In this document: one piece after another, positions 1 to 64,000 of the stretch
Layout of the letters: the number at the start of each line of letters is the position of its first letter
Position numbering within the stretch: position 1 is the first letter of the stretch
Virus record (IMG/VR): IMGVR_UViG_3300028558_000016
Span: 278,014-342,013 of that record
From: a virus
Direction: 5' to 3' (one strand)
DNA length: 64,000 nt
Notes under the pieces: generated by a model
Database searches by the model: none
The model's input: only the letters and a program-made list of their open reading frames with translations
Told to the model about the DNA's origin: nothing
Program-made: the position numbers and the translations under genes

Positions 1-1119
1 CTTGCAACGCTTTCTCATGGACCCGGTTCAGGAGTTAAGTGTCTTTATTTTGCAACAACCTCAAGAATAATCAGAGTAGACCTTGCAAATATTACCGCAG
101 CTTCTACAACTTTCGTATCAGACTCGATGGTTGAGGTTCCACCAGGATCTTCGACAACATATCCTTTGACTGCAGTAATGTCTCATGTTTTATATTCTTC
201 GATGATCGACAGACTTGTAATTCTTACGACCTCAGCAGCAGGACAAAGAGGTTATGTTACACAATACAACACGACCTCAGCACAATTCGATCACATATTT
301 TTAATAGATGACAAGAACCAGGATCAATCAACTGCTGCGGTAGGATCAATTCCTTATCCATCTCTTTCAAACACGCAGATGGTAGGAGGGATGCTAAATG
401 GAAGAATGTTTATTGTAAGAAACTCTGCTGCGGCAACTTTAAACCAGATGTACAATCTTCCAATAGGAGCACATTGGGCTTATACTTCTACATCAAATCA
501 GGTCTTGATAACTCCAAGCATTCCAACAACGAATGCCTTGAAATTCTATAGACTTTATGTAAACGAGATAAAAAGATTAGGAACAGATCCTTATGTAATT
601 CAACCGGAACCTTACAAAATGTATGCAAGAACTTCTGGTATTTCTACAAATTTAGGAACATGGACTCTCATAAACGATGATGGAGATCTTTCAGGATTAA
701 CACCTACTTCCGAAATACAAATCAAATTGGAATTCAACATTCTTGGAAGATATTGCATTCCTTCGAGAATAATGTCTTTGGCAGTCGTCTTTGAAGACAC
801 CACGACGGATTCACACTATGAACCTTCTATCGCGAACTCGAATGTTTCTACAAACGTATTCGCCTTCAGACAATCAACGGCTTTCGGATCAAACATCCCT
901 AACTTAAGGATTCAATTGTTCAACGCTGTAACAGGAGTTCCTATAATAGATGACAACGTAACGTCTTCAGCTTTTGGAACTTTCCAGTATTCTTCTAACA
1001 ACGGATTATCGTGGAATGCATGGAGCAATACCCAGGATGTTGTAGGAAATTACATAAGATATACAGCAACTTCTCTGCCAGGATCTACGAGAATTAGAGC
1101 TCTATTGACGCAAGCATAA
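1..1119 (+). CDS. Structural protein, probably tail-fibre/baseplate-associated; 5' end lies outside the window
   Basis: ORF 127..1119 has no in-frame stop back to nt 1, so the true start is upstream. Ser/Thr/Asn-rich and sits immediately before the fibre gene array. Confidence 0.45.
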   Translation, partial: LATLSHGPGSGVKCLYFATTSRIIRVDLANITAASTTFVSDSMVEVPPGSSTTYPLTAVMSHVLYSSMIDRLVILTTSAAGQRGYVTQYNTTSAQFDHIFLIDDKNQDQSTAAVGSIPYPSLSNTQMVGGMLNGRMFIVRNSAAATLNQMYNLPIGAHWAYTSTSNQVLITPSIPTTNALKFYRLYVNEIKRLGTDPYVIQPEPYKMYARTSGISTNLGTWTLINDDGDLSGLTPTSEIQIKLEFNILGRYCIPSRIMSLAVVFEDTTTDSHYEPSIANSNVSTNVFAFRQSTAFGSNIPNLRIQLFNAVTGVPIIDDNVTSSAFGTFQYSSNNGLSWNAWSNTQDVVGNYIRYTATSLPGSTRIRALLTQA

Positions 1120-1137
1120 AAATAAAATATTAAAAAT

Positions 1138-1287
1138 ATGCCAGTAGATGATATAGTTTTCCAAAGCAATCCACCATTCATTTTAGAAGTTCCCGCACAG
1201 ACACCAGGAACAATAAGAGCATTATCGCTTGATGGAGTATTCGATTTTACAAATGCTACTGAAATAATAACGATTCAAATCAGCTAA
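1138..1287 (+). CDS. Small hypothetical protein (49 aa)
   Basis: ATG 1138 to TAA 1285-1287, overlapping the next start as TAATG; no motif recognised. Confidence 0.2.
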   Translation: MPVDDIVFQSNPPFILEVPAQTPGTIRALSLDGVFDFTNATEIITIQIS

Positions 1288-2678
1288 TGATTAGATTAGA
1301 CACCATAAACAAATCACTAAGGATCTTCTCAGATGCCACAGCAACGACAACAGAACCAGTCTTTGTTACGGCATTCGATGACATCAATTCCACGACTCCG
1401 GTGTTAACGCCTGGAAGCAGTGATGGTGCAACTGTTGGAAATACTCCACAAACTGCAGTAGCTTCTCCGGTAGCTTCCATCTACAGAAATGTAAAATATG
1501 TAAACGTATTCAACAGTGACACAGTTTCACACGTCATCACCGTTGAACTATTAAACAATGCTACCACCAGAACCTTAATAAAAGTAACACTTAAAACGAG
1601 TGAGCAATTAATATACAATGATGGAGATGGCTGGGGAGTTATCACAGCTTTAGGAGAAAAGAAAGTAACCGGTGTTTCAGGATTCAGTGGATTCTCAGGA
1701 GTTTCTGGAATTGGAACCTCAGGATTTTCTGGATATTCTGGAGTAAGCGGCTTCTCAGGTGTTTCAGGTTTTTCTGGAATTTCTGGATATTCCGGTGTTT
1801 CTGGATTCTCTGGAACCTCAGGATTTTCTGGATATTCTGGAGTAAGCGGTTATTCTGGTGTCAGCGGATTCTCTGGTTATTCTGGAGTTTCTGGATTTAC
1901 TGGAGTCTCCGGACAAACAGGTGTTTCGGGTTTCTCTGGAATTTCTGGTCAATCTGGCGTTAGCGGATTCACAGGAGTTTCTGGATTTTCCGGCTACACA
2001 GGCGTTTCAGGTTTTACGGGTGTTAGCGGATTTTCAGGCATTTCTGGTGATTCAGGTGTTAGTGGTTTTACTGGATATTCTGGAATTTCTGGATACAGCG
2101 GAACTTCCGGTTTCTCTGGATATTCTGGAATAAGTGGAACTTCAGGCATCTCAGGTTTTACAGGAGTAAGCGGTTACACAGGTGTTTCAGGTTTCACGGG
2201 AGTCAGCGGATTCTCTGGATATTCTGGAGTGTCGGGCTATTCCGGAACTTCAGGATTCTCAGGTTATTCCGGTACTTCCGGCTTCACAGGAACCTCAGGT
2301 TTTTCTGGAATTTCTGGAGATCCTTCTCTTGGATTAATCACAATGAGAGCATCAAGAGCTTCAGCAAATACCACAAACATTTATCTGAGAGATATGGATG
2401 GCAATCCAATGAACCAAGCTCCTTTGGTGATGCCATACAATGGAACGATAATAAATATTTCTGCATCATCTAACACTGCTGGTCCTGGCGCATGGTCTGC
2501 AGAAGTAAGAGATAATGGAACTTTAATAGCAGGAGCAGTGATAAATATGACAGCAGTTCAAACATCAAACTTTGGAACATATTCGGTGAACGTTAATGCT
2601 GGTGCACTTCTAATGATATTCATGACAGGAACTTCCATAGATAGACCTGCAATAACAGTATTAATAAAGAGAAGATAA
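1287..2678 (+). CDS. Collagen-like (Gly-X-Ser)n tail-fibre protein with C-terminal globular domain
   Basis: About 72 uninterrupted G-X-S triplets ([11 protein letters not shown]...) from aa 128 to 344, flanked by non-repetitive N- and C-terminal domains. Confidence 0.8.
   Translation: MIRLDTINKSLRIFSDATATTTEPVFVTAFDDINSTTPVLTPGSSDGATVGNTPQTAVASPVASIYRNVKYVNVFNSDTVSHVITVELLNNATTRTLIKVTLKTSEQLIYNDGDGWGVITALGEKKVTGVSGFSGFSGVSGIGTSGFSGYSGVSGFSGVSGFSGISGYSGVSGFSGTSGFSGYSGVSGYSGVSGFSGYSGVSGFTGVSGQTGVSGFSGISGQSGVSGFTGVSGFSGYTGVSGFTGVSGFSGISGDSGVSGFTGYSGISGYSGTSGFSGYSGISGTSGISGFTGVSGYTGVSGFTGVSGFSGYSGVSGYSGTSGFSGYSGTSGFTGTSGFSGISGDPSLGLITMRASRASANTTNIYLRDMDGNPMNQAPLVMPYNGTIINISASSNTAGPGAWSAEVRDNGTLIAGAVINMTAVQTSNFGTYSVNVNAGALLMIFMTGTSIDRPAITVLIKRR
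1668..2320 (+). repeat. Coding 9-nt-periodic tandem repeat array (G-X-S triplets)
   Basis: Reiterated tctggaNNNtcaggtNNN units inside ORF 1287..2678. Confidence 0.8.
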
Positions 2679-2686
2679 ACATATAA

Positions 2687-4924
2687 ATGGCTCCATATTT
2701 TAAAATAACTACAACAGGAACAAGCCCATCAACGGTCATTTTATATGATCTTGGTGAGAGAACTTTTACACATCCTACTGTAGATTTAGATCTTCTTTTA
2801 GAATTTTCTTTAGAAGAAATCCAGAATTCTCTGGATCTTATTACTGCAATAGATGCTGGAAGATTAACGGCAAATTTAGACGGAACATCCGTAACTACTG
2901 CCGATCAATTCTATGCAAACCTCACGAGCGTTTCAGGATATTCTGGAATAAGTGGAACTTCAGGATTCTCTGGATACTCAGGGGTTTCTGGATATTCTGG
3001 AACTTCTGGAATAAGTGGAACATCAGGAATTTCTGGATATTCCGGAGTTTCTGGTTACACGGGCGTTTCAGGTTTTAGCGGCGTATCAGGTTTTTCTGGC
3101 GTAAGCGGATGGTCAGGAACATCGGGAATTTCTGGGTTTAGTGGAATTTCTGGATGGTCGGGAACAAGCGGAATTTCAGGAACCTCTGGTATTTCAGGAA
3201 CTTCAGGAGTATCCGGATTTTCAGGAACCTCTGGATATTCTGGAACTTCCGGCTTCTCAGGTTACTCAGGAACCTCAGGTTTTTCTGGATATTCTGGAAT
3301 AAGTGGAACATCAGGAATCTCCGGATTTTCTGGAGTTTCAGGTTTCACTGGAGTATCTGGTCTATCGGGTTTCTCTGGAAAAGCAGACAGATATTTAACT
3401 TCCTCAACAACTTCTTTAACGATACCTGTTGGATCTCCAGCAGTGCAAACATTAACCGTTGAAGCAGGATTAGCATATTCAGTTGGACAAGGCATTGTAG
3501 TTGCAAATGATTCAACACATTTATTCACAGGAGAAGTTCAATCTTACAATAATGTTTCTGGAGTTTTAGTTGTTATAGTTCAAACAGAATTAGGAACAGG
3601 AACATTTACTTCATGGACAGTTAACCTCGACGGAGTTCAAGGCGTTCAAGGAAATTCCGGTATTTCTGGATTTTCTGGAATAGCCGTATCAGGTTTCTCT
3701 GGATATTCTGGTGTTAGCGGTTTTAGTGGAGTTTCTGGATTTACAGGAGTTTCTGGTTATTCTGGCTTCACAGGAGTTTCAGGATTCAGCGGATATTCTG
3801 GTGTGAGCGGTTACAGTGGAACATCAGGATTTTCTGGTGTTTCAGGTTTTTCAGGTTACAGCGGAGTCTCTGGATTTTCTGGAGTTTCAGGTTATTCTGG
3901 AACATCAGGCGTTAGCGGATTTTCAGGAATTAGCGGATATAGTGGAACTTCAGGTTTCACAGGAACTTCAGGCGTATCAGGTTATTCAGGCGTATCAGGT
4001 TTCACGGGAGTCTCCGGATTTAGTGGATATTCTGGTGTTAGCGGATTCACAGGTGTGAGCGGTTATTCCGGATTTTCTGGTGTGAGCGGTTACAGTGGAA
4101 CATCGGGTTACTCAGGAACTTCCGGTTATTCTGGAACTTCTGGTACATCCGGTTTTTCGGGAGTTAGTGGATATTCTGGAGTTTCAGGATTTACCGGAGC
4201 TTCAGGTGTCTCTGGATTTAGCGGTGTTTCTGGTTACAGTGGAACATCAGGATTTAGTGGATATTCTGGAGTGAGCGGATATAGTGGAACTTCCGGTTTC
4301 TCTGGATATTCCGGTGTTTCAGGTTATTCTGGAGTTTCAGGATTTACCGGAGCTTCAGGTGTTTCAGGATTCACTGGAGCAAGCGGTGTTTCAGGTTTTT
4401 CAGGCGTGAGTGGATTCTCTGGATATTCTGGAGTTTCTGGATTCTCAGGTACATCTGGAAAGAGCGGATTTTCTGGAGTTTCTGGAAATCCTCCGACATC
4501 TTCTTATGCAGAAATGTACATGACTGGTAATGGAACTGCGACAGCAGTTGTTACTGTTTCTGTTCCATTAAAAGTTGCAGGAACTACGACAGCAGGAGAT
4601 AAGACTTCTGATTGGACCCATGCTTCTAATAAGCTAACATATACCGGAACAACTACACAGGAGTTCTTCTTGAATGTTTCTTTCTCAGCAAATTCTGCTT
4701 CGGCTTCAAAGAGCTTTAGCTTCTTTGTTTACAAGAATGGTTCAGCTGTTTCAAAGTCTCAGATCAATAACTTCTTAAGAAGTTCTGGTGATGATTTTGC
4801 TGGAGGCGTTTCATGTTTGATCTCTTTAGCAACAAATGATTTTGTTGAACTGTGGACACAGAACAATACTTCGGCATCGGATGTTACGGTATCTTATATG
4901 AATTTTAACCTTACAAGAATATAA
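2687..4924 (+). CDS. Collagen-like (Gly-X-Ser)n tail-fibre protein with two repeat blocks
   Basis: Two G-X-S arrays separated by a non-repetitive segment; C-terminal globular domain rich in T/S/N/V. Confidence 0.8.
2927..3381 (+). repeat. Coding G-X-S triplet repeat array, block 1
   Basis: Tandem triplet-codon repeats within ORF 2687..4924. Confidence 0.75.
3631..4487 (+). repeat. Coding G-X-S triplet repeat array, block 2
   Basis: Tandem triplet-codon repeats within ORF 2687..4924. Confidence 0.75.
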
Positions 4925-4925
4925 A

Positions 4926-6950
4926 ATGAGGATAGCAGTTTTAAATAGCGACGGATTAAAGACCACACAGGACGATCAGCTTAAGTATTATTTTACTGTG
5001 GCAGATGGAACAGTTTTTCCAGGATCTCCTGCGATGACTGATGTTACTTCGCCAGATACTTTATATCTTTTCTTCAGATTTAATAGACTCGATTATTTTA
5101 TTTTTAAAGCTTCTGCTGTGTTATATGTGATTCCGAATTGGAATAGTTTGACATCGATTCAACAGGGTTATTATACGTCGAATTACATATTTCCAGGTGG
5201 CCATACTATATTAGATTATTATACGCAAACAGAAGTATATGAACTTAATCAGGATTTATTTTTAAGACCAGACGTAGTTTCTTTTGATCCTACGTTGTTG
5301 ACTGCTCCACTTGTCATACAGCTTCCAGATACTGGATTGACTGGAAAAATGATTACTACTCAGAACTTATCTGATGGTATCGGAGCATCGGGAGTTTCTG
5401 GATTTACGGGAGTTTCTGGTAAAAGTGGAGTATCTGGTTATTCTGGATTTACGGGAGTTTCTGGTTTTTCTGGATACAGTGGAGTATCAGGTTTTTCTGG
5501 ATATTCTGGAATAAGTGGTTACTCTGGAACATCCGGTTATTCTGGATTTACGGGAGTATCTGGATATTCTGGAGCTTCAGGAACATCCGGTTTGCAAGGT
5601 CCTAATGGACTTTCTGGTGTTAGCGGTGTTAGCGGTTATTCAGGAGTTTCGGGCTTCTCTGGGGTCTCAGGATTCAGTGGGTCTGGTGTTTCTGGGTTTA
5701 GCGGTTATTCAGGTGTTAGCGGTTTTAGTGGGTATTCTGGAGTTTCCGGTTTTTCAGGAACTTCAGGTGTTAGTGGATTTTCGGGGATCGGGACATCTGG
5801 ATTTACGGGGGTTTCTGGATTTAGTGGTTACTCAGGGGTTTCTGGTTTTTCTGGAATTAATGGAACTAATGGTACAAATGGAACATCTGGTTTTTCTGGT
5901 GTTAGCGGATATTCAGGAACTTCTGGAATAGGAACTTCAGGTTTTTCTGGAATAGGAACATCTGGTTTCTCTGGATATTCTGGAGTTAGTGGATATTCCG
6001 GAGTTTCAGGATACACTGGAACTTCTGGAGCAACTGGTCCAACAGGAACTTCAGGATTTAGTGGATATTCAGGTGTTAGTGGTTACTCAGGTGTTAGTGG
6101 ATTTACAGGAGCTTCCGGTGTTTCCGGTTTTTCAGGAGCATCTGGGAAATCTGGTTTCTCTGGTACTAATGGAACTAACGGTGCTGTTGGAACTTCTGGA
6201 ACTTCCGGATTTAGTGGTTACACAGGTGTATCTGGATTTTCAGGAATTAATGGAACTAACGGAACTTCAGGTTTCTCTGGAACAAGTGGAGTTTCAGGAT
6301 TTAGTGGTTTCTCTGGAAAATCTGGATTCTCAGGAACTAACGGAACAAATGGTGCTGCAGGTACTTCTGGAACTTCAGGTGTTAGCGGATTTTCTGGAGT
6401 CATTGCTCCTGTCTTGACGACCAAAGGAGATATATTAACTTTTTCAACAGTGAATGCAAGATTACCTGTTGGAACTAATGGACAGATATTGTTTTCGGAT
6501 TCTACACAAACTAACGGAATTAAATGGTCTAATGGAGCAAATGCACAATCATCTCCTACAGATCCAGCGACAACAGCTTCAACAACTGGTGTTATGATGG
6601 GATTAGCAGGAACTATCACACCGGTTACAACAGGAACTATAATGGTAATTATTTCTGGAGATTATGATATTACTGGAACAGGAGATTCAGGCCAAATTCA
6701 AATGAGAACAGGAACAGGAACAGCTCCTACAAATGGAGCTGCTTTAACAGGAACTACAAGAGGTGGTCTCGTTAAATTTTTAAATGGATCAAGTGCACCG
6801 GCTTCTTCAAAAAGAGAAGCATGGAGTTTAAATTGTATAATAACAGGATTGACAGTTGGAACAGCAGTATGGATCGATGTAAGTCAGGCTTCTCCATCAG
6901 GTGGTACTTTTAGAGCAAGGGACATAAGCATCTCAGCAATTGAAATATAA
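4926..6950 (+). CDS. Collagen-like tail-fibre protein with G-X-S/G-T-N repeats and C-terminal globular domain
   Basis: Long SGxSG array with interspersed NGTNGT stretches. Its N-terminal approx. 70 aa resembles ORF 6959..7618. Confidence 0.8.
   Translation: MRIAVLNSDGLKTTQDDQLKYYFTVADGTVFPGSPAMTDVTSPDTLYLFFRFNRLDYFIFKASAVLYVIPNWNSLTSIQQGYYTSNYIFPGGHTILDYYTQTEVYELNQDLFLRPDVVSFDPTLLTAPLVIQLPDTGLTGKMITTQNLSDGIGASGVSGFTGVSGKSGVSGYSGFTGVSGFSGYSGVSGFSGYSGISGYSGTSGYSGFTGVSGYSGASGTSGLQGPNGLSGVSGVSGYSGVSGFSGVSGFSGSGVSGFSGYSGVSGFSGYSGVSGFSGTSGVSGFSGIGTSGFTGVSGFSGYSGVSGFSGINGTNGTNGTSGFSGVSGYSGTSGIGTSGFSGIGTSGFSGYSGVSGYSGVSGYTGTSGATGPTGTSGFSGYSGVSGYSGVSGFTGASGVSGFSGASGKSGFSGTNGTNGAVGTSGTSGFSGYTGVSGFSGINGTNGTSGFSGTSGVSGFSGFSGKSGFSGTNGTNGAAGTSGTSGVSGFSGVIAPVLTTKGDILTFSTVNARLPVGTNGQILFSDSTQTNGIKWSNGANAQSSPTDPATTASTTGVMMGLAGTITPVTTGTIMVIISGDYDITGTGDSGQIQMRTGTGTAPTNGAALTGTTRGGLVKFLNGSSAPASSKREAWSLNCIITGLTVGTAVWIDVSQASPSGGTFRARDISISAIEI
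5381..6403 (+). repeat. Coding G-X-S triplet repeat array
   Basis: Tandem triplet-codon repeats within ORF 4926..6950. Confidence 0.75.
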
Positions 6951-6958
6951 ATACTAAA

Positions 6959-7618
6959 ATGAAGATAGCAAAACTTAAAACAACAGATGTCCAAGAAACA
7001 AGCCAAGGAATCTTGGACAATTATTATGCAGTTCAAGACACACACGTGTTTGATATAACAGAAGATGATGTTACTTCTGTGACCACTCTTTCTGTATTCA
7101 ATCAAGGATATGTGTTCGATTATCAAGTGTTCAGAGACTCGTTGATGACAAACATTGTTCCACAGTGGGCCAACATCTTATATGAGGACAGAAAGAAATG
7201 TGTTCAACATTACAAATATCCTGCAAACATAAGCCAGGAAGAATTCGATAATTACTTCACACAAGCTGACCACGAAAAGAACTGGAGCGTCATAACAACT
7301 TTATCAAGAGCGACAAGGCTTCAGAGATTGTTTGCCGCTTTCCAAAAAATTTCTTATGAATTGACGCAAGCACAGGTTGCTACAATATACATGACGACAA
7401 AGATGATGTTGATCGATTACTACTACGCGAATCTTCCACATATTTTATTTTGGATTCAGAACGGAGTTTATCCTCCAATGGGCATTAATTTTACGACAAA
7501 TGGTTTTCAACAAATGAGCGGCTTCTCTCCTACTTTGGAGATGCAACTCTTGGACATCCTCGTTAATGGTAATTATATAAACACCAGCAATGAGATAACT
7601 GGAATAAAAGTATTTTAA
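6959..7618 (+). CDS. Fibre-associated protein sharing the N-terminal domain of the collagen-like fibres, without repeats
   Basis: N-terminus MKIAKLKTTD..YY.V.D..VF parallels MRIAVLNSDGLKTTQ..YYFTVADGTVF of ORF 4926. Confidence 0.5.
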   Translation: MKIAKLKTTDVQETSQGILDNYYAVQDTHVFDITEDDVTSVTTLSVFNQGYVFDYQVFRDSLMTNIVPQWANILYEDRKKCVQHYKYPANISQEEFDNYFTQADHEKNWSVITTLSRATRLQRLFAAFQKISYELTQAQVATIYMTTKMMLIDYYYANLPHILFWIQNGVYPPMGINFTTNGFQQMSGFSPTLEMQLLDILVNGNYINTSNEITGIKVF

Positions 7619-7635
7619 AAGAACAAACCAAGACA

Positions 7636-8214
7636 ATGCAACTGTTTTTATCATCCGGCAAATCAACACCTCCACAAAAATATCTTGATCACAGATCAGA
7701 GATAAAGAATGGAGATTTACTTCTTTACAGAGGTTCAAGCTTAGTTTCAAGGGGGATACAATACTTTGATAAAGCATATTACAACCACATAGGCGTTGTT
7801 TGGATTCCAGAAAATTCCGGAAGAGTTCTTACGTTAGACATGTGGTCAGGTGGATTGACATGTCTTCCTCTTTCAAGAAGAATGTCAGGCTACAACGATT
7901 TTTGCATCTTGAGACCTAAGGTAGATGCTTCCATATCTTTCGAGGCTGTTAAATCTGTTCTTGGAATGTGGGATGGAAGAAGTGTTAATTATGATTTCGG
8001 TTTATTGCTGAGATTCATAATCATCAAGAAGACTGGAATAGACATAACAGGTCTAAGCGAGAAGGGAACTTACATCTGCAGCCAGTTCGCACAATACTAC
8101 TGTCAGCTGCTTGGAATAAACATCTTCGACGGCATCGACATGATCACTCCACAAGACTTTTTAAGGAAGATGGACTTGAACTTTTTTGACGTGCTTTTAC
8201 AAGAGAACAAATAA
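7636..8214 (+). CDS. Possible permuted papain-fold (YiiX-like) peptidase
   Basis: His-containing motif (YNHIGVV) precedes a Cys motif (GTYICSQFAQYY), as in permuted NlpC/P60-like hydrolases. Weak call. Confidence 0.3.
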   Translation: MQLFLSSGKSTPPQKYLDHRSEIKNGDLLLYRGSSLVSRGIQYFDKAYYNHIGVVWIPENSGRVLTLDMWSGGLTCLPLSRRMSGYNDFCILRPKVDASISFEAVKSVLGMWDGRSVNYDFGLLLRFIIIKKTGIDITGLSEKGTYICSQFAQYYCQLLGINIFDGIDMITPQDFLRKMDLNFFDVLLQENK

Positions 8215-8252
8215 TTATCAGGCGCGTATAACAAGAAAACGCGCCTGATACT

Positions 8253-9497
8253 ATGAGCATTCCAAAGCCTTCTAAAGAATCTGCTCTTCAACAGAGAGCA
8301 ATAAATCTGGAAAAGATCCACTACAAATTTCCAGAAGAAGATCCTGACATCATTCACTCGTTCATACAACACAATGGAACAACTCCGTCCCTTCATAAGG
8401 TGTGCGGTCCTTTCATCTATAACGAAGTCATCGACATCATTAAAACTTATTACGAAGGAAAAGAATTCGTCCAAGAATGGGAGATGGATGACGATTACCA
8501 CAAGTCATCAAGCTATAAAGTTCTTGATAATGGAAAATATACATTCATAAGAATAAAGAAGAGCTATCTTGCAATTGAGACTGATTATCTTATCACTGCA
8601 AAGAAGAACAAGTATAAGGATAAAAGATACGGTTGGTTGATCACGTCTGAGATAGAAATATTCTTTGATTTTCCAACAGGAAAACCGCAGGACCTCATTG
8701 ACAAATTAAAGAAGCTTGAGCTTGAGGTGAACAACGAACACAACAAGATCGGACTTATTTGCCAGGATACCGATGGTGGTTTATACACCAAGGACTTCCC
8801 ATTACTGAAGAACGATTTCGATTTCGATTTGAACCTTCATTACGGCTCTGGATTCTCTACGTTTCACGACATCACAATAAAGAGAATAGATGATTCCGAA
8901 AAAGGAATCATACTGTTGCATGGGACTCCTGGCACCGGAAAATCCTATTACATAAGGAGATTGATCAGAGACCTCATGCGAAGGAATAAGAAGATTCTAT
9001 ATCTTCCAAACAACATCGTCGATCTATTGGGAACCCCGCACTTCAATAACTTCTTATTGGACTTTGTTGATGATGCAATTGAATCAGGAAACAGAAAAGG
9101 TTTATTGATGGTCATTGAGGATGCTGAGAAGGTCCTATTAAAGAGAGAAAGCAATCCATACGGTGGTTCAGGCGTTTCAAACATATTGAACTGCACAGAT
9201 GGAATATTGAACGACTTCTTAAACATTCAGATCCTTGCCACGTTCAACACCAACATCGAGAACATTGATGAGGCTATTCTTAGAAAGAAGAGAGCCATCT
9301 CAGTTAAAGAGTTTGGAAAGCTTTCAATAGAGGATTCTCAGAAGCTTATCGACAGCTTGAACATCGAATACACCGCAACAGAAGAGATGTGTCTTGCCGA
9401 TATTTATTCCATTAAACAGGAAGAGGAAGACAAAATCTTATTAGGAGATAAAAAGAAAGCGACGAAGGTTTTAGGATTCGGTTCAGCAAAAAGATGA
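8253..9497 (+). CDS. Classic-clade AAA ATPase
   Basis: Walker A GTPGTGKS, Walker B LLMVIEDAEK, sensor region NCTDG, and second region ATFNTN..DEAILRKKR. Confidence 0.7.
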   Translation: MSIPKPSKESALQQRAINLEKIHYKFPEEDPDIIHSFIQHNGTTPSLHKVCGPFIYNEVIDIIKTYYEGKEFVQEWEMDDDYHKSSSYKVLDNGKYTFIRIKKSYLAIETDYLITAKKNKYKDKRYGWLITSEIEIFFDFPTGKPQDLIDKLKKLELEVNNEHNKIGLICQDTDGGLYTKDFPLLKNDFDFDLNLHYGSGFSTFHDITIKRIDDSEKGIILLHGTPGTGKSYYIRRLIRDLMRRNKKILYLPNNIVDLLGTPHFNNFLLDFVDDAIESGNRKGLLMVIEDAEKVLLKRESNPYGGSGVSNILNCTDGILNDFLNIQILATFNTNIENIDEAILRKKRAISVKEFGKLSIEDSQKLIDSLNIEYTATEEMCLADIYSIKQEEEDKILLGDKKKATKVLGFGSAKR

Positions 9498-9709
9498 AAT
9501 ACAAATACATAACGATAAGACAAGTTGATGGAGAGTTGTTTGAGCAACGTCCTGTCTTCAGGATCTTTAATAACAAAAGCAACGATCAGATAGGAATAAT
9601 TTCATGGTATAAGCCGTGGAAGGAATTTGTATTCTCTTCAAAGGAAAATTGCGTGTTCAACAACACATGCTTGAGAGACGTTCTTGATTTCATAGAAAAA
9701 CAAATATAA
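9494..9709 (+). CDS. Hypothetical protein
   Basis: ORF with ATGA overlap to the upstream gene; no motif recognised. Confidence 0.35.
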   Translation: MKYKYITIRQVDGELFEQRPVFRIFNNKSNDQIGIISWYKPWKEFVFSSKENCVFNNTCLRDVLDFIEKQI

Positions 9710-9710
9710 C

Positions 9711-10040
9711 ATGGAAGCACAAAAATTCTTAACAGACAAGAAGAAGAAATCATTCGTTGAAGAATTTCTTACGAATGGATTTGAGGATTTCTCTTTTGAG
9801 AACACCATGATGAAGGTCGTCAACGTGGACATTCACACATTGGTCGAAGGAGATCTAACCACAGTGATCATCACATACAAGGATGCTGTTGTCAACTTTG
9901 GAAAGCTTGAGGACAAATACTTCACCAAGCACATCCTCATTGACAAGAACCTTAACGTGTTGACTAACTTGACTTCAGAAGATGTGGTTTATTTAAAAGA
10001 ACTGTTTGACAGATTTAAAACCGAATACATCTTGAACTAA
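9711..10040 (+). CDS. Hypothetical protein
   Basis: ORF in the operon; no motif recognised. Confidence 0.4.
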   Translation: MEAQKFLTDKKKKSFVEEFLTNGFEDFSFENTMMKVVNVDIHTLVEGDLTTVIITYKDAVVNFGKLEDKYFTKHILIDKNLNVLTNLTSEDVVYLKELFDRFKTEYILN

Positions 10041-10333
10041 TGAACCCGACGAAGATATACCACCATACTGGAAAGCTTCCTAAGATCCACTGTGAACAAG
10101 ATTACAGGGACATTCGCATTTACATCAACAACATGTTGCACATCATAATACCTCGTCCAATTGTTTCTGAGGTGACCAAGGACAGCATAAGGCTTCAGTC
10201 CTATCTTGTTGGAAGCAGAGCAGCAAAAAGATATTTCATTGAGGTCGGTTCAGGCGAGAATGCAGACTATTACGGATACGACAACTTCGAGATGTGGAAG
10301 AAGGTATTGGAACTGCTTGATGAAAATATATAA
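10040..10333 (+). CDS. Hypothetical protein
   Basis: ORF with ATGA junction; no motif recognised. Confidence 0.4.
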   Translation: MNPTKIYHHTGKLPKIHCEQDYRDIRIYINNMLHIIIPRPIVSEVTKDSIRLQSYLVGSRAAKRYFIEVGSGENADYYGYDNFEMWKKVLELLDENI

Positions 10334-10336
10334 TTC

Positions 10337-10924
10337 ATGGAGTACAAAGAATTCAAGGATAAACACAAAGGGCAAAAGATCATGGTGGTTGGTTGTGGGA
10401 CTTCAACTGGAACGTTGACCAACCCACAAGACTACATCACAGTTGGCGTCAACGATCTATCGCGCCTCTTTCATCCCAACTACCTCGTTGTGTTGAATGA
10501 CAAATCAAGCTTTGAACACGACAGATGGCAATGGATCGAAGGAACACATTGCCCACACATATTCACACACATAAGAAATTTAGCAGTCAAGGAAGAATCA
10601 AGGATACCATTGCAGCTTGGAAGATATGGCGGAACAGACCTTAACAAGGATGCCGTCGATTACACTTCAAATTCCACCTACGTCGCCTGCATCATTGCGG
10701 CTTACATGGGAGCTTCCAAGATAGGATTGCTTGGTGTTGATTTCACTCTCAATCATTTCTTCGCACAATCAGGAGAGCATTCATTGGCTAAGAAGGCAAA
10801 CGTGATCAACATGGAATACGCAGCATTGAAGGTTGCGATGGACATGAAGGGAATAGAGTTTGTGAATCTTTCTCAAACGTCAAAGATTACTGCTTTGCCT
10901 AAGCAAACAATAGAAGAATTTTAA
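10337..10924 (+). CDS. Hypothetical Rossmann-like protein
   Basis: N-terminal IMVVGCGTS glycine-rich motif; family not identified. Confidence 0.4.
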   Translation: MEYKEFKDKHKGQKIMVVGCGTSTGTLTNPQDYITVGVNDLSRLFHPNYLVVLNDKSSFEHDRWQWIEGTHCPHIFTHIRNLAVKEESRIPLQLGRYGGTDLNKDAVDYTSNSTYVACIIAAYMGASKIGLLGVDFTLNHFFAQSGEHSLAKKANVINMEYAALKVAMDMKGIEFVNLSQTSKITALPKQTIEEF

Positions 10925-11012
10925 TATATAAACCGATTTTGCTTCTGTAAAGATACGGGAAGAAGTAGGGAATAGCTTTCACCTTCACTATGCCGTGGTT
11001 AAGACGATAATA

Positions 11013-11453
11013 ATGTCTCACGAGCGAACAGGTAGCCCCAGCAAAGTCTTTTTAAAAATAACATTTGATTCCATGCGAATAAAACTATTTGAAGAATATC
11101 TAAATGAAGGTGAAGATATTATTTCCAAGATCAAGACTGACATGGAATCTTTTAAGGTGGATGGTCAGCGACCACAAGGAGACTTATCAGTTGGAAAAGA
11201 TTCGGTTTCCGTTAGCTTCAAGCATGTTGGTAATTGGGTTCATGATGAAGAGAGACACAGCGAGGAAGAAACAGAGGATGAGGATTGGAGAGAGGATGAT
11301 GACCAAATGATTTGGGCACATGGAGAATATAAGAAGTATATGGCACAGTTTGATGAATGGGCAAAAGGAAAATCATGGTATTCAAAAGTAAAATTAGGAA
11401 TTGACACAGGTGAGAAAAACTGGACTGAGTTTTCAGTAACAATCAAAAAGTAA
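11013..11453 (+). CDS. Hypothetical acidic protein
   Basis: The track ORF begins at GTG 10995; ATG 11013 is the more plausible start. Asp/Glu-rich centre. Confidence 0.4.
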   Translation: MSHERTGSPSKVFLKITFDSMRIKLFEEYLNEGEDIISKIKTDMESFKVDGQRPQGDLSVGKDSVSVSFKHVGNWVHDEERHSEEETEDEDWREDDDQMIWAHGEYKKYMAQFDEWAKGKSWYSKVKLGIDTGEKNWTEFSVTIKK

Positions 11454-11464
11454 AATGATTTAGA

Positions 11465-11698
11465 ATGACGTACAAGGTTCAGAACAAATTCAGAATACGC
11501 GAATCATGTGGTGGATCTTATGTCGTAGTTTTCTTCTTCGAGAAGATGGTGGAAGTTACTCTGGAAACCTTGTTGGATGAATGCCCTATAGAACAATACT
11601 ACATCATCAAGGAGAAGAATCAGATCGCATTCAGACTAAAAAATTACGATGACTTTGATAAGATAGGAGATTTCGTGGAAATTAAGAACCCTCAATGA
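11465..11698 (+). CDS. Hypothetical protein (77 aa)
   Basis: ORF followed directly by an intrinsic terminator. Confidence 0.4.
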   Translation: MTYKVQNKFRIRESCGGSYVVVFFFEKMVEVTLETLLDECPIEQYYIIKEKNQIAFRLKNYDDFDKIGDFVEIKNPQ

Positions 11699-11714
11699 CT
11701 GAGGGTTTTTTTAT
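11687..11714. terminator. Bidirectional rho-independent terminator between convergent genes
   Basis: aaCCCTCAatgacTGAGGGttttttt on the plus strand; the minus-strand gene stop at 11711 abuts it. Confidence 0.7.
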
Positions 11715-12121
11715 TTTTTTGATATTGATTCTTCGAGTTCGTTTACCCAATCAGGCTTTGCAGATACAAGAACAACTATTTCATCTGTGTTTTCAACAAA
11801 CTCCAATGAATTTTCTTTAGAATTCAAATTCATTCCAAATTTTTTATTTATTACATTTATAAATTCTTTTTCTGTTTCATAGTGTTTTTTTATCCAAGCT
11901 TCATTTATTCTATCAAATTCAGTTTCTTTTAACAGATCTTCTTTTGGAAATACATTTCCGATCTCTTCTGTAGACATTTCATTTAATTCAGAAGTGATTC
12001 TTATCTGATAAGCGAGATCATCTGATATTTCCATAGAAAAACATTCCACATCTTTAATTTTTTCAATAAAAAATGGATCGCCTTCATTATCAGGATCTAA
12101 ATATATTTTAACTTGTTTCAT
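11711..12121 (-). CDS. Hypothetical protein (probable start at MKQVKIY)
   Basis: The track ORF extends to 12238. The internal ATG at 12121 gives an ATGA overlap with the upstream small gene. Confidence 0.4.
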   Translation of the reverse strand: MKQVKIYLDPDNEGDPFFIEKIKDVECFSMEISDDLAYQIRITSELNEMSTEEIGNVFPKEDLLKETEFDRINEAWIKKHYETEKEFINVINKKFGMNLNSKENSLEFVENTDEIVVLVSAKPDWVNELEESISKK

Positions 12122-12303
12122 TGTTCTTCTTCTCTTGCAAGCCATGCCCACAGAAGTCCAAGTGGAACTCCAAACATTCCTGCAATCATTAATGCCTTTT
12201 CTGTCGTAACATCTTTCCTTGCTAATGATCCTATGCATGATATAACCACCACAACAAGGAACACGCTCCAGTTAAACGATTTAAAGTATTTTATTATTTT
12301 CAT
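12118..12303 (-). CDS. Small membrane protein (61 aa)
   Basis: Two hydrophobic helices (VFLVVVVISCIG..., GMFGVPLGLLWAWL). Confidence 0.35.
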   Translation of the reverse strand: MKIIKYFKSFNWSVFLVVVVISCIGSLARKDVTTEKALMIAGMFGVPLGLLWAWLAREEEQ

Positions 12304-12731
12304 AATACGTCTTGATGTTTAAAATCGTCTTCAATGCTGTATTGCTTTATTTTTCTGTACAACGTTCTCTCGCTCATGGTAAGAAGCAAAGCCGCTTTCT
12401 TTCTATTTCCATTACATTGTTTCAATGCTCTTAAGACCAAGGTTTTTTCCCAATCAACACCCAAAGGAATTTCTTCTATGACGCTGAATGTTTCCATTTT
12501 TTTAAGATGAGGAGAATAGTCTGGATCGTTTCTCAGTATAGCATTTGCCAATTCATTATAATCGATCACAAGCTTGGTGTAATCAACTTTTGCGTCTCCT
12601 ACTATTTCAGGTCCATTGATCAGGTCCAATAATTGGTCTTCAGCAGCATCCTGTGTGATGTCTCTGTTTCTGAACTTGATAAGAATATTTCTTACCACAG
12701 CTGAATATTTCATTTCGTCAAATCCTGTCAT
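12300..12731 (-). CDS. DNA-binding protein with C-terminal Fis/NtrC-type helix-turn-helix
   Basis: C-terminus LVLRALKQCNGNRKKAALLLTMSERTLYRKIKQY matches the HTH_8 pattern. Confidence 0.45.
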   Translation of the reverse strand: MTGFDEMKYSAVVRNILIKFRNRDITQDAAEDQLLDLINGPEIVGDAKVDYTKLVIDYNELANAILRNDPDYSPHLKKMETFSVIEEIPLGVDWEKTLVLRALKQCNGNRKKAALLLTMSERTLYRKIKQYSIEDDFKHQDVL

Positions 12732-13069
12732 AACATTATATTACCTTCACTTCCATTTACTGTAACCACCTCATCGTTGAATGAACCTGGCATTATCATT
12801 GCAGTTGACTCTATTCCCATCATGACAACTGGTTTAAGGTTGGTGATGAACATGAAGCTCTTAGGACATAGTTTGTCTTTCCATAATTCTCCCAATTGAG
12901 GCTTTATGTTTGTCACAACTGTTCTTGTATCACCGTCTCCAAACTCAACTGTCAGCTTTAACAGCTTGGATGATTTTGGAACTTCTTCTGCATGGGTGAT
13001 GAATCCAACTTTAATCTCAAGCTTCTTTTCAAGCTCAAGGAATTCCGTAAATTCTATTTGTTCTTTCAT
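12728..13069 (-). CDS. Hypothetical protein
   Basis: ORF; no motif recognised. Confidence 0.4.
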   Translation of the reverse strand: MKEQIEFTEFLELEKKLEIKVGFITHAEEVPKSSKLLKLTVEFGDGDTRTVVTNIKPQLGELWKDKLCPKSFMFITNLKPVVMMGIESTAMIMPGSFNDEVVTVNGSEGNIML

Positions 13070-13070
13070 A

Positions 13071-14042
13071 TTATTCTGTTTCAGTTTCTTTTGTTATTTC
13101 TTTTACTGCTCCTTCTCCAAGGAACTCAATCACCTTCTCGAGGGTGAGATCACAATATTCGTCAATCCAATCTCCGATGTAATAAAGCTTTCTGCTTCCA
13201 ATAACAACCCCAAACAGGATTGGATCTCTTTTTCTTGCAGTCTCTATAATCTTTTCTTCAACGGTTTGTTCGCTTCCTTTTCCATCTGGATCGTAATGAA
13301 GCACGACGTAGTTGTCGAATATGTGGCGGTCATCTGCTTTAATCTTCTTCTCTGCAACGTCATCTGGAATGATCCTCACGAAGTTCTTTATCCAATCAAG
13401 GCGAAGAGCCTTAGGGGATTTCTTTATGAACTTAATTATGTTGTCTTCTGACAAGTACTTGGTCATTCCAATTGCATACAACTGAGCTTCGGCCCTGTAC
13501 ATCTCGATGTCAAATGCCATTGACTGCATCAACGATACTTGTCCAAGTTGTTTAAGCTTTTTAATTGCGGCATCGTAACCTTCTATTTTTTCTCTTACGA
13601 GAACGATTTCTTCCACGCTGTTCTTAACAGAGTTAAAGAATTCTTCTACAGACATTTCAGGTTGAGGTTCTTCTTCTGGCAGCTTGTGTATTTCCATGTT
13701 TGGCACTTGCGCCATGTCCTGCTCCATGCGTATTCGTTCTGCTTCCTTCTTCCTCTTGGACTTACCAAATATCCTTTCAATTATTCCGGGCTTGTTTCCT
13801 GAGTCTCCCATTCCTCCAGCCTGGAATGATCCAGACACAGTTGTTATTGGCCAACCAATAGGAGTGATAAACGAATCGCTTCCTACAACCAATTTGCCTT
13901 CAGGATTTCTTGTGATGTTGTTGTATATCATCATGTGAGCTCCTTCTTCCATTCGGTGTCTCCACTTAGGAAGTTGATAATCCACCTCGAATGCTTCAAA
14001 CACTCTTAATGATTTCTTGTCGTGTGCTAATGTGCTGCTCAT
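13071..14042 (-). CDS. Hypothetical protein (323 aa)
   Basis: ORF; no motif recognised. Confidence 0.45.
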   Translation of the reverse strand: MSSTLAHDKKSLRVFEAFEVDYQLPKWRHRMEEGAHMMIYNNITRNPEGKLVVGSDSFITPIGWPITTVSGSFQAGGMGDSGNKPGIIERIFGKSKRKKEAERIRMEQDMAQVPNMEIHKLPEEEPQPEMSVEEFFNSVKNSVEEIVLVREKIEGYDAAIKKLKQLGQVSLMQSMAFDIEMYRAEAQLYAIGMTKYLSEDNIIKFIKKSPKALRLDWIKNFVRIIPDDVAEKKIKADDRHIFDNYVVLHYDPDGKGSEQTVEEKIIETARKRDPILFGVVIGSRKLYYIGDWIDEYCDLTLEKVIEFLGEGAVKEITKETETE

Positions 14043-14272
14043 TTTATCCTTGCGTTAATTCGTTTAGTAATACGTTTGACCACCTTTTCCAATCCAGCCA
14101 TGTCTCCAAGTTCTTCCGGATTCTTCAAAGCTTTCTTAATTAAGTCAGGTTTGAAAAATGAAGGATCAACATCGCCCCAATCATCTTTCTTAAACTCATC
14201 ATAGATGATCTTGGATATTTCTTCTTCTGTGAACTGCTTCACTTCCTTTTGTTTTGTTCCTGGGAATGCCAT
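14039..14272 (-). CDS. Hypothetical protein
   Basis: ORF with overlap junctions. Confidence 0.35.
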   Translation of the reverse strand: MAFPGTKQKEVKQFTEEEISKIIYDEFKKDDWGDVDPSFFKPDLIKKALKNPEELGDMAGLEKVVKRITKRINARIK

Positions 14273-14718
14273 TAGTTCTTTTTATGTTTTGTTACTACCA
14301 CTTCAATGTCATTGAATTTTCCAACATTGGATAAGAGAGTTGAAACTTCGTTTGTGTCGTCGTCGCCCCAATATTCTATGTTGAGCTTCCAATCAGTAAG
14401 CGTTATGTTAACGTTCAAATGATTTTCAAATGCGTCATTTTTCTTCTGCTTGGTTGTTATGTAAAAATTTGCTTCTTTGAACGTAAGGTCTCTTGGATAT
14501 GGAAGTGATATTAGCTTCAACAGCTTTTCCTTTGTTGGTTCTTCTATTGCTGCTTCTATTCGAGACGAAACTTTATATGCCAACGTTGGGTGATCTGCCT
14601 GACGGGTTAGAACTCCTTCAACGCTTGTCACGAAAGCTTTTATGGAGCTTGGCTCAGGTAGAAATTTTAAGATTCCTTCCATTGTTGCGTAATTTGCTGG
14701 TGATATTACTTGAAACAT
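14272..14718 (-). CDS. Hypothetical protein
   Basis: ORF; no motif recognised. Confidence 0.4.
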   Translation of the reverse strand: MFQVISPANYATMEGILKFLPEPSSIKAFVTSVEGVLTRQADHPTLAYKVSSRIEAAIEEPTKEKLLKLISLPYPRDLTFKEANFYITTKQKKNDAFENHLNVNITLTDWKLNIEYWGDDDTNEVSTLLSNVGKFNDIEVVVTKHKKN

Positions 14719-14719
14719 T

Positions 14720-15211
14720 TTATTTTGCTTTAATTTTTAAATACTCATCATGCAAGTCTGCTAACACCGGTGCTGTCAAAAATAACAATCCAAACACTGC
14801 CAAGCTTATTATGCTTAATATAGGAGTTGATAATCCCAACGCTGCAAGCAATAACCATTTGGCCAAATATATTCCGCATACAACAGTTCTAATTCTCGAG
14901 GTCTTTCTTTGTCTTGGAGTTCCTCTTACAGCAGTCTCCATTCTATCCATATCCTCATGCATTTTTCTAAGAAGATCTTTCAACGCGGCATCATATTCCG
15001 CTTGCGTGTATTCTCTATTTGACATTGGTCCTGTTCCAGGTTTCTTTAAAAGAATTTCCTTTGCAGACAAAAGCTTTTTGAAGTTCTCTTCACTTCCACC
15101 TTTATCTGGGTGGTGTTTCATTGCAAGTTTCTTAAAGGCTTTATTTATTTCCTTTTCATCCTTGCATGTAGTTGGAAGTTCCAACAGCTTGTATGCATTT
15201 TCCTTCGTCAT
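14720..15211 (-). CDS. J-domain (DnaJ-like) co-chaperone with C-terminal membrane anchor
   Basis: YKLLELP...KAFKKLAMKHHPDKGG carries the HPD tripeptide of a J-domain; hydrophobic C-terminal segment. Confidence 0.7.
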   Translation of the reverse strand: MTKENAYKLLELPTTCKDEKEINKAFKKLAMKHHPDKGGSEENFKKLLSAKEILLKKPGTGPMSNREYTQAEYDAALKDLLRKMHEDMDRMETAVRGTPRQRKTSRIRTVVCGIYLAKWLLLAALGLSTPILSIISLAVFGLLFLTAPVLADLHDEYLKIKAK

Positions 15212-15213
15212 CG

Positions 15214-15897
15214 TTAAATATTGTCTGCTATTCCGTTGTCTACTTCGATTGTTATAGAACCGTCTAAAATTCCATCAACAAGTCCTTGAATATCTGCGCT
15301 TGGTCCGCTCCCATACGATTTGCCATACTTGCTTCCTTCCGGAATTTGAAAGTCAAATGATTTGGTGTAGGTCTTGCTCTGAATCTTTTCCTTCATGCAA
15401 TGAATTGTTTCTTCTGGAATCTCATGTATGTCACCAAGAACTTGCACAGCCTTTAATAATCCATCCATTGGATCATCTTCTCTTCTGGAATTTCTTTCTT
15501 GATTTGCTATTCCACATTCTGTTATTCTGTTCTTTTCAAATGCAGCTTCGATCCTTTCTATTTCATTTGCAGTATATCCGGTTAATTCAGCTTGTTGCAA
15601 TGCTACATCTTCTCTGTAGTTGAATCTTCCATTCCTTCTGAAATATTCTGAGTCTTGGACTTGACTTATGTTATCCTTGTTTATTCCGGTCAATACTCTT
15701 TCACGAATGACGTTCATCAATGCCACCCAAGCTCCAACGGTTCCTCCTGTTTTTGCGTCATAGTTATAAGTTCCTTGTGAGTATGCAATTAGATTTCCAA
15801 CAGCACAGTTGCAAGGAGACAAGTGTCTTAAATTTCCGTTCTCGTATGCGTCAACTAATATGTCAACGCTTCTTACGAATTGTTCAGGGTTTTTCAT
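15214..15897 (-). CDS. Hypothetical protein
   Basis: ORF; no motif recognised. Confidence 0.45.
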   Translation of the reverse strand: MKNPEQFVRSVDILVDAYENGNLRHLSPCNCAVGNLIAYSQGTYNYDAKTGGTVGAWVALMNVIRERVLTGINKDNISQVQDSEYFRRNGRFNYREDVALQQAELTGYTANEIERIEAAFEKNRITECGIANQERNSRREDDPMDGLLKAVQVLGDIHEIPEETIHCMKEKIQSKTYTKSFDFQIPEGSKYGKSYGSGPSADIQGLVDGILDGSITIEVDNGIADNI

Positions 15898-16520
15898 ATA
15901 TTGTAAAATAATCTGTTCTTAAACATCTCCAACATTTCTAATTTTCTTTTTTCTGTCAGTTCAGGAAGTTTTCCCCATTTCTTAGGAATGTCCTGATCAT
16001 CTTTTACGTCCCATGGTTTTCCAATCAACATCAATGAAACACAAACACCATCAATAGGTCTTACATAATGCCAACCCAATGGATCGAGCATCTCATAATA
16101 ATTATTTCCTGTCATTTCAACTTTTGCAATCTCTCTAACAACAACGGTGTGTTTATTCTCGTCTTCTCCAACCACCTTCAAAGCTTTGCTTACTTTATCC
16201 TTATGCTTTTCCCAATCAGAAGAATCTTGTCTCAACACATTTAATTCAACGAATCCTGGAGAGTGTCTCGTTCCTAATCCCATCTCATATTTTCCAGACA
16301 ACACATGCATTGCAGATGGCCATGGATGAGGATGGTATAAAGCTTCCTCTGGTTTGCATGGATGAATCACGTGCAACATCAATCGTGCATCAACGATTTG
16401 CGTCCACAGACGTTCAACTCTTGGATGGTGATAATTCACATCAAGAGTGTTCCATATTGATGGGTTCCTTAAAAGGTCCATCAATACGGTTTGCTCTATA
16501 TGTTTTAAGTCTTCGATCAT
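15894..16520 (-). CDS. Hypothetical protein, His-rich (possible cupin-like metal site)
   Basis: HVIHPCKPEEALYHPHPWPSAMHVLSG histidine cluster; weak. Confidence 0.35.
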   Translation of the reverse strand: MIEDLKHIEQTVLMDLLRNPSIWNTLDVNYHHPRVERLWTQIVDARLMLHVIHPCKPEEALYHPHPWPSAMHVLSGKYEMGLGTRHSPGFVELNVLRQDSSDWEKHKDKVSKALKVVGEDENKHTVVVREIAKVEMTGNNYYEMLDPLGWHYVRPIDGVCVSLMLIGKPWDVKDDQDIPKKWGKLPELTEKRKLEMLEMFKNRLFYNI

Positions 16521-16525
16521 ATTAA

Positions 16526-17761
16526 TTACATTAAGTGTGTATAGTCACCTGTGTAGCTTTGTTTGTATTTCCAATTAACAGTGTCGGCCGATTCAACACG
16601 GTACACAGTGTGCTTGATTGTGATTTTCGGTTTTTGTTTAGGTTCTTTTGTTGCTTTAGCCGGATCAGAAACTTCTTCAGATCCTTTTGCCACCCTGCGT
16701 CTTGCTTTTCTGATTGGTTTTCCATCTTCTTCTCTTGACTCAACCTTAATGGTGCAATAATCTATAACCTCTATGATTATTCCAAGGTTGTCGTTTCCTG
16801 CATAGAAATAGTTTCCAAGGATTTGTTCTTCCTCTACATCGATCTTACGAGGAGAAATCACGGCACCCTTTTTGAATTCAGTCAGATTTCCTTGTTCATC
16901 AACTATGGAGATGTTGAACTTGCCTGTTATCTTCTTAACGTTGAACACGTCTTTGAACATCGCAGTGGACTCATTGTGGATGTTGACCTCATCAATGATG
17001 GAATTAACTATGTCAACCGTTATGAGCTCAAGATTAGAAATGAACTTCATGCAATCATCCTTGAATTTCTTGTGGATGAGTCTGTCGTCTATGATCTCTT
17101 CAACAATCTCTGCTGGAAGATCTCCAAACGTTTTCAGGTAACGAATCCTTCCTGGGCGTTGTAATAAGTTTTCGTTTATGTATAGCTTATTTGTCGTAAG
17201 CATGAATGCTCTTCTGCAATCAGAATTCAGTGCTCCATCCATTATGGTTAGCATGTCAGCTTCTTCTCCGAACACCTTCTCATATTCGTCTATGAATATG
17301 ATGATGTCTTGTGGAATTGAGTTCAAGAAGAAATGGGATCCATCTATGAAGTGAGTCACCAAGATGATTGGCATCTTTAATTCGTTGCAAATTATCTTTG
17401 CCGTGACGGTCTTTCCAGTTCCTTTAACTCCATTGAAAAGCATTCCAAGATTTCCTTTAGTTGCACTGTAAGTCTTGGTTGCTCTTTTTACAAGCGCAGT
17501 TTCCAAACCATACAGCTTGTAATCGAAAGAAAAGAATTCTTCCTTCTTCTCGAGATAGAATCCGTAGATGTCTATTTCAAGAGTGTACACAGCATTTTCC
17601 AATTTTGGTTGCTGCTTTGCAAGGTCCTTGAGCCTGAACACGTCGCCGTTCTCATGCCAAACCTTGTCTACTCTTATACGGCGTTTTCCTCTTGGCGGTG
17701 CGTATTCCATTTTTAGTGCTGAAACATTTACTTCTCCTGTTTCTTCTGCTCTTGTGCCCAT
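16526..17761 (-). CDS. Classic-clade AAA ATPase
   Basis: Walker A GVKGTGKT, Walker B IIFIDEYEK, and TTN...NENLLQRPGRIRY second region of homology. Confidence 0.7.
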   Translation of the reverse strand: MGTRAEETGEVNVSALKMEYAPPRGKRRIRVDKVWHENGDVFRLKDLAKQQPKLENAVYTLEIDIYGFYLEKKEEFFSFDYKLYGLETALVKRATKTYSATKGNLGMLFNGVKGTGKTVTAKIICNELKMPIILVTHFIDGSHFFLNSIPQDIIIFIDEYEKVFGEEADMLTIMDGALNSDCRRAFMLTTNKLYINENLLQRPGRIRYLKTFGDLPAEIVEEIIDDRLIHKKFKDDCMKFISNLELITVDIVNSIIDEVNIHNESTAMFKDVFNVKKITGKFNISIVDEQGNLTEFKKGAVISPRKIDVEEEQILGNYFYAGNDNLGIIIEVIDYCTIKVESREEDGKPIRKARRRVAKGSEEVSDPAKATKEPKQKPKITIKHTVYRVESADTVNWKYKQSYTGDYTHLM

Positions 17762-17764
17762 AAT

Positions 17765-18160
17765 TTATATTTGTTTTAGTGTTAGTTTTCCGTCTTCGTC
17801 TCTTTCAATTGAATCTTTTGAATAGTAGCCATTTCCAATTTCGTAATCCTTTCCGTCTGTCATGAATACGTATTGTCCTATTTTAGGATCATTCTCGTTT
17901 TCAAATCTTGCTGCCATCTCAGGTAAAACCCATATCTTCTTCTTGATGGCCAATGCAATCTTCCTTAGTGCAATCTCATCAAGCGTTATGTCAAGGTCGC
18001 CAAACCAAACCTTCTCAAGTTTTCCATCAGACTCAGCGACTATGTTGGCGTTGAATACTGCTATGCTCTTTGGATTTTGTTTTCTATAACCAGACTTGCT
18101 TCCTGAGATCATTCTTCCATTTATTCCTAAGTGCTCAAGAAATATTTTATCCGTTTTCAT
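17765..18160 (-). CDS. Hypothetical protein
   Basis: ORF; no motif recognised. Confidence 0.4.
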   Translation of the reverse strand: MKTDKIFLEHLGINGRMISGSKSGYRKQNPKSIAVFNANIVAESDGKLEKVWFGDLDITLDEIALRKIALAIKKKIWVLPEMAARFENENDPKIGQYVFMTDGKDYEIGNGYYSKDSIERDEDGKLTLKQI

Positions 18161-18408
18161 TTGTCACATGAGTTGCCGACGTTGCTAATAGAATCTGACT
18201 TCCAAGTATATTTTGCTTCCTGCGTGATTATCTTTGACGAATCAATCTGCCAAACATATTTCGTTTGCATGGTTTGTTCGTGTGCCTGTTTTGTTTTTTC
18301 TTGTTCTCGTTTTACCTTTCCATCGGAAATAATATCCAATCCTATAATAGAAACAAAACTTGCGGCGACTATTCCTATGATGTAAACTATTGCTCTATTA
18401 TGTTCCAT
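18157..18408 (-). CDS. Small membrane protein
   Basis: N-terminal hydrophobic helix; ATGA junctions. Confidence 0.35.
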   Translation of the reverse strand: MEHNRAIVYIIGIVAASFVSIIGLDIISDGKVKREQEKTKQAHEQTMQTKYVWQIDSSKIITQEAKYTWKSDSISNVGNSCDK

Positions 18409-18776
18409 TACATTGTTGGGTTTTTAGGGGTTAAGAATCCACAGCTGTGCAACCTAACGAGATTGTCAACGTATGAAATTCCATTTTTCGTCAATTCATT
18501 TTCTGCTTCTTCTTTTCCGTTCATGCACACCCATAACGCGTATGGTTTATCTTCTTCATCTTGAGGATGAAATGCTCTTAGCTTTCCTCCAAACGCATTT
18601 ATTGGAATTGCTATTAAATGTATTCGACTATTAATGTCTCTTAGCATTTGTTCAGCCTCAGGCAAACTTCCATTTCCTTGCTTCAGTTCATCTACAAGAA
18701 TCTGTCCAACAAATCCAGCATGGTTGTTCTCCTGGTTGTTGACTGCCAAATTCATTCTATTGATTACGTCTTTCAT
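18408..18776 (-). CDS. Hypothetical protein
   Basis: ORF; no motif recognised. Confidence 0.4.
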   Translation of the reverse strand: MKDVINRMNLAVNNQENNHAGFVGQILVDELKQGNGSLPEAEQMLRDINSRIHLIAIPINAFGGKLRAFHPQDEEDKPYALWVCMNGKEEAENELTKNGISYVDNLVRLHSCGFLTPKNPTM

Positions 18777-19903
18777 TTGAAAATTTTTCTTATTCCATTA
18801 TTTAATTTCTCACACAGACCTGGTTCAACCTCTTCAGGAAGATTAAAATTGTTGTCATACAGAGTTTTAAGCTCCTTCAACTTGCTGTCGCAAGTGTCAA
18901 GCAATTCTTGCAATGAAACTTCTCCCTTGCGTATCTTAAGAAGCTCAGTGGCTTCCGGCCTGCGTGATACAATTCCTTTTCCAAGTGCAATGTCCGTTGC
19001 CATGTTGATAAGACGTTGCATGTGAAGCATATTCTTTCCATCAATCTTTTGTTCGTGACCTTGAACGTCCACCCATCTCGCTTCATTCTTTTCTTTTAAC
19101 CACGTTTGATAAGATCTGTATTCATCACAATGCAGCATCCAAGCGCTTTCATTAAACATTAAAACTGCAACAGGCTCTGCCTCTACGGAAACTTCTGACA
19201 CTCTCAAAGATGTCGATGACTCGTCATCGTTGGTCATTCCTCTTCCTTCGCCCACATATATTCCAAAGTTGTGGTGAGTATGTGGAAGTCTTACAAGACC
19301 TATTTTTGTTGAATCTATTAATGGATTCTTATCAAGCCATTCTTTAATGGTAATGGTTCCTTGCTTATAGGATACGTAGCAGAAATCAAGAATTGTTTTT
19401 CTCTCAAATCTTTCCTTTTCCCAATTCTGTTTCTTATTTTTTCCATGTGCCTTTGCGGTTTGCTCCATTGCATATCCGCTAAAACTCAGGAATGATTTCT
19501 TTGTTATGAACTTCTTGTGATTGAGCAGTATGCTATCCATCAAAGGATGTTTGTATACAATGCAATCCTCAGGTATGTCAAATATCTCAAGCGAGTTAGG
19601 ATTGTTCTTCTCAAGCATTTGAAGAAACTTTCTCAGCTCATAGAATTTCATCTCACATTCTTTTCCATCAGGTAGTTCAAATTTGCCGGTCTCAACCTCT
19701 TCCCAATCGGGAGTGTAGTTAAGATCTGAGAAATCCTCGTCAGGCATTATGAATATTCCTTTGTGATCAACGTCAGAGTCAGGACGGTTTGTTCCATACA
19801 TCTGCGAACCTGAGACGTACTCCAAAAGAATGAGGCCTTTTTTTCTGAGATCATCAACGGTGTATCTCCGTTTCTTTATTTTATTTTCCGTCTTTGCTAC
19901 CAT
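18773..19903 (-). CDS. Pol-beta superfamily nucleotidyltransferase (resembles 'predicted nucleotidyltransferase' proteins often linked to RNA-repair ligases)
   Basis: GSQMYGTNRPDSDVDHKGIFIMP is a GS...D.D nucleotidyltransferase signature; 376 aa with a helical C-terminal region. Confidence 0.55.
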   Translation of the reverse strand: MVAKTENKIKKRRYTVDDLRKKGLILLEYVSGSQMYGTNRPDSDVDHKGIFIMPDEDFSDLNYTPDWEEVETGKFELPDGKECEMKFYELRKFLQMLEKNNPNSLEIFDIPEDCIVYKHPLMDSILLNHKKFITKKSFLSFSGYAMEQTAKAHGKNKKQNWEKERFERKTILDFCYVSYKQGTITIKEWLDKNPLIDSTKIGLVRLPHTHHNFGIYVGEGRGMTNDDESSTSLRVSEVSVEAEPVAVLMFNESAWMLHCDEYRSYQTWLKEKNEARWVDVQGHEQKIDGKNMLHMQRLINMATDIALGKGIVSRRPEATELLKIRKGEVSLQELLDTCDSKLKELKTLYDNNFNLPEEVEPGLCEKLNNGIRKIFK

Positions 19904-20214
19904 GGTAGTTTTCCAAAATTGTCTTTATCGTTTTGTTTCATTTTTCCAGACTTCACCAAATCATTCTTGGCTGAGTCAATCACCATGCACGCAACATTCG
20001 TGCTGTCGGAGTGGTAGTAATATAAAAATTCTCCAAGTCGTTTTGCATCTGACTTAAAAAGAATCTTCAATGCTTCACCGCGAAATTCTTTTGCGACGAG
20101 CTTATTCACTATCTTCTCTAATTGGATTTTCAGCTTGCTGTTCACCACGGGTGGCTTTGGCGAATTCTTAATTTTGGCCAAAGCTTCTTTCATGGTATAA
20201 ACTTTCTTTCTCAT
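19897..20214 (-). CDS. Hypothetical protein
   Basis: ORF; no motif recognised. Confidence 0.4.
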   Translation of the reverse strand: MRKKVYTMKEALAKIKNSPKPPVVNSKLKIQLEKIVNKLVAKEFRGEALKILFKSDAKRLGEFLYYYHSDSTNVACMVIDSAKNDLVKSGKMKQNDKDNFGKLPW

Positions 20215-20248
20215 CAGTGATAATTAGAAACAAATATACTAAGAAAAA

Positions 20249-20279
20249 AGAAAATAAAAAACCCGCTTATCAGCGGGTT
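20249..20279 (-). terminator. Rho-independent terminator for the minus-strand operon
   Basis: ACCCGCTtatcAGCGGGT hairpin, followed on the minus strand by a T-run (aaaaataaaaaa on the plus strand). Confidence 0.65.
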
Positions 20280-20285
20280 AATTAA

Positions 20286-20531
20286 TTATGATTTAGGTGT
20301 TTCTGTGACTGGATCTTCTTTTTTGACCTCGACGAATTCTGTTGGTTTTACTAAGGTCAACTGTATCTTGTTGTTGGGGTCATTCTTATCAATGATCATG
20401 AGTATCAAATCCTTCTCTGACCATTCATTCATGTAGACCGTAACTTCTTCAAACGATAGAGAACCGTTATGTCCGAGTTCTATGACTGCGGTGCCTTTTA
20501 CTTCTTTTTGAATCTTGAGTTGAGCTGACAT
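20286..20531 (-). CDS. Hypothetical protein
   Basis: ORF; no motif recognised. Confidence 0.4.
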   Translation of the reverse strand: MSAQLKIQKEVKGTAVIELGHNGSLSFEEVTVYMNEWSEKDLILMIIDKNDPNNKIQLTLVKPTEFVEVKKEDPVTETPKS

Positions 20532-20752
20532 AATTTGCTTTTAAAATAGTTAATCACTGCGAATATAGGATTAGTTCCCGAGAAATAAAAATATAGACCA
20601 AAAAATAGTCCCGCTACACAATAGAAGATCCCAGTAGCTTTCCAATAGCTTCCTGTCGCATCCAGTGCCATTTTGAAAAGTACATCGAAGCCAAAGGGAT
20701 TGAAAAACATTCCCAACATCAGGCAGAGGATCGCTATTTTTTGTCTGCTCAC
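20498..20752 (-). CDS. Small membrane protein
   Basis: Two hydrophobic helices. Confidence 0.35.
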   Translation of the reverse strand: MSRQKIAILCLMLGMFFNPFGFDVLFKMALDATGSYWKATGIFYCVAGLFFGLYFYFSGTNPIFAVINYFKSKLCQLNSRFKKK

Positions 20753-20815
20753 TTAAACTATCGTATTCCATTTATGTTTGTTACTCCGTAGAGTGTTTTG
20801 TTTTCAACCTATATA

Positions 20816-21250
20816 TTAGTACAACCAGGGTTTTTCCGGAGAAACTCCAAGATCTTTACATGAGCAAGCAAATTTTCCATCCTTAAACGTCATCACGCAA
20901 TATCGGTCTGGATCATCGTGCAGATTAAATGTCTCGCCATACTTTTTAATCATGGCTTCATCTTCACTCATTAGCATTTCATGCTTTTGTTCGTCTGTGT
21001 ACTTGTCTGCTTCGATCTTGTTTGCTATGGCTTTTGATTTTAATTCCATCATCTTCTTTACAGTCTCATCCTCGTTAGAAGAAGCAAACACAAGTTCCTC
21101 AATTCCTTCATAACCGCAATAAACAATTACGTTTATATTCTTCTTGTCTTGATGGAACAAGTTCAATTGTGATGGATTGATCTGAGACTCGTTGTTTGAA
21201 AGTTTTGAATTTTCCCAAGGATAAAAATCCTTTATTGCTTGTGTGTTCAT
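20816..21250 (-). CDS. Hypothetical protein
   Basis: ORF; no motif recognised. Confidence 0.4.
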   Translation of the reverse strand: MNTQAIKDFYPWENSKLSNNESQINPSQLNLFHQDKKNINVIVYCGYEGIEELVFASSNEDETVKKMMELKSKAIANKIEADKYTDEQKHEMLMSEDEAMIKKYGETFNLHDDPDRYCVMTFKDGKFACSCKDLGVSPEKPWLY

Positions 21251-21567
21251 GCTCTGTTGTTGAATATTATGTTGTTCAATGGAATTCCTGCCTTGACGAG
21301 AGTTTTATAATCTATGGCAACAATTAATTCAATCTTCATGAATCCATTTTTAGGATTGTAATCTGTCACCTTTCCAACCACTTCATTTGAGTCATAGGCA
21401 GAATAGACAGGTCCATCGACTACGTCTCTCTTTAATAAGCCTGGGTCCGTTTTCACGAAATATTTATTTATCATGTGCATGCTTGAAGAATTTAGTTTAA
21501 ACAGAATCCCTTCTTGATGTTCACTGCTTTGCCCTTTACTATAAACTCTATCTTTTCCTTTTGACAT
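21247..21567 (-). CDS. Hypothetical protein
   Basis: ORF; no motif recognised. Confidence 0.4.
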   Translation of the reverse strand: MSKGKDRVYSKGQSSEHQEGILFKLNSSSMHMINKYFVKTDPGLLKRDVVDGPVYSAYDSNEVVGKVTDYNPKNGFMKIELIVAIDYKTLVKAGIPLNNIIFNNRA

Positions 21568-21649
21568 TGTTTTGCTTTTTCTAAGTAATCGGATGTAGGA
21601 AGTCCTATGACGCGTCTCACGGCAGTTAGTCTCTCGTACAAATCCAAGT

Positions 21650-21922
21650 CTATTGTAAATTTATCAGACATTCTTCTTTAGTGATTTCTTCTAAAGTATC
21701 TATCTCAGTTATGTTTATGAATCTCGTATGGTCCCAAGATATTTCTTTCCCACTTGGAAGATTTCCCCCATGGATTTCTTCTAACAAATATCCATCATGT
21801 CCTTTGCTTTTAACCACTTCCCTTACGGTGTATTCTTCCATTTGTATTGGACGTTCTTTGACGAACTTCATTGAATTTTCTCTAACGTTAGAGAAATCAT
21901 CATTAATGCACAAGACTCTCAT
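21650..21922 (-). CDS. Hypothetical protein
   Basis: ORF; no motif recognised. Confidence 0.4.
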   Translation of the reverse strand: MRVLCINDDFSNVRENSMKFVKERPIQMEEYTVREVVKSKGHDGYLLEEIHGGNLPSGKEISWDHTRFINITEIDTLEEITKEECLINLQ

Positions 21923-22619
21923 GTTTCGGTTGTGTTATTTCTATTAATTTATTTGCTACTTCCATTGTTGCTCTTACGTCGCCTTCACAATATGTTTTGA
22001 TCAGTTCAACTCCCTGTTCTCTCCAATAAGAACCATGTACCATTGAACCTTTTAATTCTCCTTTTGGAGTTTCAACATCGAATATTGCGCTCATTGTATC
22101 AAGCGACGTAAAGCTTTCCTTCCATGAACCATCGCTCCATACTTTAGCGATGTCAAAGAACTTAGTTTCCCATGGTTTCTTATCCCAAACGCTTATGATG
22201 TTTGGCGGAGTTATTCCGTTTGCAAGCATTCTTTTCCAAAGAAACGGTATGTCGAATCTTTCAATAGTGTGACCTCCAAGAAACATTCCTTTCTTGTCTG
22301 CATTGTTCATCACACCTGCACATTTTGTGAGTATTTCTTTTTCATTGAAGCCATAAAAAGAAGTTATTTTCATGTTCATTTCAGGATCATAATATCCAAA
22401 AGAAGCACATATAACTTTTCCATATTCAGCGTGTAATCCAGCTTTGTTTTCCCACAGTTCGTTGAGTGATAAATCACCGTTGCTTTCTTTATATTTCTCT
22501 TGCCACACCTCCCATAATTTTCCCATGCGAGGATTGTCTCTTAAGAACTCATCGTGTGTTGAAGATCTTCCAACAGTTTCGATGTCAAAGAATAAAATCT
22601 TTCTAATGTTAGTATCCAT
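21903..22619 (-). CDS. DEDD-family 3'-5' exonuclease (DnaQ/RNase T-like)
   Basis: Exo I motif ILFFDIETVG, Exo II-like HTIERFDIPFLW, Exo III YCEGDVRAT. Confidence 0.7.
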   Translation of the reverse strand: MDTNIRKILFFDIETVGRSSTHDEFLRDNPRMGKLWEVWQEKYKESNGDLSLNELWENKAGLHAEYGKVICASFGYYDPEMNMKITSFYGFNEKEILTKCAGVMNNADKKGMFLGGHTIERFDIPFLWKRMLANGITPPNIISVWDKKPWETKFFDIAKVWSDGSWKESFTSLDTMSAIFDVETPKGELKGSMVHGSYWREQGVELIKTYCEGDVRATMEVANKLIEITQPKHESLVH

Positions 22620-22673
22620 GTTTTTAAGTTTATCGTTTTATTAGTGAACACGCTAATGGTTTCAGAGTCTTTG

Positions 22674-22694
22674 TAACTTATTGAATATCAATAC
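22674..22694. promoter_or_regulatory. Palindromic operator-like site TTGAATATCAA (variant of TTGATwATCAA)
   Basis: tgtaacttattgaatatcaata is nearly identical to the site at 52334-52357; lies about 40 bp upstream of the promoter box. Confidence 0.45.
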
Positions 22695-22726
22695 TTTAAA
22701 ATGATTGTTTTTATAGGTGGAAATTA

Positions 22727-22740
22727 GTTAGTATATTTAC
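22727..22740 (+). promoter_or_regulatory. Promoter, gTTAGTAtATTTAC class (Bacteroidota -7 TAnnTTTG-like)
   Basis: One of six copies of the TTAGTAnATTTAC motif placed 15-45 nt upstream of a start codon; divergent region opposite the minus-strand block. Confidence 0.5.
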
Positions 22741-22762
22741 ATTGATAACAACCAACCAAAAG

Positions 22763-23296
22763 ATGAATAGAAAACACAAAAAAGGCGATGTCTTAGTTTT
22801 ATCTCCTGACGTCCAAAAAATAAGGAATGAAATCCTCGGCAAATGCGAAGATTTAAGTCCATTGGTAAACAAGATAGTTGAATTTGAAATCTACGATTCA
22901 ATTCACATCAAGAAGCAAAATGAAATTCACATGTGCCGGGTGATCGGACAAAAATTGCCTCCACGAAAAGGCGAAACACCTTTGCCAATAGACATCAGAG
23001 AATTTTTAATTCCTGAGACTGCACTAATCACCGCGAAAGATCATTTAATACACCTCACGAAAACAACAGAGCTCCAAGGCATTTACAAACATCTTATAAA
23101 GAATGCAAACAAGGATTTTGATTACTTGTTGTTTTCGCTGGAAATTTCTCAGCAAGCGCAAGGTGGCGCAAGATCTGGAATTGAAAATTGCGTAGGAAAA
23201 GAAATAGTAGAATTGTCCATGAGCATTTTTCCTAATGCAAGGCTTGGCGACATCATACCAGAAGAATATTACCAAAGATTTAATCAACCAAAATAA
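22763..23296 (+). CDS. Hypothetical protein
   Basis: The track ORF starts at TTG 22742; the first ATG (MNRKHKKG) is at 22763. Confidence 0.45.
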   Translation: MNRKHKKGDVLVLSPDVQKIRNEILGKCEDLSPLVNKIVEFEIYDSIHIKKQNEIHMCRVIGQKLPPRKGETPLPIDIREFLIPETALITAKDHLIHLTKTTELQGIYKHLIKNANKDFDYLLFSLEISQQAQGGARSGIENCVGKEIVELSMSIFPNARLGDIIPEEYYQRFNQPK

Positions 23297-23297
23297 A

Positions 23298-23474
23298 ATG
23301 GCAAAAGCAACAACAGTCGAAAATCAAAACGGAGGATTAGATCTTCTCGTTGAGAAAGATGCTGGTAATGAAATAAGAATTTCTACTGGCGACGAAAAAA
23401 ACAGTTTAAAGTTCTGGCAACACATGAAAGAATTGTGTGAAGGAGCTATTCATGAATTAAAAGACAAAGAATAA
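23298..23474 (+). CDS. Small hypothetical protein (58 aa)
   Basis: ATG at 23298 (MAKATTVENQ) directly after the upstream stop; the track ORF 23235 start overlaps the upstream gene. Confidence 0.35.
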   Translation: MAKATTVENQNGGLDLLVEKDAGNEIRISTGDEKNSLKFWQHMKELCEGAIHELKDKE

Positions 23475-23475
23475 T

Positions 23476-23838
23476 ATGACAATATATCATGGTACGGACA
23501 AAGAATCCGCAGAAAAAATACAACAGGATAAAATCCTGAAAGGCTCAGGAAGTTTTGGGCCTGGAATATGTCTCACACTCGAAAGAGCATTAAACTATTC
23601 AGCAGTCAAATGTGGAAAGCATGGTCCACAAGCAAAAAACATTGGACGAATAGTAATGATCGAAAATATTCCATCTCAAATATTGAACACCGCTTCAAAG
23701 GATGCTCCTGAAGGTTTCACTCTTAACGATGAGTTTGGAAAACCATCAAGAGGATTGCATTTACAAAAGGTGAGAATCCTATCCATCAAAGAAGCACAAT
23801 GCATGATGTCAATGGAACATGAATTTAATAGCAATTAA
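23476..23838 (+). CDS. ART-fold NAD+-binding domain protein resembling the C-lobe of Tpt1/KptA RNA 2'-phosphotransferase
   Basis: MTIYHGTDKESAEKIQQDKILKG...ICLTLE...GRIVMIE parallels the KptA segment [21 protein letters not shown]...HLS...PVILTV; no N-lobe R-H-R-R is seen. Confidence 0.3.
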   Translation: MTIYHGTDKESAEKIQQDKILKGSGSFGPGICLTLERALNYSAVKCGKHGPQAKNIGRIVMIENIPSQILNTASKDAPEGFTLNDEFGKPSRGLHLQKVRILSIKEAQCMMSMEHEFNSN

Positions 23839-23840
23839 AA

Positions 23841-24278
23841 ATGCAAAAATTTGAACGAATAGAAATTTCTGAAGAAAGAGCCAAACAGCTTGGAACAGAT
23901 GAGGTGTGGGTAAATGAAACTCATCAGGTAATTGTTTACAGAGATCCTAAAGAAGCTCCTGAGCTTCCACAAAATTCAAATCCAAAAGATTGGCCAGCGA
24001 TGATTTGGCTATCAATAAAACGTGTTGACAGGGAAGCGATGCATGATTGGAGAGAACTACAGGAAATAAAGAACATGATCGTCGGCCCAGAAAACGAAGC
24101 AGTAGAAGTTTATCCTGCTGAATCAAGATTGGTTGACACTTCAAACCAATATCACCTGTGGGTTTTTGCTGACAAGGAAGTAAGATTTCCATTTGGATTT
24201 ACTTCACGAGGTGTAGCTGATCCTGAACTTGCCGAAAAGATGGGTGCAAAACAAAGACCGTTTAATAAACATAACTAA
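23841..24278 (+). CDS. Hypothetical protein
   Basis: ORF; no motif recognised. Confidence 0.45.
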   Translation: MQKFERIEISEERAKQLGTDEVWVNETHQVIVYRDPKEAPELPQNSNPKDWPAMIWLSIKRVDREAMHDWRELQEIKNMIVGPENEAVEVYPAESRLVDTSNQYHLWVFADKEVRFPFGFTSRGVADPELAEKMGAKQRPFNKHN

Positions 24279-24526
24279 TGAGAGTAAAAACAAAATATGG
24301 AAATGGCACCTTGATTGGTGTTTCCTCCAACGGTGGAATAAATTTAAGTTTTAAAGTATTATTGGACAATACTTTTCCTTCTGATTTGCCTGAAGAAGAA
24401 AAAGAATTAAATGAAATCAAGAATGCTGAAAGCAGGATATACAATTGTTTATCTGTTGATGTATTAACTGATGATGGACAAGTAATAGAACTTGGAAAAG
24501 ATATAATAATTAAATTTGTAAAATGA
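24278..24526 (+). CDS. Hypothetical protein
   Basis: ORF with overlap junction. Confidence 0.4.
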   Translation: MRVKTKYGNGTLIGVSSNGGINLSFKVLLDNTFPSDLPEEEKELNEIKNAESRIYNCLSVDVLTDDGQVIELGKDIIIKFVK

Positions 24527-24855
24527 TGAAAGAGTCAGAAAAATTAAAACAACAATCAGCGGAAGAAGATAACGATCTTATTGCGATGGGTATTGGAAAG
24601 AAAATCATCCGCGAAGAACGAATAGAAAAGTTCGAGGAGAAATGGTTGAAGAAATTTCAATTGAAGTTTGGGGATAACATTAATTGGGTTCCTACAATGT
24701 ATTGTTATAGAATTAATGATAACGGAAAGATAATTGATTTCTATCCAAAGGCCAACAAGCTATTCATCAAAGAAAAGAATAATTGGGTTAAACCAGGATT
24801 AAAATTTTTAGTTAAAATGTATTTCACCGCTGACGAAATCAACGCTGCAATATAA
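24523..24855 (+). CDS. Hypothetical protein
   Basis: ORF with ATGA junction. Confidence 0.4.
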   Translation: MMKESEKLKQQSAEEDNDLIAMGIGKKIIREERIEKFEEKWLKKFQLKFGDNINWVPTMYCYRINDNGKIIDFYPKANKLFIKEKNNWVKPGLKFLVKMYFTADEINAAI

Positions 24856-24914
24856 AGAATTCGCTATTTTTTTGTATTTTTACTTAGTATGCTTACTGAT
24901 AAAAATCCAAAATT

Positions 24915-25235
24915 ATGGCAACACTACTGAAAGAAAAAACGAGGCACGTATTCATAAGTGCAATGAATTTTGTTAGAGTTAGATTATTTGAAGGAACAGA
25001 ATTAAATACGCCTGAGAAAAAAATCAGGGATGAAAAGGAAAAGGAAAAAGCTTTAGTTCATTATGAAAAGATCATGAAGAACATTGGTACATGTCAAAAT
25101 AAATTGCAAATTGATACAGCTCATGTAATGATAGATCAATTTTATTCAAGATATGGAAGACTGTGCCATGATAAGTATTTGAACCTACAAGAGAAGATGA
25201 ATGAACGCAAAGACCAATTATGCATGTACTTTTAA
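24915..25235 (+). CDS. Hypothetical protein
   Basis: ORF; no motif recognised. Confidence 0.4.
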   Translation: MATLLKEKTRHVFISAMNFVRVRLFEGTELNTPEKKIRDEKEKEKALVHYEKIMKNIGTCQNKLQIDTAHVMIDQFYSRYGRLCHDKYLNLQEKMNERKDQLCMYF

Positions 25236-25242
25236 TGTAACT

Positions 25243-25259
25243 GCTTGATTATCAATAAG
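25243..25259. promoter_or_regulatory. Palindromic operator-like site TTGATTATCAA
   Basis: ctgcTTGATTATCAAtaag is the inverted copy of the site at 52391-52409 (18/19 identical). Confidence 0.5.
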
Positions 25260-25261
25260 TT

Positions 25262-25295
25262 ATATTTCCATTATTTAATGGAAATATTTTTATTT
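25262..25295 (+). terminator. Hairpin plus T-run, probable terminator of the upstream gene
   Basis: ATTTCCATTAttTAATGGAAAT perfect inverted repeat followed by atttttattt. Confidence 0.45.
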
Positions 25296-25306
25296 ATGGC
25301 TAATTA

Positions 25307-25319
25307 TTAGTAATTTTAT
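25307..25319 (+). promoter_or_regulatory. Promoter, TTAGTAATTTTAt class
   Basis: Copy of the TTAGTAnATTTAC motif about 20 nt upstream of the PARP gene start. Confidence 0.45.
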
Positions 25320-25339
25320 AGTAAATAAATCAACCAAAT

Positions 25340-26788
25340 ATGGCAACAAAATCATCAACAATGTCCGGCGAGGACATTAAAAAAACAGCGATCGATAAAG
25401 GATTAAAGGTCGCAATACTCGTATGTGTGTCAGATGACAACAATAACAAGTATTTCAATATGTACGAACAAGGAGATGGAACTTACATGGTAATCCGCGG
25501 AAGAGTGGACGTTACCGAAATAATCGAAGGTCCATACCCAATGTCAAAATGGGATGTTCATTACAAGGACAAAACAAAAGCAAACAAAAAACCAAAACCT
25601 TACACTGATCAAACTCATTTGTTCTCTGAACAAAAGAAAAGCGATGGTGCAGGAAAGAAAAAAGAAAAATCATCGAACTTCCATTCAAAGAGAACTGCAA
25701 TGGTAATTGATTTCGTGAAACAACTTCAAAAATTCGCAAATCAATCGGTAGAAGAAAACTACACGGTATCAGCCGCAAACGTTACTAAGAAGCAAGTTGA
25801 TTTCGCTCAACAAACTTTAAATCAAATTAGCGACATGGTTAAGAAAGGCGCAGAGGTTGGTCCAATCAATGACAAACTAATGGAGCTTTATCAAATCATT
25901 CCTCGTCGTATGAAACATGTGAATAACCACCTCATCATTACAGATGAAATGGAAAAAACACTTGGTAAAGTTGAGAAGACCGACAAAGAAAAAATGAAAG
26001 AGGCGAAAGCTAAAACATATTCAATGAAGATTAAATCTGATGCCGAGTTACAAAAAGCGCATGACATGATTGCCGGTGAGCAAGATACTCTTGACGTTAT
26101 GGCAGGTCAGGTTGCTGTTGAAGAACAGGAAAAGAAAGATCACGTTGAAACCCCAGGTGCTAAAAAAGAATACGATTTATTGCACGCAATGAAACTTGAT
26201 ATGGAAGATTGCGATAAGTATGAAATTGCAATGCTTAAGAATATGCTTGATCAAAACGCTAAAGCCGGCCACGAAAAGAATTCAAACCTTTTCAAACGTG
26301 CATATCGCGTTAAGAACGATAGCACTGAAGTTGCTTACAACAATTTCATGGGTAAAGTTAAAAACAAGAAGAAGGAATTATTGTGGCATGGAAGTCGCAA
26401 TGAAAACTGGTGGAGCATTTTCCAACAAGGTTTAGTTCTTCGTCCTACCAATGCAGTAATCACCGGTAAGATGTTTGGTTACGGATTATATTTCGCTGAC
26501 AAGGCGCAAAAATCCATAAACTACTCTTCTTATTCTGGAGCATCACGCTCTTACACAGGGGGTTCATCAAGGAATGCAATTCTTGCGGTATATGAAGTTC
26601 ACCAAGGAGATCAATTGGTAATTAAACGTCATGAGCACTCACACTCACAATTGACTGATAAACAAATGGAAAAACACGGTAAAGATTCTGTGTTCGCTCA
26701 AGGCGGTTATGACCTTGTGAATAACGAATACATTGTGTACAAGCAACAACAATGTACTATAAAATATCTTGTTGAAATTGGGAACTAA
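25340..26788 (+). CDS. Poly(ADP-ribose) polymerase (PARP) catalytic-domain protein with N-terminal WGR-like and helical regions
   Basis: LLWHGSRNENWWSIFQQGL (H-G-S), GKMFGYGLYFADKAQKS (Tyr), and DLVNNEYIVYKQQQCTIKYLVE (catalytic Glu) align one-to-one with the PARP1 LLWHGSR/GIYFAD/LLYNEYIVYD motifs. Confidence 0.75.
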   Translation: MATKSSTMSGEDIKKTAIDKGLKVAILVCVSDDNNNKYFNMYEQGDGTYMVIRGRVDVTEIIEGPYPMSKWDVHYKDKTKANKKPKPYTDQTHLFSEQKKSDGAGKKKEKSSNFHSKRTAMVIDFVKQLQKFANQSVEENYTVSAANVTKKQVDFAQQTLNQISDMVKKGAEVGPINDKLMELYQIIPRRMKHVNNHLIITDEMEKTLGKVEKTDKEKMKEAKAKTYSMKIKSDAELQKAHDMIAGEQDTLDVMAGQVAVEEQEKKDHVETPGAKKEYDLLHAMKLDMEDCDKYEIAMLKNMLDQNAKAGHEKNSNLFKRAYRVKNDSTEVAYNNFMGKVKNKKKELLWHGSRNENWWSIFQQGLVLRPTNAVITGKMFGYGLYFADKAQKSINYSSYSGASRSYTGGSSRNAILAVYEVHQGDQLVIKRHEHSHSQLTDKQMEKHGKDSVFAQGGYDLVNNEYIVYKQQQCTIKYLVEIGN

Positions 26789-27204
26789 TGGAAGAAAACA
26801 AAAACGATATAGAAGAAATCGACGGTGTCCAAGAAGAGAGGGGTGAATTCCCTCCCTTCTTTGGCTTGTTTAGAATGACAAGATTTGAACGTGTACTTCA
26901 TGCTTCCATCATTGGATTAATTGGAGCAGCATTCATCGCATACACTCTGTGGAGCAAAATCATTCCAGGACAAAACCCAACTAAGGAAATGCTACAGATG
27001 AATGATTGGTATGTTATACCATGTTTCGTATTATCTGTTTTGCTTCTGTTGTCTGGATTTCCAGTTGTAATGAAAGACAGAAGTTTTGGAAACATGATGC
27101 TTCAACAATTGCTTAGATGCTTCATGGCGATAATATGGATGGTCTTATATTTTGAAGCAAGTCAAATATTATTCATAATTTTTTACAGACACTTACCAGC
27201 ATGA
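26788..27204 (+). CDS. Membrane protein (3-4 TM helices)
   Basis: ATGA overlap with PARP; several hydrophobic helices. Confidence 0.45.
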   Translation: MEENKNDIEEIDGVQEERGEFPPFFGLFRMTRFERVLHASIIGLIGAAFIAYTLWSKIIPGQNPTKEMLQMNDWYVIPCFVLSVLLLLSGFPVVMKDRSFGNMMLQQLLRCFMAIIWMVLYFEASQILFIIFYRHLPA

Positions 27205-27701
27205 GTAAAGAAAAACATAATCATAAGGAAGGCTTTGAATGTGAAGCTTGCAAAATTGGAATGAAAGCAATGAAAGAAAAAGAAGCTGGATTCCTAAAAA
27301 ATCCAGGTTGGTTCGCTCATTATGTTCCAGATCCTACATATCCAAATGGAATGAATGTGCACACCCACGGTCTTGAAGAAAATTTCAAGCATCTTGATTT
27401 GCAAATATGTCTTGCTATGGATCAACGTATATGCCATCAAATTTTAAACAATGCCATTGGAGAAATAAAGGCAGGAAAGAAATTTGAGGCCGGAGAAAAA
27501 TACGATGATGTCATTGAAGCAAGTCCAGCATACAAAGACCTTAAACTAAAGGTTCTTTTCCTTGAAGCCGAGGAAGGTGGAAGAAAAGTTCTTCGCATGA
27601 TTTTTCCTGAAAAAGATGGAAGTTTTATGGGGCAAATGTCATCCAAACAAATGGAAGGTTGTAAGGTTCCAGAGGATTTAATCTTATATTATACGTTATG
27701 A
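27201..27701 (+). CDS. Hypothetical protein, DUF4262-like
   Basis: GWFAHYVPDP...MNVHTHGLEENFKHLDLQICL resembles the conserved core of an uncharacterised family. Confidence 0.35.
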   Translation: MSKEKHNHKEGFECEACKIGMKAMKEKEAGFLKNPGWFAHYVPDPTYPNGMNVHTHGLEENFKHLDLQICLAMDQRICHQILNNAIGEIKAGKKFEAGEKYDDVIEASPAYKDLKLKVLFLEAEEGGRKVLRMIFPEKDGSFMGQMSSKQMEGCKVPEDLILYYTL

Positions 27702-27931
27702 ATTCACACCTATTGATGACAGAAACTTCCAACATAGATTGGAAAGAAAACAGAGTTATTGACAATGATAAGCTTGAAAAAACGGTTATTCCATGGGAAG
27801 ATAACATTGAGGTAACCAATGGTCTTGATGGAGAAAAGAAGACAATTAAGATGAAAACTGTGTCTTTATATGAACATATTATGTTAAAAGATGGAAAAAA
27901 ATACAAAATATTGCACATGTTATCAAAATAA
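27698..27931 (+). CDS. Hypothetical protein
   Basis: ORF with ATGA junction. Confidence 0.35.
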   Translation: MNSHLLMTETSNIDWKENRVIDNDKLEKTVIPWEDNIEVTNGLDGEKKTIKMKTVSLYEHIMLKDGKKYKILHMLSK

Positions 27932-27995
27932 TGTGTAATTTAGCACTATAATTAAAATTAAAATAATAATATAAACAACAAAAAAAGAAACAATT

Positions 27996-28817
27996 ATGAG
28001 TACAACAGCCACAAAAAAAATCGACAAGGATGCTGTTTTTAAAACAGCAGTTAAATTAATGACTGACAATGGAAAAACTTCTTCATTGGAAGTAAAAGAA
28101 GAATTACGTAAAGATGGGTATTGGGCAAAACAAGAACCCGTTCGTGATTTGCTTCGCGAATTAAAAAGTGAACACAATTGGAACGTGAATGATGTTGGTC
28201 ACATTGAATATTCTCTTCCAACAGCAACATCCGCAGCAACAACCGGTCCTTCTCCAATTGAAGGTGACATCATCGATTTAATCGTTGAGACAACCAACAT
28301 TGACGAAGATGATGTTGAAACTACAAGCATTCTTACTACAGATCTTTCAATGGACCATCTTGATATTATTTCATTGCAAATGGCCATCGACAAAAAATTC
28401 AGTGTTGACTCTTCTAAAGATTGGAACAATATCAACACCGTTGACGATGTTATTAAGTTGGTGGAAAAGCTTACAGCCGGAACTCCTTTTGCGAAAGCTC
28501 CAACTACTTCTTTACATTCAGTTATGAATCCAAAAACAACTGGAAAACCAAGAAAACCAAAAATGGTTATTAATGATTCTCAAAATCCATCAACGGATCC
28601 TCGTGTTACAATCAACATTGATTACAAGAAGATTGTTACAGGCACGAAAGATGCCAAAGACACATGTGATGGAAAAGACTGGTATGTTTCTAACAAAGGA
28701 ACTGATCCGGTAATTTATGATCAAAAATACAATTCCAACAACGTGAGAACCGTATATGCTCGTTTGAAAGGAATTAAGATACAGGAAGTTCGCGCAGCTC
28801 GCGTTGAACATCTATAG
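27996..28817 (+). CDS. Hypothetical protein with an acidic segment loosely resembling a carrier-protein DS(L/M)D motif
   Basis: DLSMDHLDIISLQMAIDKKF is vaguely ACP-like; weak. Confidence 0.35.
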   Translation: MSTTATKKIDKDAVFKTAVKLMTDNGKTSSLEVKEELRKDGYWAKQEPVRDLLRELKSEHNWNVNDVGHIEYSLPTATSAATTGPSPIEGDIIDLIVETTNIDEDDVETTSILTTDLSMDHLDIISLQMAIDKKFSVDSSKDWNNINTVDDVIKLVEKLTAGTPFAKAPTTSLHSVMNPKTTGKPRKPKMVINDSQNPSTDPRVTINIDYKKIVTGTKDAKDTCDGKDWYVSNKGTDPVIYDQKYNSNNVRTVYARLKGIKIQEVRAARVEHL

Positions 28818-28872
28818 GAAAACGGTAAACCCATGGTTGCCATGGTTGGTTGTCCTTTGGGTATTATCGTGA

Positions 28873-28904
28873 AAGGGTGGGAGGAAACTTCCACCCTTTT
28901 AATT
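28873..28904 (+). terminator. Rho-independent terminator
   Basis: aaGGGTGGgaggaaacttCCACCCtttt. Confidence 0.55.
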
Positions 28905-29280
28905 TTCCATGACTTTAAGAAGTATATAGCTTTAAATAACCAACACAGTCATGGCCAAAGCAAAAGCAGCCTCCACCAACTCAGTAAGGGCTTTAAACAG
29001 TTCAAAGAAGAACAGACCCGGAGTTCATTCCAAAAAGAAGAATTCAAGTCTTAAATCATCTAAAAACTATAAAAAGGCATATAGAGGACAGGGTAGATGA
29101 AACATTGTTTTGAGATTAGGGTATAGCTTTAGAAGGTTGCATCCAGCAAAAACAACTATCGTCTATGGCTTCGGCCTTCGATGATCCTACGACCTAAGCA
29201 ATCTGTGTTAGTTTCATTTGTTTTATTTTTATTAAAAGTGTAAGAGTCCAGGCCCCGTAAGGCCTGGATTTCTTATTTTT
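28905..29280 (+). ncRNA. Candidate structured non-coding RNA region
   Basis: About 370 nt without a credible ORF. Contains a GGCttcgGCC UUCG-tetraloop hairpin and ends in the strong hairpin TCCAGGCCccgtaaGGCCTGGA plus a U-run (29246-29275). Confidence 0.25.
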
Positions 29281-29299
29281 CTTATAAGTAGATTATTGG

Positions 29300-29307
29300 T
29301 ATATTTG
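29300..29307 (+). promoter_or_regulatory. Promoter -7 box TATATTTG (TATATTTGCA class), near-leaderless
   Basis: Exact Bacteroidota -7 consensus 7 nt upstream of the ATG at 29315. Confidence 0.45.
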
Positions 29308-29314
29308 CATTATA

Positions 29315-30472
29315 ATGCAGATACCTAAAGACATAGCAGAAATTCAACAAAAATTCATCGCCGCTGGAAAAGAAATTTTCCTCGTTGGTGGATGTGTTCG
29401 TGATTTCAAGCTTGGTCTTGAGCCCAAAGATTTGGACATGGCAACCAATGCCTTTCCAGAAGAAATTGAAACCATCCTCAAAGGAGTTGAGATGGACCTT
29501 ACAGGCAAAAGTTTTGGAGTCATGCGGGTTCGCAGTGAGTTCGATCCAAACGGATACGAAATTGCCACATACAGAGAAGATGAGAGTGCTGGAAGAAAAC
29601 CGACCGTAAAGATCGGATCAACCATGGAAAACGATGCGTGGAGAAGAGACTTCACGATCAACGCTCTTTACTATGATATTTCCAACAAGACTATAATTGA
29701 TCACACTGGCGGGCTCAATGATTTAGAAAACAAAATCATTCGTGCTTGTGGCGATCCTGCGAAAAGAATTAACGATGATGCTTTGAGAATGCTTAGGGCA
29801 GTTCGTTTCAAAAATACTATTGGTGGAACTATTGATGTTGACTTGCATAATGCAATGTTGGCCAATCCTGTTTTACAAGGTCCAGACAAAGATGGAAATA
29901 TAGTACCAATATCACAGGAGAGAATAGCTGAGGAATTCCTTAAAGGTCTTTCCAAAAGCTACAACATGGATCTCGTTGACCAATATGTGAAAGATTTAAT
30001 GACATACCAATTTCTTGGACAAGTGTTCAGAGGACTTCACGTAAATGATAATTTTACATGCAACTCAAGAAAGCCTGAGATAATGATTGCGGATCTTTTA
30101 CGTTTTAATACGAATCACAAGGATTTATTTAATAAGCTTGTTTATGATTGCAAATTCAGTATTGATATTGCCGAAGGAGTTATTTTTCTTTTGAGCCTTG
30201 AAGATATTGATGAGGACAAAGTGTACAAGCTAAGAAAAAGAATGGACAGCAAAACCAAATTAAATAAGGATGATCTTATTATTTATTCAGGTTTAATGGT
30301 AGAGAATGGAATGATTGGAAGAGTTGCTTATGTACATGCATTCACTAAATATTCCATAACAACAAGCGGAGATGAATTAAAAGAAAAGGAAGGATTTGTT
30401 GATGGAGCAGAACTTGGAGCAGAGATAGCAAAAAGAGAGAAAAACAATTTTTTAAAAATATTTACACAATGA
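29315..30472 (+). CDS. cca: tRNA nucleotidyltransferase (CCA-adding enzyme / poly(A) polymerase head-domain family)
   Basis: FLVGGCVRDFKLGLEPKDLDMAT (GGxVRD...DxD) and RRDFTINALYYD motifs of class II CCA enzymes. Confidence 0.75.
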   Translation: MQIPKDIAEIQQKFIAAGKEIFLVGGCVRDFKLGLEPKDLDMATNAFPEEIETILKGVEMDLTGKSFGVMRVRSEFDPNGYEIATYREDESAGRKPTVKIGSTMENDAWRRDFTINALYYDISNKTIIDHTGGLNDLENKIIRACGDPAKRINDDALRMLRAVRFKNTIGGTIDVDLHNAMLANPVLQGPDKDGNIVPISQERIAEEFLKGLSKSYNMDLVDQYVKDLMTYQFLGQVFRGLHVNDNFTCNSRKPEIMIADLLRFNTNHKDLFNKLVYDCKFSIDIAEGVIFLLSLEDIDEDKVYKLRKRMDSKTKLNKDDLIIYSGLMVENGMIGRVAYVHAFTKYSITTSGDELKEKEGFVDGAELGAEIAKREKNNFLKIFTQ

Positions 30473-31161
30473 ACGAATCAAAAGACTTAAAAAGTTTAAT
30501 AGCATCCTTGCAGGAAGGAAGCGAGTTTTGTGATTTCATGATAACAAAGCTTCTTCACATGGATGGGTCCACCGATGCCGATCTTAAAAAAGATTACAGA
30601 AAACTCTTTAAAGAAGGAGGAGCTGATGCTTTTAAAGATGACATGAAAAATGGAAAGAAATTAAAGTATACAGAAGAAGAGCTTGAAATGATCGAGGAAA
30701 AAATAAATGAAATTTTTCCAGAAGGTCATGAGCCACTCACAACAACAATGATACCATTCGGTTTTTATCTTGGACAATTATTAAGAAAGAAGATACCAGG
30801 TGCTGAATGGAAAGTGACAGATGAGGTTAACAAGAAAAACAGTATATGGGATGTCTTTATTGAATTTAAAAATTCTGACGGATATACCATGCAGGCTAAA
30901 CCGTTCATGCGCGTTGATAAATTTTGGAGAAGGAGAGAAGATAAGATGTCAGCATTCGTTAAGATGATTGAAATGACATCTGAAATTAAAATGGATCCTG
31001 AGTATTGGAATAAACGCGCAGATGATGAAGGTTGGATTGAAACCGCTAACGAAATGTCGTTCAGGGTTTTTCAAGGAAGCAAGAAAGATAAAATAGATGG
31101 AGATTTCTCTAAAGCAAAGGGAATGTTTCATAACGGAAAATTTGGAGATGGAAAATATTAA
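30469..31161 (+). CDS. Hypothetical protein
   Basis: ORF with ATGA junction; no motif recognised. Confidence 0.45.
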   Translation: MNESKDLKSLIASLQEGSEFCDFMITKLLHMDGSTDADLKKDYRKLFKEGGADAFKDDMKNGKKLKYTEEELEMIEEKINEIFPEGHEPLTTTMIPFGFYLGQLLRKKIPGAEWKVTDEVNKKNSIWDVFIEFKNSDGYTMQAKPFMRVDKFWRRREDKMSAFVKMIEMTSEIKMDPEYWNKRADDEGWIETANEMSFRVFQGSKKDKIDGDFSKAKGMFHNGKFGDGKY

Positions 31162-32488
31162 TAAAATAAAAGACATACACTCGAGTGATGCCTATGGAAT
31201 TCTGGTAGAGACTGGATGTGGTCTTGCGGTATCTAATGAATTGCTTGAAGTCAGCGGTGCATCTAATACGGTTTATTTTGCTGAATGTCCATACAGCAAG
31301 GAATATCAAACATTCAAGTATGGCGAAACCAATGCGAGAGCGGTTTCAATGGAAAACATAAAGCACATAATGAATTATCATAAAGCTTTAGATAAACCAG
31401 AAAACGTTAACTTCATTTATGCTTCATCCTTTCAAGTAGGAGAACACAACGATAAATCAACTCATGGATGGATAGGTCTTTCATTAAAAGAAGATGACAG
31501 ACGTTATTTCCACATCTCAATACATGAGTCATTAACACGAAAACAATACATCGATAAAATATCTAAGATAGGAATTGACATTTTACATTTTTACATAAAC
31601 AAATCAACTGGTACAAATTTCATACCGAGCAATTGTTGCATTGACATAGTACTTAATGGAAAAGGTGAACAGGTCAATTTAACTGATATGTTTGTTTCTC
31701 TTAGATATGAAGACGATGAAAACTTCTTATGCTTCAAAGAAGGAAAATTAGTTAGAATGGAAGATCTTTTCAGAGATCAAAAGAACATAGTATTATTCAA
31801 GGGAAGCTTTAATCCAATCCATGCCGCTCACATACACACTGCACAATTAGCAAAGGATGAATATGGAATTGAACCTGTGTTTGTTATTAGTTCTTCAGTG
31901 TATCAAAAAGGATGGATAGAACCTGAGGATCTTAAGAACCGAGTGGAAACATTAAACGAACTTGGCTATCCTGTTATAATAACTAAAGATGGTTACTTTA
32001 ACAAGAACACGTCCTATATTAGACGTAAATTCAAACAACCTTTGATATACGTAGTTGGTTCGGATACATTAAACAGAATATTGGAAAGCTCATATAACAT
32101 TTTAAATCCAGAACTTAGCGAGAGATATAATCATTACGTCAATCAATTGATTTCCATGAAGCCTGAGAATGAACTGATAACAGACGAAGAATTGGATGAA
32201 ATAGAAAAAATGGCATTACAACATTATTTAAGAAGATTCAAAGAGGATTTCAAAGATGTAAAATTCTTCGTTGTAAATAGACCAGGGAGCGAATTGCACG
32301 AAGATGCAAAACGAATAGAAGAATTTTATTCAATGGTTGAAGAACATCCTGAGTATTTCCATATAAGCTCAACTAAAATTCGTGCCATGCTTATAGCTGG
32401 AGATTATGAGACAATTAAAAAATTGATACCAGAAAAAATATTTGAAAAGTATATTAACCAAAAAACAAACAACCATGTCAACAACTAA
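31148..32488 (+). CDS. Fusion of a CinA/PncC-like (NMN deamidase-like) domain and NMN/NaMN adenylyltransferase
   Basis: N-terminal domain VETGCGLAVSNELLEVSGASNTVYFAECPYSKEYQ parallels the PncC segment [35 protein letters not shown]. C-terminal domain GSFNPIHAAH is the (H/T)xGH nucleotidyltransferase motif. Confidence 0.55.
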   Translation: MENINKIKDIHSSDAYGILVETGCGLAVSNELLEVSGASNTVYFAECPYSKEYQTFKYGETNARAVSMENIKHIMNYHKALDKPENVNFIYASSFQVGEHNDKSTHGWIGLSLKEDDRRYFHISIHESLTRKQYIDKISKIGIDILHFYINKSTGTNFIPSNCCIDIVLNGKGEQVNLTDMFVSLRYEDDENFLCFKEGKLVRMEDLFRDQKNIVLFKGSFNPIHAAHIHTAQLAKDEYGIEPVFVISSSVYQKGWIEPEDLKNRVETLNELGYPVIITKDGYFNKNTSYIRRKFKQPLIYVVGSDTLNRILESSYNILNPELSERYNHYVNQLISMKPENELITDEELDEIEKMALQHYLRRFKEDFKDVKFFVVNRPGSELHEDAKRIEEFYSMVEEHPEYFHISSTKIRAMLIAGDYETIKKLIPEKIFEKYINQKTNNHVNN

Positions 32489-32774
32489 AACAAAAAAGTC
32501 AAAGAAAGAAAAAATTGAAATCAACAACTTCACAATCCATCGTTCGATGGGAGAGAGTTTTGATTGGAAAAAACTCGATCTTAAAAAGAAACACATTGAA
32601 GCTCTTAATGAAATAGGAAATTCAGGAAAGTTAAAAGGCAAAAAAATAACCATCAGCGAATACTTTGAAAGGTATCTTAATGGAAAAGGTCTTAAACACG
32701 AAGTGACATCTATGAAATCCAATAACATGGAATTTACAGACACGCTTTTAATAACAAGAGTTAAAGTAAATTAA
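32475..32774 (+). CDS. Hypothetical basic protein
   Basis: ATG 32475 (MSTTKTKK) is the more plausible start than the track start 32442. Confidence 0.4.
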   Translation: MSTTKTKKSKKEKIEINNFTIHRSMGESFDWKKLDLKKKHIEALNEIGNSGKLKGKKITISEYFERYLNGKGLKHEVTSMKSNNMEFTDTLLITRVKVN

Positions 32775-32784
32775 AAATTAAAAC

Positions 32785-33144
32785 ATGGCAGCTTTTTACA
32801 TATTGTTAGGAGTTATGTGTGGAGTAGTTGGAATTTTCATATTCGGTTATTATGCTTCAAAGAAGGATAACAAAAAATTTGATGCAACCGAAACAATGAA
32901 TAAAACTGTAACTGAAAGCTCAGGCCCAATTTGGCCTGAGCCTGGTTACATGAGCGAACCTATATGGCAATCAACAAGGATTGAAACAACGTTCGTCAAT
33001 GCTGGAAAAGGTTCAGAAAAAAAGTCAGACAAGAATGCAAAAGAAAAACCTCTTGAAGACCAATTGAAAGAAGCTCTTGAAAATGAATGGTACGAAAAGG
33101 CTGCAGAAATTAGAGATAAAATTAATAACGCTAAAACCAAATAA
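32785..33144 (+). CDS. Membrane-anchored protein with C-terminal UVR-like motif
   Basis: N-terminal TM helix; C-terminus LEDQLKEALENEWYEKAAEIRDKI resembles the UvrB/UvrC UVR motif. Paralogous to the C-terminus of ORF 47966. Confidence 0.4.
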   Translation: MAAFYILLGVMCGVVGIFIFGYYASKKDNKKFDATETMNKTVTESSGPIWPEPGYMSEPIWQSTRIETTFVNAGKGSEKKSDKNAKEKPLEDQLKEALENEWYEKAAEIRDKINNAKTK

Positions 33145-33990
33145 ATGTATAACATAAAATACCCGGTCGCATTCCACCCAGTGGATATGGCCATAACAAG
33201 AATACACGAAGGAAGAATACAAGTTCTCCTTGCGCAAAAAGTAAAAGACACAGAAGGTGGAGCTAACATTGTTAGATTCCCTGGAGGTTTCCTTGATGTG
33301 TGTGACTCGTGTGCTGAAGAAGCAGCATTGAGAGAAGCAATGGAAGAAACAGGAATGAGATTTGGAAACTCTGCTATGGCAGATTATTTCATCGGATACT
33401 TTGCTAAGAAGAAACCATTTACCGATAAGTTGAACAAACTTATAGAATCAAACGGTGATGCAAAGGAAATAACTGAAACCATCAACCAATTGCATGCAAT
33501 CAAAATATCCGATGATGCTTTAGCATGGTTGAGAACAAGAACAACTTACATTGGTTCAACTAAGATTGATGATGCAAGATATGCTGACACAGATCACAAA
33601 GTAATCACAAGCTTTTATGAGCTACATCCAAATCCAAAATTCGATAAGGATGGTGAAGGTCCATTTGATGACATCGCAAGAACAAAATGGTTTTTCCTTT
33701 CAGACATTAAAGAAGAAATCATGCACAAGTCGCATGTTCCATTGTTCAACATGTTATTTGAAAAATACAAAGCAGAGAGACTTGCAGACAACGTGTTTAA
33801 CGCTGCTGAAGAGGTATTCAAATCAACAGAGGAAATGTTCAACACCTTCAAAAAAGAAACTGATGAGATTTTTGATGGAATAAAAAAGAAAATGCCTGAA
33901 TACGAAAAGAAAGTGGATGAAGCAATGCAAGGCATGGGAAAGAAAATGGATAAGTTCTTTAGCGGTTTAGAAGATATTTTAAAATCTTAA
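33145..33990 (+). CDS. Nudix hydrolase with C-terminal helical extension
   Basis: GGFLDVCDSCAEEAALREAMEETGM contains a Nudix-box-like REAMEETGM (REUxEExGU). Confidence 0.6.
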   Translation: MYNIKYPVAFHPVDMAITRIHEGRIQVLLAQKVKDTEGGANIVRFPGGFLDVCDSCAEEAALREAMEETGMRFGNSAMADYFIGYFAKKKPFTDKLNKLIESNGDAKEITETINQLHAIKISDDALAWLRTRTTYIGSTKIDDARYADTDHKVITSFYELHPNPKFDKDGEGPFDDIARTKWFFLSDIKEEIMHKSHVPLFNMLFEKYKAERLADNVFNAAEEVFKSTEEMFNTFKKETDEIFDGIKKKMPEYEKKVDEAMQGMGKKMDKFFSGLEDILKS

Positions 33991-33993
33991 ATC

Positions 33994-34269
33994 ATGATAG
34001 ACATCACAAAACTAACAGATGAGGATAAGGACCGTTGGGTTGCTTATACTGGAAAAGGACCCGACAATGAAGAAGTTGGAGCCATAAGTTCTTGGAACGA
34101 CAAATTCATTTTTGTTAAGTATGTTTCAGGACAAGGTGGAACAGATAATGGAGTCGCTACAAAGCCAGAAGATCTAAGGTTCTTGTCAGAGGAAGAAGAG
34201 GAAGATCTTCCTGAATATTTGAATGCGCTTGAAGAAATGGAAGACGATGAAAACGAAGAAGAAAATTAA
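33994..34269 (+). CDS. Small acidic protein
   Basis: C-terminal Glu/Asp run. Confidence 0.35.
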   Translation: MIDITKLTDEDKDRWVAYTGKGPDNEEVGAISSWNDKFIFVKYVSGQGGTDNGVATKPEDLRFLSEEEEEDLPEYLNALEEMEDDENEEEN

Positions 34270-34287
34270 CGTAATAAAAACAACAAC

Positions 34288-36081
34288 ATGAAAAGATCAA
34301 CTAAACATTTCGGAGATTATTCCGATGCGGAGTTAAAAAGCATGAGTCCTGAGCAACTCATTGCTATCATCTTGGAAGGTCAGAACGATGATAACTTCAT
34401 CATCATGACAGACTCTTACAAAATGACTCATCACCTGCTTTATCCTAATGGATTAAGAAGGGTTTACTCATATATGGAACCACGCGGCGGCGAAATGCCT
34501 TACACCGTATTCTTTGGATTGCAGTATTACATCAAAAGGTATCTTGCTGGAAGAAGAATCACCAAAGAGAAAATCGAAGATGCACGTCAAGCAAACATTG
34601 CACACTTTGGATTTGATTGCTTTGATGATACAATGTGGTATCACATATTAAATAAGCACGATGGTAAACTTCCATTGAGAATTAAAGCTATTCCTGAAGG
34701 AACTCCGATCGCTGTTAAGAATATCGTGATGGATATGGAAAACTTAGACCTTGATAATTGTGCAGCATTGACAAACATCACAGAAACATTGTTAATGAAA
34801 ATCTGGGCAACATGTACTGTCGCAGCTTACAATAGAATCATCAAGGAATTAATAACAAAGAATCACGCGATCACTTCAGACCTTCCAGCATTCTTGATTG
34901 ATTACATGCACCATGATTTTGGTTACAGAGGAACTTCATCAGAAGAGACTGCACGCTTAATGGCTGCGGCTGCAATGACAAGTTTTAAAGGAACTGACAC
35001 AATGGGCGGTTTAAGCTTAATCAAGAAATATTATTCTCCTGATGGAGCAACATGGTCTGAATGCATGGCAGGTTTCTCTGTTATTGCGTCTGAACACTCA
35101 GTTGTTTGTTCATACGGTGGAAGACACAAAGAAGCGAAATCATACCTTGACATTATAAACAAGGTTAAGAACCATCCTAAAATTAAGATAGCAAAACCAT
35201 TGAGCGGAGTAATTATTCTATCTTTGGTGTCTGACACTTATAACATCTACAATGTGTCTAAGAAAATTCTTAAACAATTGGAAAAAGAATTTATTGGATG
35301 GACAAACGATAACGGCATTCCAATTAAGATTGTTATTCGTCCTGACTCGGGAGTTCCTGCTAACGTGTTATTTGGATATAACGATGTTGTTAAAGGAATG
35401 GTTGCTGACAAAGATGCTTTAGCAGTAGCACCAATCGACCTTTGCAAAAGAGTTGCAGATGACATGTCGATAACTTTAGAAGAAGGAACAGAGCTTGTGA
35501 CCAAAGGAGTATTTGAAATACTGTTCGATGAATTTGGATCAACAACAAACACTAAAGGTTACAGAGTATTCCATCCACAAATAGGAGTATTACAAGGTGA
35601 TGGCGTTAAGTATACTGTCATCGATGAATTCCATGAGATCATGAAAACGAAAGAATACATGATAGACATCATGATGCTTGTTGTTGGTTCAGGCGGAAAA
35701 AATCTACAGGCTCACGATCGTGATGAACAAAAATGGGCAATCAAAGCAACTGAGGTTGGCATCGATAATGACTCAGTAATGGGTGGTATAGAAACAGTTC
35801 AAATAGAAAAAAATCCAATCACAGATCCTGGAAAGAAATCTAAAAAAGGAGATCTTAAGCTTGGCAAGAAAATGCTTAAGGTAGGCCCTGATTACGATTT
35901 CACAAAAGAATGGATGAACTTTAAAACCTTCCAAGAAGGTGAAGAAGGATTTGATACTGTAACAAACCTTTTAGTTCCTGTATTTGAAATGGGAGAAATC
36001 CTCGTTGAATACGATTTTGAAGAAGTGAGAGCGAACAGTGCGGTAGTATATCCTCAAATTAAAAAAACGGCTTTAGCCTAA
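34288..36081 (+). CDS. nadV: Nicotinamide phosphoribosyltransferase (NadV/NAMPT)
   Basis: FIIMTDSYKMTHHLLYPNGLRRVYSYMEPRGG closely parallels the NAMPT segment [31 protein letters not shown]; 597 aa. Confidence 0.85.
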   Translation: MKRSTKHFGDYSDAELKSMSPEQLIAIILEGQNDDNFIIMTDSYKMTHHLLYPNGLRRVYSYMEPRGGEMPYTVFFGLQYYIKRYLAGRRITKEKIEDARQANIAHFGFDCFDDTMWYHILNKHDGKLPLRIKAIPEGTPIAVKNIVMDMENLDLDNCAALTNITETLLMKIWATCTVAAYNRIIKELITKNHAITSDLPAFLIDYMHHDFGYRGTSSEETARLMAAAAMTSFKGTDTMGGLSLIKKYYSPDGATWSECMAGFSVIASEHSVVCSYGGRHKEAKSYLDIINKVKNHPKIKIAKPLSGVIILSLVSDTYNIYNVSKKILKQLEKEFIGWTNDNGIPIKIVIRPDSGVPANVLFGYNDVVKGMVADKDALAVAPIDLCKRVADDMSITLEEGTELVTKGVFEILFDEFGSTTNTKGYRVFHPQIGVLQGDGVKYTVIDEFHEIMKTKEYMIDIMMLVVGSGGKNLQAHDRDEQKWAIKATEVGIDNDSVMGGIETVQIEKNPITDPGKKSKKGDLKLGKKMLKVGPDYDFTKEWMNFKTFQEGEEGFDTVTNLLVPVFEMGEILVEYDFEEVRANSAVVYPQIKKTALA

Positions 36082-36082
36082 T

Positions 36083-36562
36083 ATGGAAAAACAAGTAAAA
36101 ATATCTCAGTCTGTTGCCATCTTGATTGATGGCAACAACATTGAGATCAGCATACATAAGGATGCAGAGAAAGATAACGTGATGTGTGATTTCGATAATC
36201 TCGTTCCCAAGCTTATTGGCGACAGATCATTAAATCGCTTGGTGTACTTCAGAGAAGGAAAAAGCATCTCGCCTAAATTGGCAGACAGACTCCATAAATT
36301 ATTTTATGGAGTTGTTAAGCCATGCAGGAAGAATGCTGACATTCGTTTAACCATTGAAGCCATACAACTTGCAAACAAAGTGGACACAATAATAATTATG
36401 AGTGGAGATTCTGATTACATTGAGCTTGTTCAACATTTGCAATCACAGGGATTAAGAGTTGAAATAGCCGGAGTCCAATCAAGCACTTCAAAGTCATTGA
36501 TTGAAGCGGCCGATTTCTTCCATCCAATAACTAAAGACGATTGGTTCACATTTAAAAATTAA
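36083..36562 (+). CDS. NYN/LabA-like domain protein (predicted RNase fold)
   Basis: VAILIDGNNIEIS at the N-terminus and IIMSGDSDYIELV...GLRVEIAGV. Confidence 0.6.
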   Translation: MEKQVKISQSVAILIDGNNIEISIHKDAEKDNVMCDFDNLVPKLIGDRSLNRLVYFREGKSISPKLADRLHKLFYGVVKPCRKNADIRLTIEAIQLANKVDTIIIMSGDSDYIELVQHLQSQGLRVEIAGVQSSTSKSLIEAADFFHPITKDDWFTFKN

Positions 36563-36567
36563 TTGAA

Positions 36568-36885
36568 ATGAAGCAAGACGAAGAAGAAGACCAAATCATT
36601 TGTATTTGTTCAAAAGAAAATTCGGCTCATACCATTGGTATAAGAGTTCCATGCCGTGGTCCAGGCTGTAATGCTCAGCTTTGGCTGAGTGACAGCACTA
36701 TTAATAGAATTAAAAAGGAAAAAACGGATGTTGATTTAACGAAAACACCTCCTACCCCATTGTGTATGGATTGTGGATTGAAGGCTTTGAAAAATTCAAA
36801 GGATTTTAAAATAGCTCCACCAACCACCGAACAGATGGAAGAAATATTAAAGGCAATGACAGAAATCGATGCTCAACAAAGATGA
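36568..36885 (+). CDS. Cys-rich zinc-binding protein
   Basis: CICS...CRGPGC...CMDC cysteine clusters. Confidence 0.45.
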   Translation: MKQDEEEDQIICICSKENSAHTIGIRVPCRGPGCNAQLWLSDSTINRIKKEKTDVDLTKTPPTPLCMDCGLKALKNSKDFKIAPPTTEQMEEILKAMTEIDAQQR

Positions 36886-37501
36886 CATAATCAAAGCAGC
36901 AGGAGTCCATCCATTAAAGGTTAAAAACATTTACGTGTTTGGATCTCGGGTATATGGAACCGCAACAGCGGACTCTGACTATGACATCATTGTTGTTGCT
37001 AATTCCATGGATGAAAAGAGAGAAGTTGTTTATAAGGATCTCAATATCCATATTCATACTCCAGATAAATTCATTAGAGATCTCAAACAGCTTGACATGC
37101 ATAACCTCGAGTGCATCTTTGCTCCAGAAGGAGCAAAGATATTGGAAAAAGTAAATTATGTCGATGCTAATTTTAAGATCAATCCAGACCAAATGAAATA
37201 TGCTGCAATGAGCCAATCATTCAACAGGTTTCACACGGCCAAGGTGAAAATTCTCGATGGAGATTTTCACAGAGGAATTAAAAGCTTATTTCATTCATTA
37301 AGGATATTATTGTTTTCGATGCAAATACTTCGTAATGGAAGGATCGATGATTTTTCAGAAGCTAACAAATTTTGGGCCGACATCAAGATAGACATTCAAC
37401 TTACAAAAAATATCACCAACGAGGAAGAGATGTGGAGATATTTCAAAGATAAATATCTTCCACAAAAAATTGAATTAGAAAAACGATTAAAAGAAATGTA
37501 A
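36869..37501 (+). CDS. Minimal nucleotidyltransferase (MNT/KNTase-like) with C-terminal helical domain carrying an Rx6H HEPN-like motif
   Basis: YVFGSRVYGTATADSDYDIIVV is the GS...D.D nucleotidyltransferase motif. RGIKSLFH fits R(x4-6)H. Confidence 0.5.
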   Translation: MLNKDDIIKAAGVHPLKVKNIYVFGSRVYGTATADSDYDIIVVANSMDEKREVVYKDLNIHIHTPDKFIRDLKQLDMHNLECIFAPEGAKILEKVNYVDANFKINPDQMKYAAMSQSFNRFHTAKVKILDGDFHRGIKSLFHSLRILLFSMQILRNGRIDDFSEANKFWADIKIDIQLTKNITNEEEMWRYFKDKYLPQKIELEKRLKEM

Positions 37502-37502
37502 T

Positions 37503-37904
37503 ATGAGAGTATTAGTAATGGGACCACCTGAAAAAGAGTCCATCAAAAAAGTAAAAGAATTCGCAGAGAGCCATGTTTTAAACTTCGATGATCTGCTTGA
37601 TATTAAAAATGGCGCTGAACCTTTTGTTGGAAACAGAAAAGGACATTCTTGTATCATCCCGCAAGATTTCAGAATTGTGTTTTCTGTTGAAATGCATCCA
37701 AGAAAAGATGGAAAAGGATTCACAAAATTAAGAGTGATGTCGATGTCAGTTCCTGCTGAGGGAAAACTTCCGAGTGTTGAAGCCGTTCAAATGGTTTTAC
37801 CTGAGCTTGGATTCACTTCAAAATTTGAAGACTCTTATGTTACAATGGAGAATGATGCAAAAGGAGAACCTGTTGCCATAGTAGTAATGGAAGAATTCAA
37901 ATAG
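37503..37904 (+). CDS. Hypothetical protein
   Basis: ORF; no motif recognised. Confidence 0.4.
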   Translation: MRVLVMGPPEKESIKKVKEFAESHVLNFDDLLDIKNGAEPFVGNRKGHSCIIPQDFRIVFSVEMHPRKDGKGFTKLRVMSMSVPAEGKLPSVEAVQMVLPELGFTSKFEDSYVTMENDAKGEPVAIVVMEEFK

Positions 37905-37905
37905 A

Positions 37906-38409
37906 ATGAGACCTATAGATCATAACGACACCTTATTGTACTTTGAAGAAGAAACTGGTTTTCTTTATAAGAAGAAGAAATATAGCGGCGCAGATTATTT
38001 TTCTCCGTTAAATTTTTGTACTTTAGAGTGTACACCTAAAAAAGATAATCATGGCAACACAATTAACACCGTCAAAGAAGCAATTCAAGAACATACAGGA
38101 AATATACAACTACGCAGAGAACCAAAACGACAACCTGCACGTTGGGGACTTAGACCATACGTCAGCCTGCGAGATAGAACACCGAGACGGGTCCAAGTTT
38201 TATTTAACCAATGTTCACATGGAATTGGTACGGTTCACAACAAAAACATTCGACGAAACTGTGTACATAGCATACTCGGAACATCACCAACCACTCGTGT
38301 ATATGGAATCGGACCTCGTGTCAGAACCAAAAATAATCCCATTAGGAAAGAAGAAGCTCGTAAAAAAGAAATAAGATTTCCAATATCACATGGGACGAGA
38401 AAATTTTAA
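37906..38409 (+). CDS. Hypothetical protein; ambiguous frame (ORF 38051..38374 in the +1 frame looks more protein-like downstream of about 38050)
   Basis: The first roughly 50 codons look genuine, then the frame becomes Arg-rich and atypical. The overlapping +1 frame has normal composition, and an A-rich heptamer ccuAAAAAAg sits at the junction. Confidence 0.3.
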   Translation: MRPIDHNDTLLYFEEETGFLYKKKKYSGADYFSPLNFCTLECTPKKDNHGNTINTVKEAIQEHTGNIQLRREPKRQPARWGLRPYVSLRDRTPRRVQVLFNQCSHGIGTVHNKNIRRNCVHSILGTSPTTRVYGIGPRVRTKNNPIRKEEARKKEIRFPISHGTRKF

Positions 38410-38845
38410 GCTATTAATACGTAATTTAAGAACGATGGAAACAACATGCGGGATATTTTTATTCTTAAAAAACGGAAAACTGTTGTTGGGACACGTAACA
38501 AACACTCAAGACAAATGGAGCATTCCGAAAGGACTTCCGGATGATGGAGAAGAATTGTTCGATGCAGCCAAACGAGAGATGTTCGAGGAGTCAAACATAG
38601 AATACGATAAGCTTAAGATAAACACCATTGTAAACAACCAATATACTTATTATAAGAATGGAAAGAAGAAGCTGTTCTCATTAACAGTTCACACTCATAA
38701 TGAGGAAAAAGATTTTGATTTGAAATGTCATTCTTTGGTAAATGATGATTTTCCTGAAATAGATGGATATAAATTTGTCACAATAAAAGAAGCATTGGAT
38801 ATGGACATCCAAGAAACACAAAAAGAAATATTAAGAAATATATGA
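38390..38845 (+). CDS. Nudix hydrolase
   Basis: GLPDDGEELFDAAKREMFEESNI fits Gx5Ex7REUxEEx(G/N)U. Confidence 0.65.
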   Translation: MGRENFKLLIRNLRTMETTCGIFLFLKNGKLLLGHVTNTQDKWSIPKGLPDDGEELFDAAKREMFEESNIEYDKLKINTIVNNQYTYYKNGKKKLFSLTVHTHNEEKDFDLKCHSLVNDDFPEIDGYKFVTIKEALDMDIQETQKEILRNI

Positions 38846-39348
38846 ATAAGCTCGAATATAGAATGTATGGAATAGTTCCTTACAACATTTCAGAAATACA
38901 AAAAGGAATCCAATTTGGACATGCTGTTGTAGAATACTCGTTGAAGTATTTTAAGAACGAAGACTTTCAACAGTGGGCCAAGAAGCACAAAACATTCATG
39001 GTTATGAATGGAGGAACAACCAATATGGGAGAAGGAACAATTCAAGGAAGACCCGATTGGATGGTTGAAGAACTTAAAGGGTCATTAAATAAATACGCCG
39101 ATTTACTTTCCAAAAATAAAATCAAATGCGCTTATTTCTTTGAGCCAGACTTAAATGATGCTTTAACTGCCGCGGTATTTCTTGCAGATGAAAGAGTTTT
39201 CGACAAGATTAAATATCCTGATTATGTTCCTCTTTCTTTTGATTTAGCAAAAAATGATCCACAACACGAGAAAGAATGGGTCAAATCTATAGGAGGAAAA
39301 CAAAATGTTTTCCTTCGTGAATTCATATCTAAACTAAGATTTGCATGA
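38842..39348 (+). CDS. Hypothetical protein
   Basis: ORF with ATGA junctions on both sides. Confidence 0.4.
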   Translation: MNKLEYRMYGIVPYNISEIQKGIQFGHAVVEYSLKYFKNEDFQQWAKKHKTFMVMNGGTTNMGEGTIQGRPDWMVEELKGSLNKYADLLSKNKIKCAYFFEPDLNDALTAAVFLADERVFDKIKYPDYVPLSFDLAKNDPQHEKEWVKSIGGKQNVFLREFISKLRFA

Positions 39349-40031
39349 AAACGACAGACAAATACGTATTATTTTATACTGAGGTATTTTCTCAGTGGCA
39401 TCCTTCCAATTTTGAAGTAGGAGGTAAAAAATTCTGCACAGCAGAACAATTCATGATGTATTTCAAAGCATTAACGTTCGGTGATCAAGAGATTGCAGAC
39501 AAGATATTAGCAACAAATAGTCCACGTGAACAAAAGAAACTTGGACGCGCTGTTAAAGGATTTGATGCTGTTAAATGGAATGCAATAGCCAAGGAAGTTG
39601 TATTCAAAGGAAACAGAGCTAAGTTTCAACAGAATCCAGAAATGTTCGAACAATTAATGGCAACAGGACACAAAGAACTTGTTGAAGCTTCCCCTTATGA
39701 TACTATATGGGGAATAGGCTTTGATGAAAATGCTCCTGAAGCTCTTGATAAGTCAACATGGAATGGAACAAATTGGCTTGGCGAAGTATTAACAAAGCTT
39801 AGAGATGTTCTTAGAAGAGAACAGACAATTCAAAACATAGTGAAACATGGTGAAGCTGAATTGGAAAAATTTGCCAGGGATTATCCAAATGACATAGGAC
39901 GATTGTATGAAAGCTATAAAAAATTGAAAACACAATCTTGGTCTGAAGATTTTTTAAGAGGATATTTAGGAGCTATAACAGATTTAATTATTATTAAAAA
40001 AGGACATTGGGGAGACTCATTTGTAAAATAA
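39345..40031 (+). CDS. NADAR-domain protein (YbiA-like; NAD/ADP-ribose N-glycosidase family)
   Basis: VLFYTEVFSQWHPSNFEVGGKKFCTAEQFMMYFKA...LGRAVKGFD...KFQQNP...LVEASPYDTIWGIGFDE parallels the E. coli YbiA pattern. Confidence 0.7.
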   Translation: MKTTDKYVLFYTEVFSQWHPSNFEVGGKKFCTAEQFMMYFKALTFGDQEIADKILATNSPREQKKLGRAVKGFDAVKWNAIAKEVVFKGNRAKFQQNPEMFEQLMATGHKELVEASPYDTIWGIGFDENAPEALDKSTWNGTNWLGEVLTKLRDVLRREQTIQNIVKHGEAELEKFARDYPNDIGRLYESYKKLKTQSWSEDFLRGYLGAITDLIIIKKGHWGDSFVK

Positions 40032-40225
40032 TGGGAAATAAAAACAGATTATACAGAAATACCGATGATTGTTTTATCGGTGGAGTTTGTTCTGGAATAT
40101 CAGACAAGCTTGGAATAGATCCAACATACGTTCGTGTATTGTGGGCTCTTTTCATATTCCTATTTGGATATGGATTATTGTTATACATCCTCCTATGGAT
40201 TATAATGCCTGAAAATGAAAACTAA
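40031..40225 (+). CDS. PspC-domain membrane protein
   Basis: LYRNTDDCFIGGVCSGISDKLGIDPTYVRVLWALFIFLFGYGLLLYILLWIIMPE matches the PspC consensus; TAATG junction with the NADAR gene. Confidence 0.6.
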   Translation: MGNKNRLYRNTDDCFIGGVCSGISDKLGIDPTYVRVLWALFIFLFGYGLLLYILLWIIMPENEN

Positions 40226-40487
40226 ATACGTCATAACTTTCCTTTTGAGCCTGACGATCTGTTTGTGTTCAGTATTGTATTTCCAATTTTATTGGATGTT
40301 ATTCATGCCTTTATTGGCCACAAATTTATTTCTTCCATTCTATATGATGGATCTTAAATCGGTAGAAACAAAGATGGAAATAATATTCTTCTTCTTGGTT
40401 CCGTTTGCAAGCGTTTTGTGGATTTTTGTAGATGGACTTCCTGGAACAATTTCTTACTTTGGAGATAAATGGAAAGAATTGAAATGA
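40215..40487 (+). CDS. Membrane protein
   Basis: Multiple hydrophobic helices. Confidence 0.4.
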   Translation: MKTKYVITFLLSLTICLCSVLYFQFYWMLFMPLLATNLFLPFYMMDLKSVETKMEIIFFFLVPFASVLWIFVDGLPGTISYFGDKWKELK

Positions 40488-40654
40488 CAGCTTTATTAAT
40501 CATATACATTATCGGTGCCTTGTTATTTCTATTCCTACTTTCATTAGATGCCAGCGCATTTAAACCTAAACATATAATACTAATAACAGTATTTTGGTTT
40601 CTGTGGTTGCTTTACTTCTTGGTCATTTCAGTGACGCACTTCAAGAGAAAATAA
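40469..40654 (+). CDS. Small membrane protein
   Basis: Two hydrophobic helices. Confidence 0.35.
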   Translation: MERIEMTALLIIYIIGALLFLFLLSLDASAFKPKHIILITVFWFLWLLYFLVISVTHFKRK

Positions 40655-40668
40655 TAGATATATAAGTC

Positions 40669-41592
40669 GTGAAAAGATTCCACGATTATAGCACATTCAA
40701 CGGCCTTGAAAATCTAAAACAGATTGTTGCCAAGAAAGATCCTTCCATGAGCGAAGACCTCATGAAGGCACTATTTCCATTAAGAGATAAGAACATTGGC
40801 AAAACATTGAAGGACATCATAAAGAGATTTGAAAAATCCGCTGAATACGATACACCGAACAAATGGTTCAGTCCAAACAAGTATAACACTTTTATGGAAT
40901 ACTTTCAAAGAGGATTAACCGACAAGAAGAAAGAAGAAATAGAAGCAACCATAGATCAATATCTCATGGTCATGCCTTCTGAATCAAACATTGAATCAAT
41001 AGGAAATTTCTCAGACACTTCATCGATATTAAGATTGAAGAAACCGACTAAAGACGTAGTTAAGGATTTAATGGATTTTGGAATAAGTGATGTGAGCACA
41101 TTAAACTTTATAAGCCTAAAGCTTCTCAAATGTTATTACCACAGGGTGCATTGCCCAGTAAGCGGAACTATACAAAAGATAACATTCATTGGAAGAGAAG
41201 AACCGTTGTTTGGAGACAATTCCCTATGGGTGGTTGAATTCAATTCAGAAGAAGGAAGAATTTACATGCTTGTAGTTGGAGAACTTTCTATACAGGATTT
41301 TAATTTCAACTTCAAAGAAGGAGACAAGGTTAACAAATTTGAAGAGCTCGGAAAATTCAATTGGGGTTCTCAGCTCGTTTTAATATATGCAAAAGATTCA
41401 TTCGTAAGCGAACCGTTGATCATAGAAAAGGAGAAATATTTTGTTGGTGATGGAATATTTAATAAGACAAAAATAGTTCAAGGCGATATTCTTAATTCAA
41501 TGCCAATTGACCAGATAGGAAATGGACAAAGAAACGGAACAATATACGGAGATGATATTTTAAAAGCACCAACAGGAGCAAACATATTTTAA
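40669..41592 (+). CDS. Phosphatidylserine decarboxylase-like protein
   Basis: GTG start. C-terminal LGKFNWGSQLVLIY resembles the PSD self-cleavage motif LGxFxMGSTVIxLF. EYFQRGL resembles the PSD FFxRxL motif. Length 307 aa. Confidence 0.45.
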   Translation: MKRFHDYSTFNGLENLKQIVAKKDPSMSEDLMKALFPLRDKNIGKTLKDIIKRFEKSAEYDTPNKWFSPNKYNTFMEYFQRGLTDKKKEEIEATIDQYLMVMPSESNIESIGNFSDTSSILRLKKPTKDVVKDLMDFGISDVSTLNFISLKLLKCYYHRVHCPVSGTIQKITFIGREEPLFGDNSLWVVEFNSEEGRIYMLVVGELSIQDFNFNFKEGDKVNKFEELGKFNWGSQLVLIYAKDSFVSEPLIIEKEKYFVGDGIFNKTKIVQGDILNSMPIDQIGNGQRNGTIYGDDILKAPTGANIF

Positions 41593-41930
41593 TGGAACAA
41601 GCAAAGATCGATAAGATAAACAGCATAATCGCAGATGCAAAGAATAAAATTAAATTTCTTGAATGTGACGGTTCAACGAGAGTATTTGATTACCTTCTAA
41701 CTAAGAATAACATCAAACATACTGTAATGGTTGGAACTGCATCACTGGAAGATAAAGAGATGCTACATTATTGGATCAAAATTGATGACATGATATTGGA
41801 CCTAAAATCAAAGATGTGGTTTGGAGATGAAGCCTCAGAAGGATTATTCAAAACAAGCAAGGTCAAGTATAACGGTAAACCAATAGAGCTAAATACCTCC
41901 GAATTGATGTACCATATTTTAACAAGTTAA
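41592..41930 (+). CDS. Hypothetical protein
   Basis: ATGA junction; no motif recognised. Confidence 0.4.
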   Translation: MEQAKIDKINSIIADAKNKIKFLECDGSTRVFDYLLTKNNIKHTVMVGTASLEDKEMLHYWIKIDDMILDLKSKMWFGDEASEGLFKTSKVKYNGKPIELNTSELMYHILTS

Positions 41931-41955
41931 ATTTTCGAGGCTCAAAAATATCTTT

Positions 41956-41963
41956 TATATTTG
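41956..41963 (+). promoter_or_regulatory. Promoter -7 box TATATTTG, near-leaderless
   Basis: Exact TAnnTTTG 5 nt upstream of ATG 41968. Confidence 0.4.
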
Positions 41964-41967
41964 TTGC

Positions 41968-42195
41968 ATGAGCAATGAATTAATAAGAATACTTAAAGAC
42001 ATAACACATGACAATGAAGAAAAAAGACTTCAAAAAGCGAGTGAATGTTCTGATGGAATAAGCTATTACAATTGTAATGCTTTACCAATGGTAGATCAAT
42101 TAGCAAATGAACTTTCCAAGTTGTCTGAAGTTGAATTGTCATTGGCCTTAAGAATTCTCGTTAGAAAGACTCAGAAAAAGGCCCAGAAAAAATAA
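41968..42195 (+). CDS. Hypothetical protein (75 aa)
   Basis: ORF; no motif recognised. Confidence 0.4.
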   Translation: MSNELIRILKDITHDNEEKRLQKASECSDGISYYNCNALPMVDQLANELSKLSEVELSLALRILVRKTQKKAQKK

Positions 42196-42220
42196 ATTTT
42201 TTAGTTTCAGAAATAGTTCC

Positions 42221-42228
42221 TATATTTG
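42221..42228 (+). promoter_or_regulatory. Promoter -7 box TATATTTG (TATATTTGCACTGAT, identical 15-mer to the site at 60345)
   Basis: Exact 15-nt repeat of the Smr-gene promoter; no ORF follows. Confidence 0.45.
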
Positions 42229-42235
42229 CACTGAT

Positions 42236-42566
42236 CATAGTTAAATGGCTTTATGCAATATATGTGTAGCTGTTCTACCTTCATCAGATGCAAGGACAAA
42301 AATTTAGGTGCGGTTATCTCCTTGCTAAACTATCGCATAGGTCAGGATTGCATTGAGAAATGCAATTGTATGGACAGACTTTAGGTATGATCATAATTTT
42401 AGAAACAAAAAAGGTATATAAGAATATAACAAGTCATGAAAACAACATTGTCATTAAGTCTAAGTTTGTCGCTATCCTTATCAGGATGGACTAACCGGGC
42501 TATGTGATAATTTCTGACTAATAAGAAATTTGAATGAACCCGGTGGAAACATCGGGTTTTTTATTT
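42236..42566 (+). ncRNA. Candidate small RNA between a promoter copy and an intrinsic terminator, upstream of the tRNA cluster
   Basis: About 330 nt with no ORF of 60 aa or more. Internal perfect hairpin ATTGCATTgagaAATGCAAT. Ends in the terminator aACCCGGTGgaaaCATCGGGTtttttt. Confidence 0.35.
42537..42566 (+). terminator. Rho-independent terminator
   Basis: ACCCGGTG gaaa CATCGGGT followed by tttttt. Confidence 0.6.
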
Positions 42567-42575
42567 TATACACAT

Positions 42576-42658
42576 GCCCATGTGGCGGAATTGGTAGACG
42601 CGCCGGTCTTAGGAACCGGTGCCTTTAAGGCGTGCAGGTTCGAGTCCTGTCATGGGTA
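42576..42658 (+). tRNA. tRNA-Leu (anticodon TAG), class II
   Basis: GCCCATG acceptor, AATTGGTAG D-loop, anticodon loop CTTAGGA, long variable arm, GTTCGAGT T-loop; no encoded CCA. Confidence 0.8.
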
Positions 42659-42739
42659 CAACGTGGTGAAAGTACATTCAGACTGTACCATCAGATTTTA
42701 GCTACTGATGAAGCATTTGTGGTGATGCTGCTGCGAATT

Positions 42740-42826
42740 GGTGAGATGTCCGAGTGGTTTAAGGAGCAACCCTGGAAAGGTTGTATACGGGAAACCGTAT
42801 CGTGGGTTCGAATCCCACTCTCACCG
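42740..42826 (+). tRNA. tRNA-Ser (anticodon GGA), class II
   Basis: GGTGAGA acceptor, 3-bp D-stem with GAGTGGTTTAA loop, anticodon loop CTGGAAA, long variable arm, discriminator G. Confidence 0.8.
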
Positions 42827-42836
42827 CAAATAAAAT

Positions 42837-42920
42837 GGAAGGTTGGTAGAGCGGTCTATTGCACCAGTCTTGAAAACTGGAGATCCTACGGGGTCCGTGA
42901 GTTCGAATCTCACACCTTCC
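42837..42920 (+). tRNA. tRNA-Ser (anticodon TGA), class II
   Basis: GGAAGGT acceptor, D-arm GTA/GAGCGGTCTAT/TGC, anticodon stem CCAGT with loop CTTGAAA; very similar to E. coli tRNA-Ser(UGA). Confidence 0.8.
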
Positions 42921-42926
42921 GCAATT

Positions 42927-43014
42927 GGAGAGCTACTCAAGTTGGTTAAGAGGCGCGTTTGCTAAACGTGTAGGACGAGAAATCGTTGGGTGGGTTCGAA
43001 CCCCACGCTCTCCG
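42927..43014 (+). tRNA. tRNA-Ser (anticodon GCT), class II
   Basis: GGAGAGC acceptor, anticodon loop TTGCTAA, long variable arm, discriminator G. Confidence 0.75.
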
Positions 43015-43025
43015 CAGAAAATTCT

Positions 43026-43108
43026 GCCCCCATGGTGGAATTGGTAGACACGCAGGACTTAAAATCCTGTGCCCTTAGGGCGTACGAGTTCGAGTCTCGT
43101 TGGGGGTA
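43026..43108 (+). tRNA. tRNA-Leu (anticodon TAA), class II
   Basis: GCCCCCA acceptor, anticodon stem CAGGA/TCCTG with loop CTTAAAA, long variable arm. Confidence 0.8.
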
Positions 43109-43115
43109 CATAAAT

Positions 43116-43197
43116 GCCGAGTTGGCGGAATTGGTAGACGCGCTGGTCTCAAACACCAGTGACGAAAGTCGTGTGGGTTCGAGTCCCACACTCGGTA
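43116..43197 (+). tRNA. tRNA-Leu (anticodon CAA), class II
   Basis: GCCGAGT acceptor, anticodon stem CTGGT/ACCAG with loop CTCAAAC, long variable arm. Confidence 0.8.
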
Positions 43198-43213
43198 CAA
43201 GAAGAAGAATAAA

Positions 43214-44677
43214 ATGGAAAATGATAAAAAATATTGCTTGGTGATGTTTCCTTATCCGTCTGGAGATGGATTGCACATTGGACATTGCTACAACTACTTG
43301 ATAGTTGATAGCTATTGTCGTTGGATGAAGAGAAAAGGAATTGAAGTGTTTCAACCATTTGGTTATGACGCTTTCGGTTTGCCTGCGGAGAATTATGCGA
43401 TCAAGCATAACAGAGATCCAAAAGAAGTCACCTATGAAAACATAGAAAATTTCAGAAGGCAGATGAAGAGATTGGATACTAATTATGAAGAGAAGTTAAT
43501 TACAGCTGATCCATCTTATTTCAAATGGACACAATGGTTGTTCACAAAGATGTTGGAGAAGGGAATTGCTTACAAGAAATTTCATCCAGTAAACTTTTGT
43601 CCATCTTGCGCAACAGTGATTGCCAATGAGCAGGTGAAGGAAGGAAAATGTGAGAGATGCAATTCAGTTGTTGAGATGAAAAACTTGAATCAATGGTTCT
43701 TCAGAATAACAGACTACACAGATAGGTTGATCAAGAACTTGCAATGGTTGGATTATCCCGAGAAAACCAAGAAGCAACAATTACATTGGTTGGAGAAGAT
43801 GAAAGAAAACAAGATCGATTGGTGTGTGTCAAGACAGAGAAAATGGGGATGTCCAATTCCTGTTGAAGGAGAGGAAGATACTTTGGACACATTTGTTGAC
43901 AGCTCATTTTACTACTTGAGATTCTTGACGGATTCTGAAGATGAATTCTTGCCAAGAGAAAAATATAAGCAGGTTGATTTGTACGTCGGAGGAAATGAAC
44001 ATGCTTGCATGCATTTGATTTATGCAAGATTTGTGAACATGTTCTTGTATGACTTGGGAATTGTTGAACAAGAAGAACCGTTCAAGAAGTTGATTCATCA
44101 GGGAATGATCAAGATGAATGGAACAAAGATGTCCAAGTCTATCGGCAATGTTGTTAATCCGGATGGGTATGATCCAGATGAATTGAGATTTTACTTGATG
44201 TTCATTGGACATTATTTTGATGGCGGAGATTGGAACGATCAAAACATTGTTGGCATAAGAAAATTCTTTGCACGATGGGATAAGCTTACTTTTAGAGAAG
44301 CAAAGGAAGGAATTGAATCTATGGATTTGACTGAATTTGAAAACCAGATCGATGGTTATGTGAAAGCTTTCAAGTTCAATAAGGTTGTTAGTTCATTCAT
44401 GGAATTTTACAACAATAATAGCAGCAGAAACTTTGACAAGGAAACCAGATTGAAGTTGAGAAGAATGTTGGAGTGTTTTGCGCCAACAAGATTTTCTAAA
44501 GATGAAAGGCCTCCAGTTGGCATGGATGAATTAAGAAGAAAATCCAATGAGTTGTCTGAGAACGTAAACAAGATTGAAGTAATGGTTAATAAAATTTTTA
44601 AAGATGTTGAACAAAAAGAAAATATCACCGGAATATCCGAGAATACCTCACTTGATGGGGAAGTCAAATCTGTATGA
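43214..44677 (+). CDS. leuS: Leucyl-tRNA synthetase-like class I aaRS catalytic core, apparently lacking the CP1 editing and C-terminal domains
   Basis: PYPSGDGLHIGHCYNY (HIGH) and MNGTKMSKSIGN (KMSKS). Only about 265 aa lie between the two motifs and 487 aa in total, against about 860 aa in bacterial LeuRS. Zinc knuckle CPSC...CERC present. Confidence 0.8.
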   Translation: MENDKKYCLVMFPYPSGDGLHIGHCYNYLIVDSYCRWMKRKGIEVFQPFGYDAFGLPAENYAIKHNRDPKEVTYENIENFRRQMKRLDTNYEEKLITADPSYFKWTQWLFTKMLEKGIAYKKFHPVNFCPSCATVIANEQVKEGKCERCNSVVEMKNLNQWFFRITDYTDRLIKNLQWLDYPEKTKKQQLHWLEKMKENKIDWCVSRQRKWGCPIPVEGEEDTLDTFVDSSFYYLRFLTDSEDEFLPREKYKQVDLYVGGNEHACMHLIYARFVNMFLYDLGIVEQEEPFKKLIHQGMIKMNGTKMSKSIGNVVNPDGYDPDELRFYLMFIGHYFDGGDWNDQNIVGIRKFFARWDKLTFREAKEGIESMDLTEFENQIDGYVKAFKFNKVVSSFMEFYNNNSSRNFDKETRLKLRRMLECFAPTRFSKDERPPVGMDELRRKSNELSENVNKIEVMVNKIFKDVEQKENITGISENTSLDGEVKSV

Positions 44678-45308
44678 CGATGACATTGAGATCAATGTTG
44701 AGTTAGGGTTTGATGCCTTTGTACAAGAGAAGGTTGATGGAGCAAACTGTGGAATCAGTTGGTTCGATGGACCCATTCTCAGAAACAGAACCCATGTGTT
44801 AAGAAAGGGATTTGAAAGAGACACTCCAGCAAAGAAACAATTTGTTCCAGCTTGGAATTGGTTGCATGAAAGAGAAGATGACTTGAAGGAGATGATGAAG
44901 AAGTGGAATGGACAGATAACTGTTTATGGAGAGTGGATGCTTGCAAAACATTCTATTGGATATGAGAAGCTTCCAGATTATTTTCTTGCTTATGACATTT
45001 GGTCGTGTGAAGAAAACAAGTTTGTTTCTCCGAAGGAATGCAAGGAACTTTTGAATGGGACTGGCATAAGATGGATCGAAGCAGAAAGAATAAGCATTCA
45101 ATCGTTCTCTGATTTGAAGTCAGTTCTTGATGTTCCCTCTAAGTACAGAGATGGAATTAAAGAAGGAATAGTTATCAAGAAAACTGACGAAGACGATAAG
45201 TGGATAGAGAAGACTTTCAAGGTTGTTAGAAAAGATTTTGAAAGGGCTGATGAAAGCTGGAATAAGAAAAAGCTTGAAAAGAATAAGCTGATAAAGAGGA
45301 GTGCCTGA
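44655..45308 (+). CDS. Minimal ATP-dependent polynucleotide (probably RNA) ligase, nucleotidyltransferase domain only
   Basis: Motif I EKVDGAN (KxDG), motif IV EGIVIKK, motif V KVVRKD. The track ORF starts at 44604 inside leuS; 44655 is the internal ATG. Confidence 0.5.
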   Translation: MGKSNLYDDDIEINVELGFDAFVQEKVDGANCGISWFDGPILRNRTHVLRKGFERDTPAKKQFVPAWNWLHEREDDLKEMMKKWNGQITVYGEWMLAKHSIGYEKLPDYFLAYDIWSCEENKFVSPKECKELLNGTGIRWIEAERISIQSFSDLKSVLDVPSKYRDGIKEGIVIKKTDEDDKWIEKTFKVVRKDFERADESWNKKKLEKNKLIKRSA

Positions 45309-45380
45309 GTGGCTGAAAGGACCGGTCTCGAAAACCGGCACACCCAAAAGGTGTCGTGAGTTCGAATCTCACCTCCTCTG
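45295..45380 (+). tRNA. tRNA-Ser (anticodon CGA), class II
   Basis: AGAGGAG acceptor (A1-U72), D-arm CCT/GAGTGGCTGAA/AGG, anticodon loop CTCGAAA, long variable arm, discriminator G; overlaps the last 14 nt of the ligase ORF. Confidence 0.75.
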
Positions 45381-45419
45381 CATTTTTTAATTTGATGATT
45401 TTTTTGTAAATTCACTATC

Positions 45420-45725
45420 ATGAATGATGAAGATAAAAAAATAAAGGGATCATTGTTTTTCTTGTACATCGGCAAGCTTAAAGAATTGGGTTTGATAGAA
45501 GGTGGCGCAGGAGATTTGACCATGAAAGGTTTTGACATTGCCATTGATGCCTATAACAGTGGACATAGATTGTCAGATGAGGAGATTAGTAATTTTCTCG
45601 AAGCCGCTCCTGGAATGGACGATGACGACACAATAGAGGCAGCATTTGGAATGATAGCCAAGATGCAAGAAATTGGATTTGATGGAATGAAAGAATTGGT
45701 TGAACGAGTAAAGAAAACATTATGA
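45420..45725 (+). CDS. Hypothetical acidic protein
   Basis: ORF with ATGA junction to Sir2. Confidence 0.4.
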   Translation: MNDEDKKIKGSLFFLYIGKLKELGLIEGGAGDLTMKGFDIAIDAYNSGHRLSDEEISNFLEAAPGMDDDDTIEAAFGMIAKMQEIGFDGMKELVERVKKTL

Positions 45726-46432
45726 AAAAGAAATTAGTGGTGTTTAGCGGTGCAGGAGTTTCTGCTGAGAGCGGAATTCCTACATTCAGAGATTCAAATG
45801 GTCTTTGGGAAAACCATAAGATGGAAGATGTTGCTACTCCAGAAGGATGGGAGAAAAACAGAGAGCTTGTTCTCAACTTCTACAATCTTATGAGAACGAA
45901 ACTCAAAGCAGTTGTTCCGAATAAAGCTCACAATATAATTGCAGAGCTTGAAGAACATTTTGAAGTTACAGTCATCACACAAAACATAGATGACTTGCAT
46001 GAGAGAAGCGGCTCAAAGAAGGTCATACATCTTCATGGAGAATTAATGAAGAGCAGAAGCACATTTAATCCAAATCTAAAATACGAGTGTACTGGAAATA
46101 TAAACATAGGTGACAAATGTGAGAAAGGTTCTCAATTGAGGCCTGACATAGTTTGGTTTCATGAAAATGTTTATCACCTTGACACTGCGGCTGAATTGGT
46201 AGAACAGTGCGATATTCTTCTTGTTGTTGGAACTTCATTAAATGTTTGGCCTGCAGCAGGATTGTTATATGTGACGAAACCGGAAACTGAAATATATTGC
46301 ATTGATCCAAAAACAGTTGTTGGAAGTGATATTCAAGTTACTCACATAAAGAAGAAAGCGAGTGAAGGGATGGAGAAATTTAAAAAGATTATTCTCGAGA
46401 AAAAAGATAAGAAAGAAAATTGCTGTTTATAA
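45722..46432 (+). CDS. Sir2-family NAD-dependent protein deacylase / ADP-ribosyltransferase (sirtuin, CobB-like)
   Basis: FSGAGVSAESGIPTFR, TQNIDDLHERSG, catalytic His in IHLHGEL, and VVGTS are canonical sirtuin motifs. Confidence 0.8.
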   Translation: MKKKLVVFSGAGVSAESGIPTFRDSNGLWENHKMEDVATPEGWEKNRELVLNFYNLMRTKLKAVVPNKAHNIIAELEEHFEVTVITQNIDDLHERSGSKKVIHLHGELMKSRSTFNPNLKYECTGNINIGDKCEKGSQLRPDIVWFHENVYHLDTAAELVEQCDILLVVGTSLNVWPAAGLLYVTKPETEIYCIDPKTVVGSDIQVTHIKKKASEGMEKFKKIILEKKDKKENCCL

Positions 46433-46436
46433 TAAT

Positions 46437-46518
46437 GCCCAGGTGTTGGAATTGGTAGACAAGCACGGTTGAGGGCCGTGTGCAGTAATGCGTAGGGGTT
46501 CGAGTCCCCTTCTGGGTA
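46437..46518 (+). tRNA. tRNA-Leu (anticodon GAG), class II
   Basis: GCCCAGG acceptor, anticodon stem CACGG/CCGTG with loop TTGAGGG, long variable arm; the next ORF starts 2 nt after its 3' end. Confidence 0.75.
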
Positions 46519-46519
46519 C

Positions 46520-46732
46520 ATGGAATTAATAGGAAAAAAATTCACAAGAAAAGATAGAACCTTCGTAGAAGATTTGCTCAAGAGCACAACAGTGTACACC
46601 ATAGAAGAATCAAAAAAGAAAGGTGTTTTAGTTGTTAGATGGGATAAGGACGGAGAGTCGGCTCATACAACATGCTCAATAAAAGAAGCTGAAAAAAACG
46701 TGAAGAAGGGAAAATGGGTTTTACAGCCATGA
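46520..46732 (+). CDS. Hypothetical protein
   Basis: ORF immediately after the tRNA. Confidence 0.35.
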   Translation: MELIGKKFTRKDRTFVEDLLKSTTVYTIEESKKKGVLVVRWDKDGESAHTTCSIKEAEKNVKKGKWVLQP

Positions 46733-46911
46733 TTTCGATGGAACCTAAAAATATCTATATTAAGGATAAGAAAGATTTCAGGAGAGTTGAACACCTTCTT
46801 AATGGAAGAGTGTTCTGGAGAGAGAAGAAAGATGACATTAGTAAAGTAGAAATAAAAATAGCATTTCCAAGTAAATACACGAGAAATATTGTTAAATCTT
46901 TAAAAGACTAA
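46714..46911 (+). CDS. Hypothetical protein
   Basis: ORF with overlap. Confidence 0.35.
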   Translation: MGFTAMISMEPKNIYIKDKKDFRRVEHLLNGRVFWREKKDDISKVEIKIAFPSKYTRNIVKSLKD

Positions 46912-46912
46912 A

Positions 46913-47368
46913 ATGGCAAAGATCAGCGAGGAAGATAAAATAGAATTAGAAGAATACACAAGGCTTAGAGATTTTCATCTCTCTGAATATAAAAGATACA
47001 AAGGTTTATTGGAAAATAAAAGGACAAGCACGAAGGTTGTCTATAATCCAACCACCGATGCAGCAAAAGTTTATTGGAAAGAAAAGAAAAAGATGGACTG
47101 TGATGCAGTCTATTCGATCTTGATTAATAAGAAGGAAGAAATAGGAACCGGAGAGCTCTGTGATGTTTTAAACACAAAAATGGAATACATCAACAACAAA
47201 TATGATTCCATGACTTTCGCTGGAATTCTTGGTAAGCATTTAAAGGAGGATGATAGGATATATTGTTATATGGGGCAAGTTAATGGAAGAAGATCCACTA
47301 TATGGGGATTGAATGAATGGAAGAAAACAAATCCATCTGTGATATTAAAATTCAAAAAACCAAAATGA
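46913..47368 (+). CDS. Hypothetical protein
   Basis: ORF; no motif recognised. Confidence 0.4.
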   Translation: MAKISEEDKIELEEYTRLRDFHLSEYKRYKGLLENKRTSTKVVYNPTTDAAKVYWKEKKKMDCDAVYSILINKKEEIGTGELCDVLNTKMEYINNKYDSMTFAGILGKHLKEDDRIYCYMGQVNGRRSTIWGLNEWKKTNPSVILKFKKPK

Positions 47369-47384
47369 CCATGATATATAAATC

Positions 47385-47765
47385 ATGGATTATATTTTCA
47401 CAATAACAGAAACTGACGAAGATAACGTAGATTCTTCATTCGCAGCTCTTCATGGAAGACTTGAACACTGGTTCAACCTCACTCAGAAAACCTATACAAC
47501 TTACAGAATAGCAGATAATGTTCCAACTGTAACAACCGTTCTCGTATGGGAAGAAAACATCGCAAAGATTTACTACTATAAAAACCTTGAGATAAACAGA
47601 CTTGAGCGACAGCTTCTGTTAGAAAAAACAAGGATGCATGAGATAAATTATTTTAAGGCTTACATGAGAATAGGTGCTGATGAAACCAATGCCACGATAG
47701 AGGCACAAATGGCACAGACCAACGCTGATCTAACATATCTGAAAAATTACAATCCTAATTTATGA
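47385..47765 (+). CDS. Hypothetical protein
   Basis: ORF; no motif recognised. Confidence 0.4.
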   Translation: MDYIFTITETDEDNVDSSFAALHGRLEHWFNLTQKTYTTYRIADNVPTVTTVLVWEENIAKIYYYKNLEINRLERQLLLEKTRMHEINYFKAYMRIGADETNATIEAQMAQTNADLTYLKNYNPNL

Positions 47766-47920
47766 CGCACGACGAAGATTGCCCTAATTGTGGTGAGCTT
47801 GTTGAAGTAGAGATTTGGGAAGAGGGAGAATGCCCGAGATGTTCTTCCCGCTATTGGTGGGAAGAAATATTTGATGAAGATGATTACGAGACAACAGATC
47901 CTATTTTAGTTTGGGAATAA
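47762..47920 (+). CDS. Small zinc-ribbon protein (52 aa)
   Basis: MTHDEDCPNCGELV...ECPRCSS; ATGA overlap with the upstream gene; not in the ORF track (under 60 aa). Confidence 0.4.
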   Translation: MTHDEDCPNCGELVEVEIWEEGECPRCSSRYWWEEIFDEDDYETTDPILVWE

Positions 47921-47965
47921 TATTGATTTTTTTTACTATATTAGCTAATAATCAACTGAAAACCC

Positions 47966-48448
47966 ATGGAGCGTAATTACGTGTTATTCATATTCAATAA
48001 TTCTAAGGATGAATTCCTTAAGGAACCAAAAGAACTTAAAATACTACAGCAAGTAACGGTAGGAGATATTAGAGGAGCAAGCTGTGGTCCAATCAACATG
48101 TGTTTCTTTCCAAGTGAACACAGCAAAGAAGAAATTTCCGATTTGTTAGTAAAAGATGGAATTCATTTTCTTCTTGTGGATGATCAAGATTCTGAACATT
48201 CATACCCAAAACACATTCGTAGCATGTTATCCGGAAAAATGGATCACACCGCTGTCAGAAAGATAGAAATAGGTGGTGGAATGGAAATTACTGAACCAAA
48301 GAAATTATCATTGGAAGATCAACTCAAAGAAGCTTTAAAAGAAGACGATTTTGAGTTGGCCGCAGTATTACGTGACAAAATAGCCAAAGCAAAATCCCCA
48401 GAACCTAAGACAGGAAAGGGCTCAACCCTAAGGCAACTTTTTGATTAA
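47966..48448 (+). CDS. Hypothetical protein with C-terminal UVR-like motif
   Basis: LSLEDQLKEALKEDDFELAAVLRDKIAKAK; paralogous to the C-terminus of ORF 32785. Confidence 0.4.
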   Translation: MERNYVLFIFNNSKDEFLKEPKELKILQQVTVGDIRGASCGPINMCFFPSEHSKEEISDLLVKDGIHFLLVDDQDSEHSYPKHIRSMLSGKMDHTAVRKIEIGGGMEITEPKKLSLEDQLKEALKEDDFELAAVLRDKIAKAKSPEPKTGKGSTLRQLFD

Positions 48449-48481
48449 AATCTTTTTAATTTTAATTGATTTTTAGTATAT

Positions 48482-49225
48482 TTGTTCTCTGTGATAGAGA
48501 TAAAATGTATATTAAAATACGATCCTGTTCCATTATCTGGAAAAGCAGAAACCATGTGCAAACCTTGGTGGATGATCGCAACATGCGAAGGAGATCTCAC
48601 TGAATATTATGCATGGCTTCTTAAAAAACGAACAGGATTAATTCTCCAACGCCCTGCATGGGGCGCACATATCTCAGTCATAAGAGGAGAAGAACCACCC
48701 AACAAAGAATTATGGAAAAAATACCAGGACAAAGAAGTCACTTTGCTCTATGATCCAAACGTCAGAACAAATGGAGATCATTGGTGGATGAGAGTCCATT
48801 GCAACGAACTTCTTGACATAAGAGAAGAATTAGGTCTTCCAAGATTTGGAGCATTAACTTTACACCTCACGTTAGGAAGACCAATCCCAAGACACGAAGA
48901 AGCATCAGATTATTTCCATACAGTTTTTAAATCATTCGCTCCATCGGCGCCAATAAGACCATACATGACACAAGAAGAAGCTTTAAAGAATTTGTCTTTG
49001 CCTCCAATGGAAGTAAAGCATAAAGAATTAAAAACACCTGAACATTCAGACTCTATGTTCAGAAAGGAATGTCCAAACTGTGAGACTGGATTATTGATGA
49101 TGAAAAGAAATCAGTCAACGCTCGCTCTTGAAAAAGATGATAATTGCACTTATTGTGGAAGACGATTCACTTACACTGACATAAAAGAAAACTCAGTAAT
49201 ATTAGAATATAATGAAAAAGCTTGA
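48482..49225 (+). CDS. 2H-superfamily phosphoesterase (LigT/CPDase-like) with C-terminal zinc ribbon
   Basis: Two H-x-(S/T) motifs (AHISVIRG and LHLTLGRP) plus C-terminal CPNC...CTYCG. Confidence 0.5.
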   Translation: MFSVIEIKCILKYDPVPLSGKAETMCKPWWMIATCEGDLTEYYAWLLKKRTGLILQRPAWGAHISVIRGEEPPNKELWKKYQDKEVTLLYDPNVRTNGDHWWMRVHCNELLDIREELGLPRFGALTLHLTLGRPIPRHEEASDYFHTVFKSFAPSAPIRPYMTQEEALKNLSLPPMEVKHKELKTPEHSDSMFRKECPNCETGLLMMKRNQSTLALEKDDNCTYCGRRFTYTDIKENSVILEYNEKA

Positions 49226-49586
49226 AACAAAAGATATAGAAAAAAATGGTGTAGCAGTGGAAAATTACGAAGGGGTATTATCTTACATCTGTGAAGACGT
49301 TAATCGTAGTATAAGACTTACTACTTTCCTCAAAGACGAACTATCATCCATTTTTGGTACACACAACACAAAATACAAAGGTGACGAGTATAATTTTCAC
49401 GTATGGATAATTGAGTTCGAACAAGAAATATTTCAGATTTTCACAGCTAATGGTAAAGGAACTTGTTTCTCTATTGTGGATCCAACATTCTCGTTCGATG
49501 ATGATGGACAACCGGACGGTAAATCTGACGTATGTTTAAGATTCCTAAAAGACATGGACATGAAACTTCAAAAGCTAATAAAATGA
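49212..49586 (+). CDS. Hypothetical protein
   Basis: ORF; no motif recognised. Confidence 0.4.
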   Translation: MKKLETKDIEKNGVAVENYEGVLSYICEDVNRSIRLTTFLKDELSSIFGTHNTKYKGDEYNFHVWIIEFEQEIFQIFTANGKGTCFSIVDPTFSFDDDGQPDGKSDVCLRFLKDMDMKLQKLIK

Positions 49587-49587
49587 A

Positions 49588-50535
49588 ATGAAAGAAATAA
49601 TATTACCGGTAGGACTTCCTGCAGCAGGAAAATCCACAATAGTAAATGATTACGTCAGCCAGGGGTTTGCTAAACTTTCGAGAGATGAAATTGGAGGAGG
49701 TCTTGAAGTAGACGGAAAAGTAAATACAAAACTCAAGGATTGGATCCGAATGGGCAAGGAACAAATAATAATGGATGCTACTTACATGACTAAGGAAGTT
49801 AGGAAGCATGTTATAGACATTGCGAAGAAGAATGGATATAAAGTAACATGCGTTCACATTGCAACATCAATAGAAGATTCTCAATTTAATGCAGTTTCGA
49901 GAATGATCAACAGGCATGGAAAACTATTTCAACACGCAGACGATTATACCAAGGCAAAAGATCCTAACATGTTTCCAGTTGCTGCCTTATACAAAGCGAA
50001 TAAAATAATCGAAAAGCCAACCATGTCAGAAGGATTCGACGAGGTTAAAATAGTTCCTTTCAAAAGGAAATTAAACGGCTACACAAACAAAGCAATATTA
50101 TTTGATTATGATGGAACACTAAGACAGACTAAAAATGCCGATTCATTATATCCAACAGATCCAAGCGACATTGAAATTCTTCCTGGGAGAACTGAAAAGA
50201 TCAATGAATTGAAAAAAGAAGGTTACATCATACTCGGTGTTTCAAATCAAAGTGGTGTTGCTAAAGGAGTATTGACTTACGAAATGGCCGATAAGTGTTT
50301 CAAGAAAACAAATGAGCTTTTAGGTGTTGACATCGATTACAGATTTTGTTCTCACAAGGTTCCACCTATCACATGTTATTGCAGAAAACCAGGAGTTGGA
50401 TTTGGGGTTGAGTTCATCGAGAAATATAAATTGGATCCATCACAATGTATCATGGTTGGAGATATGAAATCCGATGAGACCTTCGCAAAGAGATGTGGTT
50501 TTAAATTTGTTCACGTAGATAAATTCTTTAAATGA
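49588..50535 (+). CDS. pnk: Polynucleotide 5'-kinase / 3'-phosphatase (T4 Pnk-like)
   Basis: N-terminal P-loop VGLPAAGKST and C-terminal HAD motif ILFDYDGTL (DxDGT); same domain order as T4 Pnk. Confidence 0.7.
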   Translation: MKEIILPVGLPAAGKSTIVNDYVSQGFAKLSRDEIGGGLEVDGKVNTKLKDWIRMGKEQIIMDATYMTKEVRKHVIDIAKKNGYKVTCVHIATSIEDSQFNAVSRMINRHGKLFQHADDYTKAKDPNMFPVAALYKANKIIEKPTMSEGFDEVKIVPFKRKLNGYTNKAILFDYDGTLRQTKNADSLYPTDPSDIEILPGRTEKINELKKEGYIILGVSNQSGVAKGVLTYEMADKCFKKTNELLGVDIDYRFCSHKVPPITCYCRKPGVGFGVEFIEKYKLDPSQCIMVGDMKSDETFAKRCGFKFVHVDKFFK

Positions 50536-50687
50536 AGAAGAGCGATGAAGAAAAAATCAAAGACTTAAACTATGCTATAAAAGTATTTGAGAAAGCTTTA
50601 AAGGATGGAGGTTCTCCTGAAGCAGTTGAATGGGGAAAAAAATATCTCGAAAAGTTAAAGAAGAAAAAATTAAAACTAAAAAAATAA
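50532..50687 (+). CDS. Small Lys-rich protein (51 aa)
   Basis: ATGA overlap with the pnk stop; not in the track (under 60 aa). Confidence 0.25.
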   Translation: MKKSDEEKIKDLNYAIKVFEKALKDGGSPEAVEWGKKYLEKLKKKKLKLKK

Positions 50688-50693
50688 ATTATT

Positions 50694-51044
50694 ATGACAG
50701 AAGTTTTAGACAAATACGTGAAGTTCCTATGGGAACGTTTCATGGCAGACATGGATGTGCTAACGAATGTTTGGATGTACATTCCGCTTTTAATACCATT
50801 CATCTTCTACATGATATTCTTTGTCATCAAATGGTGGATCCTTCTTTTTCCAATAACCCTGCCTATAAGCATATTGAAAGGATTCTTCAGTGTAAAAATA
50901 AGAAATCAAAATGGAGTTTCCACTAAAAGTGAAATATTAAAAGAGATGAGCGATGACCTTGAAGATGTGGGTGTTCACCCAGACAAAAGTTACAAGGTCA
51001 TCATGGAATGGAAGAAGAAATTCAGGATAGCTCGAAAAGATTAA
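50694..51044 (+). CDS. Membrane protein
   Basis: Two long hydrophobic helices; preferred over the overlapping ORF 50630..50926. Confidence 0.4.
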   Translation: MTEVLDKYVKFLWERFMADMDVLTNVWMYIPLLIPFIFYMIFFVIKWWILLFPITLPISILKGFFSVKIRNQNGVSTKSEILKEMSDDLEDVGVHPDKSYKVIMEWKKKFRIARKD

Positions 51045-51523
51045 AGCTTCTTTGTTATGACATGGTCTTCTATGTCCTCAAAGTTATCGTTGAACTTAAT
51101 TCTTTTCTTCTTAAGATATTCCTTGACAGATCCTATTCGTGTAAATCCCTCTCGGTAATAAAAACTGAGAGGTTTTCCTTCTTTATTTACGTATGAATTT
51201 ATTTTCTTGCATCCGGCTTCCTTAGCAATCGAACACAGAAATTTCATAACTTCTTTTCCTTCTCCTTTATTTCTGTGTTGTGGAAGAATACCGAGCCAAC
51301 CGAGCCAAAGCTCTTTTGTGTCAAAATCGAGAGAATATAAACCACATACTCCTATGGTTTCTTTCTTATCATTCTTGATCAACCAAACCTCCCAAAATTT
51401 TCCATCATCCACACATTTGCACCACATCTTCATAGTTTCTTTGAAGGACTCTCCAAAGTCAGCCATAAGTCCTGTAGTCAAACATTTGTACTGTCTGATA
51501 TTTCTTGACTGAATAAATTTCAT
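51041..51523 (-). CDS. GNAT-family N-acetyltransferase
   Basis: WLGWLGILPQHRNKGEGKEVM is the Q/RxxGxG/A acetyl-CoA motif. Confidence 0.6.
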   Translation of the reverse strand: MKFIQSRNIRQYKCLTTGLMADFGESFKETMKMWCKCVDDGKFWEVWLIKNDKKETIGVCGLYSLDFDTKELWLGWLGILPQHRNKGEGKEVMKFLCSIAKEAGCKKINSYVNKEGKPLSFYYREGFTRIGSVKEYLKKKRIKFNDNFEDIEDHVITKKL

Positions 51524-51525
51524 TG

Positions 51526-52266
51526 TTAACTTTGTTTAAAGTACCTAAATAGATGCGCAGACATAACATAGGTAATAGCAAGTCCGATTCCGATAATGGT
51601 GAAAGACTTATCTATTCCTGCGTCGCCATTAACAAATATATTAAAATCGTACAAACCGTGATAAAAAGTTGCCGCACAAATACCAGCAAAAGTATGACAC
51701 ATCATCCTGAAACGTGGGTGAATTGATGATAGCATGTTCTTAGGCGAATCGTTGTCAATTCTGCCGAGGGCTACGAAGTATCCGAGCATCAAACCACAAA
51801 TCATGTGAACTAAGACTGAACTGAAAGATCTGATAAGAAGAACATCGCCCCCATAGATCTGGGCGTAAAGAATATTTTCAGAAACAGCAAAACCACAAGA
51901 AATAGACATCGCATAAAACATTATTGATGAAGGGTGATCAACCATCTTTTTGTTTCTGTACCAATCAGTGAGTTTGAACATCGAGAATTTGCTCATCTCT
52001 TCAAGAGCACCAACCTTGACGAATGCCGTCGCAAAAAGCGCAATCATCATGTTCTTGCTCATTGGTTCATCCCAATTTGGGAACATGTAGTGAACTGCAT
52101 TTACGAGTATCGTTGATAGAACTCCCATGCAAAAATAAAGTGATGCGGTTCTCCATCTAATTGTAAATGGTGGTGCTGTGATGTAAACTATTATAGAGTA
52201 AATCAAAGCTGGAAGGAACGTGAAAATAAATGAGATCACGTTGTTGTCGTCAAACATTGAATGCAT
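51526..52266 (-). CDS. PrsW-like intramembrane metalloprotease
   Basis: ALEEMSKF (EExxK), GFAVSENILY (FxxxEN) and HGLYDFN (HxxxD/N) lie on predicted TM helices. Confidence 0.5.
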   Translation of the reverse strand: MHSMFDDNNVISFIFTFLPALIYSIIVYITAPPFTIRWRTASLYFCMGVLSTILVNAVHYMFPNWDEPMSKNMMIALFATAFVKVGALEEMSKFSMFKLTDWYRNKKMVDHPSSIMFYAMSISCGFAVSENILYAQIYGGDVLLIRSFSSVLVHMICGLMLGYFVALGRIDNDSPKNMLSSIHPRFRMMCHTFAGICAATFYHGLYDFNIFVNGDAGIDKSFTIIGIGLAITYVMSAHLFRYFKQS

Positions 52267-52339
52267 GGAAAATAAACCTTTATTTTATATATTCAAAATG
52301 ATTTTATTGATTATATGTATTATTTCCAAGACGTTGTAA

Positions 52340-52360
52340 CTTATTGATAATCAATAGATT
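52340..52360. promoter_or_regulatory. Palindromic operator-like site TTGATAATCAA
   Basis: tgtaacttattgataatcaatagatt shares 22 nt with the site at 22674. Confidence 0.5.
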
Positions 52361-52390
52361 GCTTCGATCATTTTCCATCTATAATTTTAA

Positions 52391-52409
52391 CCTATTGATA
52401 ATCAAGCAG
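52391..52409. promoter_or_regulatory. Palindromic operator-like site TTGATAATCAA
   Basis: cctattgataatcaagcag is the inverted copy of the site at 25243. Confidence 0.5.
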
Positions 52410-52461
52410 TTACAAAATTGTTATTAAATATTGATGAAATTATTTTTCCATGTCACAAATA

Positions 52462-52475
52462 GTTAGTAAATTTAC
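52462..52475 (+). promoter_or_regulatory. Promoter, gTTAGTAaATTTAC class
   Basis: Motif copy 45 nt upstream of ATG 52520. Confidence 0.5.
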
Positions 52476-52519
52476 TATATCAAATTAATCATTTAATTAT
52501 AAACTCTAAAAACAAAAAA

Positions 52520-53167
52520 ATGTCAACAACTAAAAAACCAGGAGCCGGATTATTAGGCTTAGCGAAAAAAACAGTAAAAACAACTGCTGCTAAAAAAGAC
52601 AACAAAGAAGTAATTACAGTTTCGGATAAAACCGTTTCTGATGCAATTGACACTTATATTAAAAACAAAAAGATCGCCGACGAAGCTGCCGCTGCAATGG
52701 CTGCCGCTTCTGAAATCGTGAAAAGCGAAGGTGGTAAAAAAATCTTCATCGAAGAAATGGAGAAAACCGGTCGCTCAAAAGAATCATTCATTCTTGCCAG
52801 CCAAAATGGAAACAGCTTAATGTATGTTGTTACCGACGCTTACAAACGCGCAAACTTGGATGAAGAACGTGTTGAGTACTTACGCAAAATGTTTGGCGAA
52901 GAAATCATCACAGACAAAAACGAATTCATCGTTAATCCTGAATTAATCGATGAGCATGGTGAAACACTTTGCGAATTAATTAAAAATTGTCCTAAGTTTA
53001 CCGATGAGGTTAAAGAAAGCCTTATCCAATTGAAACAATCGTTCACAATTGCAAAAGGAACTAAAGATAAAATGCGCGACATCGCAAAAGCTTCCAATAC
53101 AACTGTTGAAACAGTGTTTGAAGAAGTTCAACCAACATGTCAAGTGAAAGTTCGCGGTTCAAAATAA
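52520..53167 (+). CDS. Hypothetical protein with basic Lys/Ala-rich N-terminus
   Basis: ORF; N-terminal KKPGAGLLGLAKKTVKTTAAKK. Confidence 0.45.
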   Translation: MSTTKKPGAGLLGLAKKTVKTTAAKKDNKEVITVSDKTVSDAIDTYIKNKKIADEAAAAMAAASEIVKSEGGKKIFIEEMEKTGRSKESFILASQNGNSLMYVVTDAYKRANLDEERVEYLRKMFGEEIITDKNEFIVNPELIDEHGETLCELIKNCPKFTDEVKESLIQLKQSFTIAKGTKDKMRDIAKASNTTVETVFEEVQPTCQVKVRGSK

Positions 53168-53751
53168 TCCGCGGAATTTCCAAAATCAAGGGAAGGTTCG
53201 CCATGGACCTTCCCTTTTTTTATTTCACAAAACTAAAAATGATAAAAATGAATAACGAAATTGAAAAAGAAGCAACAAAAGAAGCACTCATTGATGGATT
53301 ATACAATGCATGTGAGGATGTTTGCAAGACACTCACCATTGATGAAATCATGGAAACCATAGAGGAATCCAAAAAAAGAATTAAAGATCACCTGCTGTTA
53401 CTCCCATATAGCAAGAAGGAACAAACTCCATATCTTGATTGGGCTTTTGAGGATTTTGGTTACAGAGGAGGAATTACCGCTGAGGTTATTGACAAGCTTG
53501 CTCCGCACACAATTATCGCAAAAGGAGAAATTGAAAATTCCGAAAAAGGATTATTCATGGTAAATTCCAATATTGGAAAAAAATTATTGTGGGTGGCGAA
53601 AAAAGGTGGTGGAGATGATTGGGCCATTTACACTTTTTGGGCAGAAAAAGGTATTGATTATGTTCTGAAACATGGGGATAAAGTTAGCAAATACAATGTG
53701 CACAAACTTGTTCCTGTCGATGACGAAGCATTGAAAATGTATAGAAGTTAA
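53137..53751 (+). CDS. Hypothetical protein
   Basis: ORF overlapping the upstream gene end. Confidence 0.4.
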   Translation: MSSESSRFKIIRGISKIKGRFAMDLPFFYFTKLKMIKMNNEIEKEATKEALIDGLYNACEDVCKTLTIDEIMETIEESKKRIKDHLLLLPYSKKEQTPYLDWAFEDFGYRGGITAEVIDKLAPHTIIAKGEIENSEKGLFMVNSNIGKKLLWVAKKGGGDDWAIYTFWAEKGIDYVLKHGDKVSKYNVHKLVPVDDEALKMYRS

Positions 53752-53826
53752 ATCCGTAGTATGGTGCGTGGGGGAAAGCCCCCGACTCGTGTTATCATTT
53801 TCACGGTTTGAAACATACGGATAGTA

Positions 53827-53856
53827 AAACGGCCTCAATGAGGCCGTTTTTATTTT
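53827..53856 (+). terminator. Rho-independent terminator
   Basis: ACGGCCTCaatGAGGCCGTttttatttt. Confidence 0.7.
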
Positions 53857-53869
53857 ACATGAAAAGTTA
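53856..53869 (+). promoter_or_regulatory. Promoter, gTTAGTAcATTTAC class
   Basis: Motif copy 32 nt upstream of ATG 53901, directly after the terminator. Confidence 0.5.
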
Positions 53870-53900
53870 GTACATTTACCTGAAATCAAAAGATAACAAA

Positions 53901-54176
53901 ATGGCAACTATCATTAAAGCTGACGGCTCAGAAGAAAATCTTGTTTTGGAAAAAACAACCTCATTGAAAACATTGCAAAAAGCAGTTGGAGGTTATATCG
54001 AACTTTTACATACCAAAGATGGAAGATACATGCTCTGCAATGAAGATGGAAAAAGCATGAACCTTTCTCCAAACGAAAAAGCCACAGAGTTATGGGCTGG
54101 GCAAAACGAGATAATTCTCGGAGATGTTGTTGTCTGTGATAGAATTGAACTTGATAAAGGAGAAGGAGATGAATGA
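53901..54176 (+). CDS. Hypothetical protein
   Basis: ORF; no motif recognised. Confidence 0.4.
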   Translation: MATIIKADGSEENLVLEKTTSLKTLQKAVGGYIELLHTKDGRYMLCNEDGKSMNLSPNEKATELWAGQNEIILGDVVVCDRIELDKGEGDE

Positions 54177-54531
54177 AGAATTGACCATAAAGGAAACAAT
54201 CGTTTATGACGTTGACAAACAAAATGCAAGTGTTGTAGCTGGAGAAAAACCGAGGTCGTGGACAACATGGGAAGGCAGACGATTGACTGTTGACCAAATT
54301 GACCACCAACATTTGTCAAACATATATTGGTTCAATGTGCTATTGTATAACAGAGTTTATTTGTTCATTGTTGAAGAACTTCAAAAAAGATTTAATTCAG
54401 TTCTTCTTCCATACAGACCGGATGTCAGATTTGACAACGAGATAAGAAGCCTTGATAAAAAAGGATTCTTATATGAGGGCGGAAGGTTGATCATGTATAA
54501 CGGAGTTGTTATAGGAGAAATTAAAAAATAG
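54169..54531 (+). CDS. Hypothetical protein
   Basis: Internal ATG 54169 preceded by AAGGAG; overlaps the upstream stop by 8 nt. Confidence 0.4.
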   Translation: MNEELTIKETIVYDVDKQNASVVAGEKPRSWTTWEGRRLTVDQIDHQHLSNIYWFNVLLYNRVYLFIVEELQKRFNSVLLPYRPDVRFDNEIRSLDKKGFLYEGGRLIMYNGVVIGEIKK

Positions 54532-54535
54532 TAAA

Positions 54536-55051
54536 ATGGAAAACACATTGGTTCAATTTAATGTTAACGATCACGTTCTTGTGAAACTTCTCGATGATGG
54601 AATTATTGCTTTCATCAAACACTACAATCAATATGCTTTAAAGAAAGAAGACAAGTTGACCATCACTGAATTTGTAAAGAGAGCCGACAAGGATGGATAT
54701 TATGAAATTCAAATGCATGAATTCATGTCAGTGTTTGGAGAGCATGTTTCTAATACAATGGATTTTAGATACTTCGAGCCGAACATTTATTTCAACAAGA
54801 AAGACCTTCATCAAAAAGAAGTGAAAGCTGTTGAAGGATGGAGCGCCCAGAATTATCACGGATTTCAAGTTGATCTTCCCGATGGATATTATGAAGGAGT
54901 TTGGGGTGGCGGAGAAGTTGATATTATCAATTTGAATATTAAAGGAAGAGAATCAACTTATACATTCAAAACTTCCGTTGAAGTAAAATGTACCAATTGT
55001 CCAGTGAAAGTGACAGTCGTTAATAAAAGAGCTTACGTATACGAACCTTAA
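54536..55051 (+). CDS. Hypothetical protein
   Basis: ORF; no motif recognised. Confidence 0.4.
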   Translation: MENTLVQFNVNDHVLVKLLDDGIIAFIKHYNQYALKKEDKLTITEFVKRADKDGYYEIQMHEFMSVFGEHVSNTMDFRYFEPNIYFNKKDLHQKEVKAVEGWSAQNYHGFQVDLPDGYYEGVWGGGEVDIINLNIKGRESTYTFKTSVEVKCTNCPVKVTVVNKRAYVYEP

Positions 55052-55060
55052 AACAAGAAT

Positions 55061-55327
55061 ATGAACAAATGCTTATGTGATGGAAAAGGATGGATTAGAA
55101 TGCCTGGAACAAAGGCCCTGATTTATTGCCCTGACTGTGAAAAGCCAAGGATCCTCAAAAGAATGATAAAATCTGGAACCAAGATAGTAAGCCCTGTGTT
55201 TGGTACAGGAGAAGTGGTGGAAGATGGAAAGGCGGCAAAAAAGACCATAAAAGTGAGGTTTTCCAAGCAGGATAAAGATATTGACCTGGATAGGACAGAG
55301 GTGGCCTACGTCTATGACCAGGCTTGA
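55061..55327 (+). CDS. Small zinc-finger protein
   Basis: CLCDGKG...CPDCEKP cysteine pairs. Confidence 0.4.
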   Translation: MNKCLCDGKGWIRMPGTKALIYCPDCEKPRILKRMIKSGTKIVSPVFGTGEVVEDGKAAKKTIKVRFSKQDKDIDLDRTEVAYVYDQA

Positions 55328-55356
55328 CTTCCGGGCATTTTTTTATGTGGATAAAA

Positions 55357-55370
55357 GTTAGTATATTTGT
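55357..55370 (+). promoter_or_regulatory. Promoter, gTTAGTATATTTGt class (exact TAnnTTTG)
   Basis: Motif copy 20 nt upstream of ATG 55390. Confidence 0.5.
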
Positions 55371-55389
55371 AGTATAAAACCAACCAGAT

Positions 55390-56070
55390 ATGATACAGTA
55401 TAATGAGTTCAGATACATTTTTCCACCACGTGCGGAAAATGCTCTTTCACCTGATGCGTTGAAAGATTACGATAACGGAAAATATATTGCCCAACCAAAA
55501 CTTGATGGCGATTGCATGTTGATATTCACAAATGGAATAGAGACACGCATTATGGATCGTCACAAAAAAGAATTCTTGAAGAACATCAAGATGACTCCAA
55601 CACTTCAAAAGCTTCACAGAGAAACTGACAATGGAACAAAAAATAAATGGATGATCCTTGTTGGTGAGCACATGATCAAATCAAAAAAGAATGCCGAAGG
55701 TAAAACATGGAATGAGAAGTATGTTATTTTTGACATCATTGCTTTTGATGGAATTCAGTTAGTAGGCAAAACATTTCAGGAGAGACAAGAACTTCTCGAT
55801 AAGCTTTTTGGAAAAGAAGAAGTTGCATTGACAAAAACTGGAACATATAAGGATAAATTCCTTTATGCAACGGAAATTGAAGACGTGTTTCGCGTTAAAT
55901 CATTCCGTGATTGTTTTTCTGCTCTTTGGAGCGATTTGACAAAGATTGACATGTACGAAGGTCTCGTTATAAAAAGAGCCGATGCAAAACTTGAAAATGG
56001 AAGCACACAAAAGAACAACATAAATTCACAATTAAAATTCAGAAAGGCCACTTTAAATTATCCACATTAA
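55390..56070 (+). CDS. Minimal ATP-dependent polynucleotide ligase (nucleotidyltransferase domain only)
   Basis: Motif I AQPKLDGDCML (KxDG) and motif IV YEGLVIKRADAK. Confidence 0.5.
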   Translation: MIQYNEFRYIFPPRAENALSPDALKDYDNGKYIAQPKLDGDCMLIFTNGIETRIMDRHKKEFLKNIKMTPTLQKLHRETDNGTKNKWMILVGEHMIKSKKNAEGKTWNEKYVIFDIIAFDGIQLVGKTFQERQELLDKLFGKEEVALTKTGTYKDKFLYATEIEDVFRVKSFRDCFSALWSDLTKIDMYEGLVIKRADAKLENGSTQKNNINSQLKFRKATLNYPH

Positions 56071-56537
56071 TGAGCAAGGAAAAAACAGTAAAGGCACATG
56101 AGACGAAATTAATAACCGCAAGGGAATTATTTTCCATGTCATACGCAACGCGTGAGCTTTATACACCGGACAAAATTGAGTCCATGAAAAAGAAAATAAT
56201 CGAAAGACTCAAGCTGAAAATGTCGAGCGTTGAATTTTTCGAGAATGAAGGAATAATTTTTTATTCATCAACATTCAAGGAAGAAAAAGGTCCAAACAAA
56301 GGAGATCAATTAACCACCATCAATTATCTAAAGGATTATTCCGTAATGAGTGGTGGCGAATTATGGAAATTCGGTTACATCAACAAGAAGACAGGACAAA
56401 TAACTCTTCTTTTTGGCGGTCATTGCGTGGCCAAAGGAAGACAAGAAGCATTTAAGTATTTTGAAATAGCAAAAGTAGTAACAACCAGTAAATTTGAAAA
56501 CTCAGCAGACTTAATTCCGTTTGCTCATAAAGATTAA
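56070..56537 (+). CDS. Hypothetical protein
   Basis: ATGA junction; no motif recognised. Confidence 0.4.
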   Translation: MSKEKTVKAHETKLITARELFSMSYATRELYTPDKIESMKKKIIERLKLKMSSVEFFENEGIIFYSSTFKEEKGPNKGDQLTTINYLKDYSVMSGGELWKFGYINKKTGQITLLFGGHCVAKGRQEAFKYFEIAKVVTTSKFENSADLIPFAHKD

Positions 56538-56541
56538 AACC

Positions 56542-56928
56542 ATGAAAAAACTTTTATTCATTCCGTTAATTTTCCTTTTCGCATGTGGAAAGGAAGTAGT
56601 CCTAAACAAGGATTTCATCACCATCGACAACATTGAAAAGAACGATGATAATTCCTTTGAAATAAGCTTGAAAGCTCCGGCTGAAAGCGGAGGTTCAATG
56701 CCTGATGTCCATTTCACTTCCAAATTCAGATTTCAAGCCGGTGATACTCTTTGGTCGAGATACCAATTGAAAGAGTATAACATTGACAAAATAACTCAAG
56801 CCAATATTGAAAATGCTTCTTTGAAAGATTCTTTACAGAAGATAAACATGCTTCTTAAAAAAGCTGAATTGGAAAATGAGCTTTTAAAAGATCATTACTT
56901 TTCAACATTACAACCAGCATCAAAATAA
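56542..56928 (+). CDS. Lipoprotein
   Basis: MKKLLFIPLIFLFACGKE signal peptide with lipobox Cys; the track start 56521 is upstream of this ATG. Confidence 0.5.
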   Translation: MKKLLFIPLIFLFACGKEVVLNKDFITIDNIEKNDDNSFEISLKAPAESGGSMPDVHFTSKFRFQAGDTLWSRYQLKEYNIDKITQANIENASLKDSLQKINMLLKKAELENELLKDHYFSTLQPASK

Positions 56929-56929
56929 T

Positions 56930-57148
56930 ATGAAACATAAAATCAAATCAATCAAAGAAAAAGTTCCTCAATTAACTACATTGCCAGACGGCCTTTATAA
57001 TGGAGTTTGGGGCGGATATGTTATAGAAGTTAAGTACAAAGACAAAACTTTTGAATTAGAAACAGAAGAAGGGGTAAGAGGTATGGACATAAAAGTTGTT
57101 GTTGAAGTTAAAGATGGTGTTCCATCATTCGATGAAGTCAATTCTTAA
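56930..57148 (+). CDS. Hypothetical protein
   Basis: ORF; no motif recognised. Confidence 0.35.
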   Translation: MKHKIKSIKEKVPQLTTLPDGLYNGVWGGYVIEVKYKDKTFELETEEGVRGMDIKVVVEVKDGVPSFDEVNS

Positions 57149-57159
57149 TTCTTAAAAAC

Positions 57160-57840
57160 ATGTTTGATCAATTACAAGAATTTTTATATGTCATTGTAGC
57201 TTGCATTTCAGCCTACATCATTTATCAAGTATATCAGTTTAGAAAACTCCTTTTATTAGCAGGAGTTTTCGCTGTTTTAGGATATATCGGTTACTTGATA
57301 TATGGTCAACGAATGTTGACAAATGAAGTGGCACAAAAGACCACTGAAATAAAAGAGAAATCGAATGAACTCCAACAAATAAAAAAGACGCTTGCGGAAG
57401 AAGATTTTAATAACACAAGATCGCTTGGTTATCGTTTAAACAATCCTGGAAACATACGCAAATCTTCGACAACATTTAAAGGCGAGGTGGAAAGTCCTGA
57501 AGCTTTCAAGCAATTCAAATCTATGAAGTATGGATTTAGAGCCATGACATCCTTGCTCCACACCTACATAAATAGCGGTTTCAATACAGTGGAAACAATA
57601 TTAAACAGGTATGCGCCATCGAGCGATGGAAATAATCCTGTGAATTATACAAAGTCAGTTATTAAATTAGCCAATGTTCGTCCAGACCAGGCTCTATCAA
57701 CTCCTGATTTTAAAAATGGAAATATGCTCAACATCATGTATGCTATGACGAGAGTTGAACAAGGATATTCTCCTAACATTCATGATCTCCATGAGGGTTA
57801 CATGATGTATGTGAGAGAAATTAATTTACAAGTAGAATAA
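57160..57840 (+). CDS. Membrane-anchored protein with conserved NNPGNIR motif
   Basis: Two N-terminal TM helices then a globular domain (GYRLNNPGNIRKS). Confidence 0.4.
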   Translation: MFDQLQEFLYVIVACISAYIIYQVYQFRKLLLLAGVFAVLGYIGYLIYGQRMLTNEVAQKTTEIKEKSNELQQIKKTLAEEDFNNTRSLGYRLNNPGNIRKSSTTFKGEVESPEAFKQFKSMKYGFRAMTSLLHTYINSGFNTVETILNRYAPSSDGNNPVNYTKSVIKLANVRPDQALSTPDFKNGNMLNIMYAMTRVEQGYSPNIHDLHEGYMMYVREINLQVE

Positions 57841-58160
57841 TGGAAAGAATAATAATACCAGAAAAAGATTTCAACAAGCTTACAAAAGATGAGCTCATGA
57901 ATTGTTTTGCATTAGTAACACATGATGGCTCAGACCAATATGTTTCAGGATGGAAAGTAATCATTGATGATTGCATGCAAGAAGCACGTGAAACAAAATC
58001 TAACGCAGAAGCCACAAAATTTATAGCTGCTCGAACAAATTTACAGTTGCTTGATAAGTACTATGAGCAAAATTCAGATCTTAATGGAAATAATCACGAA
58101 TTGTTATTGGCCAAAATAATTAAAGGAATTCCTAAACTGTACGTAATACAAATCGACTAA
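57840..58160 (+). CDS. Hypothetical protein
   Basis: ATGA junction. Confidence 0.4.
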   Translation: MERIIIPEKDFNKLTKDELMNCFALVTHDGSDQYVSGWKVIIDDCMQEARETKSNAEATKFIAARTNLQLLDKYYEQNSDLNGNNHELLLAKIIKGIPKLYVIQID

Positions 58161-59246
58161 ATGAAAATAGAAGCCGGAAGTAAAGCAAAAATCTATTGCC
58201 TATCTGACAAACCAGAAGGTGAAATAATTTCAGTGACGGACACCACAGCAGTAATTAAGATTGACCGTGGAGTTCTAACTGTTGACATGGATGACATCGT
58301 GGAAGGCGATGAATTCCTAAAAGTATTAAACTACAGATCCATAGAGGAAGAAAAGAATGAGCCTGAACCTAACAGTCCAGAAAAATTCGCAGATGACATG
58401 ATGGCAACTGTACAAGCCTTGAAGGAAGATGACAAAGACATTTATAAGTTGTTCATGCACTTCATAAGAACTTCTGACACTGTAAAGAAAGATGGAATAA
58501 TATTTCCTCTGCCATGCATATTTGAAATGCCATCAGGAAAAACCCTCGAAGGACTCGAAGATAAAATTAACACAAAGGCCACGATCGCGATGGCTGGATT
58601 GGCTTTACCTGTTCCACAGGTTTATGCTTCTGCTTCAGGCATAATTAAAAAGGAAAATCCGAAGGAAATAATATTTGCCACATTCATTGAAAATAAATTG
58701 TCTGAAGGAAAAATAGATCCAAAATATTACAGAGTTCTTTGCATATTCAGGATGAAAAGAAATAAGTGGATGTATGGCGTCATGGGATATAACACAAAAG
58801 AAGATCTCGTAAATCAAGAGCCTGATTGGAAGAACGAAGCATGGATCGAAAAGATGAAAGCTCTTCTTGGTTCAGGTGGTGCAATTCCTATTCCAGAAAA
58901 AGTTGGAACTGCGTATGGCAACAAGATCGACATAAAGATTTGGAGAGAGAACAGCCAAGGTTATTTTTATGAAGGAGATGTCGTTCTGGAAAAGCTCGAT
59001 AAGAAGACTCAGAAGTATGTAAAGGAAAATAACCTCGATCTTAAATTCAGTGATCCGGATAACAGAACTAAGATAATGGATTTCTTCAAGAGCAAAGACA
59101 TGACACTTGATTTCATGGACACTGGGACTGGTTCATTCGTTAACCTTATGGTATCAAACAAAGGATTCATGTTCATGGACAGAAGAAGTAAAACAAGAGC
59201 AATCCTCGAAGCAATAGAAGCAGTAGCAAACGAAAAGAAAAAGTAA
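58161..59246 (+). CDS. Hypothetical protein (361 aa)
   Basis: ORF; no motif recognised. Confidence 0.45.
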   Translation: MKIEAGSKAKIYCLSDKPEGEIISVTDTTAVIKIDRGVLTVDMDDIVEGDEFLKVLNYRSIEEEKNEPEPNSPEKFADDMMATVQALKEDDKDIYKLFMHFIRTSDTVKKDGIIFPLPCIFEMPSGKTLEGLEDKINTKATIAMAGLALPVPQVYASASGIIKKENPKEIIFATFIENKLSEGKIDPKYYRVLCIFRMKRNKWMYGVMGYNTKEDLVNQEPDWKNEAWIEKMKALLGSGGAIPIPEKVGTAYGNKIDIKIWRENSQGYFYEGDVVLEKLDKKTQKYVKENNLDLKFSDPDNRTKIMDFFKSKDMTLDFMDTGTGSFVNLMVSNKGFMFMDRRSKTRAILEAIEAVANEKKK

Positions 59247-59247
59247 T

Positions 59248-59562
59248 ATGAAAACAATAGTAGTAAAAGTTGAAGTAAAAACCGACAGGGTACAGGACTT
59301 CATAGATGCAACAATTGAAAGTCAAACAGCAACAACAAAAGAACCTCGTTGTTTGTCTTACACAATTTTGCAAGACGAAAAAGAGAAACACAAATTCACT
59401 TTGGTGGAAACTTACAAGAACGATGCGGCCATAGAAGAACACAAGGCAACACCTCATTTTTTAAAGTGGAGAGAAGTGGTTCAGGAAATGATGGCATGTC
59501 CGAGAGTGAGTTCTAAACACGATTTCATTGATTGGAAGAACAGCTCAGTAGAAACACTGTAA
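59248..59562 (+). CDS. ABM-domain (antibiotic biosynthesis monooxygenase-like) protein
   Basis: CLSYTILQDE...YKNDAAIEEHKATPHFLKW follows the ABM/Dabb pattern. Confidence 0.45.
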   Translation: MKTIVVKVEVKTDRVQDFIDATIESQTATTKEPRCLSYTILQDEKEKHKFTLVETYKNDAAIEEHKATPHFLKWREVVQEMMACPRVSSKHDFIDWKNSSVETL

Positions 59563-59563
59563 C

Positions 59564-59583
59564 TTGTTGATTATCAATAGATT
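59564..59583. promoter_or_regulatory. Palindromic operator-like site TTGATTATCAA
   Basis: cttgTTGATTATCAAtagatt, about 40 bp upstream of the promoter box. Confidence 0.5.
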
Positions 59584-59617
59584 AGAATTGAATAAGCATT
59601 TTTAAATGTGATGGAAA

Positions 59618-59631
59618 TTTAGTAATTTTAC
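59618..59631 (+). promoter_or_regulatory. Promoter, TTTAGTAATTTTAC class
   Basis: Motif copy 25 nt upstream of ATG 59656. Confidence 0.5.
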
Positions 59632-59655
59632 TATGTAAATCAATAACAAACCAAC

Positions 59656-60270
59656 ATGGCCAAAGTAAAAGAAGTTGCTCCTAAAAAGGACGAGAAAAAA
59701 GTAAAAGTAGCAGAAACTAAAAAAGTTGAAGCTAAAAAAGCAGTTGAAAAACCTGCAAGCGAAATGACCTTTGAAGAAAAGGTTGCAAAGAACGAAGAAT
59801 TCCAAGCAAAAAAACGCGAAATAAAAACCCGTATTGAAGCTGCTAAAAAAATAGAAAACGATGTTACTGTTTTTGAAATAAGCTTGAAACAAGTTCAGAA
59901 TGAAGAAAGAAAATGGTTAGAGAGTTTTGCCAAGATGCTTGAACCTGAAATCAAGAAAAACGGTTTCATTTATAAGTTGTTCAAACGTGGAGAAAAAACT
60001 TTGATCTACGCACAACACGATAAACGTGATGCTGAAGATGGTGGTGGAATTAGCGAAACACCAATTGCTTACGAAGTTTTCTTAAGCAAGATTTCTCCTC
60101 CAAAAATTGCATTCAAAAAACCATACGACGCATACGAGATGTTTCCTGGAAATGGCGTGTTTGGAATTTGGGCATGGACATGTTCAACAATCGAAAGAGC
60201 TGAAGAACGTTTCACCAACCTTGAAAAAGGTGACATCGCAGAAAGCGAAGCTGATAGCGATGAAGAATAA
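59656..60270 (+). CDS. Hypothetical protein with histone-H1-like Lys/Ala-rich N-terminus
   Basis: AKVKEVAPKKDEKKVKVAETKKVEAKKAVEKPA low-complexity basic region. Confidence 0.45.
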   Translation: MAKVKEVAPKKDEKKVKVAETKKVEAKKAVEKPASEMTFEEKVAKNEEFQAKKREIKTRIEAAKKIENDVTVFEISLKQVQNEERKWLESFAKMLEPEIKKNGFIYKLFKRGEKTLIYAQHDKRDAEDGGGISETPIAYEVFLSKISPPKIAFKKPYDAYEMFPGNGVFGIWAWTCSTIERAEERFTNLEKGDIAESEADSDEE

Positions 60271-60313
60271 TTGAGTGGATGACCGGGAAGTTTTACTTGC
60301 TGGGCTCAAACTG

Positions 60314-60342
60314 AAAGCCTGAAAGAAATTTCAGGCTTTTTT
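60314..60342 (+). terminator. Rho-independent terminator
   Basis: AGCCTGAAAgaaaTTTCAGGCT 9-bp stem followed by ttttttt. Confidence 0.7.
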
Positions 60343-60344
60343 GT

Positions 60345-60352
60345 TATATTTG
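60345..60352 (+). promoter_or_regulatory. Promoter -7 box TATATTTG (TATATTTGCACTGAT), near-leaderless
   Basis: Exact consensus 5 nt upstream of ATG 60358; the 15-mer is identical to the site at 42221. Confidence 0.5.
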
Positions 60353-60357
60353 CACTG

Positions 60358-60600
60358 ATGAGAAGAAGAAAAAAGAAAATACCAATCACAAATGATCTTG
60401 ACCTTCATGGCATAAAACACCGTGACGTTGAACTCATTGTTGAGGACCATGTTCTTCTACACAAACCTCCTTTTAAGATAATCACAGGTCATTCTACGAC
60501 CATGAAGAAGCTCACCACAGATGTTCTTGAAAAACATCAATACAAATACCAGGATGGTGTTTTAAACAACCTCGGATGCATCCTCGTCATATCTGAATAG
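60358..60600 (+). CDS. Smr-domain protein (small MutS-related nuclease domain)
   Basis: LDLHGIKHRDVELIVEDHVL....IITGHS fits the Smr consensus LDLHG...IIHGKG. Confidence 0.55.
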   Translation: MRRRKKKIPITNDLDLHGIKHRDVELIVEDHVLLHKPPFKIITGHSTTMKKLTTDVLEKHQYKYQDGVLNNLGCILVISE

Positions 60601-60646
60601 AAACTTCATCGTCTGTCATTCATATAAGTAGTAAATCATTTCAATT

Positions 60647-61891
60647 ATGATAAACATACTTATCGACGGCAATTTTATAAGTTTTTCTGAATTCTCATTG
60701 TTCTGCAATTATGGAAAAACAAAAGATCCCTTAAAGAAAGAAAGGGATCAAGTGGCATTCATCCAAGGATTATCAAACAGATTATTCTACATTCTAAACG
60801 GTCTTCCCAAAGGTGGAAGAGTCGTGTTCTGTCTTGACTCGAGATCTTGGAGAAAAGATTTCATGGACAAATACAAAGAGAGCAGGGAAGATGCTAATGG
60901 AAATAAGGGCATCATGGACACAGACACCAAGCAGATCTTTTATAGTCTTCTCGCTGAATTCGGCGAGGTGCTTCAAAAAGCTGGAATAATTTCTTCAAAG
61001 GTACAAGGTGCTGAAGGTGATGACTTGCTTTTCAAATGGGCAAAGTTCTTCAATGACAGAGGAGAAAATTGCATCGTAATATCCGGTGACAAGGACATGA
61101 CTCAAACAGTCGTTGGCCCAGAAGAACCTTGGACAGTAGTTTGGTCAAACAAATCAAACAACAACAAATTATATTCCATGCCAGGTTGGCAAGACACTAT
61201 TGAACAAACAACAAGCAACACGATATTCGAGTTTGACATGGCTGGAGACAATGATTCTCTTTCAAGAATGATAAGAGACTCAGGAGCAGCGATGCAAGTC
61301 ATGGACACAGACTTTTATATTTTGCACAAGATCTTAATTGGTGATGATGGTGATGATGTGCCTTCTTCTTGGAAGGTCAAAACCACTACAGCAAAGGGAG
61401 AAGAAAAATGGGTGAGAGTTACAGACGGAAAAGCCAAAAAAATCATCGATGTCATAACAGCTCCTAACGTTGATCAATCCCTTAGCGCAAGGGAATGGTT
61501 GGATGTTATTTTAAAGTCCATCAATCCACAAGCAAAATCAATTTTACCCTATTTCAATGCTGGTCTTTCTGTTGACAAGAGAATGGATGAAATTGCTGGA
61601 ACTCTTTTAAGAGTCATGGGAGATGTCGATGATAAGGAATTAAGAAAACAAGTCATAGAAAACATAAAGAGGAATGCAAAGCTCGTTTGGCTGAAAGATG
61701 AGATGCTTCCTTTTAATGTCAACGAGATGATAAACGATAATATTGATAAATCAATAAATGAAGTACCAGCTCCTAACAGAACAAAATGGAATAAGATGGC
61801 ACTTCTTGATGGATCAAGATTTGGAAAGGTAAAGATAGCACCGAGAGGATTTGATCCTTTCAGCCTGATAAATTTGCCTGATGAAGATTAA
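60647..61891 (+). CDS. 5'-3' exonuclease / flap endonuclease (T4 RNase H / T5 D15-like)
   Basis: N-terminal ILIDGN, GAEGDDLLFKWAKFF and IVISGDKDMTQ are PIN-like 5'-nuclease metal-site motifs. Confidence 0.7.
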   Translation: MINILIDGNFISFSEFSLFCNYGKTKDPLKKERDQVAFIQGLSNRLFYILNGLPKGGRVVFCLDSRSWRKDFMDKYKESREDANGNKGIMDTDTKQIFYSLLAEFGEVLQKAGIISSKVQGAEGDDLLFKWAKFFNDRGENCIVISGDKDMTQTVVGPEEPWTVVWSNKSNNNKLYSMPGWQDTIEQTTSNTIFEFDMAGDNDSLSRMIRDSGAAMQVMDTDFYILHKILIGDDGDDVPSSWKVKTTTAKGEEKWVRVTDGKAKKIIDVITAPNVDQSLSAREWLDVILKSINPQAKSILPYFNAGLSVDKRMDEIAGTLLRVMGDVDDKELRKQVIENIKRNAKLVWLKDEMLPFNVNEMINDNIDKSINEVPAPNRTKWNKMALLDGSRFGKVKIAPRGFDPFSLINLPDED

Positions 61892-61976
61892 AAGTTAATA
61901 TGTTGTTAAGAACAGCAAAAAATGATTATATTAGCTTGTGTTGATAAACTGATGTTTAACAAAAAATCAAAAACAA

Positions 61977-62243
61977 ATGAGTAAAAAAAGCAGCTCTTCA
62001 AAGAAGAGCAACAGCTCTAAAAAGAGCAAGACTGATGTTACCGCATTAGGAACATTAACCAGAAGCACGGACAGAAGTAAATTCACTGAAAACACATGGG
62101 TTGTTTTTAGAGGTCCATCTGGAGAAAGAAAACCAATGTTGTTCAGCGGAAAATTAAGCCGTGACAGAGTACGTGGCGCTTATGCCAAGATCACTGGAAC
62201 GTCTCACGATCGCACAAGATCAAGGAGATTGAGAAATTACTAA
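61977..62243 (+). CDS. Small basic protein (Ser/Lys/Arg-rich)
   Basis: MSKKSSSSKKSNSSKKSKTD...; possible nucleic-acid-binding or internal virion protein. Confidence 0.4.
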   Translation: MSKKSSSSKKSNSSKKSKTDVTALGTLTRSTDRSKFTENTWVVFRGPSGERKPMLFSGKLSRDRVRGAYAKITGTSHDRTRSRRLRNY

Positions 62244-62378
62244 GAAATAGGGGAAAGTGAAACGGTTGGAACTCGACTAAGGAGTGGTGTTGAAACTCCT
62301 GTGCAACCAGGATGACCGTTGCCTTCGCAAGAAGTTTAATTGAAGACACCTTATAGATCTTTCCCGCCAATTGGAAAA

Positions 62379-62410
62379 GCTTGCAGAAATGCAGGCTTTT
62401 TTTATTTATT
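62379..62410 (+). terminator. Rho-independent terminator
   Basis: GCTTGCagaaatGCAGGC (one G-U pair) followed by tttttttattt. Confidence 0.5.
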
Positions 62411-62468
62411 TTTATTACAAGGAAGTCATTCCGGGTTTGAATATATACAAAAACAAACTCAGCCTGTA

Positions 62469-64000
62469 ATGACTCTTAAAGAATTATTTGACCTAAAAGA
62501 GGTATTAAGCACTGACTCTATTTCGACCACGAGGCTAACAGTCAATGATAACTTTTCCAAACTTAGAAAAGGATTATCGGCTTTAATAGACACACTTCAG
62601 GTAAACGAAGGGCCAAACATCGTAGTAGATTCAGTTGCAGCCACAGACATTGTGGCCAATACTTTTTCAACACCTCTTCCAAAAGGAGGAACATATAAAT
62701 TCACTGTAAATTCAAACGGTGAGATAACTGCAACAAGCGTTCTTGGAAAGGTTGTCGTAGAGACACCAAGATTAAGGCTTGATCCAGATCCAACCCTCAT
62801 TGCTTTTCAAGCGGGTGAGATTCGTTGGAGCGGAACAGATTTCGTTGGATGGAATGGAACTCAATGGATTTCGTTTACGGCCGGAGCAAACATTGTTATC
62901 ACTGCAGGCCCTCTCGTAGTAAATCAACTTTATACAATAGTATCATACGGTGCAGGCGATGACTTCACAAACGTGGGCGCATCTTCTAATGCAGCCGGAG
63001 TCATATTTGTTGCAACCGGAATAACTCCTACAACATGGACAAACGGTTCCGTTCTCGCAAGCAGCAACGGAGAAGCAAACACATCAAGCAATGTTGGAAC
63101 TGGAATAGGATCAGCACTTCCTAAAGCAGGAGTAAATCTTCCATTCAAATCATTTGCAGCAGGCGCAGGAATATTTTTAGACAACGTAACAGATCCTAAT
63201 ACGATTGTGATCAGCAACGTTGGTGCAACATCTGGTTACTCAGGAACTTCTGGAACATCAGGAAGATCTGGTTACTCAGGATTAAGCGGTTACTCAGGAA
63301 GCATTGGAGCAAATGGTACATCAGGTTTTAGCGGTTATTCGGGAGCTCCAGGTCTTTCTGGATTCTCAGGAATAGCAACATCTGGATATTCTGGAACATC
63401 AGGTTTTGGAAGTTCTGGATTTAGTGGTTACTCAGGAGTTTCTGGAACAAGCGGTTTTTCTGGAGCATCAGGAGTAAGCGGTTACAGTGGAACATCTGGT
63501 CAAGAAGGTCCAATTGGACCTGCAGGTGTTGCGGGTGGAATTGGTCCTGCTGGTACATCAGGAACATCAGGATTTTCTGGTTACTCAGGACAAGCTGGAG
63601 CACCAGTTCTTGGTCCAGCAGAAGATGGAAGTTATCTTGACGGATTCTGGACAGACTTAACTCCATTAACTCCAATCGGAACATTTGCTGATAGGGTGAA
63701 CGAAATAATGCTTGCATTACTTCCTCCACCAGCACCAGCTCTTACAGATTGGAGTCAAACAACTTTAGCGCTTTCAGTTCAAGGAAAATTAAGCTTTGAC
63801 AACTTGAGTCCTATCATTGGTTACAATAACGCAAGCTCTGCAACGCCACCAGTATTTGTGGATGGAGTGTTTGTGCTTTCAGGAAAAAGACTTGGAATAA
63901 CTCAACAGGTTGGAGGTACAAAACTTTCAGGAGTGTTGAATTATCAAGTCGTAACAGGACCAGGAGTTCCAACACCAGCATATCCAGCACAAACATTTGG
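62469..64000 (+). CDS. Tail-fibre protein with N-terminal fibre-like domain and collagen-like G-X-S/G-P-A repeats; 3' end lies outside the window
   Basis: Open frame from ATG 62469 to the window end (not in the track because there is no stop). NDNFSKL N-terminal motif typical of phage fibres. SGYSGTSG...GPIGPAGVAGGIGPAG repeats at 63232-63605. Confidence 0.65.
   Translation, partial: MTLKELFDLKEVLSTDSISTTRLTVNDNFSKLRKGLSALIDTLQVNEGPNIVVDSVAATDIVANTFSTPLPKGGTYKFTVNSNGEITATSVLGKVVVETPRLRLDPDPTLIAFQAGEIRWSGTDFVGWNGTQWISFTAGANIVITAGPLVVNQLYTIVSYGAGDDFTNVGASSNAAGVIFVATGITPTTWTNGSVLASSNGEANTSSNVGTGIGSALPKAGVNLPFKSFAAGAGIFLDNVTDPNTIVISNVGATSGYSGTSGTSGRSGYSGLSGYSGSIGANGTSGFSGYSGAPGLSGFSGIATSGYSGTSGFGSSGFSGYSGVSGTSGFSGASGVSGYSGTSGQEGPIGPAGVAGGIGPAGTSGTSGFSGYSGQAGAPVLGPAEDGSYLDGFWTDLTPLTPIGTFADRVNEIMLALLPPPAPALTDWSQTTLALSVQGKLSFDNLSPIIGYNNASSATPPVFVDGVFVLSGKRLGITQQVGGTKLSGVLNYQVVTGPGVPTPAYPAQTF
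63232..63605 (+). repeat. Coding G-X-S / G-P-A triplet repeat array
   Basis: Same repeat type as 1668-6403, within the partial fibre gene. Confidence 0.7.

Follow-up and report, generated by a model that had tools for sequence, protein, structure and literature searches.

A phage NADAR protein with an intact predicted active site and a fused small-protein tail

What does a NADAR-family enzyme do for a phage? The question is raised by an ORF in the 64-kb stretch of viral DNA analysed here (the window). A sequence-only reading had placed a NADAR gene at 39345-40031 and proposed that its product erases nucleic-acid ADP-ribosylation, either countering DarT-like host toxins or partnering a phage PARP. 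We found the ORF at exactly these coordinates on the plus strand, encoding 228 aa, with its start backed by the N-terminal alignment of homologues (MKTTDKYV...). The Pfam search which that reading had proposed matched NADAR (PF08719, DUF1768) over aa 13-157 (E 3.5e-50; 170.9 bits against a cutoff of 35.1) and spanned 153 of 163 profile positions. The ORF also matched phrog_1017 (E 1.3e-52) and NCBIfam TIGR02464 (158.1 bits against a cutoff of 73.7). As a sequence match, the NADAR assignment is far above chance. The YbiA/NADAR motifs EQFMMYFKA, LGRAVKGFD, KFQQNP and LVEASPYDTIWGIG are literally present as quoted, but the first motif had been slightly mis-transcribed as FYSxxxxxSNF and reads FYTEVFSQWHPSNF in the protein. 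At least eight independent metagenomic contigs, the longest of 482 kb, encode this same 228-aa protein, so the ORF with its long C-terminus is no assembly artefact. Megablast of positions 38000-42000 against 50,697 phage records gave no match; among these records the region thus has no close sequenced relative.

Table 1. Positions of the NADAR fusion ORF, its two parts and the genes discussed in the text.
Feature	Position in window	Strand	Basis or remark
PARP-like ADP-ribosyltransferase	25340..26788	+	PF00644 E 4.6e-26; 12.5 kb upstream of NADAR
NMN/NaMN adenylyltransferase-like domain protein, 463 aa	31097..32488	+	PF01467
Nudix protein, 281 aa	33145..33990	+	PF00293; NadM-Nudix cluster HMM E 1.5e-21
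NAMPT (NadV), NAD+ salvage	34288..36081	+	PF18127 and PF04095
Nudix hydrolase, 151 aa	38390..38845	+	PF00293 E 9.9e-15; two genes upstream of NADAR, same overlapping gene string
PTH2-fold protein (peptidyl-tRNA hydrolase 2-like), 168 aa	38842..39348	+	stop overlaps NADAR start (ATGA); phrog_3668
NADAR-plus-tail fusion ORF	39345..40031	+	complete, 228 aa, ATG start, stop codon included
NADAR catalytic core, aa 1-157, with E34, K41, R68, W78, E114, D119, W122	39345..39815	+	Pfam, AF2 model and Foldseek
C-terminal helical module, aa 158-228, 71 aa	39816..40028	+	fused copy of an uncharacterised small-protein family
Predicted PspC-domain single-pass membrane protein, 64 aa	40031..40225	+	PF04024 E 2.3e-24
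Sir2-family protein	45722..46432	+	PF02146 E 2.8e-45

The AlphaFold (AF2) model of the whole protein had a pLDDT of 93.3. Its best Foldseek match was a Phytophthora NADAR with ADP-ribose (8BAU; E 1.5e-11, TM 0.74), followed by E. coli YbiA (2B3W; E 9e-8, TM 0.77 normalised to YbiA). Both had a Foldseek probability of 1.0, and the fold is YbiA-like, with a helical core between two small beta-sheets. A further 46 viral NADAR models matched at E <= 1e-3. In the model the NADAR core begins at residue 2, the first strand spans aa 7-10 and an N-terminal helix is absent. Residue roles were taken from PMC11543638 for the alignment with 8BAU, which mapped E43 to E34, K50 to K41, R79 to R68, W89 to W78, E125 to E114, D130 to D119 and W133 to W122. 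The mapped residues of the window protein are invariant across 57 homologues. The position of PnNADAR R93 is occupied by A82, with K83 adjacent. Corresponding positions are sensitive to mutation in E. coli C7 NADAR (E88, K95 and D171) and in T4 AdfN (E36 and K43) (PMC11543638, PMC11257639). The gene encodes a NADAR protein whose predicted active site is intact.

Glu114 and sequence similarity assign the protein to the stand-alone/YbiA-like branch, as judged from the alignment, rather than to the DarT1-linked NADARs (Asp) or T4 AdfN (His). The best match by both sequence and structure was the NADAR of Phytophthora nicotianae var. parasitica (8BAU; phmmer E 5e-17, clade profile E 1.5e-33). This enzyme has a single domain and no DarT link, shares the catalytic and ADP-ribose residues including the Glu at 125, and hydrolyses ADP-ribosylated guanine (G-ADPr) in vitro (PMC11543638). 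It is, however, eukaryotic and only about 31-36% identical to the window protein. It also has its own short N-terminal extension and an insertion after WGIG, both missing here, and is without the C-terminal 71-aa module.

Among phage proteins, NADAR-Bas60 (Vequintavirinae) and NADAR-Bas32 (T5-like) are likewise orphan NADARs that large lytic phages carry and that fall outside the T4 AdfN cluster, but they are about 170 aa long and have no fused tail (PMC11257639). For these two proteins the hosts and the defence systems they face are known. A NADAR from Seunavirus, which like Bas60 belongs to the Vequintavirinae, was 42-44% identical to the window protein over aa 1-154. Using this homologue as a tblastn query, no BASEL phage was found among the best 60 matches, so likeness to Bas60 can be claimed at the subfamily level only. 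T4 AdfN (gp30.3) belongs to the same superfamily and has the E...K catalytic pair at a spacing of seven residues; this orphan phage enzyme clears G-ADPr and overcomes DarTG1 (PMC11257639). By contrast, T4-type NADARs have His at the position of Glu114 (PMC11543638), and T4 NADAR does not remove ADP-ribose from cytosine (C-ADPr), unlike the stand-alone and YbiA families (PMC12945103). BLASTP detected no pairwise similarity between AdfN and the window protein (E 4.9).

The DarT1-associated BC4488 NADAR antitoxin, DarG1, shares the superfamily and presumably the chemistry. It differs in having Asp rather than Glu at the defining position and a basic N-terminal beta1-beta2-alpha1 extension (a putative ssDNA groove) that is absent from the window protein. 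DarG1 adjoins DarT1, whereas the window NADAR lies between the PTH2-like and PspC genes. The DarT1-linked NADAR structure was not retrieved by the clade profile even at E <= 10.

The relationship to E. coli YbiA (TIGR02464, COG3236) suggests a further function, that of a housekeeping N-glycosidase destroying reactive intermediates of riboflavin biosynthesis, an activity of YbiA cited in PMC11543638. The protein passes the cutoff of TIGR02464, 'riboflavin biosynthesis intermediates N-glycosidase', and would receive that name under the NCBI rule, a point that had escaped the sequence-only reading. Many homologues are labelled 'ribA/ribD-fused uncharacterized protein' by JGI, the fold is similar and Glu114 stands at the YbiA-defining position. 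We nevertheless consider a riboflavin role very improbable. Identity to YbiA is 28-31%, the Phytophthora NADAR is much closer to the clade profile (119 bits against 72 bits for YbiA), and policing riboflavin intermediates meets no obvious need of a phage. No riboflavin gene, ribA/ribD fusion or neighbourhood, or LexA-controlled dinG-ybiB operon was found among the scanned window genes or the recurrent neighbours in 81 viral loci; the context is instead one of NAD+ salvage and ADP-ribose genes. YbiA, too, can hydrolyse G-ADPr and C-ADPr (PMC11125620, PMC12945103).

On balance, we favour the reading that the ORF encodes a catalytically competent stand-alone/YbiA-like NADAR ADP-ribosyl N-glycohydrolase, carried as accessory cargo in an NAD+/ADP-ribose and RNA-repair block of a very large phage, which undoes base ADP-ribosylation by host toxins. 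For its substrate, counter-defence role and link to recycling we infer the following course. The helical core would bind ADP-ribose, with K41, R68, W78 and W122 holding the pyrophosphate and E34 and E114 the distal ribose. The enzyme would hydrolyse the N-glycosidic bond between ribose C1'' and the nucleobase in ssDNA or RNA. Guanine N2 is the expected target, probably joined by cytosine in the stand-alone/YbiA-like branch. The base would be restored and free ADP-ribose released. During infection this would reverse the ADP-ribosylation of phage DNA or RNA bases by DarT1- or ScARP/pierisin-type host toxins. The released ADP-ribose could be degraded by the neighbouring Nudix enzymes and then enter the phage NAMPT/NMNAT route.

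That such an enzyme might disarm DarT-like systems, as proposed earlier, is plausible by analogy because tested NADAR subfamilies remove G-ADPr and phage NADARs counter DarTG1. The idea is not new, having been published for AdfN, Bas32 and Bas60. In vitro, every NADAR subfamily tested frees guanine in DNA and RNA of ADP-ribose (PMC11543638, PMC11125620, PMC11833690, PMC12945103), and the stand-alone and YbiA families remove C-ADPr too (PMC11125620, PMC11833690, PMC12945103). T4 AdfN, NADAR-Bas32 and NADAR-Bas60, from three unrelated phage groups, restored the growth of phages on hosts with DarTG1 (PMC11257639). However, although E. coli YbiA and T4 NADAR hydrolyse G-ADPr in vitro, they do not rescue cells from DarT1 toxicity (PMC11125620); in vitro competence is thus no proof of the physiological target. 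Several observations count against the favoured reading. The window protein has none of the basic N-terminal extension proposed for ssDNA binding in DarT1-linked NADARs, PADLOC found no DarG or DarT match, three sister phages (L098, L099 and L103) lack the NADAR core at this locus, and the strongest genomic link of the clade is to NAD+ salvage genes.

This link was measured by counting genes within 10 kb of close NADAR homologues in 81 viral loci. NAMPT was present in 38 loci; in 33 it lay on the same strand no more than 2 kb away, typically as the gene immediately before NADAR, with a median gap of about -81 nt. When NADARs were collapsed at 80% identity, NAMPT was still present for 25 of 62 clusters. 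Other recurrent neighbours were a Prs-like phosphoribosyltransferase (30 loci), Macro (27 loci, 25 of them within 2 kb and typically downstream of the NADAR gene), NadM-Nudix (23 loci) and Sir2 (22 loci). NAD+ salvage genes are thus the dominant genomic association of the NADAR clade, a pattern not picked up from the sequence alone. NadM/NadV neighbourhoods of NADAR had been noted by Iyer et al. 2022 (PMC9503650), and the window NADAR belongs to a clade that adjoins NadV/NAMPT, NadM-Nudix, Sir2 and Macro in many large phages, as in the NAMPT-NADAR-Macro islands described there. The window departs from these islands in that its NAMPT is not adjacent; it lies upstream at a distance of 3.3 kb, which is taken up by NYN, nucleotidyltransferase, Nudix and PTH2-like genes. 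Neither Macro nor a Prs-like gene was found within the 64 kb.

The other genes of this region were characterised by profile and fold searches. The 463-aa NMNAT-like protein matched TIGR00482 at E 2.3e-13, which is below that profile's cutoff. By HMM, the 281-aa Nudix protein is a relative of the Nudix portion of NadM-Nudix enzymes from phages, and the 151-aa Nudix hydrolase weakly resembles RNA pyrophosphohydrolase and NudE in NCBIfam. The 168-aa protein encoded directly upstream of NADAR had no Pfam match; its AF2 model (pLDDT 92.7) matched the PTH2 structures 2ZV3, 3ERJ, 1WN2, 1Q7S and 1XTY at E 2e-4 to 5e-3, and its gene is kept upstream in L007 and L098. This fold rules the gene out as a stand-in for the clade's usual Macro domain. 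The window genes scanned include no Tpt1/KptA, so the classical idea that NADAR clears ADPr>p after RNA repair is without a local partner.

Iyer et al. took the NAD+ salvage link as favouring soluble ADP-ribose derivatives as substrates (PMC9503650). NADAR would then be a metabolic or signal-clearing partner of phage NAD+ reconstitution, acting mainly on soluble N-glycosidic derivatives (immune second messengers, toxic by-products or ADP-ribose adducts), and would support NAMPT/NMNAT rebuilding of NAD+ under an NAD+-depleting defence rather than repair nucleic acids. The linkage to NAMPT, which survives clustering, and the recurrence of Prs-like, Macro, NadM-Nudix and Sir2 genes agree with this proposal, as do the NAMPT, the NMNAT-like gene, the two Nudix genes and the Sir2 gene of the window. 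We regard it as possible but doubtful. The NADAR literature cited here reports no small-molecule ADP-ribose substrate for any NADAR, and every demonstrated ADP-ribose-related activity concerns nucleobase adducts. In experiments summarised in PMC13464706, NARP2 needs no more than NAMPT and NMNAT to work, and about 3-5 kb of RNA-related genes separate NAMPT from the NADAR slot in the window, L007 and L098. The quantified NAMPT-NADAR-Macro linkage nonetheless raises the question of whether the targets of NADARs beside NAD+ salvage genes are nucleic acids or soluble derivatives of ADP-ribose.

The phage PARP put forward as a partner does exist, with its PF00644 match and an H-Y-E triad readable in the translation. 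A writer/eraser pair, in which NADAR erases or recycles the marks of this transferase, would suit the complete triad and the position of both genes 12.5 kb apart in one co-directional block of NAD+-related genes. DarT1, an ARTD relative of PARPs, writes guanine-ADPr (PMC11543638). Such a partnership nevertheless seems highly unlikely to us. The known nucleic-acid linkages of PARP-type enzymes, to phosphate ends and 2'-OH groups, are not cleaved by tested NADARs (PMC11833690). None of the 81 NADAR loci has a PARP homologue within 10 kb, a test that a 12.5-kb spacing would escape. A single-sequence search of IMG/VR with the PARP gave two loci, too few for a co-occurrence test. In the PARP-containing relative L092, the PARP keeps company with CCA, NMNAT, Nudix and NAMPT genes in the gene order of the window, and no NADAR was seen in the 10-kb flank, which is too short to reach the 12.5-kb spacing of the window.

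Downstream, NADAR meets a predicted membrane protein. The 64-aa ORF scored 85.4 bits against a cutoff of 25 for PF04024 and has one strongly hydrophobic 19-mer (aa 40-58, mean Kyte-Doolittle 2.56), but falls below the NCBIfam equivalog cutoffs for true PspC (47.5 against 104 bits). The TAATG overlap that the sequence-only reading had pointed out is real (TAA at 40029-40031, ATG at 40031-40033). A functional meaning for it found no support. If the two proteins formed a pair, coupling would set their stoichiometry and the helical tail would dock the enzyme to the membrane protein. Besides the overlap, joint presence and absence across five syntenic relatives fits such a pair, with both genes in the window and L007 and neither in L098, L099 and L103. 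However, the window and L007 may be sister lineages, so that this pattern would reflect a single event. PspC occurs near NADAR in only one of the 81 related viral loci (L007), and there a 132-aa ORF sets the two genes apart. Four-base overlaps are also usual in this gene string (Nudix/PTH2-like and PTH2-like/NADAR). We therefore give a NADAR-PspC pair very little credence.

The one new point of the analysis, absent from the earlier reading, is the fused tail. Sixteen free-standing representatives of its family were found (best E 1.5e-16). In L098, L099 and L103, which lack the NADAR core at this locus, a tail homologue of about 70 aa stands alone in the same syntenic slot, between the PTH2-like gene and a phosphatidylserine decarboxylase (PSD) gene. 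Since these sister phages do without it there, the NADAR core is dispensable cargo. Identity between the window protein and P0002 was 56% in the tail and 62% in the core. Judged by these homologues, aa 158-228 represent a small protein with an evolutionary history of its own that has become fused to the NADAR enzyme. The AF2 model has helices at 144-179, 181-196 and 201-225 in this region. Neither Pfam nor PHROG has a family for the tail, no viral model in the BFVD fold search covers it, and the PDB fold search gave nothing meaningful outside the NADAR core. A basic nucleic-acid-binding extension like that of DarG1 was ruled out by charge, the tail being nearly neutral (12 K+R against 11 D+E).

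The fusion may be a Rosetta-stone link. The family of about 70 aa would then be a targeting or regulatory partner of ADP-ribose removal, possibly directing the hydrolase to a substrate or site such as the tRNA/translation machinery or the membrane PspC/PSD neighbourhood. The NAMPT-linked NADAR clade would serve phage NAD+ reconstitution as a dedicated third component instead of acting simply against DarT. We put this forward as a speculative and unlikely proposal. The NADAR core is ordinary-looking and of a known enzyme kind; the fused small protein is the unusual part, and it provides a handle on an uncharacterised family.

If the enzyme is active as predicted, a very large environmental phage joins the carriers of orphan NADAR 'antitoxin-like' enzymes, and such enzymes would come and go at a variable slot of an NAD+/RNA-repair island. 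Current understanding is not overturned by these findings. The promoter scan was at chance (35 sites against 34.3 expected) and therefore does not define a transcription unit. The sole convincing plus-strand terminator-like site, at 42536-42559, closely precedes the first tRNA gene (42576).

The 228-aa ORF is intact and matches the Pfam NADAR family PF08719 over aa 13-157 (E 3.5e-50, 170.9 bits; gathering score 35.1). This search, proposed in the sequence-only reading, bore out its family assignment, and NCBIfam TIGR02464 (158 bits; cutoff 73.7) and phrog_1017 (E 1.3e-52) concur. The motifs quoted in that reading are present, but the N-terminal one reads FYTEVFSQWHPSNF, not FYSxxxxxSNF. The identical protein is encoded on no fewer than eight independent metagenomic contigs, up to 482 kb in length. 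Thus, the ORF is real and part of a very large phage genome. No close relative was found among 50,697 deposited phage genomes queried with positions 38000-42000. The TIGR02464 match implies a riboflavin-intermediate N-glycosidase, a role we consider highly improbable as its supporting context is wholly absent.

An AlphaFold2 model built from an alignment of 57 homologues had a mean pLDDT of 93.3. Among solved structures it significantly matched only 8BAU, the Phytophthora NADAR (PnNADAR) with ADP-ribose (E 1.5e-11), and 2B3W, E. coli YbiA (E 9e-8); among viral structure models it matched 46 NADARs. Active-site residues were mapped through HMMER alignments to 8BAU, with roles following Schuller et al. 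2023 (PMC11543638). PnNADAR E43, K50, R79, W89, E125, D130 and W133 correspond to E34, K41, R68, W78, E114, D119 and W122, all seven being invariant across the 57-sequence alignment. The E...K pair is the counterpart of E88/K95 in E. coli C7 NADAR and E36/K43 in T4 AdfN, residues that cannot be mutated without loss of activity (PMC11543638, PMC11257639). On this evidence the active site looks fully competent.

Subfamilies are defined by the residue aligned with PnNADAR E125 (PMC11543638): the YbiA family has Glu, NADARs linked to DarT1 (BC4488) have Asp and T4-type phage NADARs have His. The present protein has Glu114 there. A clade profile matched PnNADAR (E 1.5e-33) and YbiA (E 3.3e-19) but did not recover the DarT1-linked NADAR structure even at E <= 10. 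In one joint alignment, identity was 58% to the NADAR of Bacillus phage WH1, 42% to Seunavirus (Vequintavirinae), 40% to Phapecoctavirus, 36% to PnNADAR, 31% to YbiA and 20% to T4 AdfN (gp30.3), which reached only E 4.9 by BLASTP. Homologues were found by tblastn in 764 phage records, for the most part large myoviruses. Together these results indicate that the protein is a stand-alone/YbiA-like NADAR, a type common among large phages. A PADLOC scan of the protein gave no DarG match. Its candidate-defence model PDC-M42C matched the core at full length (E 9.8e-43) and NCBIfam 'NADAR family anti-phage protein DS32_2' matched weakly (49 bits; cutoff 240), indicating that bacterial candidate defence clusters also house close relatives of this clade.

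Every NADAR family tested hydrolyses G-linked ADP-ribose on DNA and RNA, with cytidine-linked ADP-ribose as a further substrate of the stand-alone and YbiA families; thymidine-, phosphate-end and 2'-OH-linked ADP-ribose are not substrates (PMC11125620, PMC11833690, PMC12945103). In vivo, growth of phages on DarTG1 hosts is restored by T4 AdfN and by two unrelated NADARs, those of phages Bas32 and Bas60, the latter of the Vequintavirinae (PMC11257639). The anti-DarT role suggested from sequence is thus sound but already established for relatives; what is modestly novel is that an uncharacterised small protein is fused to the enzyme. With moderate confidence, we favour an enzyme that would hydrolyse ADP-ribose-base bonds. 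On single-stranded DNA or RNA it would cut the N-glycosidic bond that joins ADP-ribose to guanine, with cytosine probably a second target base, undoing the marks of host base-ADP-ribosylating toxins during infection. The freed ADP-ribose would then be at the disposal of adjacent Nudix and NAMPT/NMNAT enzymes.

Neighbouring genes were surveyed by clustering all ORFs of 81 loci (L007 and 80 further IMG/VR loci with close NADAR homologues) and identifying recurrent families. Within 10 kb we found NAMPT at 38 loci, a Prs-like phosphoribosyltransferase at 30, a Macro domain at 27 (25 within 2 kb, typically downstream), YqeY at 24, NadM-Nudix at 23, Sir2 at 22, Thg1 at 16 and a nucleoside deoxyribosyltransferase-like gene at 13. 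NAMPT lay within 2 kb on the same strand at 33 loci, typically directly upstream (median gap about -81 nt), and accompanied 25 of 62 NADAR clusters (80% identity). These counts quantify the NADAR-NadV/NadM neighbourhood to which Iyer et al. 2022 had drawn attention (PMC9503650). A same-strand NAMPT-NADAR-Macro cassette recurs in large phages (L011-L090), with the other six families as common companions. The strong linkage to NAMPT, Prs, NadM-Nudix and Macro genes favours the main rival, possible though doubtful, that the enzyme acts on soluble ADP-ribose derivatives and aids NAD+ reconstitution; it counts against this rival that the NADAR literature cited demonstrates no small-molecule ADP-ribose substrate. 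The substrate is clearly ambiguous between nucleic-acid and soluble forms. Erasure of the phage PARP's marks, also proposed from sequence, is very unlikely. It conflicts with known NADAR linkage specificity and lacks a conserved linkage, as PARP occurred within 10 kb at none of the 81 loci, a flank shorter than the window's 12.5-kb spacing.

The reported TAATG coupling is present, the NADAR stop TAA (40029-40031) overlapping the ATG (40031-40033) of a 64-aa PspC-domain ORF (E 2.3e-24) with a single hydrophobic helix. PspC occurred within 10 kb at only one of the 81 loci (L007), with a 132-aa ORF intervening, indicating local packing and no conserved partnership. A functional NADAR-PspC pair, for which this one overlap and one co-occurrence (possibly by shared ancestry) speak, is scarcely probable. 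The NADAR ATG in turn overlaps the TGA of an upstream 168-aa ORF (ATGA), which itself overlaps a Nudix gene. The 168-aa ORF belongs to neither a Pfam nor an NCBIfam family, and its 3,362 homologues are unnamed. Confidently modelled by AlphaFold2, it adopts a PTH2-type peptidyl-tRNA hydrolase fold (2ZV3, 3ERJ, 1WN2, Bit1 1Q7S) with an extra C-terminal helical part, and its position is kept in L007 and L098. Downstream, a phosphatidylserine decarboxylase homologue is kept in L007, L098, L099 and L103, whereas the small membrane proteins encoded ahead of it vary (PspC, 90-aa and 61-aa hydrophobic ORFs).

NADAR homologues are typically ~160 aa, and ~9% carry unrelated C-terminal additions such as a Macro domain (P0116) or a tRNA-binding domain (P0064). 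The P0064 domain is of the same kind as a free-standing window protein, and its fusion to a close homologue (53% identity) hints that some clade members may target tRNA. In the AlphaFold2 model, aa 158-228 form three helices prolonging the last core helix. P0002 (58% identity overall) alone among NADAR homologues has this tail, with 56% identity against 62% for the core, suggesting similar constraint on both. Used alone as the query of an exhaustive HMMER search, the tail retrieved 16 representatives (best E 1.5e-16); most are free-standing, 66-80 aa long, and share the motif ...YP.DIG.LY.SYK.L..Q.WS..FL.GYL.AISDLIIIKKG.W. This ~70-aa family (motif ...GYL.AISDLIIIKKGHW) falls outside every Pfam and PHROG family searched. 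In sister phages the gene is free-standing and is usually followed directly by genes for a small membrane protein and for phosphatidylserine decarboxylase. The tail is fused to NADAR in the window and L007. In the syntenic sisters L098, L099 and L103, the slot between the PTH2-like and decarboxylase genes holds the small gene only, NADAR core and PspC both being absent. By this comparison the 228-aa protein is a NADAR core fused to a resident small gene, and both NADAR and PspC are accessory cargo in a slot of variable content. The tail's near-neutral charge argues against a simple nucleic-acid binder.

NADAR is part of a long block of genes running in one direction (22.7-51 kb), many of them for NAD+/ADP-ribose functions and for RNA repair or translation. 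In L092, a 374-kb relative, PARP shares synteny with the genes for CCA-adding enzyme, an NMNAT-like protein, Nudix and NAMPT, which makes the PARP-like gene a member of the NAD+ island. Its long N-terminal region has no Pfam match. Positions 14499..15911 (+) and 62597..63996 (-) contain only odd, leucine-rich or low-complexity ORFs and may be non-coding or repetitive. All eight tRNAs are Leu (tag, taa, caa, gag) or Ser (gga, tga, gct, cga), the long-variable-arm type, and are interleaved with the class I aminoacyl-tRNA synthetase-like gene.

Features of the window and counterparts in related loci
Feature	Position	Strand	Remark
tRNA-binding-domain protein	12728..13069	-	PF01588, free-standing
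PARP-like transferase, 482 aa	25340..26788	+	H-Y-E triad intact
PARP-like counterpart	L092 9923-11263		
PARP-like counterpart	L091 9920-11308		
CCA-adding enzyme	from 29315		RNA-repair/translation
NMNAT-like	from 31097		NAD+/ADP-ribose
Nudix	from 33145		NAD+/ADP-ribose
NAMPT	from 34288		NAD+/ADP-ribose
NYN RNase	from 36083		RNA-repair/translation
RlaP-like nucleotidyltransferase	from 36869		RNA-repair/translation
Nudix, 151 aa	from 38390		NAD+/ADP-ribose
PTH2-like, 168 aa	38842..39348	+	AF2 fold
NADAR ORF, 228 aa	39345..40031	+	ORF reading, Pfam
Tail-family member	39816..40028	+	
Tail-family member	L098 6001-6213		
Tail-family member	L099 132-344		
Tail-family member	L103 364-792		
Tail-family member	L094 1824-2048		
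Phosphatidylserine decarboxylase homologue	40669..41592	+	PF02666, E 2.4e-17
Eight Leu/Ser tRNAs	42576..43198, 45295..45381, 46437..46519	+	RNA-repair/translation
Class I aminoacyl-tRNA synthetase-like, 487 aa	43214..44677	+	RNA-repair/translation
Sir2	from 45722		NAD+/ADP-ribose
2H-like phosphoesterase	from 48554		RNA-repair/translation
PNK/phosphatase	from 49588		RNA-repair/translation

Follow-up and report, generated by a model that had tools for sequence, protein, structure and literature searches.

Upstream of an array of six leucine and serine tRNA genes in the window (the whole 64-kb stretch of phage DNA analysed here) lies a region, 42221-42566, that an earlier sequence-only reading took for a small RNA of about 330 nt, possibly a decoy, or for the 5' leader of a polycistronic tRNA precursor. 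The region has no open reading frame (ORF) of 60 aa or more, as that reading stated, the longest inside it being 43 and 44 aa; because only ORFs of at least 60 aa had been considered, a 23-codon ORF was overlooked. The features of the locus are as follows.

42189-42228, + strand: promoter-like region, AAAATAAATTTTTT (42189-42202) with a -7 box, TATATTTG (42221-42228)
42232-42398, + strand: 156-nt insertion between promoter and leader, with direct and inverted repeats, absent from homologues
42402-42435, + strand: A-rich conserved leader 5' region, GAAACAAAAAAGGTATATAAGAATATAACAAGTC, immediately 5' of the leader ATG
42436-42507, + strand: leader peptide ORF, 23 codons and TGA, MKTTLSLSLSLSLSLSGWTNRAM, with a second stop, TAA, at 42508-42510
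42448-42483, + strand: regulatory codons, TTG TCA TTA AGT CTA AGT TTG TCG CTA TCC TTA TCA
42432-42519, + strand: long 1:2 hairpin between the start of the leader ORF and a stretch made up of the ORF's end and the nucleotides just past its stop
42493-42500, + strand: segment 2, AACCGGGC, codons 20-22
42509-42530, + strand: inner hairpin, AATTTCT / AGAAATT
42536-42567, + strand: intrinsic terminator, GAACCCGGTG-GAAA-CATCGGGTTT, then TTTATTTT
42576-43198, + strand: tRNA array, Leu-tag, Ser-gga, Ser-tga, Ser-gct, Leu-taa and Leu-caa, all Leu or Ser
43214-44677, + strand: LeuRS-like class I aminoacyl-tRNA synthetase core, 487 aa
44604-46519, + strand: probable rest of the operon, downstream of the LeuRS-like gene
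44604-45308, + strand: RNA ligase, probable operon member
45295-45381, + strand: tRNA-Ser-cga, probable operon member
between tRNA-Ser-cga and Sir2, + strand: 101-aa ORF, probable operon member
45722-46432, + strand: Sir2, probable operon member
46437-46519, + strand: tRNA-Leu-gag, probable operon member

Promoter-like region, insertion and leader ORF

The exact 15-mer TATATTTGCACTGAT, earlier taken for a promoter copy, is present at 42221, with a second copy in the 64-kb window only at 60345; a single 15-mer repeated once in 64 kb is about what chance would give. The Bacteroidota-type -7 box is TAnnTTTG. The core TATATTTG precedes ORF starts by 4-20 nt in five of its six other + strand copies and likewise in one - strand copy, and the copy at 42221, along with AAAATAAATTTTTT upstream of it, aligns with the promoter region before the Leu/Ser (LS) leaders of three related phages, L088, L092 and L095. 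Since the core precedes ORF starts and aligns with homologous promoter regions, a putative promoter at 42221 is reasonable.

The insertion that follows is bounded by direct repeats, TGATCATA(G/A)TT, at 42232-42242 and 42388-42398, has 14-nt imperfect inverted ends as well, and is missing in the alignment from L088, L092 and L095. It contains a Cys-rich 43-codon ORF (42253-42384) and the perfect 8-bp hairpin ATTGCATT/AATGCAAT (42347-42354/42359-42366) to which the sequence-only reading had drawn attention: the hairpin exists, but it does not rise above chance, the 5' 172 nt that contain it folding no differently from shuffled sequences (z = 0.14). A search of the window, the fetched loci, IMG/VR and GTDB genomes gave no second copy of the insertion, and neither its 43-aa ORF nor the 44-aa and 75-aa ORFs matched a Pfam or PHROG family. 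The insertion is lineage-specific, and there is no fold signal across the first ~160 nt of the region; lying between promoter and leader, it might impair expression of the window copy.

The stretch 42402-42435 is the presumed translation-initiation region of the leader. It contains no Shine-Dalgarno sequence and is 94% identical to L088, compared with 67-82% for the flanking genes; the motif TATATAAGAA also stands before leader ATGs in the phage genome LR745206.1 and in IMG/VR contigs. The leader ORF would encode the peptide MKTT(LS)x6GWTNRAM, and homologous leader ORFs occur in L088, L092 and L095. Leucine and serine account for 12 of the 22 post-initiator codons, alternating strictly six times over and spelled with seven different codons, so that the run is not a DNA repeat; from base composition, ~6e-8 such runs would be expected in the window. 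Where the amino acid is the same in L088, the codon is identical at 20 of 21 positions in the leader (95%) versus 40 of 86 (47%) in the adjacent 112-aa gene (binomial P = 2.6e-6). Rare codons are also over-represented among the regulatory codons (P = 0.015). The leader contains cognate codons for seven of the eight operon tRNAs, a coverage that is not significant alone (P = 0.37) and is therefore not counted as evidence.

Terminator, operon and alternative pairings

At the 3' side stands the terminator that had been described there: a stem of 10 pairs including two G-U (42536-42559; -14.9 kcal/mol), a GAAA loop and a T-run, beginning 28 nt past the leader stop codon. A terminator occupies the matching position in every homologue, and between the window and L088 its stem pairs change from T-A to A-T, from G-C to C-G and from A-T to G-C. 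The first tRNA (Leu) lies only 10 nt beyond the T-run, with no promoter-like site in the gap, and the LeuRS-like gene follows the array's last tRNA after 15 nt, with neither promoter nor terminator between. There are no + strand terminator-like sites from 42560 to 47000, and LeuRS-Sir2-tRNA-Leu synteny is retained in L088 and L092; the operon probably also includes the RNA ligase, Sir2 and two further tRNAs downstream. ARAGORN found no tmRNA in the window. The role in tRNA expression previously suggested from position agrees with a leader before a Leu/Ser tRNA array.

The conserved structured part of the region is its last ~145 nt (42425-42570; folding z = -5.35 against shuffles), and ribosome-masked folding yields the three classical states: the 1:2 hairpin, the antiterminator and the terminator. 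The 1:2 hairpin, which is retained in L088, forms in the absence of a ribosome and leaves the terminator arm free (-27.9 kcal/mol in the truncated transcript); in these models it behaves as an anti-antiterminator, and it is possibly a pause hairpin as well. In the antiterminator, ACCGGG of segment 2 (42494-42499) pairs with CCCGGT of the terminator 5' arm (42539-42544) in a duplex of -12.1 kcal/mol, a strength matched by only 1-2% of shuffles, and this helix encloses the inner hairpin, which has equivalents in L088, L092 and L095. Segment 2 lies at an equivalent relative position in all 13 leaders analysed, as well as in L092 and L095.

With an assumed ribosome footprint of +/-15 nt, the terminator 5' arm of the nascent RNA is ~70% paired, in the antiterminator, when the A-site is on codons 1-15; pairing is ~40% from codon 16 on, and also without a ribosome, when the 1:2 hairpin forms. 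Of 15 leaders, 14 show this ribosome-position switch in silico. Once the whole terminator has been transcribed, equilibrium folding favours it at all ribosome positions (Pterm 0.89-0.97) and shows no switch, which is why nascent-transcript analysis was used; the switch therefore has to be kinetic, like that of trp. The L088 antiterminator is weak (4+2 bp, -8.3 kcal/mol, no better than shuffles), and the switch is scarcely visible there.

From these elements and their geometry, we consider it likely that the segment at approximately 42402-42567 is a ribosome-mediated (leader-peptide) transcription attenuator gating the phage Leu/Ser tRNA and LeuRS-like operon. RNA polymerase would start at the Bacteroidota-type promoter at 42221 and, given coupling of transcription and translation in the host, a ribosome would begin the 23-codon leader. 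If charged Leu- or Ser-tRNA were scarce for any of the seven codons, the ribosome would stall within codons 5-15, segment 2 would be free to pair with CCCGGT, and the terminator would be blocked, allowing read-through into the array. Under fast decoding, a ribosome at codons 16 to stop would cover segment 2, the terminator hairpin would form, and termination at the T-run would release a leader RNA of ~330 nt; without a ribosome, the 1:2 hairpin would sequester segment 2, and termination would result too. The net effect would be negative feedback, in which Leu/Ser tRNAs and LeuRS are made when those same codons decode slowly. The ~330-nt terminated RNA should thus exist physically as a by-product of attenuation, and because attenuation predicts it too, a discrete species of this size cannot tell a small RNA from an attenuator.

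Related phages and other readings of the locus

Three further LS leaders, each before a Ser/Leu array and a LeuRS of the same family, are those of L088 (MKTTLSLSLSLSLSLSGWMSRTM), L092 (MRTSLSLSLSLSSLSLSGQRAGLCFNLS) and L095 (MKTVTTLSSSLSLSLLHEHDGLLFVVS), every one with a terminator and with segment 2 at codons 18-23. The related phages with this design are Bacteroidota-type huge phages. No LS leader was found in the fetched flanks of more distant LeuRS homologues (L097-L100), and blastn with the region as query had no match among 50,697 phage records. In IMG/VR, neither an exact 30-mer nor a degenerate LS pattern was matched, and a LeuRS-based search found no related loci; the exact-protein match of the LeuRS was only a 2.9-kb fragment, without the leader. 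In a metagenome scan with the degenerate LS pattern, four of five matches were discarded as CT microsatellites.

The closest complete relative, LR745206.1 (634 kb), carries eight leader units, HF, K, RS, EY, IG, NLT, PD and Q, enriched respectively in His/Phe/Trp, Lys, Arg/Ser, Glu/Tyr, Ile/Gly, Asn/Leu/Thr/Val/Ile/Met, Pro/Asp and Gln. Every one of these leaders precedes tRNAs for precisely its enriched amino acids, and the true pairing of leaders with arrays is the top-scoring among 362,880 permutations. Additional leader/array pairs occur in LR756502.1 and in the IMG/VR contigs L048, L065, L068 and L077; in L065, a merged Tyr-Glu-Ile-Gly-Ala array stands behind a merged leader (...IEAIGYAYEAG...).

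Comparison with related phages, earlier proposed as a check on the small RNA, does reveal co-varying arms, but these are the arms of a terminator and antiterminator. Between homologous leaders of the NLT and RS types, segment 2 co-varies with the terminator's 5' and 3' arms, in a three-way covariation: the NLT leader reads ACTGAGGGTTC / AAACCCTCAGATT / AATCTGAGGGTTT in LR745206.1 and GGTTCGGGTTG / AAACCCGAAC / GTTCGGGTTT in L068, and the RS leader GATTCGA / TCGAATC in LR745206.1 and ATCCGA / TCGGAT in its L065 homologue. The LS leader itself shows three compensatory terminator pairs and only partial antiterminator compensation. The best partner of the 5' arm is always found at ORF nt 46-89, right after the regulatory codons (Fisher combined P = 3.8e-5 over 8 leader types).

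Could leader translation control the tRNA operon by a route other than attenuation, such as Rho shielding, RNase processing or stability, or structure clearing? The association of leaders with tRNAs requires merely a sensor of translation speed, the terminator is thermodynamically favoured wherever the ribosome stands, and in one LR745206.1 unit (MKTKLKYKR) no T-run follows the hairpin. That unit is, however, the exception: canonical intrinsic terminators with a T-run lie behind 14 of the 15 leaders, segment 2 complements the 5' arm at a fixed distance past the regulatory codons, and the three-way covariation of the NLT and RS leaders between LR745206.1 and L068 or L065 is specific to attenuation. 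We therefore regard such a route as unlikely.

A stand-alone, trans-acting small RNA of ~330 nt running from the 42221 promoter to the terminator, decoys included, is very unlikely, even though a promoter-like box and a strong terminator do frame ~330 nt without a long ORF and a terminated leader would accumulate as a discrete RNA. The 5' half of such a molecule folds like shuffled sequence and has 156 nt that homologues lack; in the conserved part it is the codons that are kept, and among unrelated leaders they follow the identity of the tRNAs; no Rfam family matches. With the first tRNA so close and no promoter in between, an unregulated terminator would silence the array. Nothing in the region is at once conserved, structured, non-coding and furnished with its own promoter and terminator, as expected of a trans-acting small RNA, and a decoy finds no support in a conserved part built around a mini-ORF and not around a non-coding fold. 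What holds in outline from the sequence-only reading is the leader of a polycistronic tRNA transcript; the small RNA does not.

The conservation of the ORF in four phages would also suit a functional Leu/Ser micropeptide, the terminator ending its transcript and the tRNAs being expressed by constitutive leaky read-through. This is very unlikely: past the LS run, both the residues and their number vary freely (GWTNRAM, GWMSRTM, GQRAGLCFNLS and LHEHDGLLFVVS), while the synonymous sites within the run are frozen. Such a micropeptide also leaves unexplained both the eight other leaders that match their own downstream tRNAs and the covariation of segment 2 with the terminator arms. Chance juxtaposition of a low-complexity stretch and an upstream gene's terminator with a tRNA array is effectively refuted: LS-coding simple repeats do exist (the four CT microsatellites above), but the run here uses seven different codons, is vanishingly rare by base composition, is kept at the same locus in three other phages, and belongs to a family whose permutation result contradicts coincidence.

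Known attenuators and what the phage element would mean

Enterobacterial attenuators include trpL, leuL, hisL and pheL, as well as the multivalent thrL (Thr and Ile) and ilvL (Ile, Leu and Val). The phage element shares with them a short ORF carrying a series of regulatory codons, some of them rare (compare the CUA codons of leuL); the alternative 1:2, 2:3 and 3:4 hairpins; an intrinsic terminator immediately ahead of the first regulated gene; and predicted termination both under fast translation and without translation. Like thrL and ilvL, it would sense more than one amino acid. By contrast, it would regulate tRNAs and an aminoacyl-tRNA synthetase instead of biosynthetic enzymes, and because the regulated genes are tRNAs, the sensor would measure the product of the genes under its control. 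Its codons, moreover, strictly alternate two amino acids using seven synonymous codons, and it is phage-encoded, with a Bacteroidota-type promoter and without a Shine-Dalgarno sequence.

No homology to the enterobacterial leaders was detected. An Rfam scan, which the sequence-only reading had proposed, was run on the whole window at gathering thresholds, where only tRNAs matched, and on 41900-42800 at E <= 10, where all matches were sub-threshold; it thus gave the small RNA no family. The best match, and the only leader-like one, was to a known attenuator, the Trp operon leader (Trp_leader, RF00513; 22.9 bits versus 41 required, E = 0.047), which aligns over the 1:2 and terminator helices. The element would work like amino-acid operon leaders but belongs to no curated Rfam family.

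In E. coli, the aminoacyl-tRNA synthetase operon pheST is attenuated through pheM, which encodes a leader peptide with many residues of the cognate amino acid. Here too a synthetase gene (LeuRS-like) lies in the controlled operon, whereas pheM controls protein genes only and responds to one amino acid; the first six genes here are tRNAs, and the Rfam scan indicates no relatedness to pheM. A leader ORF ahead of the tRNA-Phe genes of E. coli was considered as a precedent and rejected, as pheV in MG1655 has none. The T-box (RF00230) likewise makes a terminator/antiterminator choice before genes of the translation apparatus according to tRNA charging, but it binds uncharged tRNA through a specifier codon and the T-box sequence, without translation, in contrast to the ORF-based element here; it had no match in 41900-42800 at the gathering threshold or at E <= 10.

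The huge-phage tRNA arrays of Al-Shayeb et al. 2020 (PMC7162821) belong to the same kind of genome, and LR745206.1 carries many tRNAs, aminoacyl-tRNA synthetase genes and tRNA-repair genes. Nowhere in the text of Al-Shayeb et al. do the words attenuat-, leader or terminator occur, and amino-acid-specific, individually gated tRNA sub-arrays are not described in it. In the open-access full-text literature we came across no paper that describes phage tRNA genes controlled by attenuation; an earlier description may exist elsewhere.

Phage tRNA genes are usually seen as a static supplement to codon usage or as spares against host tRNA cleavage, and to our knowledge almost nothing is known of how their expression is controlled. 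We think it probable that, in a clade of huge Bacteroidota phages, tRNA genes are split into amino-acid-specific sub-arrays, each gated by a cognate leader-peptide attenuator. If so, this would be the first case of tRNA genes under ribosome-mediated attenuation, with the oldest known RNA switch design put to a new class of target. It would explain why tRNAs are grouped by amino acid in these genomes, why leader composition changes when arrays merge (as in L065), and why synonymous codons are frozen in a 23-codon ORF. At ~170 nt, the element is a testable system that can be moved into reporters to study under what conditions, and to what end, phages require tRNAs of their own. The family offers synthetic biology a set of natural orthogonal amino-acid-specific sensors that cover at least nine specificities. 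In annotation, ORFs of fewer than 30 codons before tRNA arrays deserve attention.

For the phages themselves, attenuation at each sub-array would amount to a phage-encoded feedback regulon that tunes each tRNA group (here also LeuRS) to real-time decoding speed. The sensors may detect the depletion of tRNAs by host defences such as anticodon nucleases, inducing replacement tRNAs together with RNA ligase and NAD-related genes. Under attenuation of this kind, huge phages would gauge decoding speed codon by codon and induce only the tRNA group that is limiting.

The Leu/Ser leader and its operon

The sequence-only reading reported that no ORF in region 42221-42566 reaches 60 aa, which is correct (the two longest have 43 and 44 aa), and as its search took in long ORFs only, it overlooked one of 23 codons, the LS leader, in which Leu and Ser codons alternate. 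The features concerned are:

42232-42398: 156-nt insertion separating the leader from its promoter
42436-42507, + strand: leader ORF, 23 codons, peptide MKTT(LS)x6GWTNRAM
42576-43198, + strand: tRNAs Leu-tag, Ser-gga, Ser-tga, Ser-gct, Leu-taa, Leu-caa
43214-44677: LeuRS-like gene, starting 15 nt past the tRNA array
Probable remainder of the operon: RNA ligase, tRNA-Ser-cga, Sir2 gene, tRNA-Leu-gag

The leader reads ATG AAA ACA ACA [TTG TCA TTA AGT CTA AGT TTG TCG CTA TCC TTA TCA] GGA TGG ACT AAC CGG GCT ATG TGA TAA. A terminator-like hairpin (42536-42559) followed by a T-run stands where the sequence-only reading placed it, 28 nt beyond the ORF; tRNA-Leu(tag) begins 10 nt past the end of the T-run, and no terminator-like site was found farther downstream on the + strand up to 47000. 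All eight tRNAs of the window are Leu or Ser. Rare codons are favoured in the leader (P = 0.015), and its codons cover seven of the eight anticodons, which is not significant alone (P = 0.37).

The 15-mer TATATTTGCACTGAT, described as a promoter, does occur in exact copies at 42221 and 60345. Its core, TATATTTG, matches TAnnTTTG, the Bacteroidota -7 consensus, and lies 4-20 nt upstream of ORF starts (29300, 41956, 48477, 55362 and 60345 on the + strand, 20238 on the - strand); the promoter reading is reasonable on both counts. Such spacing would imply that these Bacteroidota-type promoters give mRNAs with a very short leader or none. One of these boxes belongs to a 75-aa ORF (41956-42195) that has no Pfam or PHROG family match and no counterpart in L088 or L092, two syntenic loci.

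In the LeuRS-like protein (487 aa) the Pfam matches cover just the class I catalytic core, no editing or anticodon-binding domain was hit, and nearly all of its best 120 database matches are 410-454 aa long, which suggests a widespread family of truncated phage LeuRS. Genes for a NAMPT-like protein (34288-36081), NADAR (39345-40031), RNA ligase (44604-45308, its ORF overlapping the start of tRNA-Ser-cga) and Sir2 (45722-46432) lie around or within the operon; tRNA repair and NAD-related counter-defence may be co-regulated with the tRNAs. Between tRNA-Leu-tag and tRNA-Ser-gga is an 80-nt spacer (42660-42739; others in the six-tRNA array are 4-10 nt), with no tRNA call and no similarity among the other fetched DNA.

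Predicted folding and family-wide matching

Positions 42425-42570 have a strong predicted fold (-41.7 kcal/mol, z = -5.35). Nascent transcripts were folded up to the terminator loop, with a 30-nt ribosome footprint masked codon by codon. Without a ribosome, the predicted fold is a long 1:2 hairpin (42432-42519) that leaves the upstream strand of the terminator, its 5' arm, free. With the A site at codons 1-15, the Leu/Ser run included, ACCGGG at 42494-99 (segment 2) is predicted to pair with CCCGGT at 42539-44, enclosing an inner hairpin (42509-30), and pairing of the 5' arm reaches about 70%; from codon 16 to the stop the ribosome masks ACCGGG and the released arm is predicted to be about 40% paired. 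Once the whole terminator is present it is favoured at equilibrium at all ribosome positions, which means that the choice has to be made kinetically, as in classical attenuators. A ribosome stalled on the regulatory codons would permit read-through, while fast translation, or no translation, would lead to termination, with decoding speed setting a negative feedback on each tRNA group. We consider a leader-peptide attenuator with this feedback quite probable; promoter activity, translation of the ORF, host transcription-translation coupling and the physiological trigger we infer.

The closest complete genome, LR745206.1 (634,780 bp), has a LeuRS 64.5% identical; Al-Shayeb et al. (2020; PMC7162821) assign a 634-kb genome to the Mahaphage clade and predict that its host is one of the Bacteroidetes. 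LR745206.1 was examined entire and its 59 tRNAs mapped. Eight mini-ORF units lie immediately upstream of tRNA sub-arrays, and all eight leaders are enriched in the amino acids that their downstream tRNAs carry.

Leaders of LR745206.1 and the tRNAs that follow them
MTTNSTHKNFSKSHKWFSNQSF...: His, Phe, His, Phe, Trp
MKTKLKYKR: Lys x4
MKTINNTSKSSSRSSSM...: Arg, Ser
MNTITNIASYESYYEEG...: Glu x3, Tyr, Glu, Tyr
MKNLNNISIAVIGNGAGAI...: Ile, Gly, Met, Gly
MTTMNLNMTMNLTLNVVNITL...: Asn, Arg, Leu, Val, Ile, Thr, Met
MKTINVNIAPVNPQPQDQDP...: Pro, Asp x4, Pro
MTTTQQIQQQQINQTD: Gln x3

When the window's unit is added, the true assignment of leaders to arrays outscores all other 362,879 permutations. Further pairs were found in LR756502.1 (642 kb) and the IMG/VR contigs L048, L065, L068 and L077; in L065 a merged leader, MRTIINIEAIGYAYEAG..., precedes a merged Tyr-Glu-Ile-Gly-Ala array. 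A canonical intrinsic terminator follows seven of the eight LR745206.1 units, the exception being MKTKLKYKR (343136-343208), where an 11-bp hairpin without a T-run begins at the stop codon; this atypical unit may work differently.

Masked folding of 15 leaders gave a ribosome-position switch in 14, the drop in pairing always falling 1-3 codons past the regulatory run and the best partner of the 5' arm always at ORF nt 46-89 (Fisher combined P = 3.8e-5). Comparison with related phages revealed three-way covariation of segment 2, 5' arm and 3' arm in homologous leader pairs, both in the type enriched in Asn/Leu/Thr, NLT (ACTGAGGGTTC / AAACCCTCAGATT / AATCTGAGGGTTT vs GGTTCGGGTTG / AAACCCGAAC / GTTCGGGTTT), and in the Arg/Ser type, RS (GATTCGA / TCGAATC vs ATCCGA / TCGGAT). 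This is the pattern that competing 2:3 and 3:4 helices would be expected to leave, and it favours the classical mechanism over a translation-dependent one other than terminator/antiterminator competition, which we regard as unlikely. Much less likely still is the stand-alone sRNA or decoy of the sequence-only reading: its perfect 8-bp hairpin exists (42347-54/42359-66), but the surrounding 172 nt fold as shuffles do (z = 0.14), and this hairpin is not a meaningful element.

Other observations concern these loci. Extra promoter-like boxes lie just 5' of leader promoters in LR745206.1 (342146-342300, 387500-387570), preceding about 150 nt of sequence without assignment, or a short hairpin and T-run, and may mark small transcripts. 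Within its arrays, tRNA-like sequences uncalled by ARAGORN (342880-342960, 365191-365259) show acceptor and T-arm motifs by eye. In LR756502.1 (locus L090, 20156-20486) an ORF of about 70 codons is inserted between an NLT-type leader/terminator and the Asn tRNAs, and the attenuator there would thus gate a protein gene first.

Homologous LS leaders and the insertion

A degenerate pattern scan of metagenomes and LeuRS homologue lookups recovered three syntenic loci in which an LS leader and a terminator accompany Ser/Leu tRNAs and a LeuRS of the same truncated kind; phages with LeuRS at most 75% identical had no leader in the flanks examined.

Leader peptides of the homologous LS loci
L088 (JGI Ga0315287_10000790): MKTTLSLSLSLSLSLSGWMSRTM
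L092 (Logan SRR21686418): MRTSLSLSLSLSSLSLSGQRAGLCFNLS
L095 (NCBI JAWVHH010000026.1, 438 kb): MKTVTTLSSSLSLSLLHEHDGLLFVVS

The C-terminal parts of the peptides vary freely, and segment 2 lies at codons 18-23 in every LS locus, complementary to the local terminator arm. Between the window and L088, pairing in the terminator stem is kept through T-A to A-T, G-C to C-G and A-T to G-C changes; the L088 antiterminator is weak, which we count against the attenuator. Flanking genes of these two loci are 67-82% identical in DNA, and conserved residues keep the same codon at 20 of 21 positions in the leader vs 40 of 86 in the adjacent 112-aa gene (binomial P = 2.6e-6), which indicates selection on codons and RNA, not peptide; a functional micropeptide is accordingly hardly credible. 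Pure chance is negligible, since the run, built from seven different codons, is not a DNA repeat, and from base composition twelve alternating Leu/Ser codons in a row would be expected about 6e-8 times in the window. In L092 (~3180-3615) the regulated array is interrupted, after tRNA-Ser-tga and before tRNA-Ser-gct, by an inserted ORF in whose sequence an HNH-endonuclease-like motif can be read (NHKDGDNSNH...CPNCH).

The putative leader promoters of the three loci are orthologous to that of the window (42189-42228); in these loci they stand about 50-60 nt upstream of the leader ATG, and the insertion is missing. The insertion is delimited by direct repeats, TGATCATA(G/A)TT, at 42232-42242 and 42388-42398 and by 14-nt imperfect inverted ends, and deleting one repeat with the intervening sequence regains the L088 spacing. 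Within it lie the 8-bp hairpin and a Cys-rich ORF of 43 codons (42253-42384); the insertion has no fold signal against shuffles, no match to protein families and no second copy in the window, fetched loci, IMG/VR or GTDB genomes. It looks like a small insertion, perhaps a miniature mobile element, and may or may not affect leader expression.

Relation to known attenuators

The LS leader would share its mechanism with trp/leu/thr/ilv-type attenuators; pheST (pheM) is nearest by target class and T-box riboswitches by logic. An Rfam scan placed it in no leader or T-box family; the sole leader-like match, the Trp operon leader, aligned over the attenuator helices and fell below threshold (22.9 vs 41 bits). 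E. coli pheV was checked as a possible precedent and not confirmed as one. The huge-phage paper (PMC7162821) does not mention attenuation, leaders or terminators, and we found no prior description in the open-access full-text literature, so an earlier report is possible. New here would be the phage context for leader-peptide attenuation, the multi-codon, multi-amino-acid design matched to each sub-array, and tRNA genes as the attenuator's target, whereby the sensor would read its own product.

Follow-up and report, generated by a model that had tools for sequence, protein, structure and literature searches.

In phage T4, tRNAs damaged by the PrrC anticodon nuclease are healed and sealed by Pnkp and an RNA ligase. 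Huge phages carry translation islands, and Al-Shayeb et al. 2020 (PMC7162821) propose that these phages aminoacylate tRNA variants of their own and rejoin tRNAs that host defences have cut. The RNA repair kits of jumbo phages have been catalogued by Iyer et al. 2021 (PMC7824862). Defences that target tRNAs can be evaded by phage-encoded tRNAs (PMC10264068; PMC11555353), and a cyanophage is blocked when its host has little Leu-UAA tRNA (PMC11726456).

The locus studied here lies in a 64,000-nucleotide stretch of viral DNA (the window), about 13% of a contig of 482,059 bp. Similar to the huge-phage islands (PMC7162821), it combines megaphage size and non-host-type tRNAs with a synthetase, a CCA-adding-type enzyme and RNA ligation genes. 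It differs in that at least 83 kb around it contain nothing but full tRNA sets for Leu and Ser, an arrangement conserved in its lineage, and in that the synthetase is a truncated leucyl-tRNA synthetase (LeuRS); typical huge phages, such as LR745206 with its 59 tRNAs, cover all amino acids. The known counter-defence cases (PMC10264068, PMC11555353, PMC11464382, PMC11726456) are alike in concept, with phage tRNAs replacing cleaved, depleted or under-expressed host tRNAs. Those cases concern either one tRNA (Lys, Tyr or Leu-UAA) or broad sets with anticodon-loop changes, whereas this phage combines a synthetase with two full isoacceptor families whose anticodon loops are canonical. With moderate confidence, we read the island as a self-contained cassette that lets a ~480 kb megaphage decode Leu and Ser codons independently of its host. 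It is a lineage-conserved variant of the translation islands known from huge phages and not a new kind.

Leucine and serine tRNA genes

ARAGORN detected eight tRNA genes in the full 64 kb window, all on the + strand, and every one exceeded the Rfam gathering score for RF00005:

42536..42559, + strand: terminator-like G+C hairpin and T-run, 16 nt upstream of the first tRNA
42576..42659, + strand: tRNA-Leu(UAG), 84 nt, class II, G1.U72, A73, no CCA
42740..42827, + strand: tRNA-Ser(GGA), 88 nt, class II, G73, no CCA
42837..42922, + strand: tRNA-Ser(UGA), 86 nt, class II, G73, no CCA
42927..43015, + strand: tRNA-Ser(GCU), 89 nt, class II, G73, no CCA; Rfam 47.6 bits
43026..43109, + strand: tRNA-Leu(UAA), 84 nt, class II, G1.U72, A73, no CCA
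43116..43198, + strand: tRNA-Leu(CAA), 83 nt, class II, G1.U72, A73, no CCA
45295..45381, + strand: tRNA-Ser(CGA), 87 nt, class II, A1-U72, G73, no CCA
46437..46519, + strand: tRNA-Leu(GAG), 83 nt, class II, G1.U72, A73, no CCA; Rfam 42.8 bits

The first six genes form an array of 623 nt, with Ser(CGA) and Leu(GAG) further downstream, and the hairpin (a 10-pair stem with 5 GC pairs, then TTTATTTTAT) marks its upstream boundary. All eight tRNAs fold into canonical class II cloverleaves with variable regions of 12-18 nt, and position 73 is A in the Leu and G in the Ser tRNAs. CCA is encoded by none of the genes, each of which ends N73-C-A with a non-CCA next base. The anticodon loops are canonical, and obvious escape mutations were not seen. 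Between the window tRNAs and those of the close relative L004, changes in the acceptor and variable-arm stems are compensated, as in the variable-arm stem of the tRNA-Leu(GAG) orthologue, and the tRNAs therefore appear to be under functional constraint. The eight identities, the class II form without encoded CCA and the compact array closely followed by a LeuRS-like reading frame had all been described in an earlier note on this DNA, and each was confirmed. Neither ARAGORN nor Rfam changed an identity or found another tRNA type in the 64 kb window, and a sensitive Rfam scan of all 64 kb returned no further tRNA or other RNA family.

Examination of tRNA content over about 83 kb, comprising the window and its flanks (L068 and L066), revealed no tRNA other than Leu and Ser. 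The chance of eight out of eight Leu/Ser tRNAs is 6e-8 for distinct anticodons drawn from a 43-species bacterial repertoire, and 2e-4 at the Leu-enriched frequencies seen around this LeuRS in other phages. In five independent genomes of the same lineage, the tRNAs within about 10 kb of the LeuRS are likewise confined to Leu and Ser (loci L004/5/6, L130, L001/2 and L021/L173); the gene content of the array varies across the lineage, yet the Leu- and Ser-only arrangement is kept. The earlier note's claim of a set made up of exactly Leu and Ser is thereby borne out for the roughly 83 kb examined out of 482 kb; it stands locally and across the lineage, but cannot be asserted for the genome as a whole.

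A possible, though distinctly less probable, explanation is that the genes are an ordinary block of a larger tRNA complement and that the window caught the Leu/Ser block beside the LeuRS, with no Leu/Ser or class II specificity. The 83 kb examined belongs to a far longer contig, tRNA number grows with genome size in huge phages (PMC7162821), and more distant huge phages sharing this LeuRS have tRNAs of all types; many loci with this LeuRS include Val, Ile, Met, Thr, Asn, Gln, Phe, Glu, Asp and Pro tRNAs. The complete 635 kb genome LR745206.1 encodes 59 tRNAs, which together cover all 20 amino acids and are grouped in five blocks spaced at about 20 kb. However, the span from -52 to +29 kb around its LeuRS holds ~45 tRNAs of many types, against Leu and Ser only here, and the Leu- and Ser-only neighbourhood recurs in five genomes of the lineage. 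LR745206 is also a weak guide, since it shares 18 of 90 window proteins and no synteny.

Codon usage offers another perspective. The eight tRNAs can read all 12 Leu and Ser codons (six each) under standard wobble rules, and the phage has a G+C content of 37%. An AT-rich phage may supply tRNAs for Leu and Ser codons that a G+C-richer host decodes poorly, a reading we regard as unlikely. It is consistent with the coverage of the main phage codons, CTT, TTA and TTG (78% of Leu codons) and TCA and TCT (58% of Ser codons), and too little host Leu-UAA tRNA is a documented cyanophage barrier (PMC11726456). On the other hand, Ser(CGA), Leu(GAG), Ser(GGA) and Leu(UAG) serve rarely used codons, 6-10% each (TCG is 6% of Ser codons; CTA, CTG and CTC are 6-9% of Leu codons), and the 83 kb examined offer no tRNA for the classic AT-rich problem codons AGA (63% of Arg codons) and ATA (39% of Ile codons). 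Because rare-codon isoacceptors are included, the set looks like a replacement and not a top-up. The earlier suggestion that the tRNAs supply Ser-rich fibre genes is effectively refuted by the Gly and Leu content of these genes, and we consider it highly improbable. The three (G-X-S)n genes (1287-6950) are 17-23% Ser and contain 28% of the window's Ser codons, but their overall composition is 19.5% Ser, 21.5% Gly, 11% Thr and 4.0% Leu, and the locus has four tRNA-Leu yet no tRNA-Gly or tRNA-Thr. The relatives L001 and L021, moreover, keep a single tRNA-Ser and several tRNA-Leu.

A domain-minimal leucyl-tRNA synthetase

The gene that follows the six-tRNA array encodes a strongly reduced enzyme:

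43214..44677, + strand: domain-minimal LeuRS (mini-LeuRS), 487 aa, starting 15-17 nt after the array

The protein scored 402 bits with the leuS_bact model and at most 150 with other synthetase models. It retains the Rossmann catalytic core, HIGH, KMSKS and a CxxC..CxxC zinc module, and is missing the CP1 editing, leucine-specific, distal anticodon-binding and C-terminal domains; the final ~60 residues are a clade-specific tail of low confidence. H21, G23, H24, K305, M306, K308 and the four zinc cysteines are invariant across 18 homologues, and relatives are 410-454 aa long. The mini-LeuRS descends from bacterial LeuRS, and its catalytic motifs are intact.

The LeuRS of Mycoplasma mobile naturally lacks the CP1 editing domain. 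This enzyme (PDB 3ziu) is the best match both to the phage sequence (E 1.8e-92) and to its AF2 model (pLDDT 83; TM 0.79, 34% identity), and the two share the absence of the CP1 insertion and the presence of HIGH, KMSKS and the catalytic core. The phage enzyme is, however, about 150-200 residues shorter, with the alignment to M. mobile LeuRS ending at about residue 522 of 637, and lacks the distal anticodon-binding helices and the C-terminal tRNA-binding domain. As the C-terminal domain is required for aminoacylation by E. coli LeuRS, tRNA charging by the mini-LeuRS is putative. Archaeal LeuRS-I and halobacterial LeuRS2 are additional LeuRS copies whose editing or C-terminal domain is disrupted or divergent, and their aminoacylation is weak or absent although tRNA-Leu is bound or Leu-AMP made (PMC9437257). 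The behaviour of these paralogues cautions that the role of the phage enzyme may go beyond, or differ from, plain tRNA charging. They are full-length, archaeal-type and cellular, whereas the family found in phages and Microvirga consists of a bacterial-type core of ~410 aa, which in phages shows tight linkage to tRNA-Leu clusters. No description of this truncated LeuRS was found in the searchable literature.

The mini-LeuRS gene is widespread among huge phages, and across about 140 huge-phage loci it usually adjoins tRNA-Leu clusters with multiple isoacceptors. Leu accounts for 31 of 62 tRNAs (50%) within 1 kb of the gene and 16% at 3-10 kb, compared with 5 of 59 (8.5%) genome-wide in the complete relative LR745206.1. 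About half of the phage loci are free of tRNAs for 10 kb around the gene, and in cultured Microvirga the gene stands alone in an ordinary chromosomal context. The proposal that the phage rewires Leu and Ser charging with its own synthetase is the best supported of the three readings offered in the earlier note as far as Leu is concerned, owing to the bacterial LeuRS descent, the intact motifs and the adjacency to tRNA-Leu clusters. No rewiring of Ser charging was seen: the window has no SerRS, so the Ser set is not explained by a synthetase.

RNA repair and maturation genes

Several genes within and around the island encode predicted RNA-processing enzymes, listed here with a Sir2 homologue and a 101-aa ORF from the same stretch:

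29315..30472, + strand: class II nucleotidyltransferase, probable CCA-adding enzyme
36083..36562, + strand: NYN-domain (PIN-like) ribonuclease homologue, candidate phage RNase
36869..37501, + strand: RlaP-type Pol-beta nucleotidyltransferase, RNA-ligase-associated, RNA repair
44604..45308, + strand: RNA ligase, PF09414, Rnl2/Rnl5-type nucleotidyltransferase, KxDG motif EKVDGAN
45420..45725, + strand: 101-aa ORF between tRNA-Ser(CGA) and Sir2
45722..46432, + strand: Sir2-family NAD-dependent deacylase homologue
48482..49225, + strand: 2H phosphoesterase, two H-x-S/T motifs (GAHISVI, TLHLTLG), C-terminal zinc ribbon
49588..50535, + strand: polynucleotide kinase-phosphatase (Pnkp), N-terminal P-loop kinase and C-terminal HAD 3'-phosphatase, T4 Pnkp-like order

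The RNA ligase lies inside the island, and the 2H phosphoesterase, Pnkp, RlaP and CCA-adding-type nucleotidyltransferase are located within 14 kb of it. The ligase reading frame overlaps the LeuRS tail by 74 nt at its start and tRNA-Ser(CGA) by 14 nt at its end, and a ligase also directly follows the LeuRS in L004/5/6, where the position of the Sir2 homologue between LeuRS and tRNA-Leu(GAG) is likewise kept. The 101-aa ORF gave no family matches and has no homologue in any of the loci compared. The 2H phosphoesterase matches its family (2H-SAK) weakly and has homologues near the mini-LeuRS in L004, L001, L015 and L065, and the L004 Pnkp is 85% identical. The product of 29315..30472 matched the CCA tRNA nucleotidyltransferase and PcnB models, both under curated cut-offs, and is probably the CCA-adding enzyme needed to mature the CCA-less tRNAs.

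With Pnkp, an ATP-dependent RNA ligase, 2H, RlaP and a CCA-adding enzyme near tRNAs, the gene set resembles the jumbo-phage kits, and RlaP has a role in RNA repair (PMC7824862). The window Pnkp has the T4 domain order of kinase and HAD phosphatase. The ligase differs from the T4 system in belonging to PF09414 (Rnl2/Rnl5-like) and not to Rnl1, the family of the T4 anticodon-loop repair ligase, and in sitting inside a tRNA array.

The earlier note had also proposed that the phage insulates Leu/Ser decoding from a nuclease targeting class II tRNAs. Insulation from tRNA damage is plausible in general, given the repair kit and the rare-codon isoacceptors, but nothing supports a nuclease directed specifically against class II tRNAs. 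We consider it improbable that a host or phage nuclease recognizing the long arm destroys class II tRNAs and that the phage replaces exactly those, even though the eight tRNAs all belong to class II, repair genes accompany them, and Leu, Ser and Tyr tRNAs cluster in more distant clades (L022, L154). To our knowledge, no nuclease has specificity for the class II long variable arm. The third bacterial class II tRNA, tRNA-Tyr, is absent from the window and from the surroundings of the LeuRS in five lineage relatives. The close relatives L004, L130, L001 and L021 have Leu tRNAs without a long variable arm, which is readable as escape, yet the set is then not defined by class II; the window tRNAs, with canonical long arms, would be equally vulnerable. 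A point in favour of a class II-specific countermeasure is Retron-Eco7, whose PtuAB degrades tRNA-Tyr and is countered by T5 with its own tRNA-Tyr (PMC11555353).

A model of leucine and serine decoding

The decoding cassette we favour suggests a model in which the array is transcribed by the phage during infection, and the tRNA precursors would be trimmed before the phage nucleotidyltransferase adds their CCA ends. The mini-LeuRS, possibly with the host LeuRS too, would charge the tRNA-Leu species and the host SerRS the tRNA-Ser species, while broken tRNAs may be healed and resealed by 2H, Pnkp, RlaP and the ligase. If tRNA islands occur elsewhere in the genome, the cassette would be one block of a general complement. 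As a self-contained unit, it would replace host tRNAs instead of topping up the supply for particular rare codons, and would enable the phage to decode the two six-codon families independently of a host tRNA pool that is perhaps lost or limiting through tRNA-targeting defences, phage-induced shut-off or down-regulated host tRNAs.

The eight tRNA genes and the genome that carries them

Across the whole window, ARAGORN predicts eight tRNA genes and no more, every one of them on the + strand.

tRNA genes of the window (ARAGORN)
42576-42659, + strand, tRNA-Leu(tag)
42740-42827, + strand, tRNA-Ser(gga)
42837-42922, + strand, tRNA-Ser(tga)
42927-43015, + strand, tRNA-Ser(gct)
43026-43109, + strand, tRNA-Leu(taa)
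43116-43198, + strand, tRNA-Leu(caa)
45295-45381, + strand, tRNA-Ser(cga)
46437-46519, + strand, tRNA-Leu(gag)

The earlier note had described eight class II tRNAs with these anticodons and without encoded CCA, and every checkable detail of that description was correct by ARAGORN and Rfam, with no tRNAs of other types in the window. The Rfam tRNA model recovered six of the eight at default filters and all of them with laxer filters, at 42.8-58.9 bits, each exceeding the gathering score of 29. No further tRNA or other RNA family was detected in the entire window by a sensitive Rfam scan. Sub-threshold matches to RF04351 (a plastid psbI-rps4 3'UTR element) on the minus strand at 42784-42826 and 42962-43014, antisense to two tRNA-Ser genes, almost certainly arise from tRNA-derived sequence within the model and do not represent a genuine element.

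A class II tRNA was taken to be a cloverleaf with a variable region of more than 10 nt, usually a stem-loop; in all eight genes this region measures 12-18 nt, and ARAGORN draws arm stems in six. Anticodon loops are normal and the cloverleaves canonical class II throughout. In E. coli, discriminator A73 marks tRNA-Leu and G73 tRNA-Ser, and the same bases are found in the window (A73 in 4/4 Leu, G73 in 4/4 Ser). None of the eight encodes CCA, each ending in N73-C-A followed by a non-CCA base (e.g. 42658-42661 and 43197-43200). Under standard wobble pairing the set covers every Leu codon and every Ser codon, six of each, and the probability of eight out of eight tRNAs being Leu or Ser is 6e-8 to 2e-4, depending on the null model. 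In a promoter scan, sigma-70-like sites were no commoner than in shuffled sequence.

Comparison with orthologues revealed compensatory stem changes which, in a small sample, indicate that the tRNAs of this lineage are probably functional. The variable-arm stem of Leu(GAG) is GCA..TGC in the window vs GTC..GAC in the related locus L004, with an acceptor pair of A-T vs G-C, and the acceptor stem of Ser(UGA) is GGAAGGT/ACCTTCC vs GGAAGAG/CTCTTCC, the visible stem changes alone being used for the latter, highly divergent orthologues (MAFFT/RNAalifold). All four tRNA-Leu of the window have a G1.U72 wobble pair atop the acceptor stem. Among 287 unique tRNAs from related loci (L001-L069), 46/80 Leu, 8/20 Val, 5/13 Arg, 5/10 Glu and 3/11 Ile tRNAs have this pair, and no Ser, Phe, Asn, Thr, Asp, Lys, Ala or Gly tRNA does. 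It is thus almost confined to substrates of class I synthetases, and its presence on Val, Arg, Glu and Ile phage tRNAs led us to reject it as a Leu-specific identity mark for the phage synthetase. A C following the discriminator base (272 of the 287 genes), most often continued by AA (CAA in 120), is a lineage-wide 3' trailer signature; a true encoded CCA is found in just 40.

Placed via one of its proteins (ORF 1287-2678), the window corresponds to approximately 244.7-308.7 kb of ENA contig ERZ27245401 k141_1209612 (482,059 bp), of which it makes up about 13%; a second window protein is recorded on contigs in the 0.2-1 Mb size class. Exact look-ups of the LeuRS ORF and of the ORF at the left edge gave no record. 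That the source is a megaphage follows from the contig size together with collagen-like (G-X-S)n fibre genes and numerous auxiliary genes of phage type. The MAG labels of binned phage contigs are mixed (Deltaproteobacteria, Gammaproteobacteria, Bacteroidota, Flavobacterium) and were not used for host assignment. Flanking sequence was added on the left (8.7 kb, contig L068) and on the right (10 kb, from the near-identical Logan contig L066), and neither flank holds a tRNA gene. The restriction to Leu and Ser claimed by the earlier note is therefore secure over about 83 kb, spanning -52 kb to +29 kb relative to the synthetase gene, and, as described below, for the neighbourhoods of the lineage; it is not established genome-wide.

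A minimal leucyl-tRNA synthetase and its tRNA partners

The ORF at 43214-44677 encodes a class I synthetase by domain match. The bacterial LeuRS model leuS_bact (TIGR00396) is the best by far at 401.6 bits (ValRS, MetRS and IleRS models 150 or less), a score below the curated cut-off of 548.4 for full-length equivalogs. Both FPYPSGDGLHIGH and KMSKS are present, and HIGH, KMSKS and four cysteines of a zinc module are invariant across 18 homologues. The AlphaFold model is confident (pLDDT 83). All top PDB matches are LeuRS, the best in both sequence and fold being 3ziu from Mycoplasma mobile, a LeuRS that naturally lacks an editing domain.

Alignment with Thermus thermophilus LeuRS defines what the phage protein, here called mini-LeuRS together with its homologues, has dispensed with. 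Residues 4-201 align with 33-232 of the T. thermophilus enzyme and residues 200-217 jump to 419-436, so that the CP1 editing insertion (approximately 233-418) has no counterpart; no match to PF13603 was found either. Residues 213-299 correspond to 487-577 and are directly followed by the KMSKS region, showing that the insertion at about 577-634 is also absent. The final aligned piece, 378-402, corresponds to 731-755 of 878 residues, and the distal anticodon-binding helices and the C-terminal tRNA-binding domain are thus missing. The conserved part of the family stops at about residue 425, and the TM-score normalised to full-length LeuRS is 0.43-0.49.

A megablast search of the island against GenBank phages gave no match, and a single-protein IMG/VR search found no relatives; an alignment query did recover them. 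The family is very large, with proteins of 410-454 residues on contigs of up to 438-608 kb. About 140 loci of ±10 kb were collected from IMG/VR, GTDB genomes and JGI metagenomes and by exact-protein look-ups. Leu accounts for 31 of 62 tRNAs within 1 kb of mini-LeuRS, for 16% at 3-10 kb and for 5 of 59 in LR745206.1, a complete 635 kb relative. Clustered tRNA-Leu genes, several at a time, are habitual neighbours of the synthetase. Roughly half of the phage loci lack any tRNA within 10 kb.

Loci that resemble the window in gene content carry tRNAs for Leu and Ser only.

Relatives sharing gene content with the window
L004/5/6, 22 genes in common, LeuRS 81%, Leu and Ser tRNAs only
L130, 24 genes in common, LeuRS 83%, Leu and Ser tRNAs only
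L001/2, 13 genes in common, 438 kb contig, Leu and Ser tRNAs only
L021/L173, 4 genes in common, Leu and Ser tRNAs only

Loci sharing only the synthetase have mixed sets, with tRNAs for Val, Ile, Met, Thr, Asn, Gln, Phe, Glu, Asp and Pro. The Leu/Ser-only island is therefore a conserved trait of the lineage, despite turnover inside the array: in the window, the first gene of the array is a canonical Leu(tag) of 84 nt; its orthologue in L004 and L130, arm-less and 74 nt long, stands between Leu(taa) and Leu(caa); and L001, the most reduced relative, keeps Ser(tga), Leu(taa) and Leu(tag), the U34 isoacceptors. No tRNA-Tyr gene occurs in the window or in any relative of the lineage. The main rival explanation, that the island is simply the Leu/Ser block of a larger tRNA complement elsewhere in the 482 kb genome, has this conservation against it and, in its favour, the mixed sets of the wider family and the 59 tRNAs for all 20 amino acids in LR745206.1, of which 55 lie within an 80 kb region around its mini-LeuRS. 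LR745206.1 has 18 of the 90 window proteins and no synteny with the window; it was therefore dropped as a proxy for the genome-wide tRNA layout and, assembled over all 635 kb, serves as a family-level reference only. We consider the larger complement possible, if on balance doubtful.

In a more distant clade (L154, JACCDT011973773.1, a 362 kb contig, and L022), tRNAs for Leu, Ser and Tyr, the full trio of bacterial class II types, stand beside mini-LeuRS along with Phe (and one Gln). Class II tRNAs do tend to group in part of the family; Leu, Ser, Tyr and Phe also share the U-first row of the codon table. Further odd tRNA predictions in relatives are found at L013:19917-20002, L017:9185-9257, L020:17962-18051, L065:12351-12423, L083:9540-9620 and L016:3522-3594 and among many Cys, Asn, Met, Thr, His and Arg tRNAs of 84-91 nt. 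They include four-base anticodons, suppressor-type anticodons (tta, cta) and unusually long forms of tRNAs that are otherwise short. Introns, suppression of frameshifts or stops, or alternative coding in these phages may lie behind them.

Relatives also have short tRNAs with Leu anticodons beside their mini-LeuRS. The 26 distinct ones measure 74-78 nt, have variable regions of just 4-8 nt, and carry A73 and, for the most part, G1.U72.

Sites of arm-less tRNA-Leu genes
L004:9794-9867, L130:9896-9969, L001:9874-9949
L021:11606-11682, 12140-12215 and 12315-12391
L010:8803-9177, L013:7949-8654 and others

When the anticodon was masked and the variable region left out of the comparison, 22 of the 26 were closest to a long class II tRNA-Leu, and the short genes thus look like tRNA-Leu that lost the variable arm. 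None occurs in the window. To our knowledge, arm-less tRNA-Leu is unusual outside animal mitochondria.

The family is not exclusive to phages. Several cultured Microvirga genomes encode a mini-LeuRS of ~410-425 aa, 62-64% identical to the phage protein (L085:9986-11263 in Microvirga sp. CF3016, on a 360 kb contig; also L086, L088, L089, L092 and L096), and thus offer a culturable source. No tRNA gene lies within 10 kb of these copies. Around them lie unremarkable genes of the chromosome (LysR regulators, MFS and EamA transporters, a nitroreductase, a luciferase-like monooxygenase and a GNAT acetyltransferase), and as a functional clue these regulators, transporters and reductases proved uninformative.

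The earlier note had proposed that the phage rewires Leu/Ser charging with its own synthetase. For Leu, descent, intact motifs and the conserved tRNA linkage support a synthetase of the phage's own. Charging is unproven, given the missing C-terminal domain, the many loci lacking a nearby tRNA and the stand-alone Microvirga copies; caution is also advised by known LeuRS paralogues, which bind tRNA or form Leu-AMP yet do not charge (PMC9437257). The window encodes no SerRS or any second synthetase.

Neighbouring genes for RNA repair and maturation

Several genes for RNA processing are found within and around the island.

RNA repair, maturation and associated genes of the window
29315-30472, CCA-adding-type nucleotidyltransferase
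36083-36562, NYN RNase homologue
36869-37501, RlaP
44604-45308, RNA ligase (PF09414, KxDG motif), overlapping the LeuRS tail and the start of tRNA-Ser(cga)
45722-46432, Sir2 homologue
48482-49225, 2H phosphoesterase with both H-x-S/T motifs
49588-50535, Pnkp (kinase and HAD phosphatase)

The Pnkp ORF combines an AAA_33 kinase (residues 5-98) with a PNK3P/HAD-IIIA phosphatase (168-311), a bifunctional arrangement shared with the T4-type tRNA repair system of Pnkp and Rnl1. The ligase, in contrast to that of T4, is Rnl2-like (PF09414, E 3e-27), with no Rnl1 family (PF09511) among the matches listed. A comparable set of tRNA repair and maturation enzymes has been catalogued in jumbo phages (PMC7824862).

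The ligase gene after LeuRS in L004 (11337-12035; also in L005 and L006), 80% identical to the window's copy, has a stop codon, and a scrambled stretch of ~25 residues removes its YGEW segment; this is either gene decay or an assembly error common to the three Logan contigs. A second small nucleotidyltransferase at 55390-56070 (226 aa), of the ATP-dependent ligase/mRNA-capping-enzyme superfamily and with homologues near mini-LeuRS in L021 (57%) and L024 (38%), may be a second RNA or DNA ligase. The window is also dense in NAD/ADP-ribose genes (25340-26788, 31097-32488, 33145-33990, 34288-36081, 39345-40031 and 45722-46432), comprising a PARP-like ADP-ribosyltransferase, an NMNAT-like cytidylyltransferase-fold protein, a Nudix hydrolase, NAMPT, a NADAR domain protein and Sir2, a grouping that resembles a conflict module based on NAD salvage and ADP-ribosylation, adjacent to the RNA repair genes. 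The gene at 40669-41592, shortly upstream of the array, encodes a homologue of phosphatidylserine decarboxylase (PF02666, E 2.4e-17); kept in L004 and L005, it is a lipid-metabolism gene of a kind unusual in a phage. A GNAT acetyltransferase (51041-51523, minus strand) adjoins a PrsW-like protease (51526-52266); the acetyltransferase is kept in L004 and near mini-LeuRS in L001, and a GNAT gene also flanks the Microvirga mini-LeuRS (L085:11886-12362).

Possible roles of the island

The earlier note had suggested that the tRNAs supply Ser and Leu for Ser-rich fibres. The three consecutive fibre genes (1287-6950) consist mostly of (G-X-S)n triplet repeats and match collagen-like tail-fibre PHROGs, with 17-23% Ser per gene (19.5% together), 21.5% Gly, 11% Thr and just 4.0% Leu. 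This composition does not fit a set with four tRNA-Leu and no tRNA-Gly, and the proposal was rejected. Further giant collagen-like ORFs (979-1209 aa) lie just past the right end of the window (L066:11823-21245). The Leu (7.9%) and Ser (7.1%) contents of the window proteins are ordinary. The set covers rarely used codons (TCG 6%; CTA, CTG and CTC 6-9%), and the window has no tRNA for AGA (63% of Arg codons) or ATA (39% of Ile codons). Judged from phage-side codon usage alone, the set therefore looks like a replacement of whole families rather than a supplementation of particular codons.

Another suggestion was that the phage insulates its Leu/Ser decoding from a nuclease targeting class II tRNAs. 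Insulation from tRNA damage in general is plausible in view of the embedded repair kit and published precedents in phages (PMC10264068, PMC11555353, PMC11464382, PMC11726456). The class II-specific part is unsupported: tRNA-Tyr is lacking from the window and its lineage, relatives carry arm-less tRNA-Leu, and the window tRNAs themselves keep canonical arms and anticodon loops.

From the observed gene content, tRNA identities, completeness of the set, linkage and lineage conservation, we infer how the island could be expressed, charged and repaired and what may have selected for it. The reading we favour, whose chances we regard as evenly balanced, is a host-independent Leu/Ser decoding cassette. 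The tRNA array would be transcribed and its CCA-less precursors matured with the aid of the phage nucleotidyltransferase; mini-LeuRS would then charge the tRNA-Leu species, perhaps alongside host LeuRS, while host SerRS would charge the tRNA-Ser species, and the 2H phosphoesterase, Pnkp, RlaP and ligase would heal and seal damaged tRNAs. A more far-reaching reading, which we consider decidedly improbable, joins these elements into a lineage with Leu/Ser-only tRNAs genome-wide, private decoding around a minimal LeuRS without editing or the usual tRNA-binding domains, and a drift towards arm-less tRNA-Leu, giving a streamlined and possibly orthogonal pair driven by selective inactivation of host class II tRNAs in infection.

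Huge phages with as many as 67 tRNAs, as many as 15 synthetases, CCA-adding enzymes and genes for tRNA ligation are known, and charging of their own tRNA variants has already been proposed (PMC7162821). The island belongs among these systems, if they are defined by a genome over 200 kb, multiple tRNAs, at least one synthetase and CCA-adding or ligase genes: its 482,059 bp contig combines the eight tRNAs, a LeuRS-like gene, a CCA-adding-type nucleotidyltransferase, a ligase and Pnkp with fibre and other phage-type genes. We found no description in the searchable literature of a visible complement restricted to two complete families and conserved in a lineage, of a domain-minimal LeuRS family systematically paired with tRNA-Leu clusters, or of arm-less tRNA-Leu genes beside such synthetases.

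Huge phages with tRNAs, synthetases and tRNA repair genes are an established idea, which the present finding refines and does not overturn. If the cassette, the reading favoured here, truly frees Leu/Ser decoding from the host, it is a sign that particular tRNA families come under selection in an uncultured phage-host system, possibly through cleavage, depletion or down-regulation. Of wider use is mini-LeuRS itself, a ~410-residue core that abounds in huge phages, occurs in cultured Microvirga too, and is habitually linked to sets of tRNA-Leu genes, some without the variable arm. If active, it would be the smallest natural LeuRS, and a compact synthetase/tRNA pair for the study of aaRS evolution and for genetic-code engineering; if inactive in charging, it would represent a new aaRS-like paralogue with some other tRNA-linked role.
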